A DNA stretch of 64,000 nucleotides. Source: Acidobacteria bacterium RIFCSPLOWO2_02_FULL_67_21 (lineage in GTDB: Bacteria > Acidobacteriota > Vicinamibacteria > Vicinamibacterales > UBA2999). This document shows positions 1-64,000 of the stretch, piece by piece; the stretch's first letter is position 1, and every line of letters begins with the position of its first letter. The stretch spans positions 64,088 to 128,087 of the forward strand of contig MEKU01000019.1 of NCBI GenBank assembly GCA_001767195.1, in the 5' to 3' direction. Both the position numbers and the translations under genes were made by a program. Under the pieces are notes generated by a model. The model did not search any database. It was not told where the DNA came from and saw only the letters and a list, made by a program, of their open reading frames with translations.

Positions 1-1540
1 TATCGAAACGGGAGTCCACACCTGTTCCTTCGGCTCTTTCGCCCTGCGGCTTGAGCCACGAGTCGAACGGCAGGATGTGCGTCTCGCGTCCCCAGACGTG
101 CATGGTTTCTTTCAGGATCTGTGCAGCGGAGCTCTTGCCCGTGCGGGCGAGGCCGCCGATCACCACCAGCCGTGCCTCGCGTGCGGCCGCCGCCACCGGC
201 GCCAGCCGGCGGCACATCGTCGGGTGCCCGTCCAGGATCCACGATGCCGCGGCGCCGAGATCGCTGGTCACATAGTCGGGACGGAAGGGAAACTTCCCGT
301 CGCTGCCGGCGTGGCCGGTCCGTACCAGGATCGTGCGAAGCCCTGCACGCCGGCCCGACTCGATGTCTGACGTCGTGTCGCCAATCATCCACGCCCCGGC
401 CCGGTCCACGAGCAGGTCCCGGCAGGCGGCGTCGATCGAGCCGGTGCCGGGCTTGCGGCAGTCGCACGCCACCTTCAGTTCCGGGATTTCGCCCGGAAAC
501 CCTCTGTCGGGATGGTGCGGGCACACGTACATCGCGTCCAGGTACGCCCCCTGGCGGCCGAGCAGCGACGACAGCCGCGCATGGACCCGCTGCAGGCCCT
601 CGCCGGTCAGCTCGCCGCGAGCCAGCGCAGACTGGTTCGTGATCACGACGGTCAGCCGGGCTGCCTGGTTCAGCCGCCGAATGGCCGCCGGGGCCCCGTC
701 GAGCAGCTCAATCTGGTCGGGGTGCTTGAGGTGGTTCACGTCGCGGTTGAGCGTGCCGTCGCGATCGAGAAAGACAGCGTGCCGGAGGGCGCGGCCCGAG
801 AGCCGCTCAGCGATGCCGTTCCGCACGTCACGTTCCACCCGATCCAGCCGCTCCGGCGTACCGAAGTCCTTGATGTACTCCGGGGAACGATAGGCGAGCA
901 GGCGGCGGCCGTCGGCCAGCAGCCCGGGGATGGTGTGCTTGGCAAGATCGGAAGGGCGGTCGGCCGGAATGCGCTCCTGCAGTCCGTCGTTCTGCAGCAC
1001 GAACAATCCGGCCGTCACCAGGTTCTCCAGGTCGGCTCCCTCAGGATGCGGACAGGGGTGGAGCGTCGTCACAAAACCGGCCGCATCCACCTCGACGAGA
1101 TCGGAGTCGAACGGGTGATCGTTGGGATGGACGAACAGCGTGGCATCCGCGCCGGCCTGGCGATGCGTGTCCCACATGCGCCGCAGGTCCACGTCGACGT
1201 ACGTGTCCCCGTACAGCACCAGGAACGTGCCGGCCAGGCTTGCCAGGCTATCGCGAAGAGCGCCGGCCGTGCCGCGCGGCGCCGCTTCGACGTGGCAGCC
1301 CAGCGTGACTCCAAAGCTCGTACCGTCGCCGAAATGCCGCTGGATGGCCTCGTGCCCGTGATGGAGGAGCAGCAGGACCCGGTCAAATCCGTGGCGGCGG
1401 CAGAGCGCAAGCTGGTGCTCGAGCGCCGGTCTCCCGGCGATCGGCGCCATCGGCTTGGGAAGGTCTCCAGTGCGCGCCTTGAGCCGCGTGCCCCGCCCTC
1501 CTGCCAGAATGACGAGATCGAATCGCTGGCCGGCCGTCAT
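1..1540 (-). CDS. Three-domain fusion, 3'-partial: sugar-1-phosphate nucleotidyltransferase (HddC/ManC-like) + D,D-heptose-1,7-bisphosphate phosphatase (GmhB, HAD) + P-loop kinase-like domain
   Basis: Absent from the ORF track because its stop lies left of the window. My minus-strand translation from ATG 1540 gives MTAGQRFDLVILAGGRGTRLKARTGDLPKPM (GGxGTRL signature). It continues with FLDRDGTLN..VITNQSALARG..CPHHP..CDCRKPGTG..IGDTTSDIESG (GmhB/HAD motifs with Zn Cys), then VVIGGLARTGKSSAAQIL (Walker A). There is an ATGA overlap with the stop of 1537..2505. Confidence 0.8.
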   Translation of the reverse strand, partial: MTAGQRFDLVILAGGRGTRLKARTGDLPKPMAPIAGRPALEHQLALCRRHGFDRVLLLLHHGHEAIQRHFGDGTSFGVTLGCHVEAAPRGTAGALRDSLASLAGTFLVLYGDTYVDVDLRRMWDTHRQAGADATLFVHPNDHPFDSDLVEVDAAGFVTTLHPCPHPEGADLENLVTAGLFVLQNDGLQERIPADRPSDLAKHTIPGLLADGRRLLAYRSPEYIKDFGTPERLDRVERDVRNGIAERLSGRALRHAVFLDRDGTLNRDVNHLKHPDQIELLDGAPAAIRRLNQAARLTVVITNQSALARGELTGEGLQRVHARLSSLLGRQGAYLDAMYVCPHHPDRGFPGEIPELKVACDCRKPGTGSIDAACRDLLVDRAGAWMIGDTTSDIESGRRAGLRTILVRTGHAGSDGKFPFRPDYVTSDLGAAASWILDGHPTMCRRLAPVAAAAREARLVVIGGLARTGKSSAAQILKETMHVWGRETHILPFDSWLKPQGERAEGTGVDSRFD

Positions 1541-2505
1541 CGCCGATCGAAGATCCAGCGGTTCCCGAGCAGCCAGCGGACGGTCTGGCGCACCGACTCC
1601 TCAATCGAGTGCTGGGGGGCCCAGCCGGTGCTCATCGCCTTGCGGACGTCGAGGAACACAACCGGGCTGTCACCGATCCAGCCGCGATTCCCGGTCCCGA
1701 ACTCCAGACGCGGGCTGACACCCATCTCGTCGCAGATCCAGGCGGCCGACTCTCGCACGAGACAGCACGCGGGAACCCCGAGATGAAACACTTCGAAGGT
1801 GCCTGGAGTGCCTGGAGTGCGTCGATCTTCGGCGATGTGCAGCATGGCGCGGACGCAGTCCTCGACATGGAGGTAGCTCTTGCGCTGCGTGCCGTCGCCA
1901 AGAATCCGCAGAACCGTCGGATCCGCGAGGAGCTGCTTGACGAAGTCGAAGACGTGTCCGTGCGGGTATCGCGGACCGAGCAGCGACACGAAGCGAAACG
2001 CGTAGCCTTCGAATCCGTATCCCTCGGCGTACGCGGCGATGAGGCCTTCGCCTGCCATTTTCGCTGCTCCGTACAGCGACGTCTGTCTGGGAATGGCGCA
2101 GTCCTCGGGGGTCGGGACGACGTCGGGCTCGCCGAGCGCCACAGACGAGGAGGCGAAGACCATGCGCATGACGCCGGCATCGCGCATCGCCTCAAGCACC
2201 TCGAAGGTCCCGATCGTATTCTGCTCGAGGTCCACCCGCGGCGCCGCGAACCCGCCGCGCACGTCCGCGTTCGCGGCCATGTGAAAGACGGCGTCGACGC
2301 CCTTCATGGCACCGCGAAGGGTCGAGGAATCGAGAATATCGCCGCGGACGAACCTGAGCCGGTCGGATCGACGGGCAGCGTCGAGGAAGCGCTCCTGGCC
2401 GGTCGACAGGTTGTCGTAGCCGATGACACTGTGCCCGCGCGCGAGGAGGGCATCCGTGAGATGGCTGCCGACGAACCCGGCCGCGCCGGTGACGAGATAT
2501 CTCAA
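1537..2505 (-). CDS. NAD-dependent epimerase/dehydratase (extended SDR, UDP-hexose 4-epimerase-like)
   Basis: 322-aa ORF with Rossmann motif LVTGAAGFVGSHL and catalytic YGAAK. TTG start. Confidence 0.85.
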   Translation of the reverse strand: MRYLVTGAAGFVGSHLTDALLARGHSVIGYDNLSTGQERFLDAARRSDRLRFVRGDILDSSTLRGAMKGVDAVFHMAANADVRGGFAAPRVDLEQNTIGTFEVLEAMRDAGVMRMVFASSSVALGEPDVVPTPEDCAIPRQTSLYGAAKMAGEGLIAAYAEGYGFEGYAFRFVSLLGPRYPHGHVFDFVKQLLADPTVLRILGDGTQRKSYLHVEDCVRAMLHIAEDRRTPGTPGTFEVFHLGVPACCLVRESAAWICDEMGVSPRLEFGTGNRGWIGDSPVVFLDVRKAMSTGWAPQHSIEESVRQTVRWLLGNRWIFDRR

Positions 2506-2526
2506 CAGGCGGTCGCGCGCCTCGCG

Positions 2527-2709
2527 TCAGGACGTGGCTGTCGGGCTGCGAAAGGAGAAGACCAGCGCGAGCGCCAGCAGGGCCAGGTTCGTCGCGGCGC
2601 GCGACCACCCCTCCGAGCTGGTCAGGAACCCACCCATGAAGTTGGTCGCCACCGCAACGAGGAACGCCACCGCGGAAAGCCCGGCAAGGACCTTGGCAAG
2701 ACTGGCCAT
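2527..2709 (-). CDS. Small two-TM membrane protein, unknown function
   Basis: 60-aa ORF with two hydrophobic helices, a CTGGAGGTGAC SD directly upstream of the ATG, and GC-rich third positions. Confidence 0.55.
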   Translation of the reverse strand: MASLAKVLAGLSAVAFLVAVATNFMGGFLTSSEGWSRAATNLALLALALVFSFRSPTATS

Positions 2710-2957
2710 GTCACCTCCAGCGTGATTTGAGCGTGGCCATTATGACGTTCACGTGGCGTGAAGTCTACGAGCAGGAGGGCGACGCAGATGGTTCAGTAGA
2801 ACAAGGCGGACGTCGGTTATGGGACCGGTTCTCGCGTGGGGAAAGGTCAGGCGAACTGCCAGGCGGGGATGGTGCGAATCACTTCTCCGCGCTTGGCAGT
2901 TCACAGCGTCGCAGATTCACGGGTGGGCGGTCTGGCCGGACGCCAGTCCGCATCGAG

Positions 2958-3221
2958 CTAGGGATTATTCTGCGCGTCGCAGACGCCCCAGTTCTCGCCG
3001 TGGTTCGTCGGCGCTTCCCACGTCGGATCATCCCCGTGGGCTTGATGCGCGGCGAGAGCAGCCAATCCGACTTCGAGGTATACGTAGGTGCCGTTGCCCA
3101 GCTGGTGGCACGCGCCGCCCTTGTCGCGCCCGCCGGGGTTGCCCTGCGCGATGACGACCGGTGCAATCAACAGCGCCGCACAGGCAAGCGTTGCGGCAAC
3201 TACGAGTCTTGTACGCAGCAT
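2958..3221 (-). CDS. Small secreted protein (87 aa, signal peptide, 2 Cys), unknown function
   Basis: Internal ATG (M55 of track ORF 2958..3383) is preceded by an AAGGGGGG SD. MLRTRLVVAATLACAALLIAPVVIAQG looks like a Sec signal peptide. Confidence 0.5.
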   Translation of the reverse strand: MLRTRLVVAATLACAALLIAPVVIAQGNPGGRDKGGACHQLGNGTYVYLEVGLAALAAHQAHGDDPTWEAPTNHGENWGVCDAQNNP

Positions 3222-3379
3222 GTCGTGAACCCCCCTTAGCAGGCCTGACCTGCCCTCACCTGAAGTATATTCAATCGCAATTGCGTGCAAAGAAAAAAAT
3301 CGTCCTGGCGCAACAGAATTTGTGCGAGAACGCGAAAAAATTACAGATCTGAAACGCGCTGTGCCGCTGGAAGCCCCGG
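3222..3379 (-). promoter_or_regulatory. AT-rich intergenic zone; candidate promoter for 2958..3221 and possible end of the upstream operon
   Basis: Only strongly AT-rich stretch in the first 10 kb. Minus strand carries TTGCAC (3285-3290), a 15-nt spacer and TATACT (3264-3269), about 43 nt upstream of the ATG. A perfect 10-bp palindrome CGCAATTGCG lies at 3276-3285, with A7/T6-7 runs nearby. Confidence 0.3.
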
Positions 3380-4063
3380 TCACATTTTTCGTGCCATGAA
3401 CAGCAGTCGTTTGGGTGGGTCAGGCCAGTCCGGCGCGGACGTAAACGGCAGAAAATCGTAAGGCACACTCCGGCTGCCCTCTCGCCACCGCAGCCCCATC
3501 ACCCCCCACTCCGCCAGGTCCGGCAGGCTGCTCAGCCGAGCGGACACCGCCTGCTGGGACAGCGGCGCGTACTGCTGTTGGAACTTCGTCATGGTCCGCT
3601 GAACAAAGCTGCTGTCCGCATTGGGCGCATATCCGATCAGACGTCCGCCAGGCGCAACGACGGACCACAGGACGTCGAACATGGCGGAGGGACTGACGTA
3701 CTGCAGTACCTCGATCGCGAGCACGCGGTCAAAGGTACCCAGCGCCCGAATGCGTTCAGCATCATTCAGGCTTCCTGCCTGCCATCGGATATCGGGATCC
3801 GACCGGCGCAGTCCCGCGATCGTGTCTTCCACGAAGTCAACGGCCACAACCTCCCTTGCGCCCGCGGCGCGCAACAGCCGGGCAAAGCCGCCCGTCCCGC
3901 AGCCCGCGTCGAGGCATCGCATGCCGGCGACGGAACCGGCAGCCAGGAGACACGCGGCGAACGCGAAGGCCTGCTCCTCGGCGGATGCGTAGTCCAGATG
4001 GCTCTCCGCCCGGCGATGGAGGTCGCGGTACACACGCAGCCAGTACGATTCTCGGTCGGTCAC
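3380..4063 (-). CDS. Class I SAM-dependent methyltransferase
   Basis: Motif I is LDAGCGTGGF. GTG 4063 overlaps the TGA of the upstream gene (GTGA). The longer track ORF (to 4270) would overlap 4060..5157 by 210 nt. Confidence 0.8.
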   Translation of the reverse strand: MTDRESYWLRVYRDLHRRAESHLDYASAEEQAFAFAACLLAAGSVAGMRCLDAGCGTGGFARLLRAAGAREVVAVDFVEDTIAGLRRSDPDIRWQAGSLNDAERIRALGTFDRVLAIEVLQYVSPSAMFDVLWSVVAPGGRLIGYAPNADSSFVQRTMTKFQQQYAPLSQQAVSARLSSLPDLAEWGVMGLRWREGSRSVPYDFLPFTSAPDWPDPPKRLLFMARKM

Positions 4064-5157
4064 AGGGTGCTCCGCGTGGCAGCGCGTGCTCGCCGCGGAA
4101 CCATTCGGCCCCTGACAAAGGCCGGCGCCAGCCGGTAGCGGAGGAACAACCGCGACCCGCGGACGATGTTGGAGTCCTGTTCCGCGGCGCGAACGAGAGC
4201 GGCGAGACTCGCCTGGTCGTGCACCAGAAAGCCGACCCTGAACGGCCGCGTCTGTCCACCGAAGCTGCACTTGAATTGGAAGAGGGCGTCGCCGGGCGTA
4301 TCGCTCAGGCCACCGCCCAGGCCCAGGCGCTGCGATCCGGCCGCAGCGGCGCGTTTCGCGATCTCGTCGATGATCGCGTTGTTCGCGCCGCGCCGCGCCG
4401 CCGGGTCGCGCACGCTCGCCGACAGCAGATAGTACGAGGTGGTGTCATGCATCAGGACGACCGCCGCCGACACGAGCTCGCCTCCCCGCAGGGCGCCGAC
4501 GAGCACGAACCGCGCGTCGTTGCGCAACCGCTCGGCCAGATCATCCGCCAGCCGCCATTCGGGCGTTGCCCCTGTCGCATCCATGGTCAGTTCGTGCAGT
4601 CGCCGGAACCGCTGCCAGGTGCCGGGATCCTTCTCGAGGGGCGCAACGTGGCACGAGCGGCGTCCCGTGCGGACCATGTTCCGGGTCTCCCGCGGATAGC
4701 TCGAGAAGCGGATCGCGTCGCTCTCGTGAACGTCGATGTAGGCCACGCGCCTCGCCGTATGCAGCCGCAGCTCACGCGACGCGTCTGCAACCGGGAGGTC
4801 GTTCTCCAGAAGCGGATTGAAGCGGATCAGCTCGGCGACGATGCCCTGCTCGCGGCAGTAGCGGCCGTAGCCGCGCAGCGCTTCGACGAGAAACTCGCGT
4901 GGCGCATGGGGCGTCGACAGCGGCCCTGCGTAGCCAACCAGCGGCTCGATATCGAAGAGCCCCGTCTCCGCGATTGCAGAGGCAGCAAACGCATGCCGGA
5001 GAGCGTGGCCGCCCTCCTCGATGATGACCGACGTCCACGATGAGCCGTACAGCGCCGTGAGCACCGCCGCGTCAAAGAACGGATCGGGTTCGGGCGCTGG
5101 AAACCACTGCCGCAGCGTGGATGGATGGGCGCCATGTTCGACGTGGATGCGCGGCAT
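4060..5157 (-). CDS. FemAB-family / GNAT-fold acyl(aminoacyl)transferase
   Basis: 365 aa. The C-terminal half (GELVSAAVVLMHDTTSYYLLSASVRDPAARRGANNAIIDEIAKRA..GLGGG..FQFKCSFGG) matches the FemAB/BioF2-like acetyltransferase pattern seen in EPS loci. Confidence 0.7.
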   Translation of the reverse strand: MPRIHVEHGAHPSTLRQWFPAPEPDPFFDAAVLTALYGSSWTSVIIEEGGHALRHAFAASAIAETGLFDIEPLVGYAGPLSTPHAPREFLVEALRGYGRYCREQGIVAELIRFNPLLENDLPVADASRELRLHTARRVAYIDVHESDAIRFSSYPRETRNMVRTGRRSCHVAPLEKDPGTWQRFRRLHELTMDATGATPEWRLADDLAERLRNDARFVLVGALRGGELVSAAVVLMHDTTSYYLLSASVRDPAARRGANNAIIDEIAKRAAAAGSQRLGLGGGLSDTPGDALFQFKCSFGGQTRPFRVGFLVHDQASLAALVRAAEQDSNIVRGSRLFLRYRLAPAFVRGRMVPRRARAATRSTL

Positions 5158-5180
5158 GCCGGATCAGACGTCGAAGGCGG

Positions 5181-6284
5181 TCACCATCCGCATCGAACGG
5201 CCGTCATGACCTGGTCCACTTGCTCGTCTGACAGGCCGGAATGCAGCGGCAGCGAGATCTGACGCTCGTCGAACTGCTGCTGGCCGGCAAGCTCGGCACG
5301 GACGCCCCCGCAGACGCGGAATCGATCGATCCGGCGGTGCACGACCGACGTCGGGACGCCGTGCGACTGGAGCGCGCGCACGAACGCGTCACGTCGTTCC
5401 ACCAGGATCGTGCACAGCCAGTCGGCGCTCTGACGGTCGTCCGCGCGGCGGAGCAGCGTGACCCCGGACACGCGGGCGAGTGCGGTCCGGTAGGCCGCGA
5501 CGATCGTGCGACGTCGCGCCAGCCGATCGCGAAAGCCGGAGAGATTCCCCAGACCGACGGCCGCGGCGAGGTCGTTCATGTGGTACTTGTATCCCACGGC
5601 GTCGATGTCGAACTCGCGCTCGCCCAGCTCGGACGGGAGCGCGTGCTCGCGGTCGATGCCGAACCAGCGTCGGCGACGCGCCTCGAGCGCATCGTCCGGA
5701 TGTACGCAGCACAGCGCTCCACCGTCGCCGCACGTGACGTGTTTGATCGCCTGGAACGAGAAGCAGGTGAATCGCGACACGCTGCCGATCGCGCGGCCGC
5801 GGTAGGATGCGCCGAGCGCGTGCGCCGCGTCTTCGATGACGGGAATGCCGCGGAGCGCCGCGCATGCTCCAATCTCGTCGAGATCGCAGGGGTATCCTGC
5901 CCAGTGCACGGCGATGATGGCTTTCGTCGGCGGCGTCAGCGCGCGTGTTAGGGACTCGACGGCCAGATTGCCGGTGAGCGGGTCGATGTCCGCGAAGACC
6001 GGAACCGCCCGCTGCATCAGAATCGCCTGCGCCGTCGCCACGAAGGTCTGCGGCGCGAGCACGACCTCGTCACCGGGGCCGACACCCGCCAGCACCAGCG
6101 CTAGGTGCAGCGCCGATGTACCGCTGTTGAGCGCGACCGGGTGACTGAGCCGCAGCTCGCGGGCCAGCGCGTCTTCGAACGCCACTACGCGAGGACCGGT
6201 GCTCAACTGTCCGGAACGGATCACCGCGGACGCCAGATCGAGCGCGGCGGGCGTGACAACGGTTTCGAACATCGAGATGCTCAT
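5181..6284 (-). CDS. DegT/DnrJ/EryC1/StrS-family PLP-dependent sugar aminotransferase
   Basis: 367 aa with NSGTSALHLAL, IEDAAHALGA and the PLP-lysine context FSFQAIKHVT. Confidence 0.9.
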   Translation of the reverse strand: MSISMFETVVTPAALDLASAVIRSGQLSTGPRVVAFEDALARELRLSHPVALNSGTSALHLALVLAGVGPGDEVVLAPQTFVATAQAILMQRAVPVFADIDPLTGNLAVESLTRALTPPTKAIIAVHWAGYPCDLDEIGACAALRGIPVIEDAAHALGASYRGRAIGSVSRFTCFSFQAIKHVTCGDGGALCCVHPDDALEARRRRWFGIDREHALPSELGEREFDIDAVGYKYHMNDLAAAVGLGNLSGFRDRLARRRTIVAAYRTALARVSGVTLLRRADDRQSADWLCTILVERRDAFVRALQSHGVPTSVVHRRIDRFRVCGGVRAELAGQQQFDERQISLPLHSGLSDEQVDQVMTAVRCGW

Positions 6285-7264
6285 GCGGGCCGGCGTCCGG
6301 CGGCTCTGACACGTGTGTCGGCTCGTGCCGCCGACGGTCTCAGCAGCAGGCGATCGACGGCCAGTCTGTACGCGCGAAGCGGCCAGGCGAGACGGGGATG
6401 CGCGGCGGCCAGGTACGCGCAGCCGGCGACGTGGCGGCGAAACGATCGTCGTGGCCGGACAAGGCCCCTTGGCGTGAGCAGCCAGTTCGCGTTGTCCCTG
6501 GTCATCAGGCCACCGGCGCCCGCCAGCCGCCGGTTATAGGCGGCCTCCACATCGCTGCCACGGTTCGCCTGGTCGCCATAGCCGTGATCCTGGTGAATCG
6601 TCATGACCGCGGCGGTCGCGTCGACGAGCGCTGCACCGGTCGCCAGCGTCCGGAAGAACATCCACCCGTCCAGAGCGCCGCGGCCTTCGATGAACGGAGG
6701 AAAGTCGCGCCAGAAGTGCCGCCGAAACAGGAAGACGTCTCCGGCCCCGAGGTCATCCAGCAGCGGTCCGAATGCAGCGCGCCGCAGGCGCGCGTCCCAC
6801 GCCGGATCGGTGAAGTCGATCGGCCGGGAGTCGGTGACATGATAGCGGCCCACCACCATGCAGAATGGTTCGAACCGGTCGGCCACCTGTCGTGCCGCAT
6901 GCATCAGGTCGTCGAAGAGGACGGTGTCCGCAGCCACCCAGAGCAGCAGCGGGTGGGCGGCGCGCTGCTCGGCGAGTGCCAGCATCGAGTCGGCGAACGG
7001 CGCTCCGGACTCGCCGACACGAACCCCCGGGATATGGCCGACGCCCAGCTCGGCGCACACGTCGGCGGTGCCGGGCTCGTTGCCGATCAGCAGGACTTGC
7101 GGCGCGGGCCGCAGCCTGGTCCAGCTGCCGATGGCGTTTCGCTGGATGACGTCGAACTCGCCGACAAATGCGCGCGGCGCCGCAATGATTGTCAGCACGG
7201 CGATGCCGTTGCGCCTCCGCTCCGGTAGGTAGTATTGTCGAAACCGTGAGCTTCGACTGGACAC
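6281..7264 (-). CDS. Hypothetical protein (possibly a GT-A-like transferase); start uncertain
   Basis: 327-aa ORF with ordinary composition, unlike the R/P-rich antisense ORF 6398..7228. ATGA overlap with the downstream aminotransferase. I recognise no motif. An alternative GTG start lies at 7198. Confidence 0.55.
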   Translation of the reverse strand: MSSRSSRFRQYYLPERRRNGIAVLTIIAAPRAFVGEFDVIQRNAIGSWTRLRPAPQVLLIGNEPGTADVCAELGVGHIPGVRVGESGAPFADSMLALAEQRAAHPLLLWVAADTVLFDDLMHAARQVADRFEPFCMVVGRYHVTDSRPIDFTDPAWDARLRRAAFGPLLDDLGAGDVFLFRRHFWRDFPPFIEGRGALDGWMFFRTLATGAALVDATAAVMTIHQDHGYGDQANRGSDVEAAYNRRLAGAGGLMTRDNANWLLTPRGLVRPRRSFRRHVAGCAYLAAAHPRLAWPLRAYRLAVDRLLLRPSAARADTRVRAAGRRPA

Positions 7265-8286
7265 ACAGGCCGGTTCTCGTGACGGGGGGCGCGTCGTTCA
7301 TCGGCTCCCACCTGACCGACGCGCTGGTCTCGCTGGGCGCGCGAGTGCGCGTCGTCGACAATCTGAGCAGCGGCACGCGATCCAACCTCCAGCCGCATCT
7401 CGAGCGGGGAGCCATCGAATTCCTCGAAGGCGACCTGCTCGATTCGGCAGTCGTGGAGCGCGCCGTGCGGCCGATGTCGGTCGTGTTCCACCTCGCGGGG
7501 GATCACGGAGGACGCGGCTACGTCGATCTGCACCAGGCCGCGTGCGCGACGAACCTGGCCCTCGACGGGCTCGTGTTCCTCGCCTGCCGACGCGCCGGCG
7601 TCGAGAAGGTCGTCTTTGCCTCGTCCGGCTGCGTGTATCCGAAGTTCCTGCAGAACGATCCCACGAAGGCGCTTTATCTGACCGAGGACATGGTAGGGCC
7701 TCCGTACGACCCTGACAACATGTACGGCTGGGCCAAACTGACGGCGGAGCTGACACTGGCCGCGTACTACCGGGATTTCGGCATGAAATCGGTCTCGTGC
7801 CGCTATTTCACGGTCTACGGGGAGCGCGGACACGAAAATCATGCGGTGGTCGCGATGATCGCGCGCGCCTTCGTCAGGCAGAACCCGTTCGAGGTGTGGG
7901 GCAATGGCGAGCAGGTCCGCAACTGGACGTACGTGAGCGACATCGTGGCGGGCACCATTCGTGCCGCCGAAGCGATCGAGGATGGCAGCGCGGTGAATCT
8001 CGGCACCATGGAACGCATCCGCGTGATCGACGCCGTCGCGGAAGTGCTCCGATACACCGGTCACTCGGCGGAGATCGCCTTCCGCCGCGACATGCCGGTC
8101 GGCCCGCAGAACCGGGTGGCCGACAACGGAAAGGCCCGCCGGCTCCTCGGCTGGGAGCCCGCCGTCAGGTTCGTCGACGGGCTGCACAAGACTATTGACT
8201 GGTACTTCTCCAGCCGGCGCCGCGACGAGGTGGCGAGAACGCTGTCCACGGCTCTGACCGAGCGCTCGGCGCCCGACGTGATCTGA
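7246..8286 (+). CDS. NAD-dependent epimerase/dehydratase (extended SDR)
   Basis: VLVTGGASFIGSHL and YGWAK. It is the only plus-strand gene inside the glycan locus. GTG 7246 is preferred over TTG 7189 because it leaves a short N-terminus before the Rossmann motif. Confidence 0.85.
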   Translation: MSFDWTHRPVLVTGGASFIGSHLTDALVSLGARVRVVDNLSSGTRSNLQPHLERGAIEFLEGDLLDSAVVERAVRPMSVVFHLAGDHGGRGYVDLHQAACATNLALDGLVFLACRRAGVEKVVFASSGCVYPKFLQNDPTKALYLTEDMVGPPYDPDNMYGWAKLTAELTLAAYYRDFGMKSVSCRYFTVYGERGHENHAVVAMIARAFVRQNPFEVWGNGEQVRNWTYVSDIVAGTIRAAEAIEDGSAVNLGTMERIRVIDAVAEVLRYTGHSAEIAFRRDMPVGPQNRVADNGKARRLLGWEPAVRFVDGLHKTIDWYFSSRRRDEVARTLSTALTERSAPDVI

Positions 8287-8299
8287 GCGGCTTCGACAC

Positions 8300-10318
8300 T
8301 CAGGCACGCTTCCGATTCGCCGAGCCTGCCGATGCCTGCGAGGGGACCTTCGCAGCGTCCTGAGCTTCAGGCGGCCCCTGAAACGTGAACCTCCATCGTT
8401 CGTGACAGCAGTACCGGTAGCCGGCACGTCGCAGCCGCGCGACCGCTGCCGCGACGCGCCAGAACGATGCGGGCTGGCAGAACTCGACGCAGAGGATCTG
8501 CACCCGGAGCCCATCGTCGAGGATATTCTGCAGGACGCGCCATTCGCCGCCGCCGATGCTGATCTTGAGCAGGAGGAGCTCGTCGTGGCCATGCCCGCGC
8601 ATCAATGCTCCGACCGTCGTGCAGGGCACCTCGAAGCACGCGCCCGTGTGCCAGAGGTTGACCGGGGAACACGTGTCACAGGCAGTATCGGGATGTGCAA
8701 ACAGGCGAATGTGCCCGGGCTCGTCCCAGACGGCAACCGGCACGAACGTGAACCGACGGGGATCGAATGTCCGAGTAGCGATGTGCGCGAGGGCACGTGG
8801 GGTCGGATCGAACGACCACACCTGACATGTCGTCCGCTTCAGCAGGCGGTCTTCGAGCGACGCGTCCTCGCCGACGCCGACGCTGTAGCAGATCCCGCCG
8901 GCGCCCAGCGGCGCCACGGGGAGAAGCCAACCCTGGTACTCAGTACCGAACTTTTCCAGCGCATCGCGCCGACGGGCGAGCCGCCACGGCACGCTGATAG
9001 CCCACATGCCGGCGCGGTTGGCTCTCGACACGAGCGTGTCCCAGGCCGTCCGAACGACGCCCCGAGCGGCAATTTTTTTCCGCCACGCGCTCGCGCGCTC
9101 GCCGATATCCGCTGCGCCCACGAGGAGTCGCCCCGCCGCTCGTGTGAGCCGCGCGCTCGCGGTGTCCCGAGGCTGCAGCGCGAGCACGCTGCTCGCGAAC
9201 CGCTCGAAGTCGGCCACCCACGCGTCGTGGTCCCACGCGTGCACGCGCTCGGCGCCTCGCCCCCCCATGCGCTCGCGCAGACCAGAATCACTGGCGAGAA
9301 GGACCATCCTCCCGGCCAGGGCCTCCGCGTCGCCGTAGGGAACGACGAACCCGTTGCCACTGTCGCGCACACGCTGCCTCACATCACCCGCCGCATCCGA
9401 GGTGATTACCGGTAGCCCCGCCGCATGCGCCTCTTCGACGACGAGCCCGAAGGTATCTCCGAGGGACGGAAAAACGAAGACGTCGGCGCTGGCGTAGTAC
9501 CGGGGAAGATCGGGCGGCTGGACGAAGGGCACGAACACGATCCCGTCCGTCCCTTCGGCTGCCGCTCGAAGGGCGTCTTCATCCGCGCCGTCGCCGACCA
9601 GCAGGAGTGAAATATCAGGCTGCTGCTGCTTCGCACGGCGATAGGCGTCGAGCAGCACCAGCAGCCCCTTGGTCTTCAGAAACCGCCCGACGTACAGGAA
9701 TACGCACCCGCTCACGCCCAGATCCAGCCGCAACTGTCGTCGCATCTCGGCGCTGAGGGGCGCCGCATGGTGGCCGACATCGAGCGAATGGGTGACGCCG
9801 AAGACCCGGTCGGCCGGGAATCCGTATCGGTACGCGTACTGAAACGCGTCAGCAGGAACAGCGCCTCGCTGGGATGCAGGCGGCGCGTGGGCCTGAGCTG
9901 CATCCGCGGAGCGGAAGAGCACGTACTTCGCCAGTTCCTTCCACCATCGGCGCCGGATGACGGCGTCGAACGTCCGCTCCACGAAGAAGGCGTTCCGAAT
10001 GCCGAGCGCCCTGAAGATCAGGTGGCCGACGACGAAGGGGCGCTCTCCATAGAGCGAGAGGATCAGGTCCGGCCTGAGCGCGTCGCAACGTTGAATGAAA
10101 CGCGTCAAGGACGCACGGCTTTCACCGGGATCCTCGACGTACATGCCGCGGAACCGCCACGATGACGGGTCGACAGCCCAACTGCGACCCGGCTCTGTCC
10201 GCCGGGCGAACCACACCGACACATCGAACGTCTGTCGGTCCGCGAGCCGGTTGTACCGCTCGACGGCATATGGGGCAGGCAGGTTGTCCCAGATCACGAG
10301 GCGGGAGGACTGTCGCAT
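8300..10318 (-). CDS. Bifunctional glycosyltransferase family 4 (N-terminal) :: FkbM-family methyltransferase (C-terminal)
   Basis: 672 aa. The GT-B EX7E region is VFVFPSLGDTFGLVVEEAHAAGLPVITS. After about residue 470 come FkbM-like GICYSVGVGEDASLE..VWSFDPTP..LLLLKISIGGGEWRVL. Confidence 0.85.
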   Translation of the reverse strand: MRQSSRLVIWDNLPAPYAVERYNRLADRQTFDVSVWFARRTEPGRSWAVDPSSWRFRGMYVEDPGESRASLTRFIQRCDALRPDLILSLYGERPFVVGHLIFRALGIRNAFFVERTFDAVIRRRWWKELAKYVLFRSADAAQAHAPPASQRGAVPADAFQYAYRYGFPADRVFGVTHSLDVGHHAAPLSAEMRRQLRLDLGVSGCVFLYVGRFLKTKGLLVLLDAYRRAKQQQPDISLLLVGDGADEDALRAAAEGTDGIVFVPFVQPPDLPRYYASADVFVFPSLGDTFGLVVEEAHAAGLPVITSDAAGDVRQRVRDSGNGFVVPYGDAEALAGRMVLLASDSGLRERMGGRGAERVHAWDHDAWVADFERFASSVLALQPRDTASARLTRAAGRLLVGAADIGERASAWRKKIAARGVVRTAWDTLVSRANRAGMWAISVPWRLARRRDALEKFGTEYQGWLLPVAPLGAGGICYSVGVGEDASLEDRLLKRTTCQVWSFDPTPRALAHIATRTFDPRRFTFVPVAVWDEPGHIRLFAHPDTACDTCSPVNLWHTGACFEVPCTTVGALMRGHGHDELLLLKISIGGGEWRVLQNILDDGLRVQILCVEFCQPASFWRVAAAVARLRRAGYRYCCHERWRFTFQGPPEAQDAAKVPSQASAGSANRKRA

Positions 10319-11475
10319 CAGAGGGCGAGGTGGTGCGGCCGTTCGGCGTCCACGCCGGCGATGCCGCGGAAGACGGCCGCATACTCCTCAGCGCTGTGTT
10401 CGATCGTGCGTGAGCCGAGGATGGTCCGTCGAGCGGACCGCGCGCGCGCCACGCGGTGGGGATCCTCGAGCACGGTGAGGAGGCCCGTCGCGAACGCCTC
10501 CGGCGCACAGTCCGTCACCTGGCCGCCGCCCATATCCTGAAGCCCCCGGACTTCGCACTGGCGCGTGAGCACGCATGGCGTGCCCGCCGCCAGCGCTTCG
10601 AGCGCCGCGAGCGACGTCTCCTCGTACAGTGTCGCGGCGACCGCGAACACGTCGGCGTCGACGTACGCCTGCACGGCGAAGTCGCCAAAGAGCGGGGGGA
10701 GAATCCTCACGGCCTCCTCGAGTCGTAGCGCGCGGGCACGCCGGCGCACGGTGCGCAGGGCGCCGTGGTCCCATCCGACGAGCGCGACGGCCAGGTCTGG
10801 AAGCGCACGACGCGCAATCGCGGCCGCTTCCATCAGCACGTCGAGCCCTTTGGTGGGATGGAAGCGTCCCATGAAGAGCACCAGCGGCTGCCGCTCGCCG
10901 AACCCCGCGGCACGCCGGAACGCTCCCCGCGCGGGGAGTGCACGGAACCGAGAGGCATCGACGCCGAGCTCGATCGGCCTGACCTGGTGGGGCTGCGCTC
11001 CCAGCCGTGCCAGCACCGCCGCTTCATGGACCGACTGGGCGACGATGGCCCGCGCTTCGCCAATCAGCCTGCGCGTTCGGTACACGCGATCGTACAGCCG
11101 GCGGTAGGGCTTCCGAATCCCGACTCCCTCCGCAAGCCCGCCGAGCGGCGACCAGACAACTGGAACGCCGGCCGCTCGAGCCGCGGCAAATGCCCAGCGC
11201 ACGTGCGGCCCCCGGGCTTCGGTCACGTGGACGACATCGCATGCGGCCGCCAGGTCGATCACCGCCCGCCGCAGTCCCACCGGGCGGTACGAGAGCCACT
11301 GCAGTCGCCCCGCGAGATAATTGGACGGATTCGGATAGCGCCTCATCGTGATGCCGTCGATCTCTTCGTCGGCCTTGTCGGTTCGATACCTGAGATCGAC
11401 CTGATCTGAGGTCGCGACCGTAATGGCCAGACCGCGGCGGGACAGCGCGCGGTCGAGATCGTAGCTGAACCGCAC
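10318..11475 (-). CDS. Glycosyltransferase family 4 (GT-B); the true start is probably upstream at a near-cognate codon (11521-11535)
   Basis: FMGRFHPTKGLDVL and YEETSLAALEALAAGTPCV. The first ATG/GTG/TTG is GTG 11475. The in-frame codons 11476-11535 read LIRILRVIPRYAPAWSFGGG, the usual GT4 beta1/Gly loop. Confidence 0.8.
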   Translation of the reverse strand: MRFSYDLDRALSRRGLAITVATSDQVDLRYRTDKADEEIDGITMRRYPNPSNYLAGRLQWLSYRPVGLRRAVIDLAAACDVVHVTEARGPHVRWAFAAARAAGVPVVWSPLGGLAEGVGIRKPYRRLYDRVYRTRRLIGEARAIVAQSVHEAAVLARLGAQPHQVRPIELGVDASRFRALPARGAFRRAAGFGERQPLVLFMGRFHPTKGLDVLMEAAAIARRALPDLAVALVGWDHGALRTVRRRARALRLEEAVRILPPLFGDFAVQAYVDADVFAVAATLYEETSLAALEALAAGTPCVLTRQCEVRGLQDMGGGQVTDCAPEAFATGLLTVLEDPHRVARARSARRTILGSRTIEHSAEEYAAVFRGIAGVDAERPHHLAL

Positions 11476-11531
11476 ACCGCCCCCGAAGCTCCACGCAGGA
11501 GCGTATCGCGGGATGACGCGCAGAATCCTGA

Positions 11532-11717
11532 TCAGGGTACGGTGTGGGTCAGGTACTGCTGGGCTGCTTCAGGCCGAGCGATCGCATGACACGATCCATG
11601 GCACCCGGCTGCGGCCGTCGCCGGACTGATCGAGTCCATCACGGGGCGTGAGAGAGGAATCAGCTGCACGGCGCCGGCCGTCCAGACCAGCAGCAGGGTG
11701 ACGGCAAGCGGCCGCAT
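11532..11717 (-). pseudogene. Chimeric relic ORF (61 codons): O-antigen-ligase-like fragment joined to a copy of the 3' end of the HAD gene
   Basis: MRPLAVTLLLVWTAGAVQLIPLSRPVMDSISPATAAA is 21/37 identical to residues 48-84 of 14484..15908. Nt 11564-11617 are 45/54 identical to 13497-13550. Hand alignments. Confidence 0.5.
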
Positions 11718-11760
11718 GAACCTCTGACTGGCTGATGATGACCCGGCCACGCGTCCGTGT

Positions 11761-13167
11761 CTATCGGTCCCGCAAAGGATTCCCGTTACAGGAGTCGATG
11801 CGCCAGAGTCCAAGCCTCCGCGAGCCGTCGTAGGTCCGGTCGAAGACCTGCTCGACGCGGCAGCGTTGCCGCGCGGCCGACACGAACCGCTCCGTCTCGT
11901 CAGAGCCGACGGCCGCCGGGGAAGTATCCTCTCGCGACACGCGGACCAGAAATGTGCCGGGATTCTGCGCCGTGATGGCCGGGAGATCGGCGACGTCCGC
12001 CCTTTCGATCCAGATCCGCCGGCGTGGTCCGTAGACGGGCGACACGTACTTCTGCGCGGCCCAGCTGGCGATGAGCGCATCCCCGTCGCGGGTCTGCGCC
12101 ACGATGTCCTCCGCGACGGCGGCCTCGCGGGCGCCCCACCAGTGCACCACCGGGTGAACGAGAAGCGCTCCTGCCAATGCCACAATGCCGGCCCCTGGCA
12201 GCAGGCGCCGCACCGGCCACGCATGACGACGCGCCATGTCCGCCCAGGCCACGGCAACGAGTGGCACCAGAGGGATGAGATACCGGCCGGCGGCCGCCAG
12301 GCGCACGAACGGCTGGCTCGACTGCCCGCTGTAGACGTAGAAGACGTACACACACAAGTACAGTGCGACGGCGGCCTTCAGCTCGCGACGGCGTTCGCCG
12401 CCGTATGTGGCCACGGCCACCAGACCGCCGGGCACCATGACCAGCAGGGCGAATACATAGATCGGGAGGCTGTCGAACGCTGCCCCGAGCGACCATCTTG
12501 ATTGGCTATGGACGAAGAACGGCGACCCGAAGAGCCACTGGGACGTCGCGAGCCGGACGCTCATCCCGACCACGAACCCGCCGGCCAGCCAGATCCACCC
12601 GTTCTCGCGGCGTCCGATCGCGCCAAGGTAGAACGGAATAAAGAGCAGGACGTTCGTTTCGCGGAAGAGCAGCGACAGCCCGGCCAGCAGGCCAGCCGCG
12701 AACCATCTCCGGGCGCTGCGCACGCCGGTCCAGAAGAGCCACAGGCCGGCCGTGACGACCGCCGCGCTGGGGACATCGCTCATGCCGATCCGTCCGAGGA
12801 CGAGCGTCGGAGCGAACACGAGAAAGAGGAGCGCTGCGAACGGCGGATATCGCAGATCGATCAACCATCGGCCGAGCATGACGATGGTGGCCGCGAGGGA
12901 GGCGACCGACGCCCAGGCCGCCGCCTGCCAGCCGCCGGCCTTCACGAACGGGACCTGCAGCAGCGACGTTCCAGGCGGATAGTGGGACACCGGAGCCGGG
13001 AATCCGCTGCCGCTTGCCCACGCGACCGCCTGCTCGACGTAGATCGACTCATCGGTCGAGACGAAGGTCTCGGCGGCAAAGAACAGGAGTCCTCCGGCGT
13101 ATGCCGCCAGAATGACGGCCGTCCAGCGCCAGAAGGTCCGCTCCGTTCGGTCGGATGTGCTATTCAT
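11761..13167 (-). CDS. GT-C-fold membrane glycosyltransferase (ArnT/PMT-like)
   Basis: 468 aa with at least 10 predicted TM helices. The first loop carries VSTDESIYVEQAVAWA (the DE..Y motif typical of GT-C enzymes). A C-terminal soluble domain follows. Confidence 0.75.
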   Translation of the reverse strand: MNSTSDRTERTFWRWTAVILAAYAGGLLFFAAETFVSTDESIYVEQAVAWASGSGFPAPVSHYPPGTSLLQVPFVKAGGWQAAAWASVASLAATIVMLGRWLIDLRYPPFAALLFLVFAPTLVLGRIGMSDVPSAAVVTAGLWLFWTGVRSARRWFAAGLLAGLSLLFRETNVLLFIPFYLGAIGRRENGWIWLAGGFVVGMSVRLATSQWLFGSPFFVHSQSRWSLGAAFDSLPIYVFALLVMVPGGLVAVATYGGERRRELKAAVALYLCVYVFYVYSGQSSQPFVRLAAAGRYLIPLVPLVAVAWADMARRHAWPVRRLLPGAGIVALAGALLVHPVVHWWGAREAAVAEDIVAQTRDGDALIASWAAQKYVSPVYGPRRRIWIERADVADLPAITAQNPGTFLVRVSREDTSPAAVGSDETERFVSAARQRCRVEQVFDRTYDGSRRLGLWRIDSCNGNPLRDR

Positions 13168-13451
13168 CCTTGATTCCCGCGCCGCAGAGTGCCTTCATGA
13201 CCATGTGCCCGAACATCAGGTGGACGTCCTCGCAGAGCTGCATGTCGAACGATGGCACCCAGACCGCGTGCCTGGCGACCTGAGCTGTTCGACGATGGCG
13301 CGTTGGAGCCCCCTCGGGCGATACCACAGCCATGACATGCGGCTCGCGAGGTAGTTCGACAGGTTGGCGAAGCGGAAAATCTCGATCCCGTCGCCGCAAG
13401 GCTGACGGCGAGGCCAGCGAGGAAGAGGGTCAGGCGGATGGTCGTCCGCAC
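13168..13451 (-). pseudogene. Decayed glycosyltransferase-4 fragment, paralogue of 10318..11475
   Basis: Three-frame reading: LAGLAVSLAATG, then DGIEIFRFANLSNYLASRMSWLWYRPRGLQRAIVEQL (21/37 identical to DGITMRRYPNPSNYLAGRLQWLSYRPVGLRRAVIDLA of the intact GT), then QLCEDVHLMFG. Frameshifts and deletions lie between the pieces. It ends at the ATG of the GT-C gene. Confidence 0.6.
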
Positions 13452-13481
13452 GCGGTTCGGGCTCGAGGTTCCGGCGCCGCG

Positions 13482-14201
13482 TCAGACGGCCGAGCCCTGC
13501 TTCAGGCCGAGCGTACGCATCACGCGATCCAGCGTGCCGGGCTGCGGCCGGGTGAGACTCAGCTCAATCTCCGCGAGCAGTGTGAGGCACTCATCGGTCG
13601 AGGGCACGAGGTGAATGCCCATCCTGTTCAGCACGGCAGGCGGGGGCGTTTCCCGGTTGCGGAAGACTGCGATGGTGCGCGCCTTCGAGTCGATGGCCAC
13701 ATCGACGCAGTTTTCCGGTGTGTCGTCGACGACGATGTCGAGCGTCAGGCCGGCGGCGATCAGGCCGCGCGACGTCGTGACGACGAAGACGCTCGGCAGG
13801 GGAAACCCCTTTGCCTCGAGCCAGCGCTGCGACTGGAGCTGGGCCGTTGCCCCGGCGGTGGCCGGGCGCCTCGTCAGGAAGATGATCTCCCAGCGGTGCT
13901 CTGCCGCCAGCGCCGCGAGTCGGGCGACGGTGCCGGGCTCGATCTCGTCGAGCGATTCCCAGAAGCCGTCAATTTGCTGCACGTGGCGCCAGAGGCGGCG
14001 CCGCTCGCGGACGGTGAGATGGAGCTCCTGCCGCAGCGGCGCATCGTCGAGGATGGCTTCGGGGACGAGGTCCGAGATCAAGGCACGACCCCTGTGCGCC
14101 GAGGCCAGGCGAGGGCCGAAGAGCTTCCCGGCCTCGCGGACCAGTGCGGCCTCCATGTCGGCGAGCACGCCGTCGAGGTCAAAGCCGATCCGCAGCGCCA
14201 T
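13482..14201 (-). CDS. HAD-superfamily hydrolase (5'-nucleotidase NT5C-like)
   Basis: 239 aa with N-terminal FDLDGVLAD (DxDGV HAD motif I) and a later VVDDTPEN. TGATG junction with the upstream gene. Confidence 0.75.
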   Translation of the reverse strand: MALRIGFDLDGVLADMEAALVREAGKLFGPRLASAHRGRALISDLVPEAILDDAPLRQELHLTVRERRRLWRHVQQIDGFWESLDEIEPGTVARLAALAAEHRWEIIFLTRRPATAGATAQLQSQRWLEAKGFPLPSVFVVTTSRGLIAAGLTLDIVVDDTPENCVDVAIDSKARTIAVFRNRETPPPAVLNRMGIHLVPSTDECLTLLAEIELSLTRPQPGTLDRVMRTLGLKQGSAV

Positions 14202-14506
14202 CAGCTGTCGCTGTCCTCATCCGTGGTCTGATGGAAGCGGTCAAGCTGCTTCACGTCGAGGGTGAGCCTCTGAAGGTTCCGGGCGAACGCCGTACCCTGC
14301 AGATTCGGCGGGTCGGCCGCCTTGCGCCGGGCGGCCTCGCGCGCTTCGATCGCATCACCCACGCTGATCGGCAGCCAGCCCCGCCAGTCGCACGCGCGGC
14401 ACCGGTACGGCCGCCGGCCGGTGATTTCCTTGCGCCAGCGCTCCCACCGGCTCCGCGTCCTCGAACGCCGGAGATTGTGCGAGTTACACTTCGGGCACTG
14501 AGACAT
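14201..14506 (-). CDS. Zinc-ribbon small protein (CPxC..CxxC), unknown function
   Basis: MSQCPKCNSHNLRRSRTRSRWERWRKEITGRRPYRCRACDWRGW. ATG 14506 lies 23 nt inside the 3' end of the ligase-family gene. Confidence 0.6.
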   Translation of the reverse strand: MSQCPKCNSHNLRRSRTRSRWERWRKEITGRRPYRCRACDWRGWLPISVGDAIEAREAARRKAADPPNLQGTAFARNLQRLTLDVKQLDRFHQTTDEDSDS

Positions 14507-15908
14507 CGGCGGGCTTTCTCGATGCCGGCATGTTATCACGCGGACTCGGCGTCACCCGGGCTGTCGCGACCGCCGGCGCCAGCGCGATCGCCGCCAGCGT
14601 GCAGAAGAGCAGCGCGTTCACCGGAATCTGGAGGCTGAACTCGAGCGTTTCCTGGATCGCCATTGCCACCAGCCCGACGGCCGAGCCGGCGCGGATCCAG
14701 TAGCCGCGACCCTCCGCGCGCGCCGCGCGCAGGTTCCGGCGGATCGCCGCCGCGAGCACGATGACGGCGACGGCGGCCGGGACGGCCACGAGGACGCCGC
14801 CTTCGGCCAGCAGCTGCACGTAGTCGTTATGGGCCCGCGACATGTGGGAGTCGCGATTCCGCGTCTGATAGAAGAGCATCGCCACCGAATACGTGTTGAG
14901 GCCGGTGCCCGTCCACGGAAACGCGCGGATGACGTCCCAGCCGTCGCGCCAGGCATCCACGCGGCTGGTCAGGTTGTTGTCCTGGAACCATTCGAGGAGC
15001 TCGACTGGGCCGCGCCTGAGGACGGGCGCCAGCAGAACCGTTGCGAGAATGACGAGGCCGATCGCCCGGCGCGCGTGACTGAGACGGCGCCGCGCCAGCA
15101 CGAGCCACGCGAACGCGACGCTGGCGGCGCCGAAGCTGAGGATCGCCGAGCGCGACACGGTCCATACGAGGGACAGGGCGCCGACGAGCACGGCCAGCGC
15201 CATCAGGACGATGCCGCTGGCCTCCCCGGACGAGAGCCATCCCGCGAGCCGCACGCGCGCTGCCTGCCGTCCGGGAAGCGTCCCCTCGATCCGGCCGAAC
15301 AGCCATCCCACAAGGACGGAGAGTGTCATCAGCATCCAGCCGCCGTAATGGTTGCGGTTGACGAACGGGCCGAACACGTTCCCGCGCGCGCTCTCGACCG
15401 GTACCCAGAACCAGTAGACCAGGTTGTTGGTGTGTTCGCGGTTGTAAAGGCTGAACAGCGCCAGCGGCACGGCGAAGATCGCCAGCGCCGGCGGCAGCGC
15501 GCGCAGCGCCTGCGCAGGAAGCAGCGCCGGCATGCCGAGCAGGTAGACACCGAGCGCCCCGAGAGCCAGCAGCGCCACGCGCGTTCTCGCCGGATCGACC
15601 GACAGTGGAAGCCATCCTTCAGCTCCGCCGGGTACGGCCAGGTGATAGCCGGCCGACAGGCTGGCGGTGGCAGGGCTGAGCCACTCGACGAGGCTCTGCG
15701 GCAGCGGCACGAGCTGCACCGAGACGGCGAACCACACCAGCAGCAGCGCCGTGGCGAGCGGGCGCATCTCCGGCGCCACGCCGCCGCGCCGGAGTCCCCA
15801 GAGGCCCATTCCTGCCGCCACGGTGAATAGCGGGACGTAGCCCCAGGCATACACCGCGCCAAAGGCGAGCGTCCCCGCGGCGATGAGCACGACGAGGAAC
15901 AGCGCCAT
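14484..15908 (-). CDS. O-antigen ligase/polymerase family membrane protein (Wzy_C domain)
   Basis: 474 aa, polytopic, with the periplasmic-loop motif SHMSRAHNDYVQLLAEGGVLV. Confidence 0.85.
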   Translation of the reverse strand: MALFLVVLIAAGTLAFGAVYAWGYVPLFTVAAGMGLWGLRRGGVAPEMRPLATALLLVWFAVSVQLVPLPQSLVEWLSPATASLSAGYHLAVPGGAEGWLPLSVDPARTRVALLALGALGVYLLGMPALLPAQALRALPPALAIFAVPLALFSLYNREHTNNLVYWFWVPVESARGNVFGPFVNRNHYGGWMLMTLSVLVGWLFGRIEGTLPGRQAARVRLAGWLSSGEASGIVLMALAVLVGALSLVWTVSRSAILSFGAASVAFAWLVLARRRLSHARRAIGLVILATVLLAPVLRRGPVELLEWFQDNNLTSRVDAWRDGWDVIRAFPWTGTGLNTYSVAMLFYQTRNRDSHMSRAHNDYVQLLAEGGVLVAVPAAVAVIVLAAAIRRNLRAARAEGRGYWIRAGSAVGLVAMAIQETLEFSLQIPVNALLFCTLAAIALAPAVATARVTPSPRDNMPASRKPADVSVPEV

Positions 15909-15914
15909 GTGCGT

Positions 15915-17180
15915 TCAGGCGGCCCGCGGCCCGCCGCGGCCGGGGAGCAGGCTCAGAAGAAAGCGCTCGTGCTCGGCGAGGATCTTGCGCTGGTCGAAAT
16001 GCTCTTCCGCGTACGCGCGGTTCCGCGCGCCAAGCGCGGCCAGCGCGTCCGGTGTCAGCGCCTGCAGGCGCTCGACGGCCGCTGCCAGCGCATCCGGGTC
16101 CTCGGGCGTGACGATCGGGCCTCCACCGGCGCCGCGAAGGACATCGGCCGCCTGGCTGCCTGGGTTGACGGCGGCCACCACCGGTCGTCCCGACGCCATG
16201 TAGGTCAGCAGCTTTGACGGAATGACCGTGTCCTTCACCGTGTGCAGCTGGTTCAGCAGCAGCGCGTCGGCGGCCGCGAACATGCGCGCCACCTCCTCAT
16301 CGCGTTGGAACGGCACGAACCGGACGGCGTCTTCGAGGCGCTGGGCACGTACTGCGGCGACCAGGTCTTCCTTGGCTTCGCCCTCCCCGACCAGCACCCA
16401 GCACAGGCGCGACCCGCGCCTGCGCGCGGCGGCAGCAACGACGTTCAGCAGACCCTGTTTGCGGCCCATGCTACCCGCATGCAGGGCGACAAAGGCGTCA
16501 GCGTCGATGCCGTAGCGCGCGCGAAAGGCCTCGTCCCGCGCGACCGGCCTGACCGACTCGACGTCGATCGGGTCGCGGGCCACCCGGATGCGGTCGGCGG
16601 TGTAGCCATGCTCGACCAGCGCCTCTGCGAAGCTGGGCGAGAGCACGTTGGCGCCGGCCGCTCCCCGGTACGCCGCGAACTCGAATGCGTCGAGCACGGG
16701 ATAGAGACGCCGGCCCACGATGCCGACCTCGCGGCCGAGCTGGGCCGCAAGGTCGGTAATGTTCACCACGTAAGGCCGGCCGGCAAGCGCCGAGACGATC
16801 CGCACGAGCATCGCGATCGCCGGCTGCGCCCCGTGGTAGATCACGGCGTCGGGCCGGCCGCGGCGCAGGAGCGCAGCGATCATCACGGCCCCGTGGACGA
16901 TGGCGAACGACCCCTCCATGGCGATACGCTGCCAGGCGCTCGAGGGGCGGCGCGGGATGAAATGCGTGGCTCGATGGATGGTCAGCCGGCCGGCACGCTC
17001 CGTCGCGATCAACTGCCCGCGATACTGATGGTAACGGCGCCAATGAGGGGCGAATGGAAACCCCGTGAAGACATCGACCCGGTGCCCGCGCTGCGCCAGG
17101 TGTTGAGCGAGCGCCGCGACCCGCGGTGCAAACCCGCTCGGCTCGGGCGGGTAATTCAGCGTGGCGATGAACACATGCAC
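15915..17180 (-). CDS. Glycosyltransferase family 4, WcaI-like
   Basis: N-terminus MHVFIATLNYPPEPSGFAPRVAALAQHL is typical of WcaI-type GT-B enzymes. The C-terminal nucleotide-sugar-binding half is present. Confidence 0.85.
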   Translation of the reverse strand: MHVFIATLNYPPEPSGFAPRVAALAQHLAQRGHRVDVFTGFPFAPHWRRYHQYRGQLIATERAGRLTIHRATHFIPRRPSSAWQRIAMEGSFAIVHGAVMIAALLRRGRPDAVIYHGAQPAIAMLVRIVSALAGRPYVVNITDLAAQLGREVGIVGRRLYPVLDAFEFAAYRGAAGANVLSPSFAEALVEHGYTADRIRVARDPIDVESVRPVARDEAFRARYGIDADAFVALHAGSMGRKQGLLNVVAAAARRRGSRLCWVLVGEGEAKEDLVAAVRAQRLEDAVRFVPFQRDEEVARMFAAADALLLNQLHTVKDTVIPSKLLTYMASGRPVVAAVNPGSQAADVLRGAGGGPIVTPEDPDALAAAVERLQALTPDALAALGARNRAYAEEHFDQRKILAEHERFLLSLLPGRGGPRAA

Positions 17181-17185
17181 GGCAG

Positions 17186-17758
17186 TCAGGACAAATCGGC
17201 CGCGCCCGGCTTGATGCCTTCGACGTACAACGTATGGCGGTCGTCGGCGCGATCCTTCGGTCCCAGCGCATCCAGTGGGAGCAGCTCCGACTGGCCGCCT
17301 GCCGACTGCCGTACCCCCTGAAATCCGGCGGCCGTCAGGAGCCGCTGAAGGTATTCGAAGTCCAGCACGATGGGATGGTTGCCGTTGTCAGTGATGCGTG
17401 CGATGAACCGCTTTGCCACCGGCTCGGCCTGATCCAGCCAGTCCGCAAACGCGAAATCGTGATGGAGGTACTGCTGGACCGCAGATTCGAGCGACGGTAC
17501 CCCGATCCGTACGACGACGCCCCGTTTCAGGACCCTCAGGCACTGTCGAAGGATCCCCCGCAGGTCCAGCCAGAGATCGGCTCCAGAAAATGGACTGATG
17601 TCGATATTGATCCAGCCGGGCAGCGGCTGGCGTCCCGCTCCGAGATGAAGCCGCCCGCCGTCGGGCACGCGACACGAGCGAAGGCGGTACTGCGCGGACG
17701 CGACGCGCGTCGTGATGCGGAGCGCCACATGAACCGCACGACGTACGCGCCGGTGCAT
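17186..17758 (-). CDS. Class I methyltransferase-like protein, possibly degenerate
   Basis: LHLGAGRQPLPGWINIDI (motif I) runs almost directly into LRVLKRGVVVRIGVP (post-motif III). The usual 25-30 residues between them seem to be missing. Start uncertain: ATG 17758 or GTG 17803. The track start 17968 would overlap the epimerase gene. Confidence 0.55.
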   Translation of the reverse strand: MHRRVRRAVHVALRITTRVASAQYRLRSCRVPDGGRLHLGAGRQPLPGWINIDISPFSGADLWLDLRGILRQCLRVLKRGVVVRIGVPSLESAVQQYLHHDFAFADWLDQAEPVAKRFIARITDNGNHPIVLDFEYLQRLLTAAGFQGVRQSAGGQSELLPLDALGPKDRADDRHTLYVEGIKPGAADLS

Positions 17759-17886
17759 GCTGTCGTGCCGGCGGTCGTAGAGCCAGGAGCTGCCCCGCAG
17801 CACGCGGTACAGGCGTTGAGAGACGCTGGTCGCATCGCTTCGTCGGTCGCGAGTATGCTCGAGCGGAGCGTCGTCGCGGCGTACCG

Positions 17887-18885
17887 CTAGGATGATCGCA
17901 CCATCCGATCGTGAATCCAGCGGTACGTCGCTTCCATGCCGTCGCGGAGCCGTGTCGGCGGGCCCCACCCGAGCGTCTTCCGGATCAGCGTGTTGTCGCT
18001 GCTGCGGCCGCGCACGCCCTTCGGCGCGTTCGGGTTGTACTGCCGCTTGAGCCGGACGCCGGCGATCTCCTCGACCATGTCGACGAGTCGATTGATCGTG
18101 ACGAGCTCGTCGCTGCCGATGTTGATCGGGTCGTGACAGCCGCTGGCCATCAGGGCCTGTGTCCCGAACAGGCAGTCGTCGATGAACATGAAGCTGCGCG
18201 TCTGCTCGCCGTCGCCCCAGATCTCGATCGTGTCGCTGCCGGTCAGGATGGCGCTGATGACCTTCCGGCAGATCGCCGCTGGCGCCTTCTCGCGGCCGCC
18301 GTCGTAGGATCCGTGCGGGCCGTAGACGTTGTGATAGCGGGCGATGCGCGTGTCGAGACCGAAGTCCTCACGGAAATGGCGGCACATGCGCTCGCTGAAC
18401 AGCTTCTCCCAGCCGTACCCGTCTTCGGGCATGGCGGGGTAGGCGTCCTCCTCCCTGAGCGGCGCGACGTCGGGCCTCGTCTGCTTGTGCGCGGCGTAGA
18501 CGCAGGCGGACGAGGAGAAGAAGTAGCGCTCGGCGCCGGCGTCCCGGGCGGCCATCAGCATCTGCGTGTTGATGAGGACCGACAGCATGCACTCGGCCTT
18601 GTGCGTCTCGATGAAGCCCATGCCGCCCATGTCGCACGCCAGGTTGTAGATGTCGCGCGCGCCGCGCGTCGCCTCGACGCACGCATCGCGGGCGCGCAGA
18701 TCGAGGCGCCGGTTGTCGGCCTCGGGCAGCACCTGGAACCACTCGTCGACCGGCTTGATGTCGACCGCCCGCACGCGCTGATACCCTGAGCGCCACAAGT
18801 CGGCGACAAGATGCCCGCCGATGAACCCGCCGGCGCCGGTGATGACGATGAGACTGTCCGTGTCAGAAGCCTGGTTATCACTCAT
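17887..18885 (-). CDS. gme: GDP-mannose 3,5-epimerase homologue
   Basis: NLACDMGGMGFI, SSACVY, DGYGWEKL, RYHNVYGP, GGREKAPAAICRK, WGDGEQTRSF, NIGSDE and GVRGRSSDN align block for block with plant GME as I remember it. ATG 18885 overlaps the end of the upstream gene by 8 nt. Confidence 0.85.
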   Translation of the reverse strand: MSDNQASDTDSLIVITGAGGFIGGHLVADLWRSGYQRVRAVDIKPVDEWFQVLPEADNRRLDLRARDACVEATRGARDIYNLACDMGGMGFIETHKAECMLSVLINTQMLMAARDAGAERYFFSSSACVYAAHKQTRPDVAPLREEDAYPAMPEDGYGWEKLFSERMCRHFREDFGLDTRIARYHNVYGPHGSYDGGREKAPAAICRKVISAILTGSDTIEIWGDGEQTRSFMFIDDCLFGTQALMASGCHDPINIGSDELVTINRLVDMVEEIAGVRLKRQYNPNAPKGVRGRSSDNTLIRKTLGWGPPTRLRDGMEATYRWIHDRMVRSS

Positions 18886-20470
18886 GGGTACAGGACCATA
18901 CGTCGAAGAGGTCGCCACGCTCGACGAGCCGATAGCGCCTCGAGAAGAGATCGCGGAATCGCTCTGGAAATACCGGACGAGACTGATGATAGAAGTTCAC
19001 GAAGAGCCGACTCGGTTCCAGGAAAGGCTTCTGCCCTGATGGGATCAGCCAGGTTCTGGTTTCGCACGCCTCCAGATACTGAAGCGTGGCTTCCGGAATC
19101 CCTACTCCTACCAGCTGGTATTCCTCGAGAGCAAACCGATCCACCGTGTGGGGATGTCCGTCCAAGACGAGCAGTGCGCGGAACAAGGTGGCCTCGTCGA
19201 GCCGCTCCCCATAACCGATTTCGATTGTCCCATCACCATAGCGGCGGGCGATGTCGCGAAGCTCGGCGATCGTCCGGCTATGTCGTGGCACCAGCCCGAA
19301 TTCCCTCCGCACCTGAGACACGGTTCCGCCGCCGGCAAACAAGATGAACGCGAGCAGTGTCAGCGCGAAGGGGGCGGCCAGCGTGGCAATTCTCCGTTCG
19401 GCGGCAGGCCGGGCTTCTCCCGGCAGGAGGGCCCTGCGCCAGAAAAACGCGTGAATGACGAACGGAAGCAGCGGCATCAGGTGCCAGTTCCCCGACCCTA
19501 TCTTGCCTCCCGTCACCGCGGCGATCACCAACGCGATCGCAATCGAGAGGACGTAGACCGACGCCATCGGTTCTGCCGGCCTGCCGGTCGGCCGGACCAC
19601 CAGGACGGGAAGCAACAGCAGCGAGGCCCACTGCAGGTTGCGCGACACAGCGTCGAGGGTCACTCCCTCCCGCGCAACCAACGACAAGAGGTCGATGTAA
19701 TTCGCCAGTGAGACGTTCGGCAACAGAAATGGCAGGAAGAAGACGACCCCGCCGAGAGGCGCGGCCGCGGCCACCGAACGCCATCCATACCGCATCCAGA
19801 CGAGAACGGCCAGTGGCAGCACCGCGCAGGCGGCCGTGAGCTTCAAGTTGGGTACGACGCCGGCGATTACTCCAAGCGTTGACACCGCCACGGCCCGGCG
19901 GTGATGCAGGGCGCCGACGACGCCTGCCGCGGTGCTGGCCACCAGCGATGGATCGGTCGTCGCGTCGAAGCTGCTGAAATGGAAGAACAGCAACGCCAGC
20001 GCGCCGGCACCGAGCCCGAGAATCGCTTCCTCGCGTCTGGCGTACCGGCGGCCTACATAATAGGCGGCCGACAGAGTGATCAGCAGGGCGAGAACGCCCG
20101 TGAGCTTGGCGCTCGTCAACGAGCGACCAAAGACCGCATAGAAGGGAACGAACTTCAGATAGGCGAGCGGGCCGTAGAGCATGCCGTACCGCTGCGCCGC
20201 ATCGAGCTCCGGATAGACCGGCAGTCCTCGCGCCGCGACTGCGCCTGTTGCCGGCCCAACCGCGGAGAAGCCCCAGGGCAACACCGGCCATATCAGGTAC
20301 GCTCCCGCAATCGCCAGCAGGACAGCCACGACCGTGAGCCCGAACCACTTCCAAAGGGTGCGAGATGGCACCAGGCGATCGCCGGCGATCGCGCGTACGG
20401 CGGACGTTGCAAGCAGCATCAGACCGAAGAACAGCAGCGGGAACTGCAGCGCGAGATTGCGAAACGTCAC
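18878..20470 (-). CDS. Polytopic membrane protein with a C-terminal soluble domain (GT-C-like transferase or polymerase candidate)
   Basis: 530 aa with about 11 hydrophobic helices in the first 400 residues, then a soluble tail. I recognise no diagnostic motif. Confidence 0.7.
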   Translation of the reverse strand: MTFRNLALQFPLLFFGLMLLATSAVRAIAGDRLVPSRTLWKWFGLTVVAVLLAIAGAYLIWPVLPWGFSAVGPATGAVAARGLPVYPELDAAQRYGMLYGPLAYLKFVPFYAVFGRSLTSAKLTGVLALLITLSAAYYVGRRYARREEAILGLGAGALALLFFHFSSFDATTDPSLVASTAAGVVGALHHRRAVAVSTLGVIAGVVPNLKLTAACAVLPLAVLVWMRYGWRSVAAAAPLGGVVFFLPFLLPNVSLANYIDLLSLVAREGVTLDAVSRNLQWASLLLLPVLVVRPTGRPAEPMASVYVLSIAIALVIAAVTGGKIGSGNWHLMPLLPFVIHAFFWRRALLPGEARPAAERRIATLAAPFALTLLAFILFAGGGTVSQVRREFGLVPRHSRTIAELRDIARRYGDGTIEIGYGERLDEATLFRALLVLDGHPHTVDRFALEEYQLVGVGIPEATLQYLEACETRTWLIPSGQKPFLEPSRLFVNFYHQSRPVFPERFRDLFSRRYRLVERGDLFDVWSCTHE

Positions 20471-21267
20471 GTGGCGCGCCGGACGGAATCGAACGCATAG
20501 CTCCGGTCATCCAGGAACCGCGGGATCCGCTCATCCCCGATCGGATCGACGGCGACGGCGGCGGTCGAATAGCCAATCTCCCGCAGCAGCGCCAGGAGGC
20601 GGCCACGATCGACGCCGGCGTGCAGTTCCACCACGAGCCGCGGACGCCACCGATCGAGCGCCTCCCGCATGCCGCTCAGCACCTCGACCTCCATCCCCTG
20701 GACGTCCACCTTGACCCCGTGGATCGTCGGCTCGCCCTTGTGCAGCAGCGGCCAGACCCAGTCGAACCGCGCCACCGGTACCGTGACCACCGGCCGCCGT
20801 GCGCGGAGTGGCAGGGTCGAGTCGGCCATCCCGCGTGCAAGCGGGAGACGCCGGATCTCGAGCGCTTCCGGGGATCCCAACCCGAGCGGCACCACCGCGA
20901 TCTGTACGAGGCCATTGAGCTCCCGTCCACGGTCCATGTAGCCAGCCGTGGCTGCCACCGGCTCGAAAGTGAACACCCGGCCGCGTGGGCCGACCATGCG
21001 CGCCAGCGCGAACGCGGTGTAGCCGTAGTGCGCGCCGACATCGAGCCAGGTGTCACCGGGCCGGACGTGGCGCTGGAACCACTCGAGCAGCGCGCGTTCG
21101 GTGCGGCCCATGAGACCGCCGGAATAGTCGTGCCAGGAGGTCACCAGCCACGCGCCACGGAGCGGCCCGCCCAGGATGTGGCGTGGCCGGATTGTGCGCG
21201 GCAGCAACGGTCGGAGCCAGTGCCTCATTCGCGACGCGCGTCGGTCACGACCTGATTCCGGTATCAC
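20467..21267 (-). CDS. FkbM-family methyltransferase
   Basis: WLDVGAHYGYTAFALA..VFTFEPV..IHGVKVDVQGMEVEVL. GTGA overlap upstream and ATGA overlap downstream. Confidence 0.85.
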   Translation of the reverse strand: MIPESGRDRRASRMRHWLRPLLPRTIRPRHILGGPLRGAWLVTSWHDYSGGLMGRTERALLEWFQRHVRPGDTWLDVGAHYGYTAFALARMVGPRGRVFTFEPVAATAGYMDRGRELNGLVQIAVVPLGLGSPEALEIRRLPLARGMADSTLPLRARRPVVTVPVARFDWVWPLLHKGEPTIHGVKVDVQGMEVEVLSGMREALDRWRPRLVVELHAGVDRGRLLALLREIGYSTAAVAVDPIGDERIPRFLDDRSYAFDSVRRAT

Positions 21268-22472
21268 TGACGGCTACGCGTGTCCGCCAGCAGCTCCGCA
21301 TAGATGGTCGCCGTGCGGGCGGCGGTCGCCGTCCATGTGAATTGCGCAGCGCGCTGACGGCCCCGCTGCCGGAGCTCCGCGGCCAGCCCGGTGTCGGTGA
21401 GGATCCGCTCGGTCGCGGCCGCGAGCGCGGACATGTCGCCGGGCGGCACGAGGAGACCCGCCGTACCGACAACTTCCGCGACTGGTGGAATGTCGAACGC
21501 CACGACAGGAGTTCCACAGGCCATCGCCTCCAGCGGCGGCCACCCGAAGCCCTCCCAGGCGGACGGGAACACCAGGACGTCAGCGGCGTTGTACCACTCC
21601 GTGAGAAGCTGGTCCGTTGCCACGTCGCCAAGGTGCCGGAGACAGTCCGCCACGCCAAGCGTTCGGGCGAGGTGCGCCTCGTCCGGCAACAGCGGCGCGC
21701 CGACCCGCAGGAGGACCAGGTCGGGCACGCGCGGGCGCAGGCCGGCAATGGCGTGCAGGAGCGTGGCGGTGTTCTTGTAGCGCCCGGCCGTAGCCACTTG
21801 AAGCACGACGGGCGTCGTGTCCCTCAGGCCGGCTGCCGCGCGTCGGGTGGCTCTCGCATCCGGCAGAAATCTGAACGTGGCGTTCAGCCCGTTCGGCACC
21901 ACCGTGACGCGGCTCGGGTCCACGGCTGTGTACCGTTCGAGCGTCACTTTCGTGGCGGTCGAGACCGCGATGATGCGCCGTGCCTTCGTGAGGTAGGCGA
22001 TCTTCCGCCTGAAGATCCAGGCGGCTCTTGCCGACACCGGCGACGGAATCGCTCCCTGGGCGGCCAGCAGAGGAATGATGTCGTGGCACGTCACGATCGT
22101 GCGGGCGGGATCGAGGCTTCGAATGAGATGCGCGTAGCCCTGGTCGAGGATGTGGAAGACCGCGGCCGAGCGCTGTTTCAGCACACCCGGGTAGGTCACC
22201 CACCGGCACCACGCTCGATCGATTCGGCGCGCCCCGTTGGCGTCGGCGAGTCGCGACAGGTACCGGCGGTCGGGTGGCCGCTCCATCGCGATCGCGAGAC
22301 CATCGCTCGTCGACGCGCGCAGTGCGGCATGCAGTTCTTCCGCATAGCGCTTCATGCTCCGGCTGTCGTCAGAGAGCAGCCCCGGGAGCAGCAGAACGCA
22401 CCGGTTGCCTGCGCCTGCCGGGCTCACGCGGCGGCGAACGCCGCCGCGAATCGGGCGGCAATGGCGTCCCAC
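21264..22472 (-). CDS. Glycosyltransferase family 4 (GT-B)
   Basis: VFPSAWEGFGWPPLEAMACGTPVV. The GTG start and first ~24 codons lie inside direct repeat A. Confidence 0.85.
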   Translation of the reverse strand: MGRHCRPIRGGVRRRVSPAGAGNRCVLLLPGLLSDDSRSMKRYAEELHAALRASTSDGLAIAMERPPDRRYLSRLADANGARRIDRAWCRWVTYPGVLKQRSAAVFHILDQGYAHLIRSLDPARTIVTCHDIIPLLAAQGAIPSPVSARAAWIFRRKIAYLTKARRIIAVSTATKVTLERYTAVDPSRVTVVPNGLNATFRFLPDARATRRAAAGLRDTTPVVLQVATAGRYKNTATLLHAIAGLRPRVPDLVLLRVGAPLLPDEAHLARTLGVADCLRHLGDVATDQLLTEWYNAADVLVFPSAWEGFGWPPLEAMACGTPVVAFDIPPVAEVVGTAGLLVPPGDMSALAAATERILTDTGLAAELRQRGRQRAAQFTWTATAARTATIYAELLADTRSRQ

Positions 22473-22490
22473 GACAAATAGCGATGGAGC
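22401..22490. repeat. Direct repeat A (90 bp), left boundary of the low-GC cassette
   Basis: 86/90 identical to 27253-27342 by hand alignment. It encodes an orphan copy of a GT C-terminus (LHRYLSWDAIAARFAAAFAAA*). Confidence 0.9.
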
Positions 22491-22514
22491 ATAACGCTTG
22501 TTCTCGGCCCCTGC

Positions 22515-22601
22515 TCAGCCCCTTCCCGTACGACAGAAGAGATCGCGGGCGGCCCCGATCAGGAACTTCCCGATCCACGCGGGCCGATAATAGTAGCTCA
22601 T
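22515..22601 (-). CDS. 28-codon ORF translationally coupled to the ACP-like gene (possibly the 5' stub of a gene truncated at the cassette edge)
   Basis: GAGGAGG lies 8 nt upstream of an ATG that overlaps the upstream stop (ATGA). The peptide is MSYYYRPAWIGKFLIGAARDLFCRTGRG. Confidence 0.25.
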   Translation of the reverse strand: MSYYYRPAWIGKFLIGAARDLFCRTGRG

Positions 22602-22915
22602 AGGTGCAGCCTCCTCACTGGTTGGTGTGGTAACCCCAGCATGAGGCTGTTGTTGTCCCTTGTCGATCCCTTCGCGCGATTTAGGCATCGCTCCGCCCGT
22701 GCATGAGTGATGTACAAAGAGATCGTGAGACTTAACTTCTCCATGATCTCTTGTTCGGTGGCAACGATGAGGCTCACCAGCATGAGCGAACCCGGCTTCC
22801 CCTCTGCGCCAAAGACGACCGCGTCAGGAGACAGGTCCAGTCGCTCATCAGGGGACAGTTGCTGATTGATCTCCGTGACGGCGGAAAGAACCGCCGCCAG
22901 CACTCTGTCATCCAT
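22598..22915 (-). CDS. Acyl/peptidyl-carrier-protein-like small protein
   Basis: VFGAEGKPGSLMLVSLIVATEQEIMEKL resembles the ACP/DltC helix-II region, with the Ser of GSL as a candidate phosphopantetheine site. ATG 22915 overlaps the TGA of the radical SAM gene. The C-terminal ~35 residues look atypical. Confidence 0.5.
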   Translation of the reverse strand: MDDRVLAAVLSAVTEINQQLSPDERLDLSPDAVVFGAEGKPGSLMLVSLIVATEQEIMEKLSLTISLYITHARAERCLNRAKGSTRDNNSLMLGLPHQPVRRLHL

Positions 22916-24429
22916 CAAGACGAAGACACCCTGAGGATGTGGGGAGGAAAGGCGCCCTGCATTCCCATGGAGTGCTCGTAACGCGCCGACGCCCGCGCGG
23001 GATTGAATGGAATGTTCAGCGCCTTTCGGACGCCTCGTTCGATTGAGTCCCGGGCCGCGACAAGCTCCGCGCTGCTCATGTAATCCGTAAAGACGAAGGC
23101 CTTGTACCCTCCATCGGGATCGCCTTTGTAGTACTCCGCCACCTCGCTGAAGTCCACGTCATACGCATGAAGACGATCGCCGGTCTTGGGCACCGTGTAG
23201 GTGTACACCCCGGCGAGCTCCTTGTGGGAGACCGCATCGTCGTAGTACGGCGTGCCGGGATAGGTCGTGATGATCGAGCAGTCGAAGTCGGCCGGACGAA
23301 CCTCCAGGAGCCATTCCTGAAGCTCGGCGATGCTCTGGCCGTCTTCACCTGGATGTCCGATGGACATCAAGGCTTTGACCTTTAGGTCATGCCGAGTGGC
23401 GATCTCCATGCATCGAGTATTGTCGTCACGGGCGGCGCGCTTGTTAATGTTCACGAGGATTCGTTGATGTGCCGCCTCGAAGCCCACCAGGAGCCACCGG
23501 AAGCCGGCCCGGTGCATCGCCTCTGCCTGCTGATCGTTGAACAGCTCTGACTTCACGAATCCCCGCAGCCGAAAATCGACGCCGAGCCTGCTCTGCAGAT
23601 CGGCAATCCCATTCATCAGCTCGACCATCGACTTACTGACGTTGAGCTCGTCGTCGTAGAACATGAATCCGGTGTACCCGTAGATGCGGTGCAGCTCTTC
23701 GATCTCATTGACGATCGACTGGCTGGCACGGGTGCGAGTCTGTCGCAGGGTCGCGGAGTTGCGCCCTCCGCAGAAACCGCAGCCGAACGGGCATCCGAGC
23801 TGAGCGATCAGGCTCACAGCGTCCCGTCCCTCGATCTGATACCTGTAGCTGCTCATGTCCACGAGATGACGCGCCGGCAACGGCAGGCTGTCGTATGAGC
23901 TGTCGGTGAGAAAGAGGTGGCCCTTCGGGACATCGGCATCGACGAGCGGGTCGGTCATCTTCAATGCTTCGAACACCGCCAGCTCGCCGTCGCCTGCCAC
24001 CAGGACATCCGCCAGCTCTCTCAGCCGGTCAAATGCCGCGTGCCCTCGGCCTATGGTGTTCAGCTTGGCCTCGCGCTTGCGAGCGGCATTGACCAGCGTG
24101 ACGTGGGGTCCGCCGAGAAGAATGCGTGCGTCCGGCCTGACGTCCCGAATCCGTTCGATGACGGAGCGAGCCGCCGGAAGCTGAGGCGTCGTGGCCGTGA
24201 GGCCACAAATGGTTGCGGCTGACCCTTTGGCGTGATCGCCCGCGGCCTCGAGATAATTCTCAATTCCGGAAAGATCCAGCACCTCGACCTCGTGGCCGGC
24301 ACGTTCAAGCACTGCCGCCACGCGCAGAATGCCCAGGCTGACGAACACGCGCTCGTCAAGGAGGAATACCGACGGGGGAATGATCAGGCAGACCGTCAAT
24401 CGACAACTCGGTACTTCAAGAAGCTCCAC
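22915..24429 (-). CDS. B12-binding-domain radical SAM protein (class B)
   Basis: The N-terminal cobalamin-binding-like Rossmann domain (VCLIIPPSV..LGILRVAAVLERAGHEV) is followed by the cluster motif CPFGCGFC (CxxxCxxC). Alternative TTG start at 24399 overlaps the GT2 stop (TTGA). Confidence 0.85.
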   Translation of the reverse strand: MELLEVPSCRLTVCLIIPPSVFLLDERVFVSLGILRVAAVLERAGHEVEVLDLSGIENYLEAAGDHAKGSAATICGLTATTPQLPAARSVIERIRDVRPDARILLGGPHVTLVNAARKREAKLNTIGRGHAAFDRLRELADVLVAGDGELAVFEALKMTDPLVDADVPKGHLFLTDSSYDSLPLPARHLVDMSSYRYQIEGRDAVSLIAQLGCPFGCGFCGGRNSATLRQTRTRASQSIVNEIEELHRIYGYTGFMFYDDELNVSKSMVELMNGIADLQSRLGVDFRLRGFVKSELFNDQQAEAMHRAGFRWLLVGFEAAHQRILVNINKRAARDDNTRCMEIATRHDLKVKALMSIGHPGEDGQSIAELQEWLLEVRPADFDCSIITTYPGTPYYDDAVSHKELAGVYTYTVPKTGDRLHAYDVDFSEVAEYYKGDPDGGYKAFVFTDYMSSAELVAARDSIERGVRKALNIPFNPARASARYEHSMGMQGAFPPHILRVSSS

Positions 24430-25118
24430 AGCACTTTCCCGGTATGGTACCAGCGCATCTTCTTGCCCTGCTCGTACGTACGCCCGTAATAGGCGATGGG
24501 CACTTCGTAGACAACAAGATTCTTTTTCAGGAGCTTGGCCAGGAACTCTGCGTCGAACTCAAATCCATCGCTGTTGAACGAGAGGCCCTCGAGGCATGAA
24601 CGACGGAACATCTTGTAGCACGTGTACACGTCGTGCAGGGTGGTGTTATACAGAACTCGCGTGACCAGTGTAATCAGGTAGTTGCCCACATAGTGCCAGA
24701 AGTAGTACGCGCGCTGTGGTTTCGCGCCGCTCACCCGCGAACCGAGGACGAGGTCGGCATCGGCTTTCACGATGGGCTCGAGAAGGTCGGTAAAGTCCTG
24801 CGGGTCATACTCGAGATCCGCATCCTGAATGACGATGACGTCGCCGGTCGCGAGGGCGAAACCTGCCTTCAACGCCGCGCCCTTGCCGCGGTTCTGTTCA
24901 AGCAGGATCAGCTTGTCGACCTTGTGCTGCAGCGACGTCAGCACGTCACGCGTACCGTCACTAGATCCGTCGTCGACGACGATGATTTCCATCCGAAGAC
25001 CGACGGCGCGCACGCGATCGATGAGCGTCGCGACGGTTCCCTTTTCGTTGAAGACAGGAATGACGACCGAAACCTTCACGCGATTGACGTCAAGAAGCAC
25101 GGCACGTGTGGTCGTCAC
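24396..25118 (-). CDS. Glycosyltransferase family 2, polyprenol-phosphate hexosyltransferase-like (Dpm1/ArnC/GtrB type)
   Basis: VSVVIPVFNE..IIVVDDGSSDGT..NRGKGAALKAGF..IQDADLEYDP. Short 240-aa soluble form. The start is either GTG 25118 or internal GTG 25079 (giving MKVSVVIPVFNE). Confidence 0.85.
   Translation of the reverse strand: MTTTRAVLLDVNRVKVSVVIPVFNEKGTVATLIDRVRAVGLRMEIIVVDDGSSDGTRDVLTSLQHKVDKLILLEQNRGKGAALKAGFALATGDVIVIQDADLEYDPQDFTDLLEPIVKADADLVLGSRVSGAKPQRAYYFWHYVGNYLITLVTRVLYNTTLHDVYTCYKMFRRSCLEGLSFNSDGFEFDAEFLAKLLKKNLVVYEVPIAYYGRTYEQGKKMRWYHTGKVLWSFLKYRVVD
25080..25118 (-). pseudogene. Possible vapC (PIN toxin) 5' stub, 13 codons in frame with the GT2
   Basis: MTTTRAVLLDVNR resembles the M..LLDVNVL start of PIN toxins. 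It shows the classic 4-nt overlap (GTGA) with the vapB stop. Confidence 0.35.
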
Positions 25119-25342
25119 GGCTCGTCTCTGAGGCGATTCACCGGTGTGAGGGTCGGCTTCGGGCTGCCTGCCGGTCGCCGTCGCAGCAGCGGAACGCCAT
25201 TGCGGAGTGTCGCGCGGGTTTTCGGCTCCAGCGCCTTTCGTGCCAGTTCGGACAACACCTTCCCGGCAGTTGTGCCGCGATGCTCGGCTAATTCCTTGGC
25301 GGCCTGCAGCACATCAGCATCGATATCGAGGGTGGTACGCAT
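25115..25342 (-). CDS. vapB: Type II antitoxin, VapB-like (orphan)
   Basis: MRTTLDIDADVLQAAKELAEHRGTTAGKVLSELARKAL..RNGVPLL..TLTPVNRLRDEP matches my memory of VapB-family antitoxins that pair with PIN toxins. Confidence 0.7.
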   Translation of the reverse strand: MRTTLDIDADVLQAAKELAEHRGTTAGKVLSELARKALEPKTRATLRNGVPLLRRRPAGSPKPTLTPVNRLRDEP

Positions 25343-25480
25343 GGAGACTCATCCCGCATCACGCATCAGATGTCAATGAGTAACGCGATGTTCGACGCGC
25401 GGAGCCGCCTGCGTGAAATATCCAGTGAGAAGGTGGGACGTGGTCTGGTCTGTAGGAATAGGAACTGAACCGCCCGCTCG
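25343..25480 (-). promoter_or_regulatory. Candidate promoter/operator region upstream of vapB
   Basis: On the minus strand a perfect TTGACA (plus 25371-25376) is followed by tandem heptamers TGATGCG TGATGCG GGATGAG, ending 5 nt before the ATG. The spacer is lower in GC. Confidence 0.3.
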
Positions 25481-27163
25481 TTATACTTGAGCGCCTCCGG
25501 CTTCGCTCTTGCCGAAAAGACCCTCCAGCCGTCGTCGCAGCAACAGCTTATGCCTGAACAGGATGTGGTGCAGTGACGCTTCAGCTCGCGATTCTTCTCT
25601 CCCGCGAACCAGGTTAACCAACGTGTGCACCAGCCGCCACGGACGGCGAAGGTACATCGTGCCATAGAACAGCGTGAAGTACAGGTAGCGCGCCCACACG
25701 AGATGCCTGTCCTTCACATGTGGGTTGTACGACTTGGCGAAAGCGAGATCCGAGAACGGGATGAGGCTGTCAAAATACTTGTCTGAGGGCGGTTCGATCT
25801 TGTTCTGCTTGACGAGCTCGTAATACAACTCCGATCCGGGATACGGCACGTACGGGATGAAGCTCGAGTCAGAAACACCCATCCACGCGCACTTGATCCC
25901 GAACTTGAAAGTCTCCCACATCTCGTAGGGAGTCTCGTCGGGAAAGGCGAAGATGATGTTGATCTTCAGATTGAATCCACGCTTGATGGCGGCCCGCGCA
26001 GATTCTTCCAGCCGGGGAAGCTTGACCTGTTTCTTGATCCGCTTCAGGACTGCAGGTGAGCCGCTTTCCGGCGCGTAGTTCATATTGCGACAGCCTGAGT
26101 CCCAAAGCTTGTCGACGACTTCAGCATCAATCGCCTCGGAACGCGTGCCGCTGGGGAGCTGCCAACTGAACTTCAACCCGCTTTTCCCGACGAGGTCACA
26201 GAACTCGACAATCCACTGCTTCTTGACGATGGCAGTGAGGTCGTAGAGATCGAAGTTCTCCGCATTGTACTTGTCGAGGTACTTCTTGATCTCGGCGAGC
26301 ACCTTTTCAGGAGACCGGGCTTCCCATTTGGTCCCCCACATGTACGGGCTCGAACAGAACGTGCACTGGAACGGACATCCACGCGTAGCCAACAGTGGCA
26401 TGCTGCGTCCCCGGTTGACGCCGTGGCCGAAGCCTCTGCTCAGGTAGGTTTCGATGGGCAGATCATCCCAGTAGGGCTCCGGTATGTTATCGATGGCCCT
26501 GATTCGGCCCCTCGCCGGATTGACCTGCACCGAACCGTCCGCCTGTCGGTAGGCGACACCGTTCAGCGCCTGGATGTCCCTCCCGGCGAAATAAGTGTTC
26601 ACGATGTCAAGCAGTGTTTCTTCGCCCTCGCCGCGCACGCACAGATCCAGCGCCCGGCAATCCTGCAGCACGTATTCCGTACACGCAGTGATGTGCTCGC
26701 CACCCGCGACGATGAGCGCTTTCGGGAAGCGTTGCCTCAGGCGGTTGATGATTTTCTTGTCGTACGTCCACGCACTTGAAAACATCGAGGAAAAACCGAT
26801 TAGCTGGGCGCTCGCGTCAACCCGATCCACTATGTCGTCGACCGTGAGCCCCTGGGCGAGGCCGACGGTGCCCGGCATCGGCGTGAGACGATCCACATCC
26901 TCCCCGAGCGCGTCGATAGCCTGCGGAATGTGACCGTTCGCATGAAGGGTGCCGGAAAGATAGGCAGTGGACAGCGGCGGGGTAATCGCCGTGCTCAGAG
27001 AATATTTCGACAGCACCTGGGGTGGCCGAATGAGCACAACGCCGCTCACACCTCCCCCTCTGGCGGAGCCTGGCGACTGTCGCGATGAAAGGTCAATGGT
27101 AGCATCGGGGTCGGCTGAGGATACTCTCCCAGCCTCGGTACTGTCACGCGTTGCGTTAATCAT
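25481..27163 (-). CDS. B12-binding-domain radical SAM protein (class B), second copy of the class
   Basis: VVLIRPPQV..AQLIGFSSMF..ALIVAGGEH (B12-like domain), then CPFQCTFC. ATG 27163 has an AAGGA SD. The track start 27313 lies inside repeat B and the GT gene. Alternative ATG at 27238. Confidence 0.85.
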   Translation of the reverse strand: MINATRDSTEAGRVSSADPDATIDLSSRQSPGSARGGGVSGVVLIRPPQVLSKYSLSTAITPPLSTAYLSGTLHANGHIPQAIDALGEDVDRLTPMPGTVGLAQGLTVDDIVDRVDASAQLIGFSSMFSSAWTYDKKIINRLRQRFPKALIVAGGEHITACTEYVLQDCRALDLCVRGEGEETLLDIVNTYFAGRDIQALNGVAYRQADGSVQVNPARGRIRAIDNIPEPYWDDLPIETYLSRGFGHGVNRGRSMPLLATRGCPFQCTFCSSPYMWGTKWEARSPEKVLAEIKKYLDKYNAENFDLYDLTAIVKKQWIVEFCDLVGKSGLKFSWQLPSGTRSEAIDAEVVDKLWDSGCRNMNYAPESGSPAVLKRIKKQVKLPRLEESARAAIKRGFNLKINIIFAFPDETPYEMWETFKFGIKCAWMGVSDSSFIPYVPYPGSELYYELVKQNKIEPPSDKYFDSLIPFSDLAFAKSYNPHVKDRHLVWARYLYFTLFYGTMYLRRPWRLVHTLVNLVRGREESRAEASLHHILFRHKLLLRRRLEGLFGKSEAGGAQV

Positions 27164-27252
27164 TAAGTCCTTGTTGATACACTGCTTGCGGTCGGAAACA
27201 ACCTCGACCAGAGCAACAGCAAGGCGCCGGGTATTCATCCCTGCGGTTCGGC

Positions 27253-27342
27253 CCGGTTGCCTGCGCCTGCCGGGTTCACGCGGCGGCGAACGCCGCCGCA
27301 AATCGGGCGGCAATGGCGTCCCACGAAAAATAGCGATGGAAC
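27253..27342. repeat. Direct repeat B (90 bp), right boundary of the low-GC cassette
   Basis: Covers the native last 21 codons and stop of 27276..28391 plus 23 nt downstream. 86/90 identical to 22401-22490. Confidence 0.9.
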
Positions 27343-28391
27343 GCGGCCAGGTTGCGCTGGTGCGCAGCGGACCACCGCGAGTCGTCGGTGAGGAGGCGGA
27401 TCAGCTCGGTTGCCAGGCCATCCCGATCTCCCGGAGCGACCACGACGACGCCCGCCTCGGTGATCGGATGGCCGGTCTGGGGGCCGGCGTACGCCACCAC
27501 AGGCAACCCGCACGCGATGGCGGCGATGGCGGTGGTTCGCCCGCCCGAAATGGCCCCGCGAACGAACAACAGCGCGTCGGCTGCAATGAGGCGGCGGCTC
27601 AGCTCCTCGGCCGGCAGCACGCCGGTCACGGCGAGATCCACGTGTGCGGGCGCCAGCGCCGCCTGCAGCAGGGCGCTCGTGTTCTCGGCACTTCGCCCCA
27701 GCACGACGATCCGCAGTTGCGGGACCCGTTCGGCAACCCGCTGCGCCACGTAGGCGATGTCGGATACTTCCTCGGCTTCCGTCCGTTCCCCAGCGCGCAG
27801 GCAGAAGACCGCAATGGTTCTGTCGCCGCTCCGTCGCTCAACTGTCGATGCGTCGTGCGGCATGTCTTCGAACGCCGGCACATTCGGCCCGACAGGGATC
27901 AAGACCGCTTTGTGCGGGTTTCCTGGCAGCCACGGCACGCGCTCCACGGGGATGGTATGGACGGAGAGATGGCTGATGCGGTAGGCAAGACGCATGACGT
28001 GGTGCTGCCAGGCGCGCCGAACGCGGTGGCGAAGCCGCTCACCTGGATAGCCTGTCGGATCGTGAAACACGATCGCGACGCGCGCGCCGCGGTGCCGCAG
28101 CACACTGAGGAGTGCGAGAAACGCCAGCGGCAGGCCGCGCCACGACCAGTGGAGCGCCGTGTACTGCACGACGACCCAGTGGCCGCTCCAGTGGTGGCTC
28201 TGCCGCCAGAGCTGGTGCAGCGCTCGCGCCCATCCGATCTCGTCCCAGGGCACCTGCACCAGGGTGGTACGCCACCCCTGACGCGTCAGCGCCTCACCGA
28301 GCAGCGTCGAGTAGCTTTCGATCGCATCGGTGCCGGCAGGGAGATTCAGGCGGCGGCCCAGAAGCGCCACCACCGCCGCGCCAGGGTTCAT
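27276..28391 (-). CDS. Glycosyltransferase (GT-B fold, GT4/GT1-like)
   Basis: LLFVRGAISGGRTTAIAAIACGLPVVAY is a C-terminal GT-B donor-binding pattern. ATG 28391 overlaps the TGA of the upstream gene (ATGA). Confidence 0.75.
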   Translation of the reverse strand: MNPGAAVVALLGRRLNLPAGTDAIESYSTLLGEALTRQGWRTTLVQVPWDEIGWARALHQLWRQSHHWSGHWVVVQYTALHWSWRGLPLAFLALLSVLRHRGARVAIVFHDPTGYPGERLRHRVRRAWQHHVMRLAYRISHLSVHTIPVERVPWLPGNPHKAVLIPVGPNVPAFEDMPHDASTVERRSGDRTIAVFCLRAGERTEAEEVSDIAYVAQRVAERVPQLRIVVLGRSAENTSALLQAALAPAHVDLAVTGVLPAEELSRRLIAADALLFVRGAISGGRTTAIAAIACGLPVVAYAGPQTGHPITEAGVVVVAPGDRDGLATELIRLLTDDSRWSAAHQRNLAAFHRYFSWDAIAARFAAAFAAA

Positions 28392-29422
28392 TTGCGCCGG
28401 TGCGCAGCTCGCTCGAGTTTGGTCCCCCATTCACCGACGAGCGTCAGCGGCTGGATCCGGCCGAGCACGCTCGCAACCGCGGGACGACGCGCGGTCCGAT
28501 CCGGTCCGCCATCCACGGAGGTACACGTCCGGCAGACGCCGGTTTTCGGTCCCGGCGAGACCAGGGCGAGGCGAGCCGGGGCGAGGTCCCGATAGAAGTC
28601 GAACAGGGAGTAGCCCGGCCGGGACAGGTCGCCGATGACCGCGGTCGCGTGCTCCGGCGCGTCTGAACGGACTTCGCAGCACAGCATCCCCTTGCCGTTG
28701 AAGTCCACGACGACGGAATGCAGCGGACGGAAGCAGGCGGCGCGGCGCTGGTACGCCCCGAGCTCCGGGACGGTCACCAGGCCTCCACGCGTCGAGATGC
28801 CGGTGGCGTAGGAATAGTGAGGGACGCCCATCGTGGCGCATACGGTCGTTCCCTCACAGTTGTACTGCCACTTCGATCCATCTTCGACGCAGACGAGCCC
28901 TGTTCGCGCCTGAAACTGCCTCAACGCGCGATCGAGCTCGCCTGGATCCCTCTCCTTGCCGTCGGGGAGATACAGGTTGAGCCACAGTCGATCGAGCTTC
29001 GACGCTTCCAGCAGCTCGAGCTTGGCGCGATCCAGGTAGTCACCGTTGCTGATCACCACGAGCTGGGCATGGGGGAGCCGCCGGCGCGCTTCGGCGAGCC
29101 GATCGAAGAACGACGGGTGCGCCATCGGCTCGTGATAGCGCGCCCAGATGAACATCTGGTCGTAGCGGATGCCTTCGAGCGCGGACAGGATCTTCTCGAA
29201 CAGCTCGTCCGTCATCAGCTGCGTGGTGCTTCGCCGATCCAACTGCGCATTCGGGCAGAACGAGCACGTACGATTGCAGTAATTGTGATTCTCGATTTCG
29301 ACCTGGCGGACATACCGGCGGAACAGCCCACGCACGGTCTCATCGTCGATATCCGCGCGGAAGAGATCGGCCGGCAGGGTATTGGCCACGAACGACTTCC
29401 CGAGGTTTCTCATCACTCGCAT
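28388..29422 (-). CDS. Radical SAM protein with a partial SPASM (twitch-like) C-terminal domain
   Basis: CNRTCSFC (CxxxCxxC). C-terminal CFRPLHSVVVDFNGKGMLC fits Cx12Gx4C, and CRTC follows, but no further Cys. A TAAGGAGGAG SD lies 7 nt upstream of ATG 29422. Confidence 0.85.
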   Translation of the reverse strand: MRVMRNLGKSFVANTLPADLFRADIDDETVRGLFRRYVRQVEIENHNYCNRTCSFCPNAQLDRRSTTQLMTDELFEKILSALEGIRYDQMFIWARYHEPMAHPSFFDRLAEARRRLPHAQLVVISNGDYLDRAKLELLEASKLDRLWLNLYLPDGKERDPGELDRALRQFQARTGLVCVEDGSKWQYNCEGTTVCATMGVPHYSYATGISTRGGLVTVPELGAYQRRAACFRPLHSVVVDFNGKGMLCCEVRSDAPEHATAVIGDLSRPGYSLFDFYRDLAPARLALVSPGPKTGVCRTCTSVDGGPDRTARRPAVASVLGRIQPLTLVGEWGTKLERAAHRRK

Positions 29423-29436
29423 GCCGGTACTCCTCC

Positions 29437-30885
29437 TTACCCCACGCGCCGCTGCGCCCCGGATGCGTGCGGCTGCGCCCGACGCTCGGTAATGAGTGCC
29501 GCCATCCGGTCTGCGGGCGTTCGTCGGGCTGCGATCGATTCCTGCACCGCGGGCTTCGCCGCAGCAAGCCGGGGCAGGCTGAGGAGCACACCCGCCCAGA
29601 ACCAGTACAGCACGCGCGCTGGAAGCGTGCGTAGTGGACTGTAGGGCCAGCTATAGATAAGGATGGCCAGTTGAAACGCCAAAAGTGCAGCCGCCAGCAA
29701 TTCCATGTCGGTTCCGCGACACGCGCGAAGGGCCTTGAGGCTGTAGTACGTGATCGCGGCGAGGAAGAGGTAGAAGAGCACGAGCCCCGGCACGCCCGTT
29801 TCGTACACCAGCGCTGCGATAAAATACTCGCCCCACTTGATTGATTCTGCACGACCGCCCCATACGCTCGGGTTGGCAGGCCCCTCTACACGCCCAACAC
29901 CCGGCGAAGCGATCCCCAACCCGCTGCCGAGAATCGGCGTCCGCAGGGCGTCGATCAGGGTGAGTGTCGGGTTTTCATAAAGCGTCCTGTTGAGATCCTC
30001 GGAAATCGAGGCGACCCGCCGTCCGAATGCGTCCCCAGCCACATCGGCGACCAGCCAGCCTGCCGCCGCCATCACGCACACGGCAACGGCCATTTTCGTT
30101 ACCGCGCGCCCGCGTCGCGTGAGCACGACCATGAGCGGGAGCGTCAGCGCCAGCAGCACAATTGCCGCCCGCTGTGTATTCACGACGAGAGCGATGGTGG
30201 TGCCTGCCAGGCCAAGCACGAAACAGACCCGGTTCCAGAGCGCGGCGCTCATGCCAAGCAAGCCGATGGTGAACGGGACGCTGAACAGGATGTAGGAGCC
30301 CAGGCTCCCCACGTGGGAAAACGTTCCGGGAGGGCGAATGATATCCCCCGGGGTGGTATACCCGAGTGGTGTCTCGAAAATCGCGCCGCTCATCGAGGAG
30401 ACACGGGTAAACTGCCACACCGTCAGGCCGGCAATGAGCACGAGCTGCAGGGCGATGAGTGACGTGACACTCTCGAGTTCACGACGCGTTGTGAATGCGC
30501 GATAGCCAATCCATACCAGCGGGAGGGGAAGCAGAAACGTGCGAAGCCCGATCAGGGTCGGCAGGAGGCCGGTTTCGTAAACGCTGTACGGCACGAGCAG
30601 AAGCGCCCAGATGACGAAGGGAATGGCAAAGCGAATCATTGACGGAGGTCCGAACTGGCCCGGAGCATTCAGTGCTCGAACACCAAAGATCAGGTAGAGA
30701 CCCACCATTTGAAATTCGTAGATCAGGACACTCAGGTTCGAGTCGTCGAATACATTCAACTGGAACCAGCCCTGGACGGGAATCCAGAGCAACAGCAGCC
30801 AGACGGCCGCCCGCATGTGGAGCGACGCGAGCAACAGCCAGACGAGGGCTGCGAGCAAGCCCAGAATTACGGTCGCATCCGTCAC
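29437..30885 (-). CDS. Wzy-type O-antigen polymerase/ligase-like membrane protein (second copy of the class)
   Basis: 482 aa, polytopic, with a large loop followed by KWGEYFIAALVYETGVPGLVLF (Wzy_C-like). GTG start with a GGAG SD. Confidence 0.7.
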   Translation of the reverse strand: MTDATVILGLLAALVWLLLASLHMRAAVWLLLLWIPVQGWFQLNVFDDSNLSVLIYEFQMVGLYLIFGVRALNAPGQFGPPSMIRFAIPFVIWALLLVPYSVYETGLLPTLIGLRTFLLPLPLVWIGYRAFTTRRELESVTSLIALQLVLIAGLTVWQFTRVSSMSGAIFETPLGYTTPGDIIRPPGTFSHVGSLGSYILFSVPFTIGLLGMSAALWNRVCFVLGLAGTTIALVVNTQRAAIVLLALTLPLMVVLTRRGRAVTKMAVAVCVMAAAGWLVADVAGDAFGRRVASISEDLNRTLYENPTLTLIDALRTPILGSGLGIASPGVGRVEGPANPSVWGGRAESIKWGEYFIAALVYETGVPGLVLFYLFLAAITYYSLKALRACRGTDMELLAAALLAFQLAILIYSWPYSPLRTLPARVLYWFWAGVLLSLPRLAAAKPAVQESIAARRTPADRMAALITERRAQPHASGAQRRVG

Positions 30886-30958
30886 TCAACGCTCCTGTGT
30901 CGCTGTAGGGTACGACAAAGATGCGATGTCACGCAAAGCCGTGCGGCTCGCGGTCCCT

Positions 30959-32701
30959 TCATTCCCTGCGGATGACGAGCGAGCCCACCACGAGCATGTC
31001 CATCTTCGTGCGCAGAAAGCAGTCAAGCGCTTCGGCCGGCCGGCACACAATCGGCTCGTTCTCATTGAACGACGTGTTCAACAGGATCGGTACGCCGGTC
31101 CGAGCGTTGAAGGCACAGAGAAGACGGTGAAAGAGCGGATTGGTGTCGGCCGTGACGGTCTGCAGCCGGCCCGTGCCGTCGATGTGCGTGACGGCAGGAA
31201 TCTCGGCGCGCTTGTCGGCTCGGACGGGGTACACGGTGATCATGAAGGGATCGGGATAACTTCCGTCGAAGTAGTCCGGCGCCCGCTCGGCAACGATCGA
31301 GGGGCAGAACGGCCGGAACGGCTCGCGCCGCTTGATCCGCGCGTTCAGAATGTCCTTCATCTCGGCACGCCGCGGGTCCGCCAGGATGCTCCGGTTGCCG
31401 AGCGCACGGGGCCCCCACTCCATTCGGCCCTGGAACCAGCCGACGATGCGTCCCTGTGCCAGTGCGTCGGCCGTGTGCCTGCACAGCACGTCCGGGTCGC
31501 CGCATTCGCTCACCGTACATCCCCGATCGCGCAACTCGGCGGCGCGCTGCCGTACCTCGACCCGAGCCACCTCGTCGTTGAACGTCGGCCCCCAGTACGC
31601 ATGGTTCATCACGAACGCGCGCGGCCGGCCCAACGCACGGTGCCACGTGTCGAAGGCCGCCCCGATCGCGGTGCCGGCGTCGCCGGCTGCCGGCTGGATG
31701 TACACGTCGGTGAACGGCGTGTGCGAGCGGATCTTGCCGTTCGCCACGCTGTTGAAGGCGACGCCGCCGGCCAGGCACAACGCCCGGGCGCCGGTCTGCC
31801 GGTGCAACCGATCGAGCAGCCAGAAATAGACCTCTTCAGTCACCGCCTGAAGCGACGCGGCGAGGTTGCGGTGCCTCTGCTCGATCGGTTCGTCACGGCC
31901 GCGAGCCGAGCCGAAACGCCGGACCAGCGCGTCGGAATAGATCCGGCCGATCACCGGCTGGCCGGAGTCCCACGTCATCGCGATGCCCGCCGTATGGTGC
32001 AGGAAGTAGTCGAGATCGAGCCGGTATCCCGAGCCGTCGGTCTGCAGGATCCGGCGGAACTCCGGCAGGAACTCGGGCTCGCCGTACGGCGCCAGCCCCA
32101 TCACCTTGTACTCGTCGCCGTAGCTGGAAAAGCCGAGGTACTGGGTGATGGCCGTGTAGAACGTCCCAACCGAGTGCGGAAACATCACCTTGCCGGTGAC
32201 GCGGATGTCGACGCCGCGTCCGTGCCCCCACATGGCGCTCAGAAAATCGCCGAACCCGTCGATGGAGAGGCACGCAGCCTCCTCGAATGGAGAGACGAGA
32301 AACGCAGAGGCCATGTGCGACCGGTGGTGCTCGACCCGGTGCTGCCGGGCGCGAACGGCGCGGACGTCGACATCGAGCGATTCGGCCAGGGCCGGCCGGA
32401 TGTCACGAATCCGCACGGCGTGGGTAATCCGGTCGCGCAGGACCCTGGGACGCCTCGAGACGGCAAACAGGATCTTGCGCGCGAGGTATGCGTGTGGATT
32501 GTGTGAGACGGCAATGTGATCCACATCGCCGATCCCGACGCCGGCCGCCTCGAGGCAGTACCGCGCGGCGGCAGCGGGAAAGCCCGCGGCGTGCTTGAGG
32601 CGGTTGAAGCGCTCCTCTTCGGCTGCAGCGACGAGCAGGCCATCGACGACGATGGCGGCGCTCGCGTCACCGTGGTAGGCGTTGATGCCGAGCACGATCA
32701 T
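30959..32701 (-). CDS. Carbamoyltransferase (NodU/CmcH/TobZ family)
   Basis: MIVLGINAYHGDASAAIVVDGLLVAAAEEERFNRLKH plus the C-terminal YrdC-like/carbamoyltransferase half. 580 aa. Confidence 0.9.
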   Translation of the reverse strand: MIVLGINAYHGDASAAIVVDGLLVAAAEEERFNRLKHAAGFPAAAARYCLEAAGVGIGDVDHIAVSHNPHAYLARKILFAVSRRPRVLRDRITHAVRIRDIRPALAESLDVDVRAVRARQHRVEHHRSHMASAFLVSPFEEAACLSIDGFGDFLSAMWGHGRGVDIRVTGKVMFPHSVGTFYTAITQYLGFSSYGDEYKVMGLAPYGEPEFLPEFRRILQTDGSGYRLDLDYFLHHTAGIAMTWDSGQPVIGRIYSDALVRRFGSARGRDEPIEQRHRNLAASLQAVTEEVYFWLLDRLHRQTGARALCLAGGVAFNSVANGKIRSHTPFTDVYIQPAAGDAGTAIGAAFDTWHRALGRPRAFVMNHAYWGPTFNDEVARVEVRQRAAELRDRGCTVSECGDPDVLCRHTADALAQGRIVGWFQGRMEWGPRALGNRSILADPRRAEMKDILNARIKRREPFRPFCPSIVAERAPDYFDGSYPDPFMITVYPVRADKRAEIPAVTHIDGTGRLQTVTADTNPLFHRLLCAFNARTGVPILLNTSFNENEPIVCRPAEALDCFLRTKMDMLVVGSLVIRRE

Positions 32702-34044
32702 GAATTCAAGCCGGCTGGACGCCGCGACCCCTGGAAGCGGTGCGCGAGCGCCGATCCCGCCGCGAGGAGCGCGTCGCGGTCGTCGTGCGTTGGCACGACC
32801 AGCGATCGCATGTCGACGCCAAACGTCCCGATTGTCTGCCGCAGCAGGAAGACGTGCGTCGAGCTGTACGACAGGAGCGAGGCCACCGCGGCGCCGTATG
32901 CGCCGTACCGGGGCAGCAGCGCCGCTAGCGCGGCGACCGTCACGACCAGACCGACGGCCTGCGACACGCTCACGACTTCGGGTCGCCCGCTTCCGTGAAA
33001 TCCCGTGGAGAGGATTTCATTCATCCCCAGGACGGTGACGGCTGGAACGAGCAGCAGCGCCAGGGGCACCGCACTCGAGAACGCCTCGCCGAAGAGCAGG
33101 GGAATGACGAACGGGCTGGCTCCCGCCACGATGACCGCCGCCGTGAGGGTGACCCACAGAAGGCGCCGGTACCAGCGCGCGATGTACGCGGGCGCCGTGC
33201 CAGCCTGGTGGGCCGCCACCAGGCCCGGCCACATAGCCATCGCGGTGGTGTTCGCGATAGCCTGGAGCAGCATGGCGTAACTGAAGGCGACCACGTACAG
33301 ACCGAGCGACGCGGCCGGCGTGAGGGTCGAGAGCAGCAGCTGATCGAGGCGCTCGTTCGCGACAGTCGCCCAATTTCCCCACTGCGTCCGGACCCCATAC
33401 CCCAGCATCCGCCGGGCCAGCGGCGCCGAGGGCGGCGCCGCGATCGCCCGTCTGCCGGGTCCCAACGCGGCTGCGACAAGCCAGCCGGAGGCAGTGCCGA
33501 CGAGCAACACCGCCGCGAAGTGCTCGAGCGAATCGACGCCCTCCAGGAACAGGATCGCCATGCCGGCTGCGTTGACGAGCTGAACGATGGGGCGACTCAG
33601 ATTGAACGCGCGCATGCGCCCGACGCCCTGAAGCCATGCGAGCGCGACACTTGCCCCCAGCGAGGGCACGGCGAAGAGCGCGAGATACCATCGCGCCAGG
33701 GGGATGAGCGCCTCGTTGTCGCCGGTGAAGGCGAACGGGACGAACCACCAGCCCACCAGCACGATCACTAGTCCGAAAGCGATCGCCAGTATCTGAGCCG
33801 TCGTCCAGACGCGGTCGCGCCGATCTCGCTCGGCCGCGGCGGCGTATGCGGCAGCGTCTGGAAGGCCGAAATCCCCCACGTACACGAACGTAATCGTCCA
33901 GACGGTGATGGCGGCCAGCTGCCCCCGACCGTCCGGGCCGAGGCTTCGAGCGGCGATGAGGCCGGTGACGATGCCGCACCCCATGATCACGGAGGATGCG
34001 ACCGCAGTGCCGACGATGGCCGGAGGCTGTGGTCTATCGCTCAT
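32698..34044 (-). CDS. wzx: Oligosaccharide-unit flippase (Wzx, MOP superfamily)
   Basis: 448 aa, about 12 TM, with a typical Wzx N-terminus (GIVTGLIAARSLGPDGRGQLAAI). Confidence 0.8.
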   Translation of the reverse strand: MSDRPQPPAIVGTAVASSVIMGCGIVTGLIAARSLGPDGRGQLAAITVWTITFVYVGDFGLPDAAAYAAAAERDRRDRVWTTAQILAIAFGLVIVLVGWWFVPFAFTGDNEALIPLARWYLALFAVPSLGASVALAWLQGVGRMRAFNLSRPIVQLVNAAGMAILFLEGVDSLEHFAAVLLVGTASGWLVAAALGPGRRAIAAPPSAPLARRMLGYGVRTQWGNWATVANERLDQLLLSTLTPAASLGLYVVAFSYAMLLQAIANTTAMAMWPGLVAAHQAGTAPAYIARWYRRLLWVTLTAAVIVAGASPFVIPLLFGEAFSSAVPLALLLVPAVTVLGMNEILSTGFHGSGRPEVVSVSQAVGLVVTVAALAALLPRYGAYGAAVASLLSYSSTHVFLLRQTIGTFGVDMRSLVVPTHDDRDALLAAGSALAHRFQGSRRPAGLNS

Positions 34045-35231
34045 GGCACGTGCGGCTCACCGATGGAGGGCGACACCGCCACGCTCGCATACTTCTCGAC
34101 GAGCTTCGGGACGATCGCGTCCCAGGTGTACGCGTCGCGCACGAGCGCCGGGCCGCGGGTCGCGGCGCGGCGGCGGAAATCGGGATCCGCCAGCGCCGCC
34201 CCGATCCCGGCGGCGACGCTCTCCACCGAGCATTCGACGACGACGGCGCCGCCCGCCTCAGCCATCTCGCGCCAGATATTGACGCGGTTGGAGATCACGA
34301 CCGGAAGCCCGTATGCGAGCGCTTCGGTAATCACCGCTCCGAAGTTCTCCGCATACGAGGGGAGCACGAAGAGCTCGGCGTCCACGTACGCCGCGAGCTT
34401 GAGCTCGTGGCTCAGCATTCCTGTAAAACACACGCGCCGCTCGACGCCCAGCCGTTCCGCGAGGCGCCGTATTTCCAGACCGTATCCACCCGCGTCCGGT
34501 CCCGCCACCACCAGCCAGAGCTCCGGTCGGGCACGCGCGATCCGTGCGAACGCCAGAATAAGCAGGTCGAGACCCTTCTTGGGATCGAGGCGCCCCAGAA
34601 ACAGGAGAAACGGGCCCTGCACCGCCGGAAACGCGGCGCGGAACGCACCGAGAGGCGGTCTCTTTCCAAAAGAGGCGCCGTCGAGCCCCACGGGCACGAT
34701 CCACGCGGGACAGCGCGGGCGATGCACCGCCAGATCCCGTTCCTGCTGCGATGTGAATACGAATGCGGCGGCGTGCCGGAGCAGCGGTCGTCCCACCGTC
34801 GCCAGGTACACGCGCTTGATGACATGGTTCTTCCGGAACTGGTGTGGGTCGAGGCTGCCATTCGGCTGGACGACGAAGGGCACGGCGGCGGCAATCGCCG
34901 CCCTGGCCGCGGCAATGCACGCGAAGTTGTACAGCCAGTGAATGTGCACGACATCGTACGTCGCGACACTCGTGCGCAGCGTGCGGAGCATCGTCGGTGC
35001 CACGCCGTAGCGGCCGCCGATCGTCAGGACGTGATGGAAGATGTATTCGGCCCCGTCGCGGATCACGCGCCGGTCGAGCGGGACGTCGAGGCGGCCACTG
35101 GGGTCGGCATCTGTCGTGAGCAGAGTCGTGTCCACCCCTGCTTCCGTCAGACCGCGCGCCAGGCCCGGCAGGGCGACACTCGGGCCCCCGAATTCAGGCG
35201 AAATGAACGGTACGACCTGGAGGACGCGCAC
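34041..35231 (-). CDS. Glycosyltransferase family 4 (GT-B)
   Basis: GTG 35231 gives MRVLQVVPFISPEFGGPSVALPGL. The EX7E region is LFVLPSYAENFGAVITEALAYGLPVVIS. The track extension to 35480 is R/S/P-rich and overlaps a relic. Confidence 0.85.
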   Translation of the reverse strand: MRVLQVVPFISPEFGGPSVALPGLARGLTEAGVDTTLLTTDADPSGRLDVPLDRRVIRDGAEYIFHHVLTIGGRYGVAPTMLRTLRTSVATYDVVHIHWLYNFACIAAARAAIAAAVPFVVQPNGSLDPHQFRKNHVIKRVYLATVGRPLLRHAAAFVFTSQQERDLAVHRPRCPAWIVPVGLDGASFGKRPPLGAFRAAFPAVQGPFLLFLGRLDPKKGLDLLILAFARIARARPELWLVVAGPDAGGYGLEIRRLAERLGVERRVCFTGMLSHELKLAAYVDAELFVLPSYAENFGAVITEALAYGLPVVISNRVNIWREMAEAGGAVVVECSVESVAAGIGAALADPDFRRRAATRGPALVRDAYTWDAIVPKLVEKYASVAVSPSIGEPHVP

Positions 35232-35247
35232 TGCGTGAGTGGAGGGG

Positions 35248-35541
35248 TCAGGAGCTGGAACCGCGATCCGGCCTTTCGCCAGACTCTCGGCTCCACGCGA
35301 CGGTGCCTGGCGCCGCAGCGCCGGGCGACTGTGGAACGCACGTGATGGAGAAAGGCCCCGCCTGCTCGCGTAACACGCGGCCCCAGCATGTGGTGAACAG
35401 TGGCCCCGCGAGGTCCCACGACCACGACTCGGCCGTGCGTCGCGCCGCCTGCCCCATCGCGAAGGTGCGTTCGCGGTCACGGGCAGCTTCGCGCAGCTCC
35501 TCGACCCGCGCGTCGATGCTGCGCGGGGGGATCAGCCACAT
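35248..35541 (-). pseudogene. Orphan C-terminal fragment of a GT-B glycosyltransferase
   Basis: LIPPRSIDARVEELREAARDRERTFAMGQAARRTAESWSWDLAGPLF is the stereotyped last ~55 residues of GT4 enzymes. There is no catalytic domain upstream, and it sits between two intact GT4 genes. Confidence 0.45.
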
Positions 35542-36893
35542 TGGCTTCGCTGATGACCAAGGACGTGGTCGATGATCGATCCGATCTTATGGTGATACGT
35601 CGCCCAAGTGAACTCAGAGGCGCGTACCCGCGCAGCCCGCGCCATCCGCTGTCGCATCTCGGGGTCATGGTACAGCCGCTGCAGTCGATCGCAGATTGCC
35701 GCGACGTTACGGGAGGGCACAAGGAACCCCTCGATGCCGTCGCGTACAACGCTGCCGGACTCCGCCGTGACGATGCACGGCAGACCCGAGGCGAGCGCCT
35801 CGTACACCACCACTGCCGACCCTTCCGACAGCGACGGGAATACGAACACGTCCGCGGTCGAAAACAGCGCCGCGAGCTGGGGCTGCACGAGATTACCGGC
35901 CTCGACGACGTTGCCCGAGTACAGCTGCCGTATCCGGGCGAGGTACTGCTCGCTGCTGGGCGGACCGGCAATCACGAGTTCCCCGTCCAGTCCGGCGCGT
36001 TGCCATGCGTCGAGGAGATAGTGGACGCCCTTTCTGACCTCCAGGCGTCCGGCGAACACCGCCCGAAATCGAGCGGCCCCTCTCGGTTGTGCGGCTGGCC
36101 GAAACGCGTCCGTGTCGGCGCCAAAGGGTACGACAAACGTGCCTCGTCCCGCAAAGCCAGCCAGGCGGATCGACTCGGCCACCGCCGGCGACGGCGCAAC
36201 AACCCAATCGCTCAAGCCGAGTTCTCGCGCCGCGTCCACCGATGGCGGCAGCGAATCCTTCAGGCCGAGCGCCCGACATTCCTCGCGGCCGATGTCATCG
36301 CCGCCAAGCAGGCAGGGTACATCAAGGATCGTCGGAATCCCCAGCTGGCGAGCGCGGCTGAACGTGTGCACAACCGACCCGAAAAACCCATAGACGGCTG
36401 CGGGTCGGGGAGACATGCGGGCCAGCACACGGCTGGCATAGAGGTCGGTGGCCCAGTTGGCGAAGACAAATCCGGAGCGGTGCCTCGACAGCCTATCGAT
36501 CCATCGGATTCGACCAATGGTGCGCGACAGTATCTCCGCGTACGGCCATGATCGAACGCGCTCGGCCGCGATGGCGGGATTTGCGCGCTTGGCGAGCTGC
36601 CGGATCGCCCCGTCGTGCAGTGGACGCGGCAGGAGCGGGACCAGCGCGTACGGAAAGGCCGCCGGGTTGTAGTAGATGCCCGTGATGAACTGGCGCAGCC
36701 GACCCGCCCGTTGTGCCGCCAGCACGACCTCATACGCGTGCTGCCGTGCGGGGTGAACGATCACCACGCCGCCATCCGGCACGTTCACCTGTATCTCCGT
36801 CGTGTGGCGAATGGCCGACACGTACCCTGTGGCTCCAGGTATCAACGCGATCAGAGCGGGCCGGTCGCCACACGCTGGAGCTAACAGGATCAC
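35532..36893 (-). CDS. Glycosyltransferase family 4 (GT-B)
   Basis: VFVFPSLSEGSAVVVYEALASGLPCIVT. The start is GTG 36893, adjacent to the upstream stop, or GTG 36788 with a GGAG SD. Confidence 0.85.
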   Translation of the reverse strand: MILLAPACGDRPALIALIPGATGYVSAIRHTTEIQVNVPDGGVVIVHPARQHAYEVVLAAQRAGRLRQFITGIYYNPAAFPYALVPLLPRPLHDGAIRQLAKRANPAIAAERVRSWPYAEILSRTIGRIRWIDRLSRHRSGFVFANWATDLYASRVLARMSPRPAAVYGFFGSVVHTFSRARQLGIPTILDVPCLLGGDDIGREECRALGLKDSLPPSVDAARELGLSDWVVAPSPAVAESIRLAGFAGRGTFVVPFGADTDAFRPAAQPRGAARFRAVFAGRLEVRKGVHYLLDAWQRAGLDGELVIAGPPSSEQYLARIRQLYSGNVVEAGNLVQPQLAALFSTADVFVFPSLSEGSAVVVYEALASGLPCIVTAESGSVVRDGIEGFLVPSRNVAAICDRLQRLYHDPEMRQRMARAARVRASEFTWATYHHKIGSIIDHVLGHQRSQCG

Positions 36894-38507
36894 CTACGAT
36901 CCCGATCCGGACAGCACAGCGTAGACTGTTCGCGCGAGGATTCGCAGGTCGAGCCACAGGCTCCACCGGTCGATGTACTCGAGGTCCAGCCGCACCCATT
37001 CGTCGAAATCGCTAATGCGGTTGCGACCGCTTACCTGCCAGAGGCACGTCAGCCCGGGCTTGAACGTCAACTTCCGCTTGTGCCACAGCTCGTATCGCTG
37101 GAGTTCATGTGGGAGCGCCGGCCGCGGGCCCACGAGGCTCATGTCGCCCTTCAGCACGCTCCAGAGCTGGGGGAGCTCGTTGAGGCTGTACTTGCGCAGG
37201 AACCGCCCAACCGGCGTGATCCGCGGATCGTTCTTGACCTTGAACACCGGCCCGGTCATTTCATTGAGGGCGAGCAGCTGCTCCTTCTGCGCGTCGGCGT
37301 CGGCCACCATGGTGGTGAACTTGTAGCCCGTGAACGGACGTCCATTGAGGCCGATGACCTTCCACGGGTAGAGCACCGGGAGGCGCGGAGTGGCGATCTT
37401 GATGAGAGCGGCGATGAGCAGAAAGAGCGGAGCGAGCAGTACGAGCAGCGCCGCCGAGACGACGACATCGATCAGCCGCTTGACGAAGATGGAGTCGGCG
37501 TCGAGATAGGGAGGCGACAGCACGACCTCGGGCAGGCGGAGCGGATCGCCGCGGTAGGCAAGCTGCAGGTCGCGCAGGTTGCCCACCAGCAGCGCCTCCG
37601 GGACGATCCGCAGGCGCACCCGGAAGTAATCGCAGGCGTCGATGACCGGCCGCAGCCAGTCGCGGCCGCCCGACGACTGAATCACAATCACTTCATGGAT
37701 CGGGTGGTGCACCAGCAGGTCGCCGATGTCGGCGTATTCACCCATCTGCAGCAGCGGAATCTCGCGAAGGGCGTCGTCCCGCCGCCGCTCCGGGACGTGG
37801 CCGCTCTCGGGCGCGACGCGAAGCCATCCTGCCAATCGGAACTCGTTGTCCGGCACGTTCTTCCGGAAGTGCCGGACCATCCATTCGATCGCGCGGGGCT
37901 GGCCGATGAGCAGCACGCTCTTGGCGTAGACGCCGGCGGCCAGGCGGCGGCGTTGATAGCCCCACACCGCGCTGCGATAGCCAATGAGTCCCAGCGCAGA
38001 CAGAATGCCGTAGGTGAAGATGACGACGCGGCTCGAGCTCGTCAGCTTGAGCGCGAAGCCGATCAGCGCGCCGAAGCTGATGGCGACCGTCTGCGCGAGC
38101 ACGGCCTGACCGGCCAGCCGGAATGCCGACTGGCGCACCAGCCGGCCGTAGCCGCCCGCCAGTTCCATGACGACCAGCGTGGCGGGGGCCGTCCCGATCA
38201 GCAGCCACGCGACCTCGCTGAGCACGGGGAAGCCGTCGGTCGGAGCCGGAGGAACGGGAAAGACCTCTGGCAGGAAGCCCCCCAGCAGGCCGCCCGGCAG
38301 CAGCAGTTCCTGCACGACGGGCGCGAAGTAGTGGGCGATGAGAAAGGTCAGTGCAAGAACCGCGACGTCCGCCGTCCCCAGAAACGTGCGCGGAATGCGG
38401 TCGTCGTCGCCGGCCGCAAGCGTCACGCGGTCTGCGTCGGGCGGCGCATCCCTCCGTTGGCCGCCGATGTGGGCGGGAGTCTGCAGCGAGCCTGCAAGGT
38501 TGGTCAT
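36894..38507 (-). CDS. Polyprenyl-phosphate sugar-1-phosphate transferase (WbaP/CpsE-type initiating enzyme)
   Basis: N-terminal TM bundle, then the bacterial sugar transferase domain KRLIDVVVSAALLVLLAPLFLLIA..MVADAD..PGLTCLWQVSGRN. Confidence 0.9.
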   Translation of the reverse strand: MTNLAGSLQTPAHIGGQRRDAPPDADRVTLAAGDDDRIPRTFLGTADVAVLALTFLIAHYFAPVVQELLLPGGLLGGFLPEVFPVPPAPTDGFPVLSEVAWLLIGTAPATLVVMELAGGYGRLVRQSAFRLAGQAVLAQTVAISFGALIGFALKLTSSSRVVIFTYGILSALGLIGYRSAVWGYQRRRLAAGVYAKSVLLIGQPRAIEWMVRHFRKNVPDNEFRLAGWLRVAPESGHVPERRRDDALREIPLLQMGEYADIGDLLVHHPIHEVIVIQSSGGRDWLRPVIDACDYFRVRLRIVPEALLVGNLRDLQLAYRGDPLRLPEVVLSPPYLDADSIFVKRLIDVVVSAALLVLLAPLFLLIAALIKIATPRLPVLYPWKVIGLNGRPFTGYKFTTMVADADAQKEQLLALNEMTGPVFKVKNDPRITPVGRFLRKYSLNELPQLWSVLKGDMSLVGPRPALPHELQRYELWHKRKLTFKPGLTCLWQVSGRNRISDFDEWVRLDLEYIDRWSLWLDLRILARTVYAVLSGSGS

Positions 38508-38511
38508 GGCA

Positions 38512-38558
38512 CGACGTAGTGCCCGGATTTAGCCGGGCTGAAGCCCGGCACTACGTAC
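38512..38558. repeat. Intercistronic compound palindrome (REP-like) between wza and the initiating transferase
   Basis: ACGTAGTGCCCGG-attta-GCCGGGC-tgaa-GCCCGGCACTACGT. The inner perfect 7-bp stem competes with an outer 9-12-bp stem. Confidence 0.5.
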
Positions 38559-38566
38559 GGGATCGG

Positions 38567-39451
38567 CTAGAAGAACCGCTCCGGCACGATGATCGTATCG
38601 CGTGGGAGCACGAAGTCGGTCAGCTCGACCCGCATCTCCGCCTTCTTGCCGTCGACGATGCGGACGATCTGAATGCGGCCGGTCGAGGCGCGCTCGGTGA
38701 CGCCCCCGGCGAGCGAAAGCGCCTGAAGGACGGTCGTCTGCTTGTCGCGGAGCGGATACGCGCCAGGGTTCCTGACCTGGCCGAACACGTAGACGCTCTC
38801 GGCCCGGAGCACGAAGATGGTATCGCCGCTGCGCAGATCGACGTTCTGGCTCAGGTCGCCGTTCTCGAGCAGGCGGAGGTCCACTCGCACCACGTTGCCG
38901 GAGTCGCTCGCCGTGGGGTCCGGTGCCAGCGGATCGACGAGGATCCCTTGTTCCGACGGATGCACGACGACCGCCTCGCCGCTGGCCGTCGGAAGAGTGG
39001 AGCCAGCCAGAGCGAGCGCCTCGACGAGCCGCATGTCGCCCGACAGCGGGTACGCGCCGGGAGTGCGGACCTCGCCGACGATGTAAATGCGCTGGCTTCG
39101 ATACTGCTCGACCGAGACCGTCAGCTGCGGGCTTCGGAAGAAGCCCTGATCGACCAGCACTTTCTCGAGCATTTCTTCGACCTGCCGAAGCGTCATGCCA
39201 CCGACCGTGACCCGGCCGATGAGCGGGTAGGTAAACGATCCGTCAGCGTCGATCGTGAACTTGCCGGTCAGATCCGGCTGATCGTAGGACGTGATGATGA
39301 GCACGTCCTGCGGGCCCACCACGTAGTTGGCACTTTGCGCCGCCGGCGGCTGCACAGGGGGCGGCATCTGAGGCGGCATCTGAGCGAACAGCACGGCGGC
39401 GCCGGCGAGCAGGATGCAGGCGGTGGTGAGCGTCGAGGCTTTACCGCTCAT
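38567..39451 (-). CDS. wza: Polysaccharide export protein (Wza family: Poly_export + SLBB domains)
   Basis: Signal peptide, then YVVGPQDVLIITSY..DGSFTYPLIGRVTVGGMTLRQVEEML, plus two SLBB-like repeats (IYIVGEVRTPGAYPL and VYVFGQVRNPGAYPL). Confidence 0.9.
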   Translation of the reverse strand: MSGKASTLTTACILLAGAAVLFAQMPPQMPPPVQPPAAQSANYVVGPQDVLIITSYDQPDLTGKFTIDADGSFTYPLIGRVTVGGMTLRQVEEMLEKVLVDQGFFRSPQLTVSVEQYRSQRIYIVGEVRTPGAYPLSGDMRLVEALALAGSTLPTASGEAVVVHPSEQGILVDPLAPDPTASDSGNVVRVDLRLLENGDLSQNVDLRSGDTIFVLRAESVYVFGQVRNPGAYPLRDKQTTVLQALSLAGGVTERASTGRIQIVRIVDGKKAEMRVELTDFVLPRDTIIVPERFF

Positions 39452-40703
39452 AGGTCACCGACATGCCATAGCGCAGACCGCTGTACTGCGCCCGATCGAC
39501 TTCCGAGTACCGCGTGGGACGGTCGACGGTGAACCCGATGCGCTTGTCGGCGCCGAGTCGGTACCCGATGCCCAGGCCGAACGTGCGCACACGGTCCGTC
39601 CGGTCGGGGGCCTGCACGACTGCGCCGATCCGGTTGCGATAGGCGAGCCGCGTGGAGCCGACCCGCGCGAGGGCGTCGAACGAGCGGTAGAGCTGGCGCT
39701 GCACCGTGCCGGAAATGCCGGTCTCGAGGTAGTACGGCTGGTCGATCTCAAACGACGGCTGGATATCGCGGGTGACGTTGAGGGCGAGGCGCGTGGTGCC
39801 GAATAGCGCGTAGGACAGCCCTACCGTCGCCACCGTTCCGCGAAACGCGGGGATCTCTCCCCGCAGAGGCGTAAAGCGGCGGTAGCCGACGGCGGCGCTG
39901 CCGTTGATGAGCGCCAGCGGCTGAAACGCAATCCGCCCCATGACCCGGGTCGAGTCCGAATCGCGCACTGAAGTCGTGTCGAACCGTTCGTGATCGCGGG
40001 AGGTCTCCAGCGAGAGCGACGTCAGCGGCGTCAGCTCGTGGCGGAGTGTGAACGTGTTCGCCGAGAGCTTCCGGTTCAGTGCCTGCGCCAGGTTGATCTC
40101 GAGAAAGACGGCAGCCTGATCGAACTCGACGCCCCGCCGCTGCGCACGCACGCCGACGAAGGTCTTGGGCATCGCGCGGACCTCGACCGACCCCTCGAGC
40201 CCCCGCTCGGCGCGCTGCGAGCGGGCGTCGATCTCGAACCCGGGCCGCTCGCGTGTGCTCAGGTGCGTCGCGGCACCGCGAAGCCGAAAGCGGTTGAGCG
40301 TGCGCGTCACCCCGATCGTGTAGGTGCTGTTCGCGCCGCGCTCCGAGGCGAAGCGCTTATAGAAGACCCAGGCGACGTCGATCGTGCCGTCGATCCAGGT
40401 CCGGCCCATGCGGAGCCAGACGTTCGTCAGCGGAGAGAGGGTCATCGTGAAATCGCTCTGGGGCCGGTCGGCGGTCGCCGCGTTGAATACGTTCGTGTCG
40501 ATGCCGATGTTGCTGAGCGCCAGCGTTGACTTCGCCGACAGCGGGCCGAAACGCATGGTCGCTTCGGCATCGGGATCGGGATCGGAGCGCGCCTGCGCGC
40601 CGAGCGGCGAGGCGCACCACACAGCCGCGGCCAGCGCCAGGAGCCATGTACGGCATCGACGAGATCGGCCGAGGGAGGCCGTTGGCTCGATCTCGCCGAC
40701 CAC
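39441..40703 (-). CDS. Outer-membrane beta-barrel protein associated with the EPS export module
   Basis: Signal peptide (WLLALAAAVWCASPLGAQA) followed by alternating-hydrophobicity strands throughout. It overlaps the wza start by 11 nt. Confidence 0.65.
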   Translation of the reverse strand: MVGEIEPTASLGRSRRCRTWLLALAAAVWCASPLGAQARSDPDPDAEATMRFGPLSAKSTLALSNIGIDTNVFNAATADRPQSDFTMTLSPLTNVWLRMGRTWIDGTIDVAWVFYKRFASERGANSTYTIGVTRTLNRFRLRGAATHLSTRERPGFEIDARSQRAERGLEGSVEVRAMPKTFVGVRAQRRGVEFDQAAVFLEINLAQALNRKLSANTFTLRHELTPLTSLSLETSRDHERFDTTSVRDSDSTRVMGRIAFQPLALINGSAAVGYRRFTPLRGEIPAFRGTVATVGLSYALFGTTRLALNVTRDIQPSFEIDQPYYLETGISGTVQRQLYRSFDALARVGSTRLAYRNRIGAVVQAPDRTDRVRTFGLGIGYRLGADKRIGFTVDRPTRYSEVDRAQYSGLRYGMSVTYER

Positions 40704-40732
40704 GCAGCAATGCGTGCAGGCGATCGGATTCC

Positions 40733-41302
40733 TTACCGCGACGGGCTCGCGACCGGCACTTCAGGGGGCGCCACCACCCCCGTGACGCCGGCTGCGGCCG
40801 CCATGAAGCTCATGCTGCGTGCGGCGGTTGCGCCGACCGTTGCCGCCAGGCCGGTCGCGGCGCTGACGGCCGTCAACGCGCCGGTCGTGGCGGTGACGGT
40901 GGCCGCCGTGACGGCAACGCCGGCCGGCGCGGCGATGAATCCGCTCGTTCCAACGACCTGCCCCAGCGCGTCGACGACTTCGACCACGTAGTAGCCGGGG
41001 CTCAGACCGACAATTGCGTACTGGCCGGTGGCGGTTGCGGCAGCCGTTCCGGCAACCTGCGCGGTCAGGAGATTGCGCGCCTGCGCGGTGATGTTCACCA
41101 ACGGCTGCCCCGAGGGGCTGACGATGTTTCCGCTGATCGCGGCCTGCGTTGGGTTCAGCACCGAGCCGCCACTGACAGTCTGAGACTGACCGGCCACGGC
41201 GCGTTGAGCCAGCCTCGGAGGCGCCATTTGGGCCAGGATGGGCGCGGACAGCTGAAGCCAGATCGCGGTTGCGGCTACGATGACAATGGCGAAGTGACCC
41301 AT
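40733..41302 (-). CDS. Secreted protein: carboxypeptidase-regulatory-like domain + Ala/Thr/Val/Gly-rich tail
   Basis: ATG 41302 has a GAGGTG SD. Signal peptide MGHFAIVIVAATAIWLQLSAPILAQ, then GNIVSPSGQPLVNITAQARN..TATGQYAIVGLSPGYYVVEV (CarboxypepD_reg pattern). Confidence 0.6.
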   Translation of the reverse strand: MGHFAIVIVAATAIWLQLSAPILAQMAPPRLAQRAVAGQSQTVSGGSVLNPTQAAISGNIVSPSGQPLVNITAQARNLLTAQVAGTAAATATGQYAIVGLSPGYYVVEVVDALGQVVGTSGFIAAPAGVAVTAATVTATTGALTAVSAATGLAATVGATAARSMSFMAAAAGVTGVVAPPEVPVASPSR

Positions 41303-41388
41303 GAAGCACCTCGATGAATTACTTTCGGTTGAACTGTTCGCGCACATCAGCCCGGGCGCCCCCCCCAGGCGCTTTGTGTTCCCAGGTA

Positions 41389-41417
41389 AATACTAGTCCA
41401 CAAAGGGCTTGATCGCA
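41389..41417 (-). promoter_or_regulatory. Candidate sigma70-type promoter for 40733..41302
   Basis: Minus strand TTGCGA, 17-nt spacer, TAGTAT. It is flanked by the inverted repeat CTTTGTG..CACAAAG (41371-41404). Confidence 0.25.
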
Positions 41418-41443
41418 ACGCAGCCTGCTTCGAGCTTCTGTCC

Positions 41444-42022
41444 CTACGGCAACACTTCGACCCGTGCGGTGCCATCGGTTCCGTACACGAGACGGCGATC
41501 AGGCGTTCCGCGGTTCACGGTATCAAACGCGACCGACACGAGCCGACGGTCTTTGTAAGCCTCCCATTTGTCAATCCGACCGTCCCCGTTCGTGTCTTCG
41601 TCGGCGCGTGCGATGACGCCCTGCTCGTAGTACTCGACGCGGTCGATCGTCCCGTCGCGCCTGCTGGACAGCTCCCGGCGAATAATCACGCCGTCAGACC
41701 CGTAGTACGCCCACTCATCCTCGGTTCCATCATTGAGGCGCGAGCCCCCGACCTTGTCAAGCTCCTGATCCTCGTCGTAGTACTCCCACCGATCGATCCT
41801 ACTGTCGCGATCGCGATCGATTTCAATCCGCACGATCCGCGAGCCGTCCATATAGCTCCACGTATCGAACTGGCCGTCGGAATCGGCGTCGTACTTGAGC
41901 AGCTGCAGGCGACCGGTTTCGGCGTCGTACACTGGCTCTATGCGGCCGGATGGTTCGCTCCCGCGGCAGGCGGGCGCCGCAAGGGCCGGTATCAGCAGGA
42001 GGGGCAGGAATCGGCCAGGCAC
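41444..42022 (-). CDS. Lipoprotein with repeated DxDxDG..D.W.YY modules
   Basis: Lipobox-like LAAPAC, then four or five repeats such as YDADSDGQFDTWSY, DRDRDSRIDRWEYY, SRRDGTIDRVEYY and DTNGDGRIDKWEAY. Confidence 0.7.
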   Translation of the reverse strand: MPGRFLPLLLIPALAAPACRGSEPSGRIEPVYDAETGRLQLLKYDADSDGQFDTWSYMDGSRIVRIEIDRDRDSRIDRWEYYDEDQELDKVGGSRLNDGTEDEWAYYGSDGVIIRRELSSRRDGTIDRVEYYEQGVIARADEDTNGDGRIDKWEAYKDRRLVSVAFDTVNRGTPDRRLVYGTDGTARVEVLP

Positions 42023-42263
42023 AGCTTCGCCCTCTCAGTCACAGGTTGGAGCGTCGGGACCGTCCACCGGGCATGGTCCGGCTGCAACCGAAAGTCACTC
42101 GTACAGCAAGAGATAGAGGCTACTTTGCCATTGTACCTATCGGTACGAACGGATTCCACGTACAGTCCCACAGTGCGCCAAAGAATACGCGCGCCAAGTG
42201 GAACAGGCTTGGAGCGGGCGAGCCGCAGAGGGAAGGAGGAGCTCGGGGTGAGAAAAATGCCGG

Positions 42264-42530
42264 CTACGACTTGGGCCGCATCCAGGACGGTTCCGACGAG
42301 GCTTTGGCCGCTTCTGCCGCAACCGGCGGCGGCGTCATTTCCGGTGCGCTGGCGCGGCGGCCGGCCCCTGCCCCGGAGCGGCCCGCGTTGATGGCGGACA
42401 GCGACTCCGCCATCGTGGCGATGGCCGTCACTTCGCGATAGGCCTTCCCCTTCAGCGCGTCTGAAATCAGCGAGTGCAACGACGCTTCCGCCCGGTCGAG
42501 AACCTCCGCCGCACTGTCGATAAAAGACAT
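42264..42530 (-). CDS. Hypothetical helical protein
   Basis: 88-aa ORF with GC-rich third positions, directly downstream of wzc. No motif recognised. Confidence 0.45.
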   Translation of the reverse strand: MSFIDSAAEVLDRAEASLHSLISDALKGKAYREVTAIATMAESLSAINAGRSGAGAGRRASAPEMTPPPVAAEAAKASSEPSWMRPKS

Positions 42531-42539
42531 ATCAAGAAG

Positions 42540-42567
42540 CCTATAACGGCTGAGTCGCTACCGTCAA
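42540..42567 (-). promoter_or_regulatory. Candidate promoter giving a (near-)leaderless transcript for 42264..42530
   Basis: Minus strand TTGACG, 16-nt spacer, TATAGG, then only 9 nt to the ATG with no SD. Confidence 0.3.
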
Positions 42568-42623
42568 GCCGCCTAGCCGTGGATTCACTATAGCTTTACG
42601 GGGCGTGTCGTGCCGGTGAACGG

Positions 42624-45164
42624 CTAGAGGTGCCGTTCGATGCGGAAGTTCTGAGCGGATCTGACGCCAGACTGGACGCTTCTGAACACGCTGGCAAGCG
42701 TGCGGCGGGTAAACGAGGTGCCTGCCGACGCGGCAACGCGCGCCGCCCTCGCGCCCGCGCCGGCGCCGCCGAGGATTGACGCCGCAGCGGGACGGGCCAC
42801 GACGGGCTCGGCGACCGTGCCGCCGCCACCCCCGCCACCGGGCGGGCCGTAGTAGCCGCCGTAGTCGGGCCGATAGTAGCGCGAGTAGTAGTACGCGTTG
42901 TGCTCGAGATCGACGCGGTTGAGGACGGCGCCGACGAACTTCGCCTGGCCGAGCTCGAGCTGCTCGACGGCGCGCTGCGCGACGCGTCGGCTGACCATCT
43001 CGGCCCCGACGACAAACAGCACGCCGTGGGCGAAGTTGGCCGCGATCGTCGCGTCGGTGACGACCATTACCGGCGGCGTGTCGACGATGATCCAATCGAA
43101 GTGCTGCAGCAGGAACGCGGTGAAGTCCCGGAAGCGCCGGGATCCAATCAGCTCCGCTGGATTCGGCGGATGGGTTCCGGCCGGCATCAGCCAGAGCCCG
43201 GGGATCTCCGACTCGAAGATCGATTCGGACGCGGTGGCATTGCCCACCAGCAGGTTCGACAACCCTGGATCGACGCGCCGGGAGAAAATCTCATGCACCC
43301 GCGGCTTCCGCATATCGGCGTCGAGGAGCAGGACCCGGTGTCCGGCCTCCGCCAGCGCGATCGACAGGTTCGTCGAGACGACGGTCTTCCCCTCGCCGGG
43401 CGCGGAGCTCGTGACCGCGATCATCCGCCCGCCCTCGTCGGTCGATGAGAACAGCACGTTGGTGCGGATCGAGCGGAAGCACTCCGAGAACACCCCCGGC
43501 ACGCCCTCGCTGATGAGCGGAGGCGAGGCGCGGTTCCCGGACAGGGCGGGGATCATGCCGAGGAAGGGCAGCCCCAGGAGCTTCTTCAGCTCGTCCGGGT
43601 TCTTGATGCGGTCGTCGGCGTACTCCAGCGTGAACGCGAGCCCGACCGCCAACACCATGCCGCCGAACAGCGCCAGCAGCAGGTTGTTGATGATGTTGGG
43701 CGAGACCGGGCCGGTGGGCATTTCCGCCGGATCGACGACTCGGATATTGCCCGTCCGGAGCTCCTCGGTGACGCCGGTTTCCTGCGTGCGCTTCAGCAGC
43801 GCCTCGAACATCTGGCGGTTCGCCGTCGCGTCGCGTTCCAGAGCCCCGTACTCGATTCCCGCGCGGTTCAGGCTCTGCGCCTCGATCTTCTGCTGGTTCA
43901 ACGAGGCCGACAGGGATCGCTCTTCTGCGAGCGCCGCCTCGTACTCGCTCCGTATGGCCTGCGCGATCTGGGCGATCTCGTTCTGCAGCCGCGTCTCGGC
44001 GCCCCTGAGAGCCACATTGATCTTCACCATCTCGGGATGGTTCGGCCCGAGCTTCTCCGACATCTGCGCGCGCTGACGCTGCAGATCGGCAAGCGCGGCC
44101 TTCTGCTGCTGCACGAACGTGTTGGAGAGAATCGCCGGCACCGTGTCCATGGCAGCCGGGTCTTCCAGGACGGTCCGTACCTGGTTGTACACCGCCTCCT
44201 TCTGGATTCGTGCCGTGTTGGCCCTGGTGACGGCCGCGTTCAGCTCCTGGAGCTTCTGCACGACGATGTTCTGGCGCTCTTCCAGGGAGACGGAATCGGT
44301 GCGCTCCCGGTACTCCTGCAGCGCGCGTTCGCTCGCCTCGACCTTCTTCCGCTGCTCGGCGAGCTGCTGCGTCAGAAAGTCCGACGCCTCTCTCGTGGTC
44401 GTGGTCCGAAATTCCAGGCTCTGCTCGATGTACTGCTTGGAGTGCTCGTTGGCGACCTTCGCCGCAAGCCCCGGATCGGCGGATCGGAAACTGACATCCA
44501 CCAGTCGGCTGTACCGGACCGCCGAGACGCCGAGGTTGGCGAGAAACCGATTGATGACGACGGTCTGCGTCCTGGTTTCCGCGGCGTCGGCCGCCTGAGG
44601 CGGTCGCGCCGGCTCAAACCAGCTCGCAAGCTTGCCGACGGGCCAGAACAAGATACCGCGGATCGTCAGCCGCGGCGGCTGATTGAGCGACGGATGCCTC
44701 CAGAGATCGAGCGCGTCGATGGTGCGGCGCGCCAGCCCCCGGCCCTGCAGGATCCGATACTGCGTCTCGTAGTAGTCATCCGCTCCGTCCGACTGCTCGA
44801 ACACCTGCTGAAACGAGAGGACATTCGGATCGTCCCGCTCGATCAGGATCCGGACGCTCCCTTCGTACACGCGGGTGGCAGTGAAGGTGAAGAGGGCGAC
44901 CGTGACGACAGTAGCGAGGAATACCGTAATCGCGGCATACCGACGGCGATAGAGGATCTGAAGGTAGTGAACAAGCGTCAGCTCGGAGTCGCTGGTGACG
45001 CTGGTACCGTACCCGTACCCCGAATAGCCGCCATAGCTTCCGGAGCCGTACCCCGACCCACCGGAGCCGTTGGACGGCACCGCATTGAAGACGGGCGATT
45101 CAGAGCCGGACCCCTGACTCGCCGGAGCCTTCTGACTGAACTCCGGGGGAATCTGGGTGCTCAT
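42624..45164 (-). CDS. wzc: Polysaccharide co-polymerase / BY-tyrosine autokinase (Wzc/GumC-type fusion)
   Basis: A Wzz-like domain with coiled coil lies between two TM helices. Kinase motifs: Walker A SSAPGEGKT, A' LLLDADMRKP, B IIVDTPP. Tyr cluster YYYSRYYRPDYGGYYG. ATG 45164 (MSTQIPPEF) is preferred. Confidence 0.9.
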   Translation of the reverse strand: MSTQIPPEFSQKAPASQGSGSESPVFNAVPSNGSGGSGYGSGSYGGYSGYGYGTSVTSDSELTLVHYLQILYRRRYAAITVFLATVVTVALFTFTATRVYEGSVRILIERDDPNVLSFQQVFEQSDGADDYYETQYRILQGRGLARRTIDALDLWRHPSLNQPPRLTIRGILFWPVGKLASWFEPARPPQAADAAETRTQTVVINRFLANLGVSAVRYSRLVDVSFRSADPGLAAKVANEHSKQYIEQSLEFRTTTTREASDFLTQQLAEQRKKVEASERALQEYRERTDSVSLEERQNIVVQKLQELNAAVTRANTARIQKEAVYNQVRTVLEDPAAMDTVPAILSNTFVQQQKAALADLQRQRAQMSEKLGPNHPEMVKINVALRGAETRLQNEIAQIAQAIRSEYEAALAEERSLSASLNQQKIEAQSLNRAGIEYGALERDATANRQMFEALLKRTQETGVTEELRTGNIRVVDPAEMPTGPVSPNIINNLLLALFGGMVLAVGLAFTLEYADDRIKNPDELKKLLGLPFLGMIPALSGNRASPPLISEGVPGVFSECFRSIRTNVLFSSTDEGGRMIAVTSSAPGEGKTVVSTNLSIALAEAGHRVLLLDADMRKPRVHEIFSRRVDPGLSNLLVGNATASESIFESEIPGLWLMPAGTHPPNPAELIGSRRFRDFTAFLLQHFDWIIVDTPPVMVVTDATIAANFAHGVLFVVGAEMVSRRVAQRAVEQLELGQAKFVGAVLNRVDLEHNAYYYSRYYRPDYGGYYGPPGGGGGGGTVAEPVVARPAAASILGGAGAGARAARVAASAGTSFTRRTLASVFRSVQSGVRSAQNFRIERHL

Positions 45165-45424
45165 CCGCTGACGTCCAGTTCCACGATCATGTCCCACGCG
45201 AGCCACACGTATGGCGACACAAATCCACCATGCGGACGGCCGCGTCCATCCCGCGCCATAGTGTCACGTCGTGACTCGGCAAAAAGCGTCACAGGAATTG
45301 TAACCCCGGCGCACTGAAAACCCATACCGTCCAGACCCTACCCCTGCCGTTATGCGCACTTACGGCCGCACGCGGGCGGGACGGACCCGGGAAAGTGAGA
45401 AAACAGGCCGTATTCAGCCCGGAC

Positions 45425-45856
45425 TCACTTGACGCCCAGCAGCTCGACGTCGAATACCAACGCGGCGTTGGGAGGGATGACGCCTCCCGCGCCACGCGCT
45501 CCGTAGCCCTTCTCGGGGGGGATTGTCAGCGTGCGCCGGCCGCCGACCTTCATTCCCGCGACCCCCTCGTCCCACCCAGGGATGACTTCACTCGCGCCCA
45601 GATTGAAGGAAAACGGCTCGTTGCGATCGACCGAGCTGTCGAATTTCGAACCTTTCCGATCGGCGCGTGACTCGTCGTACAGCCAGCCCGTGTAGTGCAC
45701 GGTCACGACGCGTCCCGGCTGCGCCTCAGCGCCAGTGCCGACGCGGGCGTCTTGCGTGATGAGCTCGGTCACGGTATTCCTTTCGGGGCTGCCGCAGGCC
45801 GCCGTCAATACCAGGATGAGGATCAGCCACGCCGCATTGTTTCGCATCGGCGTCAT
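45425..45856 (-). CDS. FKBP-type peptidyl-prolyl cis-trans isomerase, lipoprotein
   Basis: These are the last 143 codons of track ORF 45425..47296. Lipobox LTAAC, then [49 protein letters not shown]. Confidence 0.85.
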
Positions 45857-45868
45857 GATAAGTGGCGG

Positions 45869-46912
45869 ATGCTGACCTCCCGCGTGCCGCTGCAGGGCCT
45901 GGCCGCCGCCGCGGCTGCCGTCGTCGCGGGCATCGGTCTGTTCGAGCTCGCGGCGCGGATCGGTCTCGGTCCGCCGGCCGTTCACCTGCTGACCCGTCCC
46001 GCGCGCGACGTGCAAACCGACTTCGACATCACCTATGCGGTCGATCGGAACGGCCGGCGGCGCGGCTGTCCTCCTCCCGCGGCGCCCGGCCGCAGGGTCG
46101 CCATCATCGGTGACTCGTTCGCCTTCGGCGCGGGAGTCGGCGATCTGGAGCATTTCGCGGCCCGGCTCGGCTGTGCCATGCCGGGGGCAGAGATCCTGAA
46201 CTTCGGGTCGATCGGCCACGATTTTCTCTACTACGAGATCGCGCTGCGATCGCTCGTCCCTGGAGATACTGACGACCTGATCCTGCTGCTCTACGACAAC
46301 GATCTGCCGCCCGCCGACTGGGAGCGTGGATGGTCGCGGATGAAGCGGACGCTGTACCGCACGTCGCACGCCGTGGTGGTGCTGCGCGCGGCGTGGCAGG
46401 CGTTCGTTCGGCGGCTGCGCCGCGCCGAGATTGAATCCATCGTGGTGGACGGGCGCCCGAACAACGTCAAGGTCGTCGCGTTGACCAACCCGGGGCACTT
46501 CGACTCGATCGCCCATCCGCCGCCGGATCGGCTCGCGCTGTTCGATCGCGCGCTGGATCGCTTCGTCGACCGGGCGCGCCGCGTGGCGCCGCGCGCGCGC
46601 ATCTTCGTCGCCGTCGTCCCCGATGCCTCGACGCTCTCGCGGCGGCACCGGGCCTTCTTCGCGTCGCTGGCCGATGTGCCGCTGCCGCCGTTCGGCGCGC
46701 CGTCGCCCTTCTACCTGCGGGCCCGGGCCGCATGCGCGGCCCTGGCCGGCTGCTCGTTCATCGAACTCTACGAGGCGCTGTCGCACGAGGGCGAGTCGTT
46801 GTACTTCCCGCACGATCTCCACTGGAACCCGCGCGGCCACGCGGTCGTGGCCGGCGTGGTCCGGGCCGCGCTGGACGGTGTGGAGCGCCCCCATTCGACC
46901 GCCCGCGACTGA
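45869..46912 (+). CDS. SGNH/GDSL-family hydrolase or acyltransferase-like protein
   Basis: ATG 45869 (MLTSRV..) is followed by a TM/signal segment. Block I is IIGDSFAFG and block V is [10 protein letters not shown]. Confidence 0.7.
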
Positions 46913-46934
46913 GCATCGCCCAAAGGAGGTTCCC

Positions 46935-48728
46935 GTGTCCCTGCGCCGTGGTGTCATCCTCGTACTCACTCTTATCGGCCTGACCGTGCTTCTGGCTGTA
47001 GCCAGCCTGCTGGTGCTGTATATGGCGGCCGCGCGGGGCCCCTCGATCCCCGACGGGGCCGTCCTGGTGCTGCGGCCCGGGGGCGGGCTCCCCGACGTGC
47101 GGCCCGACGACCTCGTCGGGCAGGTGCTTGGGCGCGAGCAGACGACGCTGCGCGGACTCGTGGAGAGCCTCCGGAAGGCGGCCCGCGATCCCCGGATCGA
47201 GGCGGTCATCCTGCGCCCATCCAGCTTCGACGCGCCGTTCTGGGGCAAGCTGCAGGAGCTGCGCGGTGCGATCGCCGACTTCAGGAGATCGGGCAAGCCC
47301 GTGATCGCCCACCTCGAGTACGGCGGCGATCGCGAGTACTACCTGGCCAGCGCCGCCGATCGCGTGTTCCTGCTCCCGACCAGCGCGATCGATCTCACCG
47401 GCATCGCCTCGTACGAGGTCTTCCTCCGGGGCACGCTCGACAAGCTCGGCGCCTATCCCGACTTCCTGCAGATCGGCCCGTACAAGACGGCCGCCAACCA
47501 GCTCACCCAGCGCGGCTTCACCGAGGCCCATCGCGAGATGAGCGAGGCGCTCAACCGCGATCTGTACGAACAGCTCGTCCTGGGCATCGCCGAGGGGCGA
47601 CGCAAGACGCCCGGGGAGGTCCGCACGCTGCTCGATGACGGGCCGTTCGTGTCGGAGGCCGCCGCGCGTACCGGGCTGGTCGACGGTCTGGCGTACTTCG
47701 ACCAGCTCGACGATCTCGTCGCGGATCTCGCGGCAGGGCCCGGAGCCCTGCCGCTGGTCGAGGGCGCCGACTACGAGCGTGTCAGCGCGCGATCGGCGGG
47801 CCTTCGTCCGCAGTCGCGCATCGCGGTGCTGCACGCGTCCGGCGTCATCACGAGCGGTGGGAGCACTTACGACGCCGTGAACGGCCCGACCGTCGGGTCC
47901 GACACGTTTGTCGAGCAGGTCCGCCGCCTGCGGGACGACGAGTCGATCGAGGCGATCGTGCTGCGCGTGGACAGCCCGGGCGGATCGTCGATCGCGTCGG
48001 ACGTCATCTGGCGCGAGCTGACGATCACGCGCGACGGCAACCCGTCGCGCCCGCTCGTGGCGTCGATGGCGGACGTGGCCGCCTCCGGCGGGTACTACAT
48101 CGCCATGCCGGCCCACGTCATCGTGGCGGAGCCTGGCACGCTGACCGGCTCAATCGGCATCTACGGGGGGAAGGTCGCGATCGGCGGCGCGATGGAGAAG
48201 ATCGGTGTCACGACCGAGACGATCGCATCGGGCCGCAACGCGGCGATTGGCTCGCCCTTCGAGCCGTTTTCTCCGGAGCAGCGCGAACGGCTCATGGTGT
48301 ACATGACGAGCTTCTACGACAGCTTCGTCGAGAAGGCGGCGCAGTCCCGGCGGACAACCGCCGAGCGCATCGACGCCGTGGCGCAGGGGCGGGTCTGGAC
48401 CGGCCGGCAGGCGCAGCAGCGCGGCCTGGTCGACGTCCTCGGGGGGCTCGATGCCGCGGTCGCGATTGCGAAGGAGCGAGCCGGGATTCCGGCCGACGAG
48501 GATGTCGAGCTTGTGATGTATCCGCCGCGGCGCTCGCTGTACGAGGCCATCGCCGCCGCCGTCGGCGGCGCGTCGTGGGGGCCGGGAGCGGCTGTGGATC
48601 TGGCAGGCACGGCGTCTGCGCTGCCCCTCACCGCCGACGACCTGCGCCGGGTGACCGGCGCGCTCGCGCCGGTCCGCCTGTTTCGGCGCGGCGAGCCGCT
48701 GGCGCTGATGCCGGGGTGGGTCCGGTAG
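46935..48728 (+). CDS. sppA: Signal peptide peptidase SppA (67K type, two S49 domains)
   Basis: GTG 46935 lies 5 nt after an AAAGGAGG SD. N-terminal TM, then [15 protein letters not shown] and [13 protein letters not shown]. The first domain lacks the nucleophile, as is usual for this type. Confidence 0.9.
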
Positions 48729-48763
48729 GGCGGGCGAGCCGGGTCCGAAAGGACCCGGCCTAC
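48725..48763. terminator. Hairpin between convergent sppA and ppiD (REP-like, possible bidirectional terminator)
   Basis: GTAGG-gcgggcga-GCCGGGTCC-gaaa-GGACCCGGC-CTAC: a perfect 9-bp GC stem with a GAAA loop. No clear U-tract. Confidence 0.45.
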
Positions 48764-48765
48764 GG

Positions 48766-50706
48766 CTACACCCCCGTCGTCGCCGCCAGCAACCGCCGGA
48801 CGACGTCGTCGTTGACCTCGATGCGCATCCGTTCTTTCGCGTTGGCCATGTACGCGGTGAAGAAGCGGCCGCGGCGTTCGGTCACGAGCTGCTCGCGGAA
48901 CGCCTCCTTGCCCTGCCTGAGCTCGTCGGCGGTCACCTCATCGCGCTCCTCGACCCGCACGATGACGGTCGCATCGCTGGTGCCGATCGGCTCGCTCACC
49001 GCGCCCGCCGGCAGGCCGAAGGCGACTTTGTCCACCTCCGCATTCACCCCGATGTCGGGCAGTGGCGATCCGCGCGGGACGAGCTGCGTCTCTTTCGCCT
49101 CGAGGCCCTGGCTCTTGGCCGCGGCGGCGAAGTTGGCGGCGCCGCGCAGCGCGTCGGCGATCTTGGCTGCCTGCTGACGGCTCAGGTCGACGGCGCGCGC
49201 CCGAATCAGGTCCTCCCGCACGCGCTCCTTCACCCGATCGAGCGTCGGGACGTACGGCTCCCGGATGCCGGAAAGGGCGACGAACACCGGCCCTCGCGCC
49301 GACACGATCGGCCCGCGCACCTCGCCCTGCTTCAGCTGAAACGCGGTGGCGGCGATCTGCGGGGCAACGCCCAGGCCGGGCACCGGGTCGTCACGGCCGA
49401 ACTCCACCTCGGCAATCGTCAGCCCCGACTCCTTGGCGACGGCATCCAGATCCGACGGGTCGTCGATGCGGCCGGAGAGCTCCGCCGCGCGGGCGGTGAC
49501 CTGCTCGTCGGCGCGCTGCCGCTTCAACTGCTCCTCGATCTGGGCGCGCACCTCGTCGAGCGGCCTCGTCACGGCCGGCTTCTTGTCGGTGACCTTGATG
49601 ATGTGAAACCCGTACTGGGTGCGGACCAGGTCGCTCACCTGGCCGGTCTCGAGCGCGAAGGCCGCCGTCTCGAACTCGGGCACCATGCGGCCGCGCGCGA
49701 AGTAATCGAGGTCGCCGCCGGTGACCTTCGATCCCTCGTCTTCGGAGACCTTGCGCGCGAGCTCGGCGAAGTCGGCGCCCCCCTTGATCTGCTCGAGCAG
49801 CGCCTCCGCCTGCGTGCGGACCGCCGCTTCGTCCTTGCCCGCCGTGTTCAGCAGGATGTGGCTCGCGCGGATCTGCTCCGGCGTCTGAAACTGCGAGATG
49901 TTGCCGTCGTAGTACCGCTGCACGTCGGCCGCCGGCACCACGACGCGGCCCTGCACTTCATCGCGGCTGAGCAGCAGCATGCGCACCTTGCGCTGCTCGC
50001 CCACGCGGTAGTCGTTCGTGTGCGATTCGAAGTGCGCCGCCACGTCGGCGTCCGCGACGGTCACCTGGCCGCGATACGCCTCGGCGGTCAGCGCCACGAC
50101 CTGCAGCTTGACCTTCTCGTTGCGCTGCCGGAACTCGCGCTCGACTTCCTCGTCGCCGACGGTAATCCAGTCGGTGAGCGCGCCGCGCAGCTTGTCGATC
50201 CTCAGGCTGCGGCGCAGGTTCTCCTCGAAGGTGGCCTTGGTCAGCGGCGGCACCTGGCTGCGCAGCAGCAGCTCGTACCGCTGCTCGCCGATGAACCGGC
50301 CGTTCTCCTGCAGGCCGGGGATCGCGAAGATCTGCTGCGCGAGCTCCTCGTCGCTGACGCGGATGCCGAGGCGCTCGGCCTCGACGAGGGCCGCCTGCTC
50401 GTCGACCATCTGCTGCAGGATCTGCTGCTCGAGTCCCAGCTGGCGCAGGAGCTGATCGTTGATGCCGCTGCCGTACGCCGTCCGGTACGCCTGGATCTGG
50501 GCGTTGTACCGCTGGCGGAACTGGCCGGCGGTCACGGTGCGGCCCTCGACGTCGGCGACCACCTCGCCCGGCGCGGCGCCCACGCCGATCACGGTGGGGT
50601 CGTCCAGGAAGCTCGGGATGTAAAAGACGATGAACGCGAGCACGACCAGGGCGAGGCTCCACTTGAGCCACCCCTTGTGCCGGCGCATCCGGTCAAGCAT
50701 TGTCAT
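48766..50706 (-). CDS. ppiD: Periplasmic chaperone PpiD (SurA-N-like + parvulin domain)
   Basis: N-terminal anchor MLDRMRRHKGWLKWSLALVVLAFIV. Parvulin block IRASHILL..GGDLDYFARGRMVPEFETAAF..YGFHIIKV. Confidence 0.85.
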   Translation of the reverse strand: MTMLDRMRRHKGWLKWSLALVVLAFIVFYIPSFLDDPTVIGVGAAPGEVVADVEGRTVTAGQFRQRYNAQIQAYRTAYGSGINDQLLRQLGLEQQILQQMVDEQAALVEAERLGIRVSDEELAQQIFAIPGLQENGRFIGEQRYELLLRSQVPPLTKATFEENLRRSLRIDKLRGALTDWITVGDEEVEREFRQRNEKVKLQVVALTAEAYRGQVTVADADVAAHFESHTNDYRVGEQRKVRMLLLSRDEVQGRVVVPAADVQRYYDGNISQFQTPEQIRASHILLNTAGKDEAAVRTQAEALLEQIKGGADFAELARKVSEDEGSKVTGGDLDYFARGRMVPEFETAAFALETGQVSDLVRTQYGFHIIKVTDKKPAVTRPLDEVRAQIEEQLKRQRADEQVTARAAELSGRIDDPSDLDAVAKESGLTIAEVEFGRDDPVPGLGVAPQIAATAFQLKQGEVRGPIVSARGPVFVALSGIREPYVPTLDRVKERVREDLIRARAVDLSRQQAAKIADALRGAANFAAAAKSQGLEAKETQLVPRGSPLPDIGVNAEVDKVAFGLPAGAVSEPIGTSDATVIVRVEERDEVTADELRQGKEAFREQLVTERRGRFFTAYMANAKERMRIEVNDDVVRRLLAATTGV

Positions 50707-50729
50707 GGGCTGAATCCTATCGGGCTTTC

Positions 50730-50752
50730 GTAGGCGGGTCTGAAGACCCGCC
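50730..50752. repeat. REP-like hairpin in the ppiD / GGDEF divergent spacer
   Basis: GTAGGCGGGTC-tgaa-GACCCGCC: an 8-bp stem with the same GTAGG lead and GNRA-like loop style as the copies at 48725, 59496 and 38512. Confidence 0.4.
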
Positions 50753-50919
50753 TGGTGTGGGCTGTCGGCCCGCCCTGAAAACGTTCATCTTACAGGCGCA
50801 GGGGTTCAGAGTCCAAAGCCGACAGCCGTGGTAATATTCGATGCGTTTAGAAGGACTTAGCGGCATTTCACCGCAGGGTCTCATGTGCATGCCCTATTTC
50901 GTTCCCGCCCTGGCTCGCG

Positions 50920-53047
<2,128 letters not shown>

Positions 53048-53127
53048 ATTGACGGATTTACGAATTTACGAATTTACGAAATTGGTCCTGGCAAATTCGT
53101 CAATCCGTAAATCCGTCAATTCGTAAA
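53048..53127. repeat. AT-rich imperfect palindromic element, copy 1 (built from ATTGACG / ATTTACGA units)
   Basis: ATTGACGGATTTACGAATTTACGAATTTACGAAATTGG-tcctg-GCAAATTCGTCAATCCGTAAATCCGTCAATTCGTAAAT. It fills the mreB|mreC spacer, from 1 nt after the TGA to 4 nt before the ATG. Confidence 0.8.
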
Positions 53128-53131
53128 TGAC

Positions 53132-54001
53132 ATGGCTCTGCTCGATATCCGCCAGCGCACGGGCTATCTCTTCATCGCGCTGACCATCGGCCAGATCATT
53201 CTCATTTCTGCGCAGGTCAACACCGCCCGCGGCATCCCGGTCCTCGAAGCCGTCACGTTCGGCGTGTTTGCCGAGATTCAGCGGGTCGCCTCGTCCGGCC
53301 TCAGCGGCATGCGCGCCTCGTGGACCGATTACGTGGCGCTCCAGGAAGTGCGGACCGAGAACGAGCGATTGCGGGACGAGGTCGGGCGGCTGCGGGTGGG
53401 GCTTCAGCAGGAGCGCGCCCTCGCCCAGCGGTCGCGGACGCTCGAGCAGCTGCTGGAGCTGCGCACCCAGGCGGATCTGGCCACCGTGGCGGCCAACGTC
53501 ATCGCCGGCGGCGCCAGCCCGGACTTCCGGACGATGACCATCGACCGGGGCACCGGCGACGGCCTTCGCCCCGACATGGCGGTCATCGCCCCGGCCGGGG
53601 TGGTCGGCCGGATCATCACGCCCAGCGCCCGCGCGGCCAAGGTGCAGCTGCTCATCGACCGCAACGCGGCGGCGGGGGGGCTGGTGGAGCGGTCGCGGGC
53701 GCAGGGGGTCGTCGAGGGGACCGGCGGCGGCCTTCGGATGAGCTATGTCTCCGGAACCGCCGATATTCAGGTGGGCGACGCCGTGGTGACCTCCGGGATC
53801 GACGGCATTTACCCCAAGGGCTTCGTCATAGGTCAGATAGAATCTGTAGAGTGGGGGGAAGGCTCGTTCGGGGCGATCGCCATCCGGCCGGCCGTTGACT
53901 TCTCCTCGATAGAGGCGGTGCTCGTGGTGCTGACGCCGCCGGCAGCGGTCGAGGACGAGACGCCGGGCGAGAGCGCGGGAGCGGCCCCTGCCGCGCCGTA
54001 G
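53132..54001 (+). CDS. mreC: Rod-shape-determining protein MreC
   Basis: N-terminal TM, a coiled coil (ENERLRDEVGRLR), then beta domains (VVTSGIDGIYPKGFVIGQI). Confidence 0.9.
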   Translation: MALLDIRQRTGYLFIALTIGQIILISAQVNTARGIPVLEAVTFGVFAEIQRVASSGLSGMRASWTDYVALQEVRTENERLRDEVGRLRVGLQQERALAQRSRTLEQLLELRTQADLATVAANVIAGGASPDFRTMTIDRGTGDGLRPDMAVIAPAGVVGRIITPSARAAKVQLLIDRNAAAGGLVERSRAQGVVEGTGGGLRMSYVSGTADIQVGDAVVTSGIDGIYPKGFVIGQIESVEWGEGSFGAIAIRPAVDFSSIEAVLVVLTPPAAVEDETPGESAGAAPAAP

Positions 54002-54022
54002 CGCGAGAGCGCGGAGGCGGGA

Positions 54023-54523
54023 GTGAGAGCGGTCGGCGTGCTGATCGCGATCGCGATGGCGATCGCGCTGCAGACGACGCTCGCGCGATTTCTGGTGGCC
54101 GGGACGGCGGCGGTGGATCTGGTGCTCGTCGTCGTGATCTACGTCGCGCTGACGGGCGGCGCGGTCACCGGGATGCTGGCGGGAAGCTTCGCCGGCATCA
54201 TCCAGGACGCGCTCTCGAGCGGTGTGATCGGCATCGGCGGGCTGGCCAAGTTGATTGTCGGGTTTCTTGCCGGGGCGATCGGCCAGCAGTTCATCGTCAC
54301 GTCGGCGCTGCCGCGGTTTCTGACGTTCCTGGTGGCGACCGTGGTGCACGCCGCGGTGTTCATGGGGTTGTACGTGCTGCTCGGGCTCCGCTCGTTTCCG
54401 TCGCCGTGGACGGCGATCCTGAGTCAGGCGGTCGGGAATGCCGCCGTCGGCATGATCGCCTTCACGGTGCTCGAGTCGCTGCCGGGAGTCGCGGAGCGGC
54501 GGAGAGCGAAGAGAAGGATGTAG
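54023..54523 (+). CDS. mreD: Rod-shape-determining protein MreD
   Basis: 166-aa polytopic protein directly after mreC. GTG start. Confidence 0.85.
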   Translation: MRAVGVLIAIAMAIALQTTLARFLVAGTAAVDLVLVVVIYVALTGGAVTGMLAGSFAGIIQDALSSGVIGIGGLAKLIVGFLAGAIGQQFIVTSALPRFLTFLVATVVHAAVFMGLYVLLGLRSFPSPWTAILSQAVGNAAVGMIAFTVLESLPGVAERRRAKRRM

Positions 54524-54561
54524 GGGTCAGGGGGCCTCGCCTCGCCCCTTCAATTGGAACC

Positions 54562-56490
54562 ATGGCACTAACCGAAGATCGCCGGCGAATGGCCGTCCGC
54601 CTGATGGTGCTGCAGGTCAGCGCCGTCCTGGCGTTTGCCGCGCTCGCCATCAGCTTCTGGTTCCTCCAGATCGCGCAGCACCCCCGCTACCAGGAGATGG
54701 CCGAGAACAACCACCAGCGGACGCTCGCGCTGCGGGCGCCGAGGGGCGTGCTGTTCGACCGCAACGGCACGGTGCTCGTCGAGAACCGGCATTCGTTCAA
54801 CGTGTCCATCGTCCGGGAGCACACCAAGGATCTCGACCGCACGATCCGGCTCCTCTCCGCGGTCGCCGGCCTCGATCCGAAGCAGGTGCGGCAGACGGTG
54901 GAGCGCCACCGCAGCGATCCCATCTACCGGCCGATCGTGGTCGTCGAGGACGCGACGCTCGCTCAGGTGGCGGCCATCGCCGCGCGGCGGCTGGACTTCG
55001 AGCTGCCGGACGTGGTCGTCGAACAGGTGCCGACGCGCCAGTATCCGGTCGACGCGCTCGCCGCGCATCTCTTCGGCTACGTCGGCGAAGCCAGCGAGGA
55101 CCAGCTGGGCGACGGCATCACGCGCGGGGCGCTGGTCGGGCAATCGGGCGTGGAGCGCGTCTACAACAGGCTGCTCATGGGCCAGGACGGCGCCCGCGTG
55201 GTTGTGGTCAACAGCGTCGGGCGCGAGATTCGCACCATCGAGGAGATTCCGCCGAAGGAAGGCCGCCGCGTCCAGCTCACGATCGACTCCGACCTGCAGA
55301 AGGCGGCCGAGGACGGCTTCAGGCATGCGGGGTTCAACGGTGCAGCGCTCATCATGGATCCCCGCACCGGCGAAGTGCTGACGTACGTGAGCCTGCCGGC
55401 CTACGACCCCAACGACTTTGCCGGCGGCATCGACCGCGCCACGTGGGCGTCGCTCAACGCCGACGAACTGCGGCCGCTGCAGAATCGCGCGATCCAGGGC
55501 CGGTACTCGCCGGGCTCCGCCTTCAAGCTCGTGGTGGCCACCGCCGCGCTCGAGGAGGGCATCGTCACGCCGGACTTCAAGGTGAACTGCGGCGGCGGCG
55601 CCAACTTCTTCGGCCGGTATTTCCTCTGCCATCTCAAGGGCGGCCATGGCGTTGTGGACATGCGGCACGCGATTGAGAAGTCGTGCAACGTGTACTTCTA
55701 CACGCTCGGCAACATGCTGGGTGTCGATCGCATCCACAAGTGGGCCGAACGGCTCGGGATGACCGGCAAGACCGGCATCGACCTGCCCAACGAGCAGGAG
55801 AGCCTCGTCCCCTCGACCGCCTGGAAGCTCGAGCGCACCGGCGAGCGCTGGTATCCCGGCGAGACGATTTCGGTCTCGATCGGCCAGGGGCAGGTGTCGG
55901 TCACGCCGGCCGCGATGGCCATGATGATCACGACGATCGCGAACGGCGGCACCCGCGTCACGCCGCACATCGTGCGGGCCGTCGACGAGGGCGGCGGGTG
56001 GCGCATGGCCACGCCGCCGGTCGTTGCCGAGAGCATGGCCTTCCGTCCCGAGACGCTGGCGGCGCTCCATGACGGGCTCTGGATGGCGGTCAATGCCGCC
56101 GGCACCGGCGGCCGGGCGCGGATCGAGGGGCGCGACGTTGCGGGCAAGACCGGCACCGCCCAGGTGATCTCGAATCAGGGCCGGCAGGCCGCCCGGGGGT
56201 CGGAACGGGATCTGCGCGACCACGGATGGTTCGTGTTCTTCGCCCCGAAGGACAACCCTGAGATTGCAGGCGTCATCTTCGGCGAGCACAACGAGCACGG
56301 CTATCTCGGGGCGCCGATCGCCAGGCACGTGATCCAGACGTATTTCGCAAAGAAGGAAGGGCTGCCGCTGCCGGTGCTGGCGCCGCCGCCCCCGGCCGCG
56401 CCGGAACCGGACCCGGACACCGCGCCGGTCGAGATCGCGCCCGCCATTGCCGCCACGCCGGCCGCGGGCGCGGCGCCCGGCACGAACTAG
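54562..56490 (+). CDS. mrdA: Penicillin-binding protein 2 (elongasome transpeptidase)
   Basis: ATG 54562 (MALTEDRRR). The PBP dimer domain is followed by the transpeptidase motifs SPGSAFK, SCN and KTGTAQ. Confidence 0.95.
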   Translation: MALTEDRRRMAVRLMVLQVSAVLAFAALAISFWFLQIAQHPRYQEMAENNHQRTLALRAPRGVLFDRNGTVLVENRHSFNVSIVREHTKDLDRTIRLLSAVAGLDPKQVRQTVERHRSDPIYRPIVVVEDATLAQVAAIAARRLDFELPDVVVEQVPTRQYPVDALAAHLFGYVGEASEDQLGDGITRGALVGQSGVERVYNRLLMGQDGARVVVVNSVGREIRTIEEIPPKEGRRVQLTIDSDLQKAAEDGFRHAGFNGAALIMDPRTGEVLTYVSLPAYDPNDFAGGIDRATWASLNADELRPLQNRAIQGRYSPGSAFKLVVATAALEEGIVTPDFKVNCGGGANFFGRYFLCHLKGGHGVVDMRHAIEKSCNVYFYTLGNMLGVDRIHKWAERLGMTGKTGIDLPNEQESLVPSTAWKLERTGERWYPGETISVSIGQGQVSVTPAAMAMMITTIANGGTRVTPHIVRAVDEGGGWRMATPPVVAESMAFRPETLAALHDGLWMAVNAAGTGGRARIEGRDVAGKTGTAQVISNQGRQAARGSERDLRDHGWFVFFAPKDNPEIAGVIFGEHNEHGYLGAPIARHVIQTYFAKKEGLPLPVLAPPPPAAPEPDPDTAPVEIAPAIAATPAAGAAPGTN

Positions 56491-56492
56491 GC

Positions 56493-56589
56493 ATTGACGA
56501 ATTTACGAATTTACGAATTGACGTATTTGAACGCATGGACATCACGCTCTTGGCAATTCGTCAATTCGCAAATCCGTAGATCCGTCAAT
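56493..56589. repeat. AT-rich imperfect palindromic element, copy 2 (same family as 53048-53127)
   Basis: The left arm ATTGACGAATTTACGAATTTACGAATTGACGTATTTG matches the reverse complement of the right arm (CAATTCGTCAATTCGCAAATCCGTAGATCCGTCAAT) at about 31/36. The terminal CGTCAAT includes the AT of the rodA ATG. Confidence 0.8.
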
Positions 56590-57673
56590 GTTTGAGCGAA
56601 GGCTTTACCATCACATCGACTGGGCGCTGCTGCTGGCGGTGGCCGCCCTGTGCCTGCTCGGCATCACGCAGATCTACAGCGCGACCGGCGGATGGACCGA
56701 CATCGTCCAGACGCAGATCTACGCCGTGCTGCTCGGGGTGCTCGCGCTCGTGGTGTGCCTCAGCATCGACTACCGCTCGCTCGCCGACAAGTCGCACTTC
56801 ATCTACATCGCCGTCATCGCGCTGCTGGCCTGCGTGCTCTTCTTCGGGGCGGTCCGCGGAGGCTCGCGGCGCTGGATCGATCTCGACGTTTTCAACATCC
56901 AGCCGTCGGAGTTTGCGAAGGCGGCGCTGGCGCTCGTGCTGGCGAAGTTCTTCGGTGAGAGCCGCCGCGGCACGGTGACGCGCGTCGACCTGGTCGTGGC
57001 GGGCGCCCTGACGGCGATCCCGCTCGTGCTCATCGCGCAGCAGCCCGACCTCGGCACCGCGGCGACGCTCATCCCCGTGGCATTCGCGGTGGCGTACGTG
57101 GCGGGCATGCCGATGCGGCTCGTGGGCGTGCTGGCGCTCATGGGTGTGCTGGCGGCGCCCGTCGCCTGGAAGTTTGCGCTGCAGGACTATCAGAGGGAAC
57201 GCATTTCGACATTTCTCGATCCGGCGCAGGATGCCAGGGGCGCCGGGTATCAGCAGATTCAGGCCCGCATCACGGTGGGATCCGGCGGGCTCTGGGGAAA
57301 GGGATTCACTGAGGGCACGCAGGGCCAGCTGCGGTTTCTGCCCGTGGCGCACAACGACTTCATCTTCTCCGTGCTCTCCGAAGAGCAGGGGTTTGCCGGA
57401 GTGATTGTGGCGCTCGGGCTCTATTTGTTCGTCATTCTGCGTGCGCTCGAGTCGGCCCGGCTCGCCAAGGACCGGCTCGGCGCGTACCTGGTGCTGGGAG
57501 TACTGGCCAGCTTCACGTTCCAGGTGATCTACAACATCACGATGTCGGCCGGCCTGGCGCCGGTCAAGGGATTGACGCTTCCGCTCATGAGCTACGGCGG
57601 GTCCTCGATGATCGCCACCCTGGCAGGATTCGGCCTAATCCTCAACGTGCGGATGCGGCGGTTCACGAACTAA
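56588..57673 (+). CDS. rodA: Peptidoglycan glycosyltransferase RodA (SEDS family)
   Basis: 361 aa, 10 TM, FtsW/RodA/SpoVE pattern (..HNDFIFSVLSEEQGF..PLMSYGGSSM). Confidence 0.95.
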   Translation: MFERRLYHHIDWALLLAVAALCLLGITQIYSATGGWTDIVQTQIYAVLLGVLALVVCLSIDYRSLADKSHFIYIAVIALLACVLFFGAVRGGSRRWIDLDVFNIQPSEFAKAALALVLAKFFGESRRGTVTRVDLVVAGALTAIPLVLIAQQPDLGTAATLIPVAFAVAYVAGMPMRLVGVLALMGVLAAPVAWKFALQDYQRERISTFLDPAQDARGAGYQQIQARITVGSGGLWGKGFTEGTQGQLRFLPVAHNDFIFSVLSEEQGFAGVIVALGLYLFVILRALESARLAKDRLGAYLVLGVLASFTFQVIYNITMSAGLAPVKGLTLPLMSYGGSSMIATLAGFGLILNVRMRRFTN

Positions 57674-57682
57674 CCCGGCTTT

Positions 57683-57747
57683 GGGCTTCAGGCTTCAGGC
57701 TTTCGGCCGTGTTCGGCCAGAAGCCCGGCGCCCGAAGCCTGAAGCCC
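57683..57747 (+). terminator. Compound stem-loop after rodA / in the rng leader
   Basis: GGGCTTCAGGCTTCAGGCTTTCGG ... CCGAAGCCTGAAGCCC gives a 16-nt perfect complement to one register of the GGCTTCA tandem. An inner GGCCG-tgtt-CGGCC hairpin lies inside. No U-tract. Confidence 0.4.
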
Positions 57748-57858
57748 TTAGATTGGGCTCGATCATGCCGCACGTCCTCATGTTCATCCTGCGCTCGATC
57801 GCCGAGCTGTTCGGGGTGTATCTCGTGCGGCGCGCAGAGCCCGTTCGGAGCTGCGGGC

Positions 57859-59466
57859 ATGACCAAGGAGATGATCGTCTCCTCGAGCGCCCACGAGACA
57901 CGGGTCGCAATCCTCGAGGACGACCAGGTCGCCGAGATCTTCATCGAGCGCGAGCGGCAGCGCGGCGTGGTCGGCAATTTGTACAAGGGCCGGGTCTCGA
58001 AAGTGCTGCCCGGCATGCAGTCGGCGTTCGTTGAGCTCGGCCTCGAGCGCGACGGCTTTCTCTACGTCACCGACGTCATCCCCTCGACCGACGAGTTCGA
58101 TCGGTTCGAGACGGAAGAGGACGCGTCTGCCCCATCTCCCGTACGTGGGGCGGGTTCCGCCGAGGACCGCGGCTCATCCGCAGGCGGACCCGCCGGGGGC
58201 GGGCGTGGAGGCCGACGCGATCGCGACCGCGACAAAGGCCCGGAACCGAAGATCGAAGAGCTCGTCAAAGAGGGCCAGGACATCATCGTCCAGGTGGCCA
58301 AGGAGCCGCTCGGCACCAAGGGCGCGCGGCTGACCTGCCATGCCACGATGCCGGGCCGGTTCCTCGTGTTCATGCCGACGGTGGACCACATCGGCGTGTC
58401 CCGGAAGATCGATTCCCGCGACGAGCGCAGCCGGCTGCGCGGGATCGTGCGGGAGTTCCGGGAGCAGCACGGTTTCACGGGAGGCGTCATCATCAGGACC
58501 GCCGCCGCCGGCCGGCCCAAGGAAGACATCGTCGCGGATCTGAGCTACTTCCACCGGGTCTGGACCGAGATCCGCCAGAAGGCCGAGTCGTCGCGCGCGC
58601 CCGCGGTCGTCTATCAGGAGCAGAGCCTGGTCGCCAAGCTGCTTCGCGATCTGCTCACCGAGGAGTTCTCGGCGATCCGCATCGACAACGAGGTCGAATA
58701 CCGGCGTGTCTGCGAGCTGATCGAGCGCATCATGCCTGCCCTGGCGCCGCGGGTGAAGCTCTACGACAAGGAATTCCCGATCTTCGAGGAGTACGGCGTC
58801 CAGCCCGAAATCGACCGGGCCCTTCGCAGCAAGGTCTGGCTGAAATCCGGCGGGTCGATTGTCATCAACCAGACGGAAGCGCTCGTGGCGATCGACGTCA
58901 ACACGGGGCGGTACGTCGGCAAGAAGACGGCCGGACGGCTCGAAGACACGATCCTCAAGACCAACCTCGAGGCTGTGAAGGAGATCGTCCGCCAGATCCG
59001 CCTCCGCGACCTTGGCGGAATCATCGTGCTCGATTTCATCGACATGGAGGAGAAGAAGAACCGGCAGAAGGTCTTTCAGGCCGTCGAGCAGGAGCTGCGC
59101 AAGGACCGCTCGCCGTCCAAGGCGCTGCAGGTGTCGGACTTCGGGCTCGTGATCATCACCCGCAAGCGGGTCAAGCAGAGCCTCGAGCGCGTGCTGACCG
59201 AGCCGTGCCCGTACTGCGCCGGCAGCTCCGTCATCAAGTCGACGTCGACCATCTGCTACGAGATTCTGTCGGAGGTCAAGAAGATCAGCGGCGACCTCAA
59301 CGGGCAGACGCTGATCCTCCGCGTGAACCCCGACATCGCGCGCGCGCTCCGCGACGAGGAGCGCGCCGTCTTCAAGGACCTGAAGCAGTCGCTCGGGCGC
59401 GAGGTCGCCCTGCGGGCCGATGCCCAGCTGCACCACGAGCAGTTCGACCTGATGGCAGTGGGATAG
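57859..59466 (+). CDS. rng: Ribonuclease G (RNase E/G family)
   Basis: ATG 57859 (MTKEMIVSS). S1 domain GNLYKGRVSKVLPGMQSAFVELG, then the catalytic core ..AIDVNTG..GGIIVLDFIDM. A Gly/Arg/Asp-rich insert lies at nt 58090-58251. Confidence 0.9.
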   Translation: MTKEMIVSSSAHETRVAILEDDQVAEIFIERERQRGVVGNLYKGRVSKVLPGMQSAFVELGLERDGFLYVTDVIPSTDEFDRFETEEDASAPSPVRGAGSAEDRGSSAGGPAGGGRGGRRDRDRDKGPEPKIEELVKEGQDIIVQVAKEPLGTKGARLTCHATMPGRFLVFMPTVDHIGVSRKIDSRDERSRLRGIVREFREQHGFTGGVIIRTAAAGRPKEDIVADLSYFHRVWTEIRQKAESSRAPAVVYQEQSLVAKLLRDLLTEEFSAIRIDNEVEYRRVCELIERIMPALAPRVKLYDKEFPIFEEYGVQPEIDRALRSKVWLKSGGSIVINQTEALVAIDVNTGRYVGKKTAGRLEDTILKTNLEAVKEIVRQIRLRDLGGIIVLDFIDMEEKKNRQKVFQAVEQELRKDRSPSKALQVSDFGLVIITRKRVKQSLERVLTEPCPYCAGSSVIKSTSTICYEILSEVKKISGDLNGQTLILRVNPDIARALRDEERAVFKDLKQSLGREVALRADAQLHHEQFDLMAVG

Positions 59467-59522
59467 GGATTCGGGATTCGGGATTGGGGATTGGTGTAGG
59501 CCGGGGTCCTGTAGGACCCGGC
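59466..59522 (+). repeat. Tandem GGGATTS heptamers (G-quadruplex-type motif) followed by a REP-like hairpin
   Basis: GGGATTC GGGATTC GGGATTG GGGATTG (G-tracts at 59466-68, 59473-75, 59480-82 and 59486-89), then GTAGG-CCGGGGTCC-tgta-GGACCCGGC. Confidence 0.6.
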
Positions 59523-59535
59523 GGAGGCTTCGTAG

Positions 59536-60099
59536 ATGACAGACAAGGACATCATTGCTGAACGGGGCCGGTCTCTCGAGGATGAGTATTTCCGCAAGAA
59601 GGACCGGGAGCTGATCGAGAAGATGCAGCGCGCGGCGGCGACGGCACAGGCGCGCGCCGAGATGGGCGCCATGACCGGCCTCAACGATCCCGCGCTGCTG
59701 GAAGAACTGGAGGGACTCGGCTTCACGCCGGACACGGTGGGGCTGCTGCCGCTCGTCCCTGCCATCCAGGTGGCCTGGGCTGAAGGAGGAGTGACTGCAG
59801 CCGAACGCACGCTCCTCGTCAAGCTGGCCCGGGCGCGAGGTATCGCCGAGGGGACCCCCGCCGATCGTCAGCTAGGGGACTGGCTGGACCAGCGTCCGGC
59901 CGAAGAGGTGTTTGCCCGGGCGACGCGGCTCATCCGAGCCATGCTCTCGACGGGGGCACGCCAGGAAAACGCGGCCGACCTGGTGAAACACTGCGAGGCG
60001 ATCGCCGCCGCGTCAGGCGGCCTCTTTGGCGTCAACCGCGTCTCAGCCGAGGAGCGGCAGCTGCTGACGTCGCTCGCCGCCGAACTGAAAGGCCGATGA
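59536..60099 (+). CDS. TerB-like (tellurite-resistance/DjlA N-domain-like) protein
   Basis: GGAGG lies 8 nt upstream of the ATG. Two repeats of the TerB-type pattern (AWAEGGVTAAERTLLVKLA; SGGLFGVNRVSAEERQLLTSLA). Confidence 0.55.
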   Translation: MTDKDIIAERGRSLEDEYFRKKDRELIEKMQRAAATAQARAEMGAMTGLNDPALLEELEGLGFTPDTVGLLPLVPAIQVAWAEGGVTAAERTLLVKLARARGIAEGTPADRQLGDWLDQRPAEEVFARATRLIRAMLSTGARQENAADLVKHCEAIAAASGGLFGVNRVSAEERQLLTSLAAELKGR

Positions 60100-60135
60100 T
60101 CCGTCTCCCTTCCCCCTGCGCCACGTGAGAGTAGA

Positions 60136-60912
60136 TTAGAGCTGAGGGGGATCGTCAGCGCGTAAGTCGATCAGCGCGGTGAGCAGCCGGTCGATGTCGG
60201 CCTGGGCCCTCAGCCGGTACGCGGCCAGCGACGTGCGCACCGGACCGATCCTGATCGACAGCAGACGGTCCGGCCCTGCCGACGCAAAGGCGTCTTCGTC
60301 CGTATCGTCATCGCCCACGTAGATGGCGGTGTCGCACGCGAATACCTGCCGGGCCTGCTCGAGCGCAATCCCCTTGTTCGCTCCGTTCCGCGGCAGCAGA
60401 TTGATCGCCTCGGCCCCCTGGATCGAGCGCGCGTTCCGCAGGTGCGACACGGCGTCGGCGAGCGCCGCCAGGACGCGGCGCTTGTCGCGCACGTGGCGGT
60501 AATGGACCGTCACCGTCTGCCGTTTCGGCTCGATCACCAGCCCGGTGCGGTGGGGCAGGCGCGTCCGAAGCTCCGCCACCCACTCGCGCACGTGCGCGGC
60601 CGGCGCGTCGATCGTGTCCCAGGTATCGGACCCGTGGTCGCCGACCACGTGCCAGACCGGAAGGTTCCGCAGCCGGCGGGTGAGATCGGCGAGCGGCCGG
60701 CCAGAAATGACGACGCAGGGATAGGAGAGCGCCACGCGCGTCAGCAGGCGGCGCGTGAGCGGGCGCATGCGTGCCGCGGCGGGCGTGGGCGCAATCGGCG
60801 CCAGCGTGCCGTCGAAGTCGAACGCCACCAGGACGTTGGAGGCCGCAAACTGCGCCAGCGTCGGCATGTGGCGGCGGCTCAGGATCGTTCGGACCGCTCT
60901 CCGATGGGCCAT
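60136..60912 (-). CDS. otsB: Trehalose-6-phosphate phosphatase
   Basis: HAD motifs FDFDGTLAP, VISGR, GANKG and VGDDDTDEDAF. TGATG junction with the upstream OtsA-domain gene. Confidence 0.85.
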   Translation of the reverse strand: MAHRRAVRTILSRRHMPTLAQFAASNVLVAFDFDGTLAPIAPTPAAARMRPLTRRLLTRVALSYPCVVISGRPLADLTRRLRNLPVWHVVGDHGSDTWDTIDAPAAHVREWVAELRTRLPHRTGLVIEPKRQTVTVHYRHVRDKRRVLAALADAVSHLRNARSIQGAEAINLLPRNGANKGIALEQARQVFACDTAIYVGDDDTDEDAFASAGPDRLLSIRIGPVRTSLAAYRLRAQADIDRLLTALIDLRADDPPQL

Positions 60913-63695
60913 CAGACCGGCGCGTCCTCCGTGCCGCGGCCGGCGACCGCACCATCACGTGCGGTGGACCCGGCCAGGTAGTGGAGCGGCTTCGACCAGA
61001 GGCTTTCCAGGCCCTCCAGAATGTCGGAGGCCCAGCTGAACACGTTGCGCCCGGCCACGACGCGCCGCATCGCGCGCATGCGGCCCCGGCGCTCCTCGCG
61101 CGGCATCTCGATCGCGAGGAGCAGCGCGTCGGCGAAGCCGTCGATATCGTACGGGTTGATGATCAGCGCTTCGTGCAGCTCCTGCGCGGCGCCCGCCAGC
61201 GCGCTCAGCACGAGCACCCCATCCTCGTCGTCGCGCGCCGCGACGAACTCCTTCGCCACCAGATTCATGCCGTCGTGCAGCGAGCTGACGATGCAGAAGT
61301 TCGCAATCCGGTAGAGCGCCACGAGGCTCACGATGGTGAGGGGCTGGCGGGAGTACACGACCACCGGCGGCGCGCCCGGAATCGTATGTCGGGCGTTGAG
61401 GTCGGCAATCGCATGGCCGATCTCCGCTTCGATGGCGCTGTAGCTGGACAGCTCCGACCGCGACGGGACCCCGACCTGGACGAACGTCATCCGGCCCCGC
61501 AGATCCGGGCGCCGGGTGAGGAGGGCGTCGAGCGCGCCGAGCCGTTCGGGGATGCCCTTCGTGTAATCGAGCCGGTCGACCCCGATGCCCACGAGCCCGG
61601 CGCGCAGCCCGAACATCTGGATCAGGCGCTCCTGCTCGGCCCGGAGCACCGGATCGGCCGCGATGCGCTGGATCCGATCGAAGTCGACGCCGATCGGCAC
61701 CGACACGACGGTGGTATGCCGGCCCTTGTAGTGAACGTGCGAGGTGTCGGGATCCACTTCGGCGGCGAGCTCCTCCTCGGCGGCCAGCAGGAAGTTGCGG
61801 CGGTCGCGTTCGAGCTGAAACGCCAGGAGGTCGTTGGCGAGCAGGCCCGACACGAGCGGCCGCCGCCACGGGCAGATCCGCAGGCGATCGGGGTAGGGCC
61901 ACGGAATGTGCCAGAAGAGCGCCGTTCGCGCGTCGGGACGCAGCACGCGCAGCGCGGGTGCCACGAGCGCCAGATGGTAGTCCTGGATGAAGATCGAGGT
62001 GGTCGACGAGCCGAGCTCCTCGTGAATGGCCGCCGCAAACCGCGCGTTGATGGCCTGGTAGGCCGCCCAGTCCTCACTGCGGAACTGAGGCCGCACGTCC
62101 ACCATGTGGCAGAGCGGCCAGAGGCCCTCGTTGGCAAAGCCGCCGTAGTACGCCGAAAAGGCGGGCTCTTCGAGCCAGAGGCGCCTGAGCTCGTACGACG
62201 GATTGTCGGGCGGCACGGCAATCTTGTCCTGCTCGTCAACCACCTCGCGGTCGGCCGAGCCCGCGCCGTGGGCGATCCAGACGCCCCCGCGCTCGCGCAT
62301 CAGCGCGTCGAGCGCCACGGCGACGCCCCCGGTCGCGGGCGCAGCCACGATCCGGCCGTCGCCGTTGCGGCTGTGAAGATACGGCTCGCGGTTCGAGACG
62401 ACGAGCAGCGGCCGTCGCGTTGCCGGATCGAGCTCACCGGCCCGCGCGAGACCGTGGCGGAAGACAATCGGGCCGACCAGCTCGTGAATGGCGATGAGCG
62501 CCACGAGCAGCGTCTGCACCCGCAGTCCCCATTCGGGGAACTGCGTGGCGACGATGGAGGCGAACCCGAGTGTGATGCCTGCCTGCGAGATCAGGCCGGT
62601 CCACGCGTGCCGGCCGTGGGAGAGGCCGGCCAGCCGCAGGCCGGCGGCGACGCCGACGCGGATCATCGCCAGCCGCCACACCGACAACGCGAGCGCCACC
62701 AGGCCGACCGTGGCGAGCGCATCGAGGCGGAGCGAGGTGCCGACCGCCACGAAGAAGATCAGCAGAATCGGCGGCGCGCCGCGCTGCACGGCGGCCTTCA
62801 GCGCATCGCCCTGGGCGACGGCCAGGTTCTCGATGACGAGCCCCGCGGTCATTGCGGCCAGCAGCGGCGCGAACTCCTGCGTCGTGCCCACCTGGCTCAG
62901 AAGCGCGCATGCCGCGATGAGCACGATCGTGATCTCCCTGCCGACGTACCGCACGTACAGCGCGAATAGGGCTCCGACGAGGGCGCCGAACGCGGCCGCG
63001 CCGCCAACCTCCCAGGCGAAGTGCGCGAGGATGTTGCCCTGCACGCCCGAGCTGAGCACGACGCGCGCCAGCTGAATCGCCAGCGAGAAGAGCACCAGCA
63101 GGATGAGGTCGGCCAGAATCACCATCGTGAGCACGAGCTCGCTCAGGCGTCCGCGCGCCCCCGTGTCGGCCGTCACCGCGGCCGTCATCGTCGGCGAGAA
63201 GCTGACGACGATGACCACGAGCAGCAGGGTGATTGCGATCTGCTGGGCCACGCCCGCGCCCTCCGGCATCAGCCCGAGCCACGGCGAGGCGAACCAGGCG
63301 AAGGCGAAGAGGCCCGCCATGGCGATTGTGAGCGTGGCGACGGTCATGCGCGCGATCGCGGCCAGACGCCGGCCGAGCCGCTCGATGTTCAGCGAGAGCC
63401 CGGCGATGAGCGCGATGAGCGTCGTCGCGACCCCAGTAATCGCCTGCAGCTGCCCGGCCATCTGCGCGCTGATCACGTTCCCGAGGTACGGGCCGACCAG
63501 GACGCCGAACAGCAGGTAGCCGGTGAGCCGCGGGACCTGAAAGTGCCTGAGCGCATCGCCCGTGATCCAGGCGCCGAGCAGCGTGAATCCGAGCGCCAGC
63601 GCCGTTCCGGCCGATGCCGCCGTCTCGGCCGGACCGATGCGGCGGACCCAGACCACGGCAAGCACCGCCAGGATCAGGGCCGCCAGCCGCCTCAC
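60912..63695 (-). CDS. otsA: Fusion: cation/proton antiporter (CPA, Na_H_Exchanger-type, N-terminal ~430 aa) :: trehalose-6-phosphate synthase (OtsA, GT20)
   Basis: GTG 63695 has a GGGAGGAAG SD and a GTGA overlap with the upstream stop. N-terminal region: LTGYLLFGVLVGPYLG..TLIALIAGLSL plus about 11 further TM. C-terminal region: LLVVSNREPY..GGVAVAL..WPLCH..FWHIPWP..GVDRLDYTKGI..LHDGMNLVAKE. Confidence 0.85.
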   Translation of the reverse strand: MRRLAALILAVLAVVWVRRIGPAETAASAGTALALGFTLLGAWITGDALRHFQVPRLTGYLLFGVLVGPYLGNVISAQMAGQLQAITGVATTLIALIAGLSLNIERLGRRLAAIARMTVATLTIAMAGLFAFAWFASPWLGLMPEGAGVAQQIAITLLLVVIVVSFSPTMTAAVTADTGARGRLSELVLTMVILADLILLVLFSLAIQLARVVLSSGVQGNILAHFAWEVGGAAAFGALVGALFALYVRYVGREITIVLIAACALLSQVGTTQEFAPLLAAMTAGLVIENLAVAQGDALKAAVQRGAPPILLIFFVAVGTSLRLDALATVGLVALALSVWRLAMIRVGVAAGLRLAGLSHGRHAWTGLISQAGITLGFASIVATQFPEWGLRVQTLLVALIAIHELVGPIVFRHGLARAGELDPATRRPLLVVSNREPYLHSRNGDGRIVAAPATGGVAVALDALMRERGGVWIAHGAGSADREVVDEQDKIAVPPDNPSYELRRLWLEEPAFSAYYGGFANEGLWPLCHMVDVRPQFRSEDWAAYQAINARFAAAIHEELGSSTTSIFIQDYHLALVAPALRVLRPDARTALFWHIPWPYPDRLRICPWRRPLVSGLLANDLLAFQLERDRRNFLLAAEEELAAEVDPDTSHVHYKGRHTTVVSVPIGVDFDRIQRIAADPVLRAEQERLIQMFGLRAGLVGIGVDRLDYTKGIPERLGALDALLTRRPDLRGRMTFVQVGVPSRSELSSYSAIEAEIGHAIADLNARHTIPGAPPVVVYSRQPLTIVSLVALYRIANFCIVSSLHDGMNLVAKEFVAARDDEDGVLVLSALAGAAQELHEALIINPYDIDGFADALLLAIEMPREERRGRMRAMRRVVAGRNVFSWASDILEGLESLWSKPLHYLAGSTARDGAVAGRGTEDAPV

Positions 63696-64000
63696 GCGGC
63701 TTCCTCCCGTCGCGACACGAGCGCGGAGATCATGTCGGACCCGAGCGTGCCGACCGCCGCGACCGCCAGGATGCCTGCCGCATCGGGGCCGCTCGCGCGC
63801 AGTACGTTGAGCGCGAACGCGATGCCGAGAACGCCCGGTGACAGCAGCCGCATTCCGAGGTCCGCCGGCACGGCGCTCCCCCCGATGCGCCGCGCCACCC
63901 ATCCCGCCGCCAGCTTGGCCCCCGTGCGCAGGAGGATGTACACGAGACCCAGTCCGATCCAGACGGGCGGCAGCTCCACGCGGGCGCCTGTGACGATGAG
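63692..64000 (-). CDS. Cation/proton antiporter family protein, 5'-partial (C-terminal TM helices only)
   Basis: The reading frame is open to the window edge. VWIGLGLVYILLRTGAKLAAGWVARRIG..GVLGIAFALNVL..ILAVAAVGTLGSDMISALV parallels the last helices of the antiporter domain of 60912..63695. Confidence 0.55.
   Translation of the reverse strand, partial: LIVTGARVELPPVWIGLGLVYILLRTGAKLAAGWVARRIGGSAVPADLGMRLLSPGVLGIAFALNVLRASGPDAAGILAVAAVGTLGSDMISALVSRREEAA

Follow-up and report, generated by a model that had tools for sequence, protein, structure and literature searches.

A low-GC cassette between two copies of a glycosyltransferase gene junction in an acidobacterial exopolysaccharide locus

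The window, i.e., the whole stretch of 64,000 nucleotides analysed here, carries a Wzx/Wzy-type exopolysaccharide (EPS) locus at approx. 8.3-45.2 kb, all of it on the minus strand. The host is an acidobacterial population, and the nearest named homologues belong to Vicinamibacterales and Acidobacteria MAGs. Two glycosyltransferase genes of this locus, referred to below as GT-B and GT-A, stand on either side of a cassette whose genes are all co-oriented with the surrounding EPS operon and which is bounded by a direct repeat. From upstream to downstream, the features are as follows.

27276-28391, minus strand: GT-B, GT4-type glycosyltransferase, 371 aa; intact upstream neighbour of the cassette
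27253-27340, minus strand: repeat copy B, with the functional last 21 codons and TGA (27276-27278) of GT-B
22489-27252, minus strand: cassette, 4,764 bp, missing from the related contigs L008, L012, and L013
27050-27252, minus strand: non-coding leader, 203 nt, 58% GC, at the upstream cassette edge
25481-27049, minus strand: rSAM1, class-B (B12-binding) radical SAM enzyme, 522 aa, cluster motif CPFQCTFC
25115-25342, minus strand: vapB-like ORF, 75 aa, beginning MRTTLDIDADVL, without a toxin partner
24396-25118, minus strand: GT2 glycosyltransferase of the AglJ/PpgS (polyprenyl-phosphate sugar synthase) type
22915-24399, minus strand: rSAM2, class-B radical SAM enzyme, 494 aa, motif CPFGCGFC
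22598-22915, minus strand: carrier-protein-like gene, 105 aa, from a family of approx. 100 aa with a carrier-type G-x-DSL motif
22515-22601, minus strand: truncated ORF X', 28 codons (MSYYYRPAWIGKFLIGAARDLFCRTGRG, then stop), a stump at the downstream cassette edge
22424-22492, minus strand: mini-ORF of 22 codons, with its ATG in the final cassette bases and its TGA overlapping the GT-A start (GTGA)
22401-22488, minus strand: repeat copy A, in which an orphan GT-B 3'-end remnant precedes the functional start of GT-A
21264-22427, minus strand: GT-A, GT4 glycosyltransferase, 387 aa; intact downstream neighbour of the cassette

The repeat, described in the initial annotation as a pair at 22401-22490 and 27253-27342 with 86/90 identities, is borne out and has a core of 88 nt (22401-22488 and 27253-27340) in which 85 of the 88 positions are identical. 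With up to three mismatches allowed, the 88-mer occurs exactly twice within the window, more than expected by chance (shuffles 0/100), which argues against a dispersed repeat. It comprises 65 nt of GT-B, the stop codon, and 20 nt of GT-A. Copy B is the true 3' end of GT-B plus 23 nt, as had been proposed; after the TGA, this 23-nt remnant of the GT-A start (GTG AAC CCG GCA GGC GCA GGC AAC CGG) runs on into the cassette, and the copy holds the start and eight codons of GT-A. Copy A contains the last 21 codons and stop of GT-B, ending in LHRYLSWDAIAARFAAAFAAA and with Leu in place of Phe in the conserved FSW motif, and the GT-A GTG at 22427 overlaps the TGA of this remnant. Upstream of copy B, the sequence matches that of relatives with an empty site, and downstream it does not; for copy A, the downstream flank matches, and the upstream flank is cassette. 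Of the three mismatches, one is synonymous in functional GT-B, and the other two fall in whichever half of their copy is non-functional. Both copies have an extra GCC codon that is not present in L008, L012, and L013 in the alignment, and their GC content is 68-72%; therefore, the duplicated DNA is of the host lineage and was not brought from a source of approx. 60% GC, and both copies are host-type sequence.

The suggestion that the repeat duplicates a gene-gene overlap holds insofar as the junction is duplicated, but the true ancestral overlap is only the 4-nt GTGA, in which the GT-B stop (TGA) and the GT-A start (GTG at 22427) meet. Likewise, copy A does provide the GTG start of GT-A, though not with approx. 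24 codons: because orthologues begin at the GTG that overlaps the upstream stop, it contributes the start codon and approx. nine codons, and the start at 22472 (402-aa ORF) is an ORF extension. As the 88 bp are present on both sides, GT-B retains its C-terminus, and GT-A retains its start together with 65 nt of native upstream sequence. The mini-ORF created at the junction may also preserve translational coupling into GT-A. Purifying selection is evident in the flanking genes (dN/dS of 0.2-0.36; 0.2-0.3 for GT-A and 0.26-0.36 for GT-B). Compared with shuffled sequence, the 88-mer has no folding advantage (z = -0.92), its core was not found in IMG/VR, and alignment with the relatives revealed no microhomology beyond 1-2 nt at either insertion junction.

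The cassette had been described as encoding two class-B radical SAM enzymes, a GT2, an ACP-like protein, an orphan VapB, and a truncated ORF. The radical SAM and GT2 assignments are upheld above Pfam cut-offs; rSAM1 and rSAM2 both match PF02310 and PF04055 above their cut-offs and have the CxxxCxxC motif, and no NCBIfam equivalog reached its cut-off for either. Only distant relatives of rSAM1 were found (at most 64% identity), the closest of which, in L014, starts at the residues that correspond to GTG 27049, with stop codons before them, whereas the rSAM2 family is very widespread, with thousands of matches at 60% identity or more. GT2 probably starts at GTG 25079, which would give 227 aa, as in its homologues. 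In contrast, the vapB designation is not sustained at the Pfam threshold: the ORF scores 16.9 bits against VapB_antitoxin (PF09957), below the cut-off of 23.4. Its resemblance to VapB is limited to an MRTTLDID-type N-terminus (an 82-aa VapB-like ORF in L010 also resembles VapB), and no PIN/VapC toxin gene was found beside it, the next gene being GT2. It was therefore rejected as the VapB antitoxin of a type II toxin-antitoxin system, given the sub-threshold score and the lack of an adjacent PIN gene. The ACP-like gene does belong to a family (201 representatives) in which a carrier-type G-x-DSL motif is conserved, but the copy in the window has GSL for DSL, with Gly replacing a nearly invariant Asp, and lacks the conserved C-terminal third (helix), where unrelated sequence is found in every frame; this copy is probably degenerate. 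The family profile matches ACP and D-alanyl carrier chains only weakly (E = 0.007-0.8), PF00550 matches one of 24 family members, and the AF2 single-sequence model of the gene is unusable (pLDDT 48). The truncated edge ORF is confirmed at 28 codons (22601-22515); its ribosome-binding site is GAGGAGG, and it overlaps the gene before it by ATGA.

In sliding GC, GC3, and tetranucleotide calculations, the cassette differs from its flanks. Its GC content is 59.2%, as compared with 67.5% in the rest of the window, and it is the lowest-GC 4.76-kb stretch of the window, approx. 3.7 sd under the mean; the low GC noted earlier is thus real, although not as low as the 50-53% given then (55-65% across 500-nt windows). 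Its tetranucleotide distance (0.33 vs. 0.158 +/- 0.038) is the largest in the window, but the signature is not extreme after normalisation for base composition. GC3 is 68-75% in the cassette genes and 80-83% in the two flanking glycosyltransferases, and it also falls to 75-76% in other genes of the same locus. Low GC is in part general to this EPS locus and to the cassette gene family in every host examined. No plasmid or phage matches to the cassette DNA were found.

The cargo is itself a mosaic in which illegitimate scars mark the joins between three or more blocks, a patchwork that consists of the leader with rSAM1, the vapB-like/GT2/rSAM2 block, the degenerate carrier-protein-like gene, and the 28-codon stump. 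The GT2-radical SAM core was found in other glycan loci with unrelated flanks; the vapB-like/GT2/rSAM2 block shares 84-86% DNA identity with them, and protein identities to L009 and L010 are 90-92% for GT2 and 89-91% for rSAM2. However, for the best available relatives of these two genes, dS is 0.5-0.85, which is the same distance as that of the flanking genes to their own orthologues; thus, high protein identity alone is not evidence of recent transfer. In L009 and L010, the 3' part of the vapB-like ORF persists as a remnant that precedes the homologous modules, and in comparison with L010, one whole GT2 gene is missing from the cassette between the vapB remnant and GT2. Toxin-antitoxin and IS genes adjoin the homologous modules in L009-L011.

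A search for the empty site yielded three related metagenome contigs in which GT-B runs into GT-A (GT-B identity of 78% in L012, 81% in L008, and 62% in L013). These relatives represent different species-level lineages (62-81% aa identity), and within the population of the window itself, no empty site was seen. L012 has the order rSAM3'-GT-B'-GT-A' with the GTGA overlap and an intact GT-A' N-terminus, L008 passes from GT-B to GT-A through the same overlap, and in L013, the TGA is followed by 6 nt and then GTG. Alignments of all three follow the window GT-B up to approx. 27269-27310, jump to 22483-22490, and continue into GT-A, and no alternative cargo is present at the junction in any of them; L023 and L024 were not informative for this comparison. 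The two genes were once adjacent and overlapping, and not all relatives share the arrangement seen in the window, which supports the insertion reading of the initial annotation. It should be noted that relatives differ, one gene at a time, in whether they have rSAM3, GT-B, and the cassette; the locus is prone to indels, with rSAM3 deleted in L008 and L013 and GT-B missing in L003 and L004. Three other full-length assemblies, produced by different pipelines from different samples (GCA_001767515.1 MELD01000038.1 at NCBI, JGI 3300025311, and ENA ERZ27254842), are at least 99.9% identical to the window and reproduce its arrangement together with the three mismatches, each with its own SNPs inside and outside the cassette; the arrangement is therefore not an assembly artefact. 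No hybrid repeat or empty allele was seen among the near-identical assemblies. A further assembly, L007, breaks 226 nt into the cassette.

The earlier statement that no integrase, transposase, or inverted repeats are visible was confirmed: Pfam scans of the cassette ORFs and of ORFs at 8.3-50.7 kb detected no integrase, resolvase, rve, or transposase domains, no inverted repeats of at least 24 nt occur at 20-30 kb, and there are no tRNA or Rfam matches. Of the hallmarks of an integrative element, target-derived flanking repeats are present, and no recombinase lies at the edge among the ORFs scanned at 8.3-50.7 kb. One of the closest known parallels is e14/phage 21 in E. coli icd, in which a gene end is duplicated, the target gene remains intact, and a C-terminal pseudogene, icdC, lies on the far side (PMC13626634). 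As in that case, the 3' end of a coding gene is found in duplicate as direct repeats on the two sides of an island, one copy being functional and the other a pseudogene fragment, and a crossover between the copies would give back one hybrid gene. However, e14 has its own integrase and its own copy of the gene end, whereas here, no recombinase was found at 8.3-50.7 kb and both copies are host-type; moreover, the repeat extends across the junction of two genes, so that both neighbours are rescued, and the cargo consists of biosynthetic operon genes with ragged ends. A composite bounded by DDE transposons or IS elements shares with the cassette an insert lying between direct duplications of a target that is single-copy in the empty site. 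Target-site duplications of such elements are usually 2-14 bp and are accompanied by a transposase and terminal inverted repeats; this class was rejected, as the cassette has a duplication of 88 bp and neither of the latter. An integron gene cassette was likewise rejected (no inverted repeat of the attC kind at either cassette end, no integrase among the scanned ORFs, and an 88-mer fold z of -0.92).

Illegitimate or homology-facilitated illegitimate recombination and end-joining capture resemble the present case in their arbitrary breakpoints within genes and lack of element machinery, and several such scars exist within the cargo. In the usual accounts, such routes replace or delete DNA of the recipient, whereas here, 88 bp were duplicated, and neither junction has clear microhomology. 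The setting is also that of mosaic O-antigen, capsule, and EPS loci, whose modules are horizontally exchanged and of lower GC: the insertion point falls mid-way along a Wzx/Wzy-type locus with gene-by-gene presence and absence, and other glycan loci have the GT2-radical SAM pair between different neighbours. Such loci are usually considered to exchange genes through IS elements or through homologous recombination in conserved flanking DNA, and a clean junction duplication that marks the insertion point is an unusual footprint.

Taken as a whole, the best explanation, in which we have good confidence, is that the cassette was inserted between formerly adjacent GT-B and GT-A. The initial annotation had held that foreign DNA entered and that the duplication kept both genes whole, and the reciprocal remnants, the composition, and the occurrence of the core in other loci support this. 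The origin was most likely a one-off illegitimate insertion with target duplication. For the mechanism, a single recombinase-independent 'duplicative insertion' is put forward tentatively, at slightly under even chances. In it, a linear fragment from another glycan locus would have been captured in the host junction, at which the GT-B TGA overlapped the GT-A GTG in the ancestor. This might have occurred through a staggered double-strand break whose overhangs of approx. 88 nt were filled in before end joining or through a template switch during replication, with return to the host template 88 nt upstream of the exit point, and the three mismatches would have arisen after insertion. Target duplications of 88 bp are not the product of any well-documented bacterial process known to us.

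The mismatches could equally reflect prior divergence between donor-strain and recipient 88-mers, which would fit two other readings. In a Campbell-type event, a circle with one 88-mer and the cargo would have been excised from a sibling strain in which the insertion was already present and entered a naive junction by a single RecA crossover, the mismatches then being donor-recipient divergence. A single crossover of a circle with a homologous segment yields exactly this topology, 88 bp should be sufficient homology for RecA-mediated recombination, and both copies are of the host lineage yet differ by 3.4%. Nonetheless, such an event accounts for spread within the lineage and not for the first origin, since it presupposes an earlier event of the kind to be explained; with the same three mismatches in all near-identical assemblies and neither a hybrid repeat nor an empty allele among them, we regard it as unlikely. 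Integration of the att type into the GT-B 3' end, with the cassette as a remnant or a cis-mobilisable island, the 88-mers as attL/attR, and a tyrosine or serine recombinase now lost or encoded elsewhere, has in its favour that long direct repeats duplicating a gene 3' end are a classic signature of integrated islands, and an orphan antitoxin-like gene in the cassette as well as the toxin-antitoxin and IS genes beside the modules in L009-L011 point the same way. However, no recombinase was found in the cassette or within approx. 15-20 kb on each side, the edges (stump vs. leader) look random, and both 88-mers are host-type with a common lineage-specific codon insertion. The site, moreover, is empty in three relatives with alternative cargo in none, the core is not in IMG/VR, and the cargo consists of co-oriented operon-type biosynthetic genes, not element genes, all of which makes this reading quite improbable.

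Loss rather than gain would require an ancestral cassette that was removed from L008, L012, and L013 when the two 88-mers recombined with each other; such recombination would leave a single 88-mer indistinguishable from a never-occupied site, and the indel-prone nature of the locus lends this some plausibility. Each copy, however, carries a remnant of the other gene; therefore, the GT-B/GT-A junction predates the duplication, which argues for insertion and not for loss in the relatives. Three successive outgroups are all empty, and the cargo is compositionally unlike the host and internally scarred, so that ancestral presence is very improbable. An assembly chimera, in which a low-GC segment of another organism was joined through the shared 88-mer, is conceivable given the metagenomic data and the L007 break but scarcely credible against the three further full-length assemblies with identical structure and their own SNPs. 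The two copies differ at three positions, unique sequence lies on each side of both junctions, and the k141_ prefix in the names of the ENA contigs suggests a k of 141, which exceeds the length of the 88-mer.

Under the preferred reading of insertion between GT-B and GT-A, the event is of an ordinary kind and stands out only for its long duplication, for which no recombinase is apparent. The cassette edges are a non-coding leader on one side and a 28-codon gene stump on the other, and the cassette would be read through as part of the operon. The GT2 of polyprenyl-phosphate type and the two B12-dependent radical SAM enzymes probably act on the EPS repeat unit by decorating or modifying one of its sugars; dN/dS values of 0.07-0.12 indicate purifying selection on the cargo genes.

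The genes between approximately 8.3 and 45.2 kb of the window all lie on the minus strand and constitute a Wzx/Wzy-type exopolysaccharide (EPS) locus, which is rich in GT4 glycosyltransferase genes. The locus includes the following features, those around the insertion being ordered in the direction of transcription, from the polymerase-like gene to the FkbM methyltransferase gene.

Features of the EPS locus (window coordinates)
42624-45206, minus strand: Wzc-like kinase
38567-39451, minus strand: Wza-like exporter
36894-38507, minus strand: initiating sugar transferase
32698-34044, minus strand: Wzx flippase
30959-32701, minus strand: carbamoyltransferase
29437-30885, minus strand: polymerase-like membrane protein, first in the order around the insertion
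28388-29422, minus strand: rSAM3, after the polymerase-like gene
27276-28391, minus strand: GT-B, the upstream GT4-type neighbour of the insertion, after rSAM3 and followed by repeat copy B
After copy B and ahead of rSAM1, minus strand: leader of 203 nt
25481-27049, minus strand: rSAM1, a class-B (B12-binding) radical SAM gene
25115-25342, minus strand: vapB-like ORF
24396-25118, minus strand: GT2, start probably at 25079
22915-24399, minus strand: rSAM2, a second class-B radical SAM gene
22598-22915, minus strand: carrier-protein-like ORF
22601-22515, minus strand: X', a stump of 28 codons beginning MSYYYRPAWIGKFLIGAARDLF, followed by repeat copy A
21264-22427, minus strand: GT-A, the downstream GT4 neighbour, after copy A
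20467-21267, minus strand: FkbM methyltransferase, after GT-A
14484-15908, minus strand: Wzy_C protein

The insert is bracketed by a direct repeat of 88 nt (copy A, 22401-22488; copy B, 27253-27340) with 85 of 88 positions identical; with up to three mismatches allowed, a search of the 64-kb window finds these two copies of the 88-mer and no others, and 100 shuffles contain none. The initial annotation had described 90-nt repeats with 86 of 90 identical positions, which is also what is obtained over those 90 nt. Between the copies lie 4,764 bp with 59.2% GC (67.5% in the remaining window), the lowest-GC 4.76-kb stretch of the window; the earlier hand count of 50-53% was too low (55-65% in 500-nt windows). 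Raw tetranucleotide usage is more deviant in the insert than anywhere else in the window (0.33 vs. 0.158 +/- 0.038); once base composition is corrected for, the signature is not exceptional. For GC3, the cassette genes range over 68-75% and the two glycosyltransferases beside them over 80-83%, and values down to 75-76% also occur in other genes of the same locus. A low-GC insert between direct repeats is confirmed, and with these corrected numbers the earlier interpretation, in which foreign DNA entered the junction of two once-adjacent glycosyltransferase genes, is supported.

Site occupancy was examined on contigs that carry the nearest homologues of GT-B from beyond this population, and the empty site that the initial annotation had suggested seeking in relatives is present in three of them. 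In L012 (JGI 3300031965; GT-B 78% identical at the amino acid level), the order is rSAM3'-GT-B'-GT-A', with a GTGA overlap and an intact GT-A' N-terminus; L008 (Logan SRR22388059; GT-B 81%) has the same GTGA junction, and L013 (Logan SRR22387935; GT-B 62%) has TGA, 6 nt, and GTG. In blastn alignments, each relative tracks window GT-B to approximately 27269-27310 and then resumes at 22483-22490 into GT-A. In a five-way alignment, the upstream flank of copy B and the downstream flank of copy A match the relatives, and the other two flanks are cassette; this is the layout left by an insertion that duplicates its target. A remnant of the other gene is retained in each copy, and therefore the GT-B/GT-A junction is older than the duplication, which makes the event a gain in the window lineage rather than a loss elsewhere. 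Both window copies contain an extra GCC codon that is absent from all three relatives, and their GC content is 68-72%; the duplicated DNA is therefore of host lineage and was not imported with the cargo of approximately 60% GC. Two further contigs carry no information on site occupancy: L023 stops 40 nt past GT-B, and in L024 (GT-B 52%) the following gene is not a GT-A orthologue.

The repeat-flanked arrangement is not an artefact. Three other assemblies (NCBI GCA_001767515.1, contig MELD01000038.1; one contig of JGI 3300025311; one contig of ENA ERZ27254842) match this region over 13-21 kb with at least 99.9% identity; each shows the two repeats with all three mismatches, as well as a few private SNPs both inside and outside the cassette. 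An additional contig, L007, breaks off 226 nt inside the cassette; this break does not coincide with the repeat and carries no information. Among relatives, the EPS locus is indel-prone at gene boundaries: L008 (3428-3433 and 4830-4870) has lost approximately 790 bp of rSAM3 and has a frameshift or a deletion of approximately 27 codons near the GT-A' N-terminus, L013 lacks rSAM3 entirely, and in L003 and L004, which are without GT-B, rSAM3' directly abuts GT-A'.

Copy B holds the genuine 3' end of GT-B (..FHRYFSWDAIAARFAAAFAAA, then the stop), after which a dead GT-A start follows (GTG AAC CCG GCA GGC GCA GGC AAC CGG). Copy A opens with a dead GT-B end whose FSW motif has Leu at the position of the conserved Phe, and the TGA of this remnant overlaps the GTG of GT-A at 22427. 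Since GT-A of the relatives begins exactly at the GTG overlapping the upstream stop, the ancestral overlap was GTGA. The gene-gene overlap noted initially is therefore 4 nt long, copy A gives GT-A its start and about 9 codons instead of some 24, and the 402-aa ORF read from 22472 is an extension artefact. The last three bases of the cassette are ATG, in frame with the GT-B remnant, and create a mini-ORF of 22 codons (MLHRYLSWDAIAARFAAAFAAA, then the stop) that ends in GTGA. No Shine-Dalgarno-like motif is visible ahead of the GT-A GTG, so GT-A is plausibly initiated by termination-reinitiation at GTGA. The mini-ORF formed at the junction would maintain this coupling, and this would account for the retention of a copy of the GT-B end. 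The case shows that a 4-nt stop/start overlap can tolerate an insertion if the junction is duplicated.

The cargo itself is a patchwork. GT2 and rSAM2 resemble the pairs of contigs L009 and L010 (DNA 84-86%; protein 90-92% for GT2 and 89-91% for rSAM2) and that of L011 (76% DNA identity); apart from this pair, these contigs share nothing with the 64-kb window, and there the pair resides in other glycan loci, adjoining toxin-antitoxin or IS genes. Upstream of the L009/L010 modules, the vapB-like ORF persists as a remnant of its 3' part, and in comparison with L010, an entire GT2 gene is absent from the cassette between the vapB-like ORF and GT2. The carrier-like ORF belongs to a family of approximately 100 aa with a G-x-DSL motif and weak similarity to ACP and D-alanyl carrier proteins; the window member has GSL, its final third is unrelated in every frame, and no frameshift restoring the C-terminus was found. 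An AF2 single-sequence model of this protein was of insufficient quality for a fold search. X' is well initiated (GAGGAGG, ATGA overlap) and is cut after 28 codons. The cargo is thus joined illegitimately at several points, and its outer ends are ragged.

Recent transfer was considered for the 89-91% rSAM2 and GT2 protein identity to L009/L010 and rejected, as dS is 0.5-0.85 (dN/dS 0.07) and the similarity reflects strong constraint instead; neither contig is a direct donor. Homologues of GT2 and rSAM2 have 58-62% GC, alike in every host examined. The sole match to rSAM2 in a scan of genome contigs was a Nitrospira MAG (62%), and rSAM1 has only distant relatives, 64% identical at best, the top match of its metagenome scan (64%) lying on a 1.7-kb contig; therefore, no donor lineage can be named. 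With dN/dS of 0.07-0.36, the flanking glycosyltransferases and the cargo enzymes look functional.

The pair of a GT2 (approximately 227 aa) and a B12-radical-SAM protein (approximately 500 aa), found at 22915-25118 of the window and on five contigs (L009, L010, L011, L021, and L022), is extremely widespread and conserved. It has 4,674 database matches at E<=1e-10, of which the best 120 listed are all at least 62% identical; protein identity among the thousands of matches is 60-91%, and named matches come from Polyangiaceae, Planctomycetota, Elusimicrobiota, and Nitrospira MAGs. In IMG/VR, the best match to rSAM2 is 54% (one contig). No curated family or known reaction covering the pair was found, no NCBIfam equivalog passed its cut-off for the GT2 or radical SAM enzymes, and no report on such a pair in O-antigen loci was found in the literature. 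The pair travels between glycan loci with no reaction assigned. The cassette equips the operon with an AglJ/PpgS-like GT2 and two radical SAM enzymes that depend on B12, whose probable role is to add or modify a sugar in the repeat unit of the EPS. Across 21-29 kb, promoter and terminator scans performed no better than on shuffled sequence; the cassette, being co-oriented and without a convincing internal terminator, is probably co-transcribed with the operon.

Neither the cassette nor the ORFs scanned between 8.3 and 50.7 kb encode an integrase, transposase, or resolvase, no inverted repeats of 24 nt or more were found in 20-30 kb, the window gave no hits in tRNA or Rfam scans, the cassette DNA matches no plasmid or phage, and the 88-mer core has no match in IMG/VR. 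A structured att/attC-like site in the 88-mer was considered and rejected, since its 9-bp GC hairpin (which encodes AAAFAAA) folds no better than shuffles. Given that the ends of the cargo are ragged and the repeats host-type, the origin requiring the fewest assumptions, which we favour tentatively, is a single recombinase-independent insertion that duplicated an 88-bp target. A staggered break might have been filled in and a captured fragment then joined to the ends, which would yield the 88-bp duplication; alternatively, a replication template switch might have re-entered 88 nt upstream. Campbell-type re-integration of a circle excised via the repeats would account for the spread and for the 3.4% repeat mismatch but leaves the first origin unexplained, and seems unlikely. 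Integration at an att-type site by a recombinase since lost or acting in trans has a precedent in e14/icd (PMC13626634) and appears improbable here. Compared with outgroups, the three mismatches include at least one unique derived base in each copy, two being located in the non-functional halves and one being synonymous in GT-B; they do not discriminate among these mechanisms.

The event is of a known kind, in which a mosaic polysaccharide locus acquires a module horizontally and a target duplication flanks the gain; it is not a new class of element and settles no open question. Its unusual features are how long the duplication is, the fact that it straddles a stop/start overlap, and the lack of a recombinase in the ORFs scanned; only the combination of a long target duplication with no recombinase is puzzling. 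It is also an unusually clean, fully reconstructible case of a polysaccharide operon acquiring new chemistry, in which one can see the unoccupied site, the precise point of insertion, the duplicated junction, and the scarred mosaic cargo. It is conceivable, though it would be surprising, that an undescribed recombinase-independent or trans-acting process slots operon-compatible cassettes into gene overlaps of glycan loci and duplicates the overlap, a 77-nt repeat in L010 being its second footprint; if so, both neighbours and their translational coupling would survive insertion.

The L010 repeat (739-815 vs. 1809-1885; direct, 94% identical) encloses approximately 1 kb with a vapB-like gene, a truncated vapC, and a DUF3368 gene, directly upstream of the homologue of the window vapB-GT2-rSAM2 block. 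Of its two copies, one corresponds to the C-terminal portion of a PemK-associated antitoxin gene, the other to an orphan fragment; the repeat may represent a second long duplication in such loci. Within the window, a direct repeat of 54 nt (11564-11617 vs. 13497-13550; 83% identical, 1.9 kb apart), in or near two minus-strand EPS ORFs (11761-13167 and 13482-14201), is a possible further case of a duplicated gene end. Separated by 3.4 kb, two AT-rich intergenic spacers (53040-53122 and 56477-56537) contain arrays of an 8-nt unit (ATTTACGA / ATTGACGA) in three to four head-to-tail copies each, the first followed by a 30-nt inverted copy (93% complementary); these arrays look like putative iterated regulator-binding sites. 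A repeat of 34 nt (30907-30940 vs. 36125-36158; 82% identical; AGGGTACGACAAA..G....GTC.CGCAAAGCC) has one copy in the spacer upstream of the polymerase-like gene and the other within a GT4 ORF.

Follow-up and report, generated by a model that had tools for sequence, protein, structure and literature searches.

The mre operon and its intercistronic palindromes

The 64-kb stretch of DNA analysed here in its entirety (the window) carries a cell-shape operon, confirmed by Pfam, in which the gene for a GGDEF protein is followed by those for MreB, MreC, MreD, PBP2, RodA and RNase E/G (Table 1). The linkage of the mre cluster with rng, pointed out in a preliminary description of this DNA, is ordinary synteny in many bacteria. 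Two spacers of the operon, one between mreB and mreC (copy 1) and one between the PBP2 gene and rodA (copy 2), are filled from end to end by AT-rich palindromes, the arms of which each consist of four units of 8 nt with the consensus ATTKACGR. The spacer holding copy 1 has a GC content of 37%, compared to about 67% in its surroundings. Its arms (53046-53075 versus 53093-53122) are 93% complementary and pair best when shifted by one unit, while those of copy 2, 36 nt in length, are 86% complementary. A two-unit probe with up to three mismatches gives 12 matches, all within copies 1 and 2, compared to 0.03 in shuffled sequence.

The two elements are intimately connected to the codons that flank them. 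In the predicted fold of copy 1 the last two bases of the mreB TGA are paired at the foot of the stem, and the right arm is followed by GAC and then by the mreC ATG. The last unit of copy 2 itself gives the A and the T of the rodA ATG (56588-56590), and this start codon lies within the predicted stem, pairing with CAT at 56492-56494. No Shine-Dalgarno sequence is present upstream of mreC or rodA; mreD and an ORF at 59536 are both preceded by GGAGG. An AT-rich palindrome in a slipped register, a second copy before rodA and an mreC start lacking a Shine-Dalgarno sequence had all been claimed in the preliminary description, and all hold, the first on the strength of its units, its complementarity and a fold far beyond chance, and the last with rodA added as a like case. 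Copy 1 had been placed from 1 nt after the stop codon to 4 nt before the start codon; it does adjoin both, although its first unit comes directly after the TGA and its last ends 3 nt before the ATG.

Table 1. Coordinates of the genes and repeat features of the mre operon in the window.
Feature	Position	Strand	Remarks
MreB gene	52022-53047	+	Pfam
mreB stop codon TGA	53045-53047	+	Flush against first octamer
Copy 1 palindrome, mreB/mreC	53048-53131	+	AT-rich; 84 nt, whole spacer
Copy 1 left arm	53048-53079	+	Four tandem 8-nt units: ATTGACGG, then three times ATTTACGA
Copy 1 loop	53080-53096	+	17 nt; degenerate units AATTGGTCCTGGCAAAT; not conserved among copies
Copy 1 right arm	53097-53128	+	Four complementary units: TCGTCAAT, CCGTAAAT, CCGTCAAT, TCGTAAAT
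mreC start codon ATG	53132-53134	+	3 nt past last unit; without Shine-Dalgarno sequence
MreC gene	53132-54001	+	Pfam
MreD gene	54023-54523	+	Pfam
PBP2 gene (mrdA)	ends 56490	+	Pfam
PBP2 stop codon TAG	56488-56490	+	Predicted to be paired at foot of copy 2 stem
Copy 2 palindrome, PBP2/rodA	56491-56587	+	AT-rich; 97 nt, whole spacer
Copy 2 left arm	56493-56524	+	ATTGACGA, ATTTACGA, ATTTACGA, ATTGACGT
Copy 2 loop	56525-56557	+	33 nt; shares with copy 1 loop only the degenerate unit TTGGCAAT
Copy 2 right arm	56558-56589	+	TCGTCAAT, TCGCAAAT, CCGTAGAT, CCGTCAAT
RodA gene	56588-57673	+	Pfam
GC-rich hairpin, rodA/rng spacer	57677-57750	+	GGCTTCA heptamers and complements; starts 3 nt past rodA stop
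RNase E/G gene (rng)	ends 59466	+	Pfam
Tandem GGGATTC heptamer array	59466-59492	+	About four units; begins at rng stop codon

Repeats are found at two further junctions of the same operon. The hairpin between rodA and rng shares the architecture of copies 1 and 2 and differs in its unit, while the heptamer array after rng has no inverted partner array and is followed by a GC-rich hairpin. These four junctions, every one in the mre operon, are the only repeat-bearing ones in the 64-kb window. The window matches contigs of the Rifle-aquifer Acidobacteria MAG GCA_001767515.1, and the mreB/mreC spacer showed no polymorphism, being identical in DNA runs and in nine contigs that different samples of this strain had yielded.

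Predicted RNA structure

Structure prediction, as suggested in the preliminary description, gave stable hairpins with RNA fold energies of -34.5 kcal/mol (z = -5.6) for copy 1 and -41.2 kcal/mol (z = -5.9) for copy 2, and none of 200 shuffled sequences folds as stably as either copy. Both copies fold better on the antisense strand. Across 21 copies lying between co-directional genes there is no bias towards folding of the sense strand (11 sense versus 9 antisense, Wilcoxon p = 0.70), which indicates that G-U wobble pairing is not exploited on the mRNA. Neither window element contains an intrinsic terminator (a GC-rich stem with a U-tract), the stems being AT-rich and followed by GACAUGG or GUUUGAGC, not by a U-tract. 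No sigma-70 promoter (-35 and -10 elements at a spacing of 16-18 nt) is present in 50600-59700 despite the TTGACG motifs. No covariance model of Rfam 15 matches either element at E <=1, and the sole Rfam matches are chance ones of miRNA models on the neighbouring heptamer hairpin. As to transcription, the only data sets found were soil metatranscriptomes that share 10-14% of words; their contigs cross-map on the conserved mreB of many organisms and carry no information on the element.

The two arms of an element resemble each other slightly more than they resemble those of other elements (similarity 0.798 within versus 0.768 between elements, z about 4; permutation maximum 0.791, n = 200), which fits templating of one arm by the other or a shared origin of the arms. 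For 41 long spacers from both junctions, whatever their unit, the minimum-energy fold is one hairpin, and the median number of unpaired nucleotides from stop to start is 7 when folded versus 102 nt in the linear form. This residue of 7 nt equals the usual length of an empty spacer, as is expected if a whole palindrome has been inserted into a tiny spacer.

Turnover of hairpins at the mre junctions

A scan of metagenomes with MreC yielded 80 related operons at 62-79% identity, and genes in related loci were called using a crude finder based on GC3, which recovers the genes of the window. Spacers of at least 40 nt separate mreB and mreC at 39 of 74 loci (the other 35 having spacers of at most 35 nt), and the PBP2 gene and rodA at 11 of 38 (the rest being mostly 0-5 nt), while mreC and mreD, which usually overlap as ATGA, are so separated at none of 77. 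Many mre junctions in the relatives are empty (0-15 nt), mreB/mreC being so in about half of the 74 loci. Hairpins of the ATTKACGR type occur between mreB and mreC in L124, L137, L140, L151, L154, L155 and L197, and between the PBP2 gene and rodA in L136 and L157, and a 26-nt remnant is present in L161. Other hairpins are identical in build and formed of other units (CACAGAGA, GGCAGTA/GGCAGCG, CTCCCAG, TTGTCAG, CACGAAAA, CAAATCC, GATTCTT), and two of the long mre spacers carry arrays that are tandem only. An apparent 5-nt spacer in L005 was dismissed as an artefact of gene calling.

The turnover at the two junctions is illustrated by a different species of Vicinamibacterales (L046), about 80% identical over the operon, in which a ATTGACGG hairpin lies between mreB and mreC, the mreB TGA belonging to its first unit, and in which the PBP2/rodA junction reads TAGATG, an empty site. 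Between orthologous sites the spacer goes from 0 nt to the full 97-nt palindrome, and no intermediates were seen. On the MreC tree the empty, ATTKACGR, remnant and other-unit states are scattered: three unit families are found at mreB/mreC among the nearest relatives of the window, the sister group is empty, and ATTKACGR hairpins with unrelated loops occur at this junction in at least five separate clades. This scatter, combined with the unrelated loops, indicates that mreB/mreC has been colonised repeatedly. Close relatives thus differ by the gain, loss or replacement of ATTKACGR hairpins at identical mre junctions, and the comparison of mre operons proposed in the preliminary description thus revealed patchiness at both junctions, with the element often absent. 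The stop codon of mreB also co-varies with the element, which is present at 10 of 21 loci with TGA and at one of 53 with TAG or TAA, counts that ignore kinship; this association is suggestive of the element supplying the mreB stop. At the right end of the element, the sequence reads TAGC-ATG in L154 and L151 and TGAC-ATG in the window, which suggests that the former stop codon may have survived there. A microhomology between gene ends and the unit (ATCGAC/ATTGAC and ACGAAC/ACGAAT) was considered as well and judged to be within chance, given 64 rotations and variants.

A dispersed family of octamer hairpins

The genome-wide consensus search called for in the preliminary description was extended to public genomes, using one genome per species and a 23-nt pattern equal to three consecutive units, and it uncovered a dispersed family, with ATTKACGR arrays at 114 loci at least. 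Acidobacteriota make up 50 of the first 80 matches listed and are mostly Vicinamibacterales; single MAGs among the matches listed hold several ATTKACGR loci, situated at unrelated genes. The copies fetched have 3 to 16 units per arm, complementary units and a variable loop, and a total of 69 hairpins of this type is contained in the fetched loci, some 8-kb loci carrying two or three copies. Outside Acidobacteriota the matches are for the most part simple direct arrays, although a few hairpins occur (Gemmatimonadaceae, Chitinophaga and one Acidimicrobiia MAG). The pattern was matched only twice among 2.9 million viral contigs, and carriage by phages was rejected as viral contigs are nearly devoid of it.

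With a single exception, the hairpin copies are intergenic (58 of 59). The nearest stop codon lies at a median distance of 2 nt from the copy, and in 16 cases inside a unit (the TGA of ATTGA), while the nearest start codon lies at a median of 12 nt, and at 5 nt or less in 23 of 53 cases. The junctions occupied are co-directional (29), convergent (4) or divergent (4), proportions near the background of the same loci. The family is one of many copies, which fills whole spacers between ordinary genes, occurs in every orientation class and is almost always intergenic. Where two copies bracket a gene, there is nothing unusual about that gene (examples are ribosomal protein S11, a histidine kinase and a rhomboid protease), and the ten scanned were all of a housekeeping nature, with no transposase or RAYT between the paired copies. 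Direct repeats of at least 3 nt at the borders of 59 copies follow the control distribution, and these borders and the ten bracketed genes revealed no target-site duplication, master copy or mobilising enzyme. The loops are unrelated between copies, including ATTKACGR copies of different clades.

ATTKACGR is one among many hairpin families with units of 7-8 nt in these genomes. Within 1.04 Mb of high-GC loci, 314 arrays of period 7 or 8 were detected, 163 of which have an inverted partner within 150 nt, and the arrays fall into dozens of unit families.

Origin and consequences of the elements

Taken together, both palindromes of the window are probably copies of a non-coding repeat family that is dispersed in Acidobacteriota, above all in Vicinamibacterales, and that is REP/MITE-like and non-autonomous. 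Judged from its distribution alone, the family would be mobile. The preliminary description had offered a miniature mobile element targeting gene junctions as one of its options, and regarded absence from related mre operons and occurrence at many unrelated sites as speaking against a functional element; as both were observed, the miniature-element option is supported, by distribution, while no mechanism of transposition was found. Two observations sit uneasily with this reading: the loops differ at every copy, which simple copy-and-paste does not predict, and all four repeat-bearing junctions of the window belong to one operon.

One possible route is that a short array is seeded into a tiny intercistronic spacer by a copying step that leaves no target-site duplication, candidates being single-strand or hairpin transposition and microhomology-templated insertion. 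That the same octamer is found at 100 or more unrelated sites implies that a copying step must seed new loci, and the absence of a duplication makes cut-and-paste of the DDE type unlikely. Replication slippage would then alter the number of units, and arm-to-arm (intrastrand) templating would maintain the complementarity of the arms. Insertions would persist only where harmless, that is exactly between stop and start. Since 8 is not divisible by 3, any three successive units present the TGA or TAA of the unit in every reading frame, and the left terminus (...ATTGA) could furnish a stop codon and the right one (TCAAT(G)) a start codon.

In the RNA, folding would leave no more than a few nucleotides between the stop of the upstream gene and the start of the downstream one, and the element may be tolerated because the fold keeps the two adjacent. 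A terminating ribosome covers the first 12-15 nt past the stop codon. Positioned at the upstream stop it would thereby cover the start of the left arm, and the opposite strand of the stem, in or beside which the downstream AUG lies, would be released. Termination on mreB or on the PBP2 gene might in this manner melt the base of the stem and expose the start codon lacking a Shine-Dalgarno sequence, leading to coupled, Shine-Dalgarno-independent initiation of mreC or rodA. Such coupling via the fold, which is what survives of the translational gate proposed earlier, is plausible as a consequence of the design of the element, not as its purpose. From the sequence, the window element would thus be a co-transcribed intercistronic hairpin, with any effects on mre expression being by-products rather than the work of a purpose-built regulator.

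The preliminary description had favoured a functional RNA element. If the hairpin has been selected as a device acting on the mre operon after transcription, it could be a stabiliser or partial terminator at the 3' end of mreB mRNA, a site for RNase III, E or G, or a gate that makes translation of mreC and rodA depend on termination at the cistron before them and thereby sets the stoichiometry. Such a device would account for a hairpin that spans exactly from stop to start in front of two genes without Shine-Dalgarno sequences, for a rodA AUG paired within a stem of -41 kcal/mol, for the presence of some mreB/mreC hairpin, regardless of sequence, in about half of the related operons, and for four junctions with repeats in the operon and none elsewhere in the 64-kb window. 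Separate mreB and mreBCD transcripts, which also count in its favour, were reportedly found in E. coli by Wachi et al. in 2006. The same has been reported for Anabaena (PMC7593598). However, the element also occupies many unrelated junctions, convergent and divergent ones included, close relatives manage without a hairpin at spacers of 0-15 nt, the sense strand folds no more stably than the antisense strand, and there is neither a U-tract terminator nor an Rfam family in the window elements. We consider such a device unlikely, and a dedicated regulatory role in mre expression is unsupported and disfavoured: the relatives are often empty at these sites and the same hairpins occur at 100 or more unrelated junctions. 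RNase cleavage and a stoichiometric gate, specifically suggested earlier, lose ground as dedicated roles for want of a sense bias and of sequence conservation at the junction, and might at most be side effects, the rodA AUG being buried in the stem. That as many as 39 of 74 relatives have long mreB/mreC spacers could nevertheless reflect selection for a hairpin rather than mere tolerance. A further reading, unlikely in our view, takes this up and assumes that Vicinamibacterales and other soil bacteria have an undescribed, sequence-independent process that plants complete hairpins of 7-8-nt units exactly from stop to start, the recurrent occupation of mreB/mreC and PBP2/rodA by unrelated unit families being selected and tuning cistron ratios in essential operons. 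If so, the elements would act as portable cassettes of stop, hairpin and start, each with termini giving TGA and ATG on either strand, and the fold of each would preserve or even enforce translational coupling of the flanking cistrons.

The remaining alternatives concern the array itself. Growth of each locus in situ from a chance seed, by slippage of 7-8 nt and intrastrand template switching and thus without mobility, agrees with the variable number of units, the degenerate inner units, a loop unique to each copy, the lack of target-site duplications and the single architecture common to dozens of unit families; for the long-unit repeats of prokaryotes, slippage of units of about 7 nt has been put forward (Mrazek 2007, as presented in PMC4679880 and PMC4692102). 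It is nonetheless given a low probability, since independent seeds would not converge on an identical octamer at 100 or more unrelated loci in many species, and hairpins of ATTKACGR, their loops unrelated, are found at mreB/mreC in no fewer than five separate clades. That orthologous spacers measure 0 nt in one case and hold the entire palindrome of 97 nt in another, with no intermediates seen, also argues against growth in place. Very improbable is, finally, an octamer array acting as a periodic platform for protein binding, with the hairpin being secondary, whether on DNA (a nucleoid-associated or regulatory protein) or on RNA (S1, Csp or a Csr-like protein). One binding protein cannot explain why many unit sequences share one architecture, even at the same junctions, and the arrays are no closer to starts than to stops, some of them even separating convergent genes. 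Sites with a period of 8 bp do not fall on a single face of B-DNA, which is a further difficulty. The platform would fit a unit conserved over many genomes and the purely direct ATTKACGR arrays of other phyla, and binding of this sort has been proposed for the TAACTGA heptamer repeats, which resemble the present arrays in that these often end 0-6 nt before start codons (PMC4679880).

Comparison with known repeats

The closest published analogue of the dispersed octamer family is the inverted arrays of the GGGAATC heptamer in Xanthomonas, which Rehm et al. (2015, PMC4692102) described along with the GGGGA(T/C)T arrays of Nostoc. The Xanthomonas heptamer is found at about 185 loci per genome, 70-75 of which are pairs of inverted arrays able to form stem-loops, with mostly four units per array; 89-93% are intergenic and near the end of the upstream ORF, and their location is largely kept across species while their length varies (PMC4692102). 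Likewise, the present elements have tandem units within the range of 5-11 nt, about four per array, two arrays of the same unit on opposite strands (86-93% complementary, with loops of 17-33 nt) and a multi-locus, intergenic distribution near the upstream 3' end (58 of 59 copies, median 2 nt). They differ in that ATTKACGR has no G-run, so that no G-quadruplex is possible, and in that the unit is 8 nt long and AT-rich in a genome with 67% GC. In addition, the arrays abut both stop and start and occupy the entire spacer, the terminal unit often supplies the stop or the start codon, and the host phylum is Acidobacteriota.

Other classes of bacterial repeats are more distant. REP and REPIN sequences are palindromes tagged with GTAG or CGTC and associated with RAYTs, and a role in mRNA stabilisation has been proposed for them (PMC3733652, PMC3116915). 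Like the present family they are high-copy, extragenic, imperfect palindromes, often near the 3' ends of genes, and they are co-transcribed in operons, as the present elements would be. A REP, however, has a stem of only 5-13 bp that is not made of tandem units, and its conserved tetranucleotide tag is unpaired, while the arms here are octamer repeats of 30-36 nt with a CGTC in every right-arm unit that is paired; membership in the REP CGTC superfamily was rejected on stem length and tag position. The Correia/NEMIS MITEs of Neisseria are similar in being intergenic elements of 80-150 bp with terminal inverted repeats, and they are co-transcribed, as the present elements would be. RNase III cleaves the Correia hairpins, which can change the expression of neighbouring genes. 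In contrast to MITEs, the present elements lack target-site duplications above the control level (59 copies) and a conserved internal sequence, and their arms are tandem repeats of variable number. The TAACTGA heptamer repeats of Beggiatoaceae, cyanobacteria and Bacteroidetes (MacGregor 2015, PMC4679880) and the cyanobacterial STRR heptamers are comparable as tandem 7-nt units, intergenic and often ending a few nucleotides from a start codon, with a patchy phylogenetic distribution. The TAACTGA repeats are nearly all direct and keep to one orientation with respect to the gene, the inverted arrangement being limited to one case, whereas here the inverted hairpin is the rule.

Six octamer-dimer strings were absent from searchable papers, and no account of such repeats in Acidobacteria or Vicinamibacter was found in the literature. 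What is new is the octameric, AT-rich and junction-filling variant, while the class of dispersed, inverted arrays of short units is known.

Implications

Some bacteria are rich in long-unit tandem repeats and in inverted pairs of them, and the mre operons described here offer a natural experiment in which two junctions are either empty or hold one or the other unit family among close relatives. The elements lie flush against the stop and start codons of genes whose products are essential and work in fixed ratios, PBP2 and RodA for example, which makes it testable whether the hairpins are neutral passengers and whether coupling is preserved over about 100 nt. Equally testable is the route by which a full palindrome enters a spacer of 0-4 nt without target duplication, and the recurrent filling of the same stop-start junctions, independent of the unit family, is experimentally tractable. 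The adjoining genes lack Shine-Dalgarno sequences, and the repeat may provide the codon at which they stop or start; the elements therefore matter for gene calling in Acidobacteria MAGs.

Stop codons and the proposed insertion of the octamer element

The AT-rich ATTKACGR element is a palindromic hairpin with arms of tandem 8-nt units. At the PBP2|rodA junction of one relative (L136), the octamer array overlaps the 3' end of the PBP2 coding sequence, whose final codons and TGA stop consist of repeat-unit sequence (...ATTGACGAATTGA). Among the related mre operons (L124-L203), the mreB stop is nearly always TGA where the mreB|mreC junction is filled by this element, and mostly TAG or TAA where the junction is empty or otherwise filled. 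Counted as raw loci, with kinship ignored, the element is present in 10 of the 21 loci with a TGA stop versus one of the 53 with TAG or TAA. In L154 and L151 a TAG survives at the element's right-hand end, just 5' of the mreC ATG. Read from these sequences, this suggests that the element entered upstream of the old mreB stop and brought a new stop with it.

Apparent loss, tolerance and a distinct hairpin family

The mreB|mreC spacer of L161 is only 26 nt long (ACTGTCGTCAATCCGTTATTAGCAGC) and looks like a remnant of the ATTKACGR hairpin. Its closest relatives, L154 and L151, still have the hairpin at this junction, which implies a partial deletion in L161. Seven loci (L128, L148, L165, L174, L176, L188 and L189) carry hairpins of a separate family at mreB|mreC, about 118 nt in length and built of CACAGAGA units. 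The non-repeat flanks of this family are conserved. Between it and the mreC coding sequence lies a native leader, also conserved and about 25 nt long (…GTGAAAGNTGCNGCGCNTTAAGCA-ATG), so that mreC retains its own initiation region in those lineages. In L084 two octamer hairpins bracket the gene for ribosomal protein S11, one on each side, in an operon that is probably the conserved rpsM-rpsK-rpsD cluster. Essential operons with very high expression thus tolerate these elements.

Repeats and start codons elsewhere in the window

Repeat features of the window and of two other loci
Feature	Sequence	Position	Location or note
GGCTTCA-heptamer hairpin, GC-rich, units and complements	window	57677-57750	rodA|rng spacer
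GGGATTC/GGGATTG tandem heptamer array	window	59466-59535 region	starts at rng stop codon
88-nt direct repeat, 97% identity	window	22401-22488 and 27253-27340	4.85 kb between copies
Near-perfect palindrome, 21+21 nt, ACGTAGTGCCCGGATTTAGCC / GGCTGAAGCCCGGCACTACGT	window	38514-38556	fills the 59-nt spacer separating two minus-strand genes
Octamer array	L136	4590-4691	PBP2|rodA junction
S11 gene with flanking octamer hairpins	L084	1158-1761	

The longest rng ORF would start at a GTG (57709) within the GGCTTCA hairpin; judged from the sequence, the ATG at 57859, which has GGAG upstream, is the likelier start. Two miRNA covariance models matched this hairpin by chance. The heptamer array downstream of rng is followed by a GC-rich stem (GGGTCCTGTAGGACCC), GGAGG and an ORF at 59536. 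The PBP2 start (54380-54620) is ambiguous: the longest ORF, from 54406, overlaps mreD, and an ATG at about 54571 or at 54589 appears likelier. The direct repeat was found in a whole-window repeat search, and the arms of the 38514-38556 palindrome are not built of tandem units.

Follow-up and report, generated by a model that had tools for sequence, protein, structure and literature searches.

A foldback of tandem octamers between mrdA and rodA in an acidobacterial genome, most likely a tolerated insertion whose predicted RNA fold pairs the rodA start codon

Pfam analysis of the window, the whole 64-kb stretch of acidobacterial DNA under study, revealed a string of cell-shape genes encoding MreB, MreC, MreD, PBP2 (transpeptidase and dimerisation domains), RodA (FTSW_RODA_SPOVE) and RNase E/G, in this order. 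The junction between the genes for PBP2 (mrdA) and RodA is occupied by a foldback of tandem octamers, designated here the rodA element. The features of this junction are the following:

54406..56490, + strand: mrdA (PBP2) open reading frame, Pfam Transpeptidase and PBP_dimer, stop codon TAG at 56488-56490
56492..56527, + strand: left arm of the foldback, CATTGACG AATTTACG AATTTACG AATTGACG TATT, tandem 8-nt units (repeat search and TRF)
56494..56595, + strand: mini-ORF of 33 codons with a TTG start, traversing the whole element (read from the sequence)
56528..56554, + strand: loop of 27 nt, GC richer than the arms and absent from other copies
56555..56590, + strand: right arm, AATTCGTC AATTCGCA AATCCGTA GATCCGTC AATG, whose final bases are the rodA ATG
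56588..57673, + strand: rodA, start codon ATG at 56588-90 (open reading frame list, Pfam and orthologs)

The rodA ATG corresponds to the same M-[F/L]-E-R-R-L-Y codon in 80 out of 80 orthologs and is the earliest start possible past an in-frame TAG at 56576-78. The PBP2 C-terminus ('...T N stop') is kept across orthologs as well, and the actual start of mrdA is probably located downstream of 54406. In agreement with the original prediction that rodA has no Shine-Dalgarno (SD) sequence, no GGAGG-like motif was present in the 20 nt upstream of its ATG. Scanning of positions 52900-56800 revealed no sigma-70-like promoter, and no intrinsic terminator was detected in the mreB-mreC copy described below or at the rodA element, where the stem is followed by GTTTGAGC with no GC-rich hairpin plus U-tract. 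Searches against Rfam gave no family at the gathering threshold and nothing on the element at E values up to 10. Metatranscriptome runs contained only about 25% of the mreB words, and their contigs (85% likeness) matched only the conserved mreB of relatives, so that they are uninformative on the junction.

Repeat searches resolved each 36-nt arm into four tandem 8-nt units (TRF: period 8, 4.5 copies). The arms are 86% complementary, which agrees with the predicted pairing at 31 of 36 positions, and the loop length given originally (24 nt) holds for the arm boundaries used at that time, a minor correction to 27 nt being required with those of the repeat search. The placement claimed for the element was also confirmed, since it begins 1-2 nt past the mrdA TAG and the first two letters of the rodA ATG come from its final bases. 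Folding of the RNA corresponding to positions 56485-56600 resulted in a minimum free energy of -41.2 kcal/mol, as compared with -23.8 ± 3.0 kcal/mol for 200 dinucleotide shuffles (z = -5.87), none of which was equally stable. In this predicted fold the rodA start codon is sequestered, as had been proposed, with A56588-U-G56590 paired to C56492-A-U56494; the mrdA UAG lies within the lowest wobble pairs of the stem, which is broken by a mismatch roughly every 8 bp. Contigs from soil and groundwater metagenomes (independent runs X2, X5, and X6) cross the element with 0 differences, which indicates that it is no assembly artefact. A chance inverted repeat or an artefact, for which only the low complexity of the sequence speaks, would have to account for the fold statistics, for these identical contigs, for the many related elements described below and for 13 matches to the unit pattern in the window where 0.17 are expected, and its probability is negligible. 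An origin of the array in situ, seeded from the native ACGAAC at the 3′ end of mrdA, was considered and set aside, the native octamer being 14 nt out of phase.

The mini-ORF starts 3 nt past the mrdA TAG, and its own TGA (56593-95) overlaps the rodA start (ATGTTTGA). A TTG mini-ORF crosses both copies of the element in the window, and an open frame runs through 3-4 of 13 copies of the wider family. Relay ORFs were found in 4 of 12 sense contexts vs 2 of 12 antisense controls, and the relay ORF was rejected as a property of the family. The mini-ORF of the rodA element could serve as a ribosome relay and is probably present by chance.

To place the element in its history, we compared orthologous junctions. 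The spacer between the mrdA stop and the rodA start was 12 nt or shorter in 52 of 72 orthologous loci; in most relatives it measured -1 to 12 nt, the spacing of translationally coupled genes, vs 97 nt in this genome. The rodA element was present at only 2 of the 72 junctions, those of this genome and of its closest sampled relative (L126), where the two copies align in register with the same boundaries. In a further relative whose RodA is 86% identical (L048), the junction holds only 'TAG tggtggattagc GTG'. These results show that the element was inserted recently, in the lineage of this organism and L126, precisely between a conserved stop and a conserved start. The insert displaced the previous sequence upstream of the rodA start, and the first two bases of the ATG are now those that end its terminal ...CAAT. 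The L126 hairpin has decayed (fold z = -1.2) and its AUG is unpaired; the window copy is still near the family consensus, and this difference could be owed to selection in this lineage or to gene conversion instead of neutrality.

The original prediction had placed another copy of the element between mreB and mreC, and matches to the unit pattern were indeed found there. All 13 matches to the octamer pattern fall within this copy and the rodA element. Two further short-period arrays were detected, which gives four in the 64-kb window, every one of them within the string from mreB to the RNase G gene (rng):

53046..53128, + strand: copy 1 of the rodA-element family; mreB stop (TGA 53045-47) on its left, mreC ATG (53132) on its right
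57670..57751, + strand: third foldback, of heptamers GGCTTCA / GAAGCCY, beginning at the rodA stop (TAA 57671-73)
59466..59492, + strand: single array of about four GGGATTC/GGGATTG heptamers, immediately past the RNase G stop (TRF and periodicity scan)

The predicted folds of copy 1 (-34.6 kcal/mol, z = -4.1) and of the third foldback (-51.6 kcal/mol, z = -6.15) were also stable relative to shuffled sequences, and copy 1 is kept in the ortholog L048. Hairpins of unrelated sequence were found at about 10 of 32 orthologous mreB-mreC junctions vs about 5-8% elsewhere. The clustering of arrays from mreB to rng, together with these recurrent hairpins, hints at a factor specific to this operon.

These observations bear on whether the hairpin is an adaptive translational regulator, selected to set the PBP2:RodA and MreB:MreC ratios by sequestering start codons. 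The buried rodA AUG, the grouping in one operon of four arrays, two of them copies of one family, the identity of the rodA element across independent metagenomes and the excess of unrelated hairpins between mreB and mreC are all in line with such a function. The comparison of orthologs argues against it: 70 of the 72 mrdA-rodA junctions lack the element, the AUG is free in the decayed L126 copy, and long hairpins occur between mrdA and rodA at only 2 of 72 loci under strict detection, which is at or below the level of background junctions. In addition, the family as a whole shows no sense-strand G·U bias in its stems, and its members also occur in the promoter regions of divergent genes and next to genes with no relation to these. 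We therefore consider adaptive regulation unlikely. The original suggestion that two copies at the junctions of partner genes imply a designed regulator thus did not survive the comparison, the element being a dispersed repeat that is absent from nearly all orthologous junctions. As to the description of the two copies as independent, independent invention was not borne out, and both are members of one family.

Regarding this family, the rodA element is a member with no ORF of the foldbacks with structure (ATTKACGR)n - variable loop - (YCGTMAAT)n, which carry about four octamers per arm. An exact 21-mer of the element has matches at 104 loci, a large share of which belong to metagenome-assembled genomes (MAGs) of Acidobacteriota/Vicinamibacterales, and related MAGs contain multiple family loci per genome. 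In high-GC loci 22 hairpin copies were detected, all with forward-loop-reverse (F-loop-R) polarity, and overall the polarity ATTKACG...CGTMAAT was observed in 32 cases vs 0 for the opposite one. The loop sequences differ between all copies. The source metagenomes showed raised read depth and loose ends over the arms of the element. The element thus shows the features of a short-period array foldback, namely at least three tandem units of 7-8 nt, an inverted complementary array nearby and dispersal over intergenic loci, the last judged from the two window copies, the related MAGs and the read depth of the source metagenomes. Where the context of a copy could be established, 13 copies separate genes of the same direction in the manner seen at rodA: the preceding stop codon is no more than about 5 nt from the edge of the array, and the next start follows at 0-24 nt. 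Other copies adjoin unrelated genes or occupy divergent promoter regions. An enrichment of G behind the terminal AAT, or of C in front of ATT, through which the element would build start codons, was discarded as a family trait, since the frequencies of about 30-40% are near base composition. Selection on the stems as sense-strand RNA was discarded as well, with mismatches of 18 G·U vs 13 A·C, a difference that is not significant.

Neither a transposase nor recent identical copies of the element were found, and the partner cassettes, which encode PF05635 or PF13366 proteins, contained no recognised transposase; any mobility of the element is therefore putative. The rodA element is flanked by GC and GT, where a possible AT or CAT...ATG duplication looks the same as a longer inverted repeat, also when compared with the empty site of L048. 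The occurrence of the octamer in several phyla was set aside as proof of one mobile element, since it is inseparable from chance convergence among many unit families. A literature search by exact sequence did not find the octamer dimer in the papers searched.

The contexts of the family are relevant to the possibility that rodA is transcribed from a promoter inside the loop, in which case the right arm alone would form an unstructured, AU-rich leader with a free start. In divergent contexts, of which L038 and the MBL-hydrolase/lipA loci L185-L192 are examples, the whole stretch separating two start codons consists of the element, so that some promoter must lie inside elements of the family. 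For rodA this arrangement is opposed by the negative result of the sigma-70 scan and by the ancestral layout, an operon with overlapping or abutting genes, and an internal promoter seems very unlikely.

The strict polarity of the arrays is strand-symmetric, as are the stem mismatches, and both properties would also be expected if the inverted 8-bp units were cooperative DNA sites for a nucleoid protein, a 'global regulator' or a pentameric four-helix-bundle protein, with the RNA hairpin being incidental. In Geobacter metallireducens, arrays of four octanucleotides that come in pairs have been read as global-regulator sites (PMC2700814), and arrays of this kind flank a gene for a protein family of nucleic-acid-binding type. 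On the other hand, at least 10 unrelated 7-8-nt units occupy like sites in closely related genomes, so that a DNA-binding role needs many cognate proteins; the 8-bp period is out of step with the helical repeat of DNA, and the binding protein is only putative. A function at the DNA level appears improbable on these grounds.

Inspection of the loci that carry such arrays together with an ORF revealed an association with genes for intervening-sequence (IVS) proteins. Genes of PF05635 or PF13366 lay between inverted arrays of 7-8 nt in 8 out of 8 cases among the loci examined, and in 4 of 5 cases annotated on plasmids. The IVS-protein gene of the Vicinamibacterales lipA locus is always located between (ATTGACGG)n and (AATTCGTC)n; L042 and L185-L192 carry the octamer arrays of the rodA element with a PF05635 ORF in the loop, and in related Acidobacteriota MAGs these arrays flank genes annotated as "four helix bundle" or 23S-rRNA-IVS protein. 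Four-helix-bundle genes of Nostoc also lie between short tandem arrays, and the association with IVS-protein or GxxExxY genes was seen in Acidobacteriota, Bacteroidota, Cyanobacteriota, and Patescibacteria. In the literature searched, we found no papers tying four-helix-bundle or GxxExxY genes to tandem-repeat flanks. Homology between the loop and an IVS-protein cassette was rejected, one common 12-mer (TTGACGTATTTG) plus fragments being not significant.

Based on this association, we tentatively propose, as a possibility rather than an expectation, that inverted 7-8-nt arrays are the termini of one widespread, unnamed class of cassettes, with the cyanobacterial STRR heptamers and the octamers studied here among its members. 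Its cargo would be a four-helix-bundle protein (S23p/Avd-like) or a PD-(D/E)XK 'GxxExxY' protein, and the more numerous derivatives with no ORF would colonise transcribed DNA such as rRNA helices, RNase P RNA, and operon junctions. If this proposal is true, ORF-less copies would be tolerated since their transcript folds back and is neutralised or cut out as RNA, and in this organism such elements would have come to occupy the initiation regions of rodA and mreC, so that two essential elongasome proteins would be made through a repeat hairpin.

The link to IVS proteins also raises the question of cleavage by RNase III, which would split the operon mRNA at the 36-bp duplex into mrdA and rodA halves of differing stability. 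RNase III cuts the stems of IVSs, which measure about 28 bp, in their middle (PMC4990558). By analogy, the long and nearly perfect duplex of the rodA element is a plausible substrate, and segmentation of the mRNA is plausible because octamer arrays like those of the rodA element end cassettes that encode a 23S-rRNA-IVS protein. The mismatch about every 8 bp and the loss of the duplex in L126 weigh against an RNase III site, to which we give a minority chance. A site of this kind is compatible with the insertion reading preferred here.

From the predicted fold and the gene arrangement, we infer co-transcription, folding in vivo, coupling and cleavage as follows. The rodA element would be co-transcribed with the operon and fold on itself at about -41 kcal/mol, looping out the 93 inserted bases and leaving the mrdA UAG and the rodA AUG face to face where the stem begins. 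A free 30S subunit could not load at rodA, because the AUG and the 30 nt upstream would be paired and an SD is lacking. Termination on mrdA would bring a ribosome that covers and melts the lowest 9-12 pairs, the AUG would thereby be freed, and RodA synthesis would stay slaved to PBP2 synthesis. The route could be RNA unfolding or re-initiation, possibly relayed via the 33-codon mini-ORF; in the predicted fold the start is indeed hidden within pairs that a ribosome on mrdA would reach. Since self-folding of the insert would keep stop and start together, translation of RodA probably remains coupled to that of PBP2 through ribosome unwinding.

Altogether, the data indicate that the rodA element is most likely a tolerated, lineage-specific selfish or neutral insertion and not a conserved regulator, and that a purpose-built regulatory role of the hairpin is weakly supported. 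The explanation taken entire, that is, an ORF-less foldback-repeat insertion with coupling retained, a possible RNase III target, tolerated and not regulatory, is the one we hold to be fairly probable. A hairpin that sequesters a start codon in an essential cell-shape operon would then most likely be the footprint of a repeat insertion, which advises caution in deriving function from structure alone. The locus is also a natural experiment, in which a junction that usually measures 1 nt was stretched to 97 nt with no SD while rodA was still required, and it tests whether a self-folding insert keeps coupling. The link from arrays to IVS-protein and GxxExxY genes provides a testable hypothesis for the nature of STRR-type repeats, a 35-year-old question, and bears on the tolerance of IVS-like elements within functional RNAs.

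Several known repeat classes resemble the rodA element. REP/BIME, REPIN and MITEs (Correia/NEMIS, ERIC, MIRU) are, like it, palindromes dispersed over intergenic regions, and they are transcribed along with operons, as the rodA element would be. RNase III cleaves Correia hairpins, and in MIRUs the ends overlap with the stop and the start of the neighbouring genes in an operon. As in MITEs, the rodA element has terminal inverted repeats with a polarity fixed throughout the family; unlike MITEs, its copies have no conserved internal sequence, and the partner cassettes are devoid of a recognised transposase. Eukaryotic Foldback (FB) transposons consist of a variable middle, coding in some cases, between long inverted termini made of short tandem subrepeats, the same architecture as that of the rodA element, but they belong to another domain of life and are much larger, and no homology is implied. 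Tagged REPs have a unit of 20-40 bp, in which a GTAG or CGTC tag stays unpaired, the loop has 4-5 nt and the stem is short, 8-9 bp in the CGTC families (PMC3733652). Membership in the CGTC-tagged REPs was rejected on architecture, given the 36-nt arms of tandem octamers and the 27-nt loop.

The STRR heptamers of heterocystous cyanobacteria and the GGGAATC repeats of Xanthomonas and Nostoc are also intergenic tandem arrays of 7-8 nt (PMC4692102). Some of them come as inverted pairs that can fold into stem-loops, others are located within operons (pecE-pecF), and array length varies among relatives (Rehm 2015, PMC4692102). In contrast with them, the unit of the rodA element is an AT-rich octamer in an acidobacterial genome of 67% GC, the fixed-polarity hairpin form dominates, and there is no G-quadruplex potential. 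The 'global regulator binding sites' of G. metallireducens (classes 1-3) are paired octa- or heptanucleotide arrays (Aklujkar 2009, PMC2700814). They share with the rodA element three to five tandem units of 7-9 nt, opposite-strand pairs at variable distance and tens of loci per genome, including positions between operon genes such as proB-proA (PMC2700814). They differ in unit sequence, a link to start codons or IVS-protein genes is not mentioned for them, and they were interpreted without test as IHF/HU-type binding sites (PMC2700814).

The IVSs of 23S rRNA (Leptospira, Coxiella, Xanthomonas) likewise have the look of selfish insertions into transcribed DNA, with inverted repeats at both ends that pair into a long stem and so keep the flanks together. 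Terminal inverted repeats with a stem of at least 20 bp are also found in the rodA element, and the Vicinamibacterales cassettes with PF05635 in the loop bear identical ATTGACGR octamer arrays. The rodA element differs from IVSs in its location at an mRNA gene junction and not in 23S rRNA helix 9, 25 or 45, in its loop of 27 nt with no PF05635 (S23p / four-helix-bundle) ORF, and in its arms of tandem octamers, which are undescribed for IVSs in the literature searched. Finally, translational coupling by RNA unfolding is established for f1 gene VII/IX, MS2 coat-lysis and rpmI-rplT (reviewed in PMC12548453). At rodA the predicted silencing structure differs from these in being an inserted repeat over the whole 97-nt spacer, and coupling there is putative; the likeness lies in a downstream start that would be silenced by structure and opened by the upstream ribosome (PMC12548453).

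ORF calling and Pfam searches placed the junction under study in a gene string encoding a GGDEF protein, MreB, MreC, MreD, PBP2 (mrdA), RodA and an RNase E/G protein, with the following coordinates on the forward strand:

52022-53047, mreB
53046-53128, copy of the element at the mreB|mreC junction
53132-54001, mreC
54023-54523, mreD
mrdA/PBP2, ending at 56490 (TAG 56488-56490)
56492-56590, copy of the element at the mrdA|rodA junction (rodA copy)
56588-57673, rodA (ATG 56588-56590)

The mrdA ORF as mechanically called (GTG 54406) shares 118 nt with mreD (54406-54523); the true mrdA start is probably later. The 97 bases between the mrdA TAG and the rodA ATG are AT-rich (about 41% GC vs roughly 67% GC in the surroundings). 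A repeat search revealed two arms of 36 nt each (56492-56527 and 56555-56590), 86% complementary and 27 nt apart, each made of four tandem 8-nt units (TRF period 8). The RNA fold of this copy reached −41.2 kcal/mol in comparison with −23.8 ± 3.0 in shuffled sequences (z = −5.9, 0 of 200 as good), with the rodA AUG paired to C56492-A-U56494 and the mrdA UAG within the lowest wobble pairs. Because of an in-frame TAG at 56576-56578, ATG 56588-56590 is the sole possible rodA start there, and no SD-like sequence was seen upstream of it. Contigs of independent soil and groundwater metagenomes spanned the element with 0 differences. The repeat search, the fold and the identical contigs bear out the hairpin that the original prediction had placed over the rodA start codon. 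A scan found neither an intrinsic terminator nor a sigma-70-like promoter, and no Rfam match was obtained for the element.

The second copy claimed for the mreB|mreC junction was also confirmed at 53046-53128 by its shared unit pattern, which occurs 13 times in the window (0.17 expected), always within these two copies. An exact 21-mer common to both matched 104 loci in a species-representative genome collection, many of them in Acidobacteriota/Vicinamibacterales MAGs (62-69% GC, often several per MAG), and also matched Chloroflexota, Bacteroidota, Patescibacteria and others; the occurrence of one octamer in several phyla may reflect convergence, unit families being very numerous. The 22 hairpin copies detected in high-GC loci all had the polarity 5′-(ATTKACGR)n-loop-(YCGTMAAT)n-3′, and no two loops were alike. 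Over all loci scored by the detector (all ACGAATTT-type hairpins of comparison loci L001-L184 and of the window), the ATTKACGR array came first and the YCGTMAAT array second in 32 vs 0 cases. Such fixed polarity is strand-symmetric and would not be expected if arrays had been duplicated and inverted at random; the opposite order, with variant units, was seen by eye in a few Chloroflexi loci (L014, L021, L097).

Where gene context could be assigned, copies lay between co-directional (13), divergent (4) or convergent (1) genes, with 4 of the 22 left out of these classes. In the co-directional cases the gene upstream stops no more than about 5 nt from one array edge, and the gene downstream starts 0-24 nt from the other, so that the geometry of the rodA copy is typical of the family. 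All 13 had strong folds (−35 to −81 kcal/mol), and their sense-strand mismatches (18 G·U, 13 A·C) give no sign of selection on the coding-strand RNA. In two metagenome runs, the word depth of contigs over the repeat arms (52988-53131, 56444-56587) stood at 3 to 20 times the flanking level, with many contig breaks or divergence at 53046/53048, 53094, 53128 and 56491, indicating that the source communities hold many other copies and that the repeat disrupts short-read assembly.

Sequence comparison indicates that the rodA copy entered a coupled junction recently and within a single lineage. In 80 further orthologous loci fetched from metagenomes (RodA 71-88% identical), the rodA start codon was constant across orthologs (M-[F/L]-E-R-R-L-Y). 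In the 72 loci where both genes were present, 52 mrdA|rodA spacers measured −1 to 12 nt, typically as TGAgATG or overlapping TGATG, a distance characteristic of genes that are translationally coupled (review PMC12548453). An Acidobacteriota MAG (L048, in which RodA is 86% identical) possesses the complete operon, with the element at mreB|mreC; its mrdA|rodA junction is only 'AACTAG tggtggattagc GTGTTCGAG', the element being absent. At mrdA|rodA, only the window and L126, the relative closest to it (88% identical), had an ATTGACG-type element; both copies align in register with the same boundaries, the ATG being the terminal ...AAT plus G. The L126 arms have diverged; their folding energy does not stand out from that of shuffled sequences (z = −1.2), and the final 16 nt, the AUG among them, stay single-stranded in the predicted fold. 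The proposed role in differential translation or mRNA segmentation thus stood in part. Sequestration, SD absence and a possible segmentation are all plausible; support was lacking for a dedicated regulatory design, the element being a dispersed family found at this junction in two genomes and decayed in one of them.

The data establish the insert and the family to which it belongs, a predicted fold, where it sits with respect to the stop and start codons, and how it is distributed across the phylogeny. The following mechanism is proposed. The element would be co-transcribed with the operon and fold back, keeping the mrdA stop and the rodA start juxtaposed, and de novo 30S loading at rodA would be blocked. 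A ribosome terminating at UAG 56488-56490 would cover roughly the next 9-12 nt and open the pairs 56488-56499/56583-56594. Since this would free the rodA AUG, RodA synthesis would stay dependent on PBP2 translation, a dependence that matches the ancestral tight coupling and fits the 1:1 PBP2-RodA complex. A 33-codon TTG ORF (56494 to TGA 56593-56595) might act as a ribosome relay through the hairpin; the mreB|mreC copy carries an analogous ORF (TTG 53049 to TAA 53124-53126), and family-wide such ORFs were no commoner than in antisense controls. RNase III cleavage of the hairpin is plausible by analogy.

A periodicity scan of the 64-kb window revealed strongly periodic 6-10-nt arrays only at 53046, 56489 and 59463. 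In addition, a GGCTTCA/GAAGCCY heptamer foldback (57670-57751; −51.6 kcal/mol, z = −6.15) begins at the rodA stop codon, where CUAA is paired with UUAG. The RNase G start as mechanically called, GTG 57709, falls within this foldback, and therefore the true start is probably downstream, e.g. at the in-frame ATG 57766. Directly 3′ of the RNase G stop codon, four GGGATTC/GGGATTG heptamers form a single array (59466-59492), which shares its unit type with the GGGAATC repeats of Xanthomonas and is followed by a small GC-rich hairpin at about 59499-59523. The window has about 47 intergenic gaps, yet its four short-period arrays all lie within the mreB-to-rng string, and none was found in the other roughly 56 kb (about 40 gaps). 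This clustering may reflect local spread, regional permissiveness or selection in the operon.

In other acidobacterial lineages, foldbacks or arrays with other units have entered the mre-operon junctions, repeatedly and in independent events. At mrdA|rodA, L156 (255-387) carries a 148-nt hairpin, (AAATCCCA)5/(TTTGGGAT)5, with −90.8 kcal/mol and z = −10, and L153 a CAGTTNC-type hairpin; single arrays consist of AGTTAGAA in L162 and L165, AACCGAGA in L177 and GAACCCG in L134. Hairpins at mreB|mreC are built of GGCAGCG, GGGAACC, GGCAGTA and other units, with some long hairpin in roughly 10 of 32 loci. Foldbacks or arrays of unrelated units (AAATCCCA, CAGTTNC, GGCAGCG, GGGAACC, GGCAGTA, ACAGGTGT) were noted in L156, L153, L117/L118 (mreB|mreC), L146, L112 and L157. 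A blind search of 592 kb of orthologous loci with a strict detector yielded 33 long inverted repeats, with arms mostly of period 7 or 8: 7/32 at mreB|mreC, 2/72 at mrdA|rodA, 8/74 at rodA|rng and about 5-8% in all other gaps. The mreC|mreD junction, almost always a 4-nt overlap, carried none. Hairpins thus look enriched at mreB|mreC, where one following the highly expressed mreB could be of use, but not at mrdA|rodA. In L168, the 150-nt mreB|mreC spacer repeats roughly the final 50 nt of mreB in diverged form (...gatgctgtcggatttcaatctattgagaaagatttcgatcgattag), with a GC-rich hairpin after it; this arrangement may have been left by an insertion into the mreB 3′ end.

The hairpin of the window looks like an ORF-less relative of IVS-type cassettes (IVS, 23S rRNA intervening sequence). 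In the Vicinamibacterales locus L042 (3446-4086), a 13-unit ACGRATTT array and an inverted AATTCGTC array surround a 130-aa gene whose product matches PF05635, 23S rRNA-intervening sequence protein (E = 4.6e-12). Its homologs ('four helix bundle protein') occupy the same lipA/MBL-hydrolase locus in other Vicinamibacterales (L185-L192), always between (ATTGACGG)n and (AATTCGTC)n of 3 to more than 15 units. Because neighbouring start codons adjoin the array ends (GTGCAT|TGACGG; CGTCAATG), some promoter must sit inside this cassette. Of the PF05635 or PF13366 (PD-(D/E)XK 'GxxExxY') genes present among the loci fetched, 8 of 8 lay between inverted 8-nt arrays of various units; one of them, in a Patescibacteria MAG, is flanked by AAATCCCA, the unit of the L156 rodA-junction hairpin. 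In annotated plasmids chosen without regard to arrays, 4 of 5 four-helix-bundle genes (three Nostoc, one Riemerella) had 7-8-nt inverted-array flanks, the Riemerella gene being located within the suf operon. Array-flanked PF05635 or PF13366 genes, seen in Bacteroidota, Patescibacteria and Nostoc plasmids with a unit that differs from gene to gene, were found at:

L091, 1492-1935, 5180-5640 and 6780-7290
L067, 6540-7090
L013, 3260-3870
L019, 800-1290
L026, 700-1150
L194-L197

IVSs have been described as selfish elements with an S23p ORF in the loop; their terminal inverted repeats pair into a stem of about 28 bp, and RNase III cleaves it in the middle (PMC4990558). Our literature search found no paper joining such arrays to IVS-type cassettes.

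Arrays of comparable design are known from other bacteria. Geobacter metallireducens has paired sites of four octanucleotides and heptamer arrays, one between proB and proA (PMC2700814), and Xanthomonas and Nostoc carry GGGAATC and GGGGAYT heptamers, some inverted, one between pecE and pecF (PMC4692102). Short tandemly repeated repetitive (STRR) repeats are reported inside cyanobacterial RNase P RNA genes (Vioque 1997). We classify the element as an STRR-like or IVS-like foldback repeat, here octameric and in Acidobacteriota, forming the rodA initiation region.
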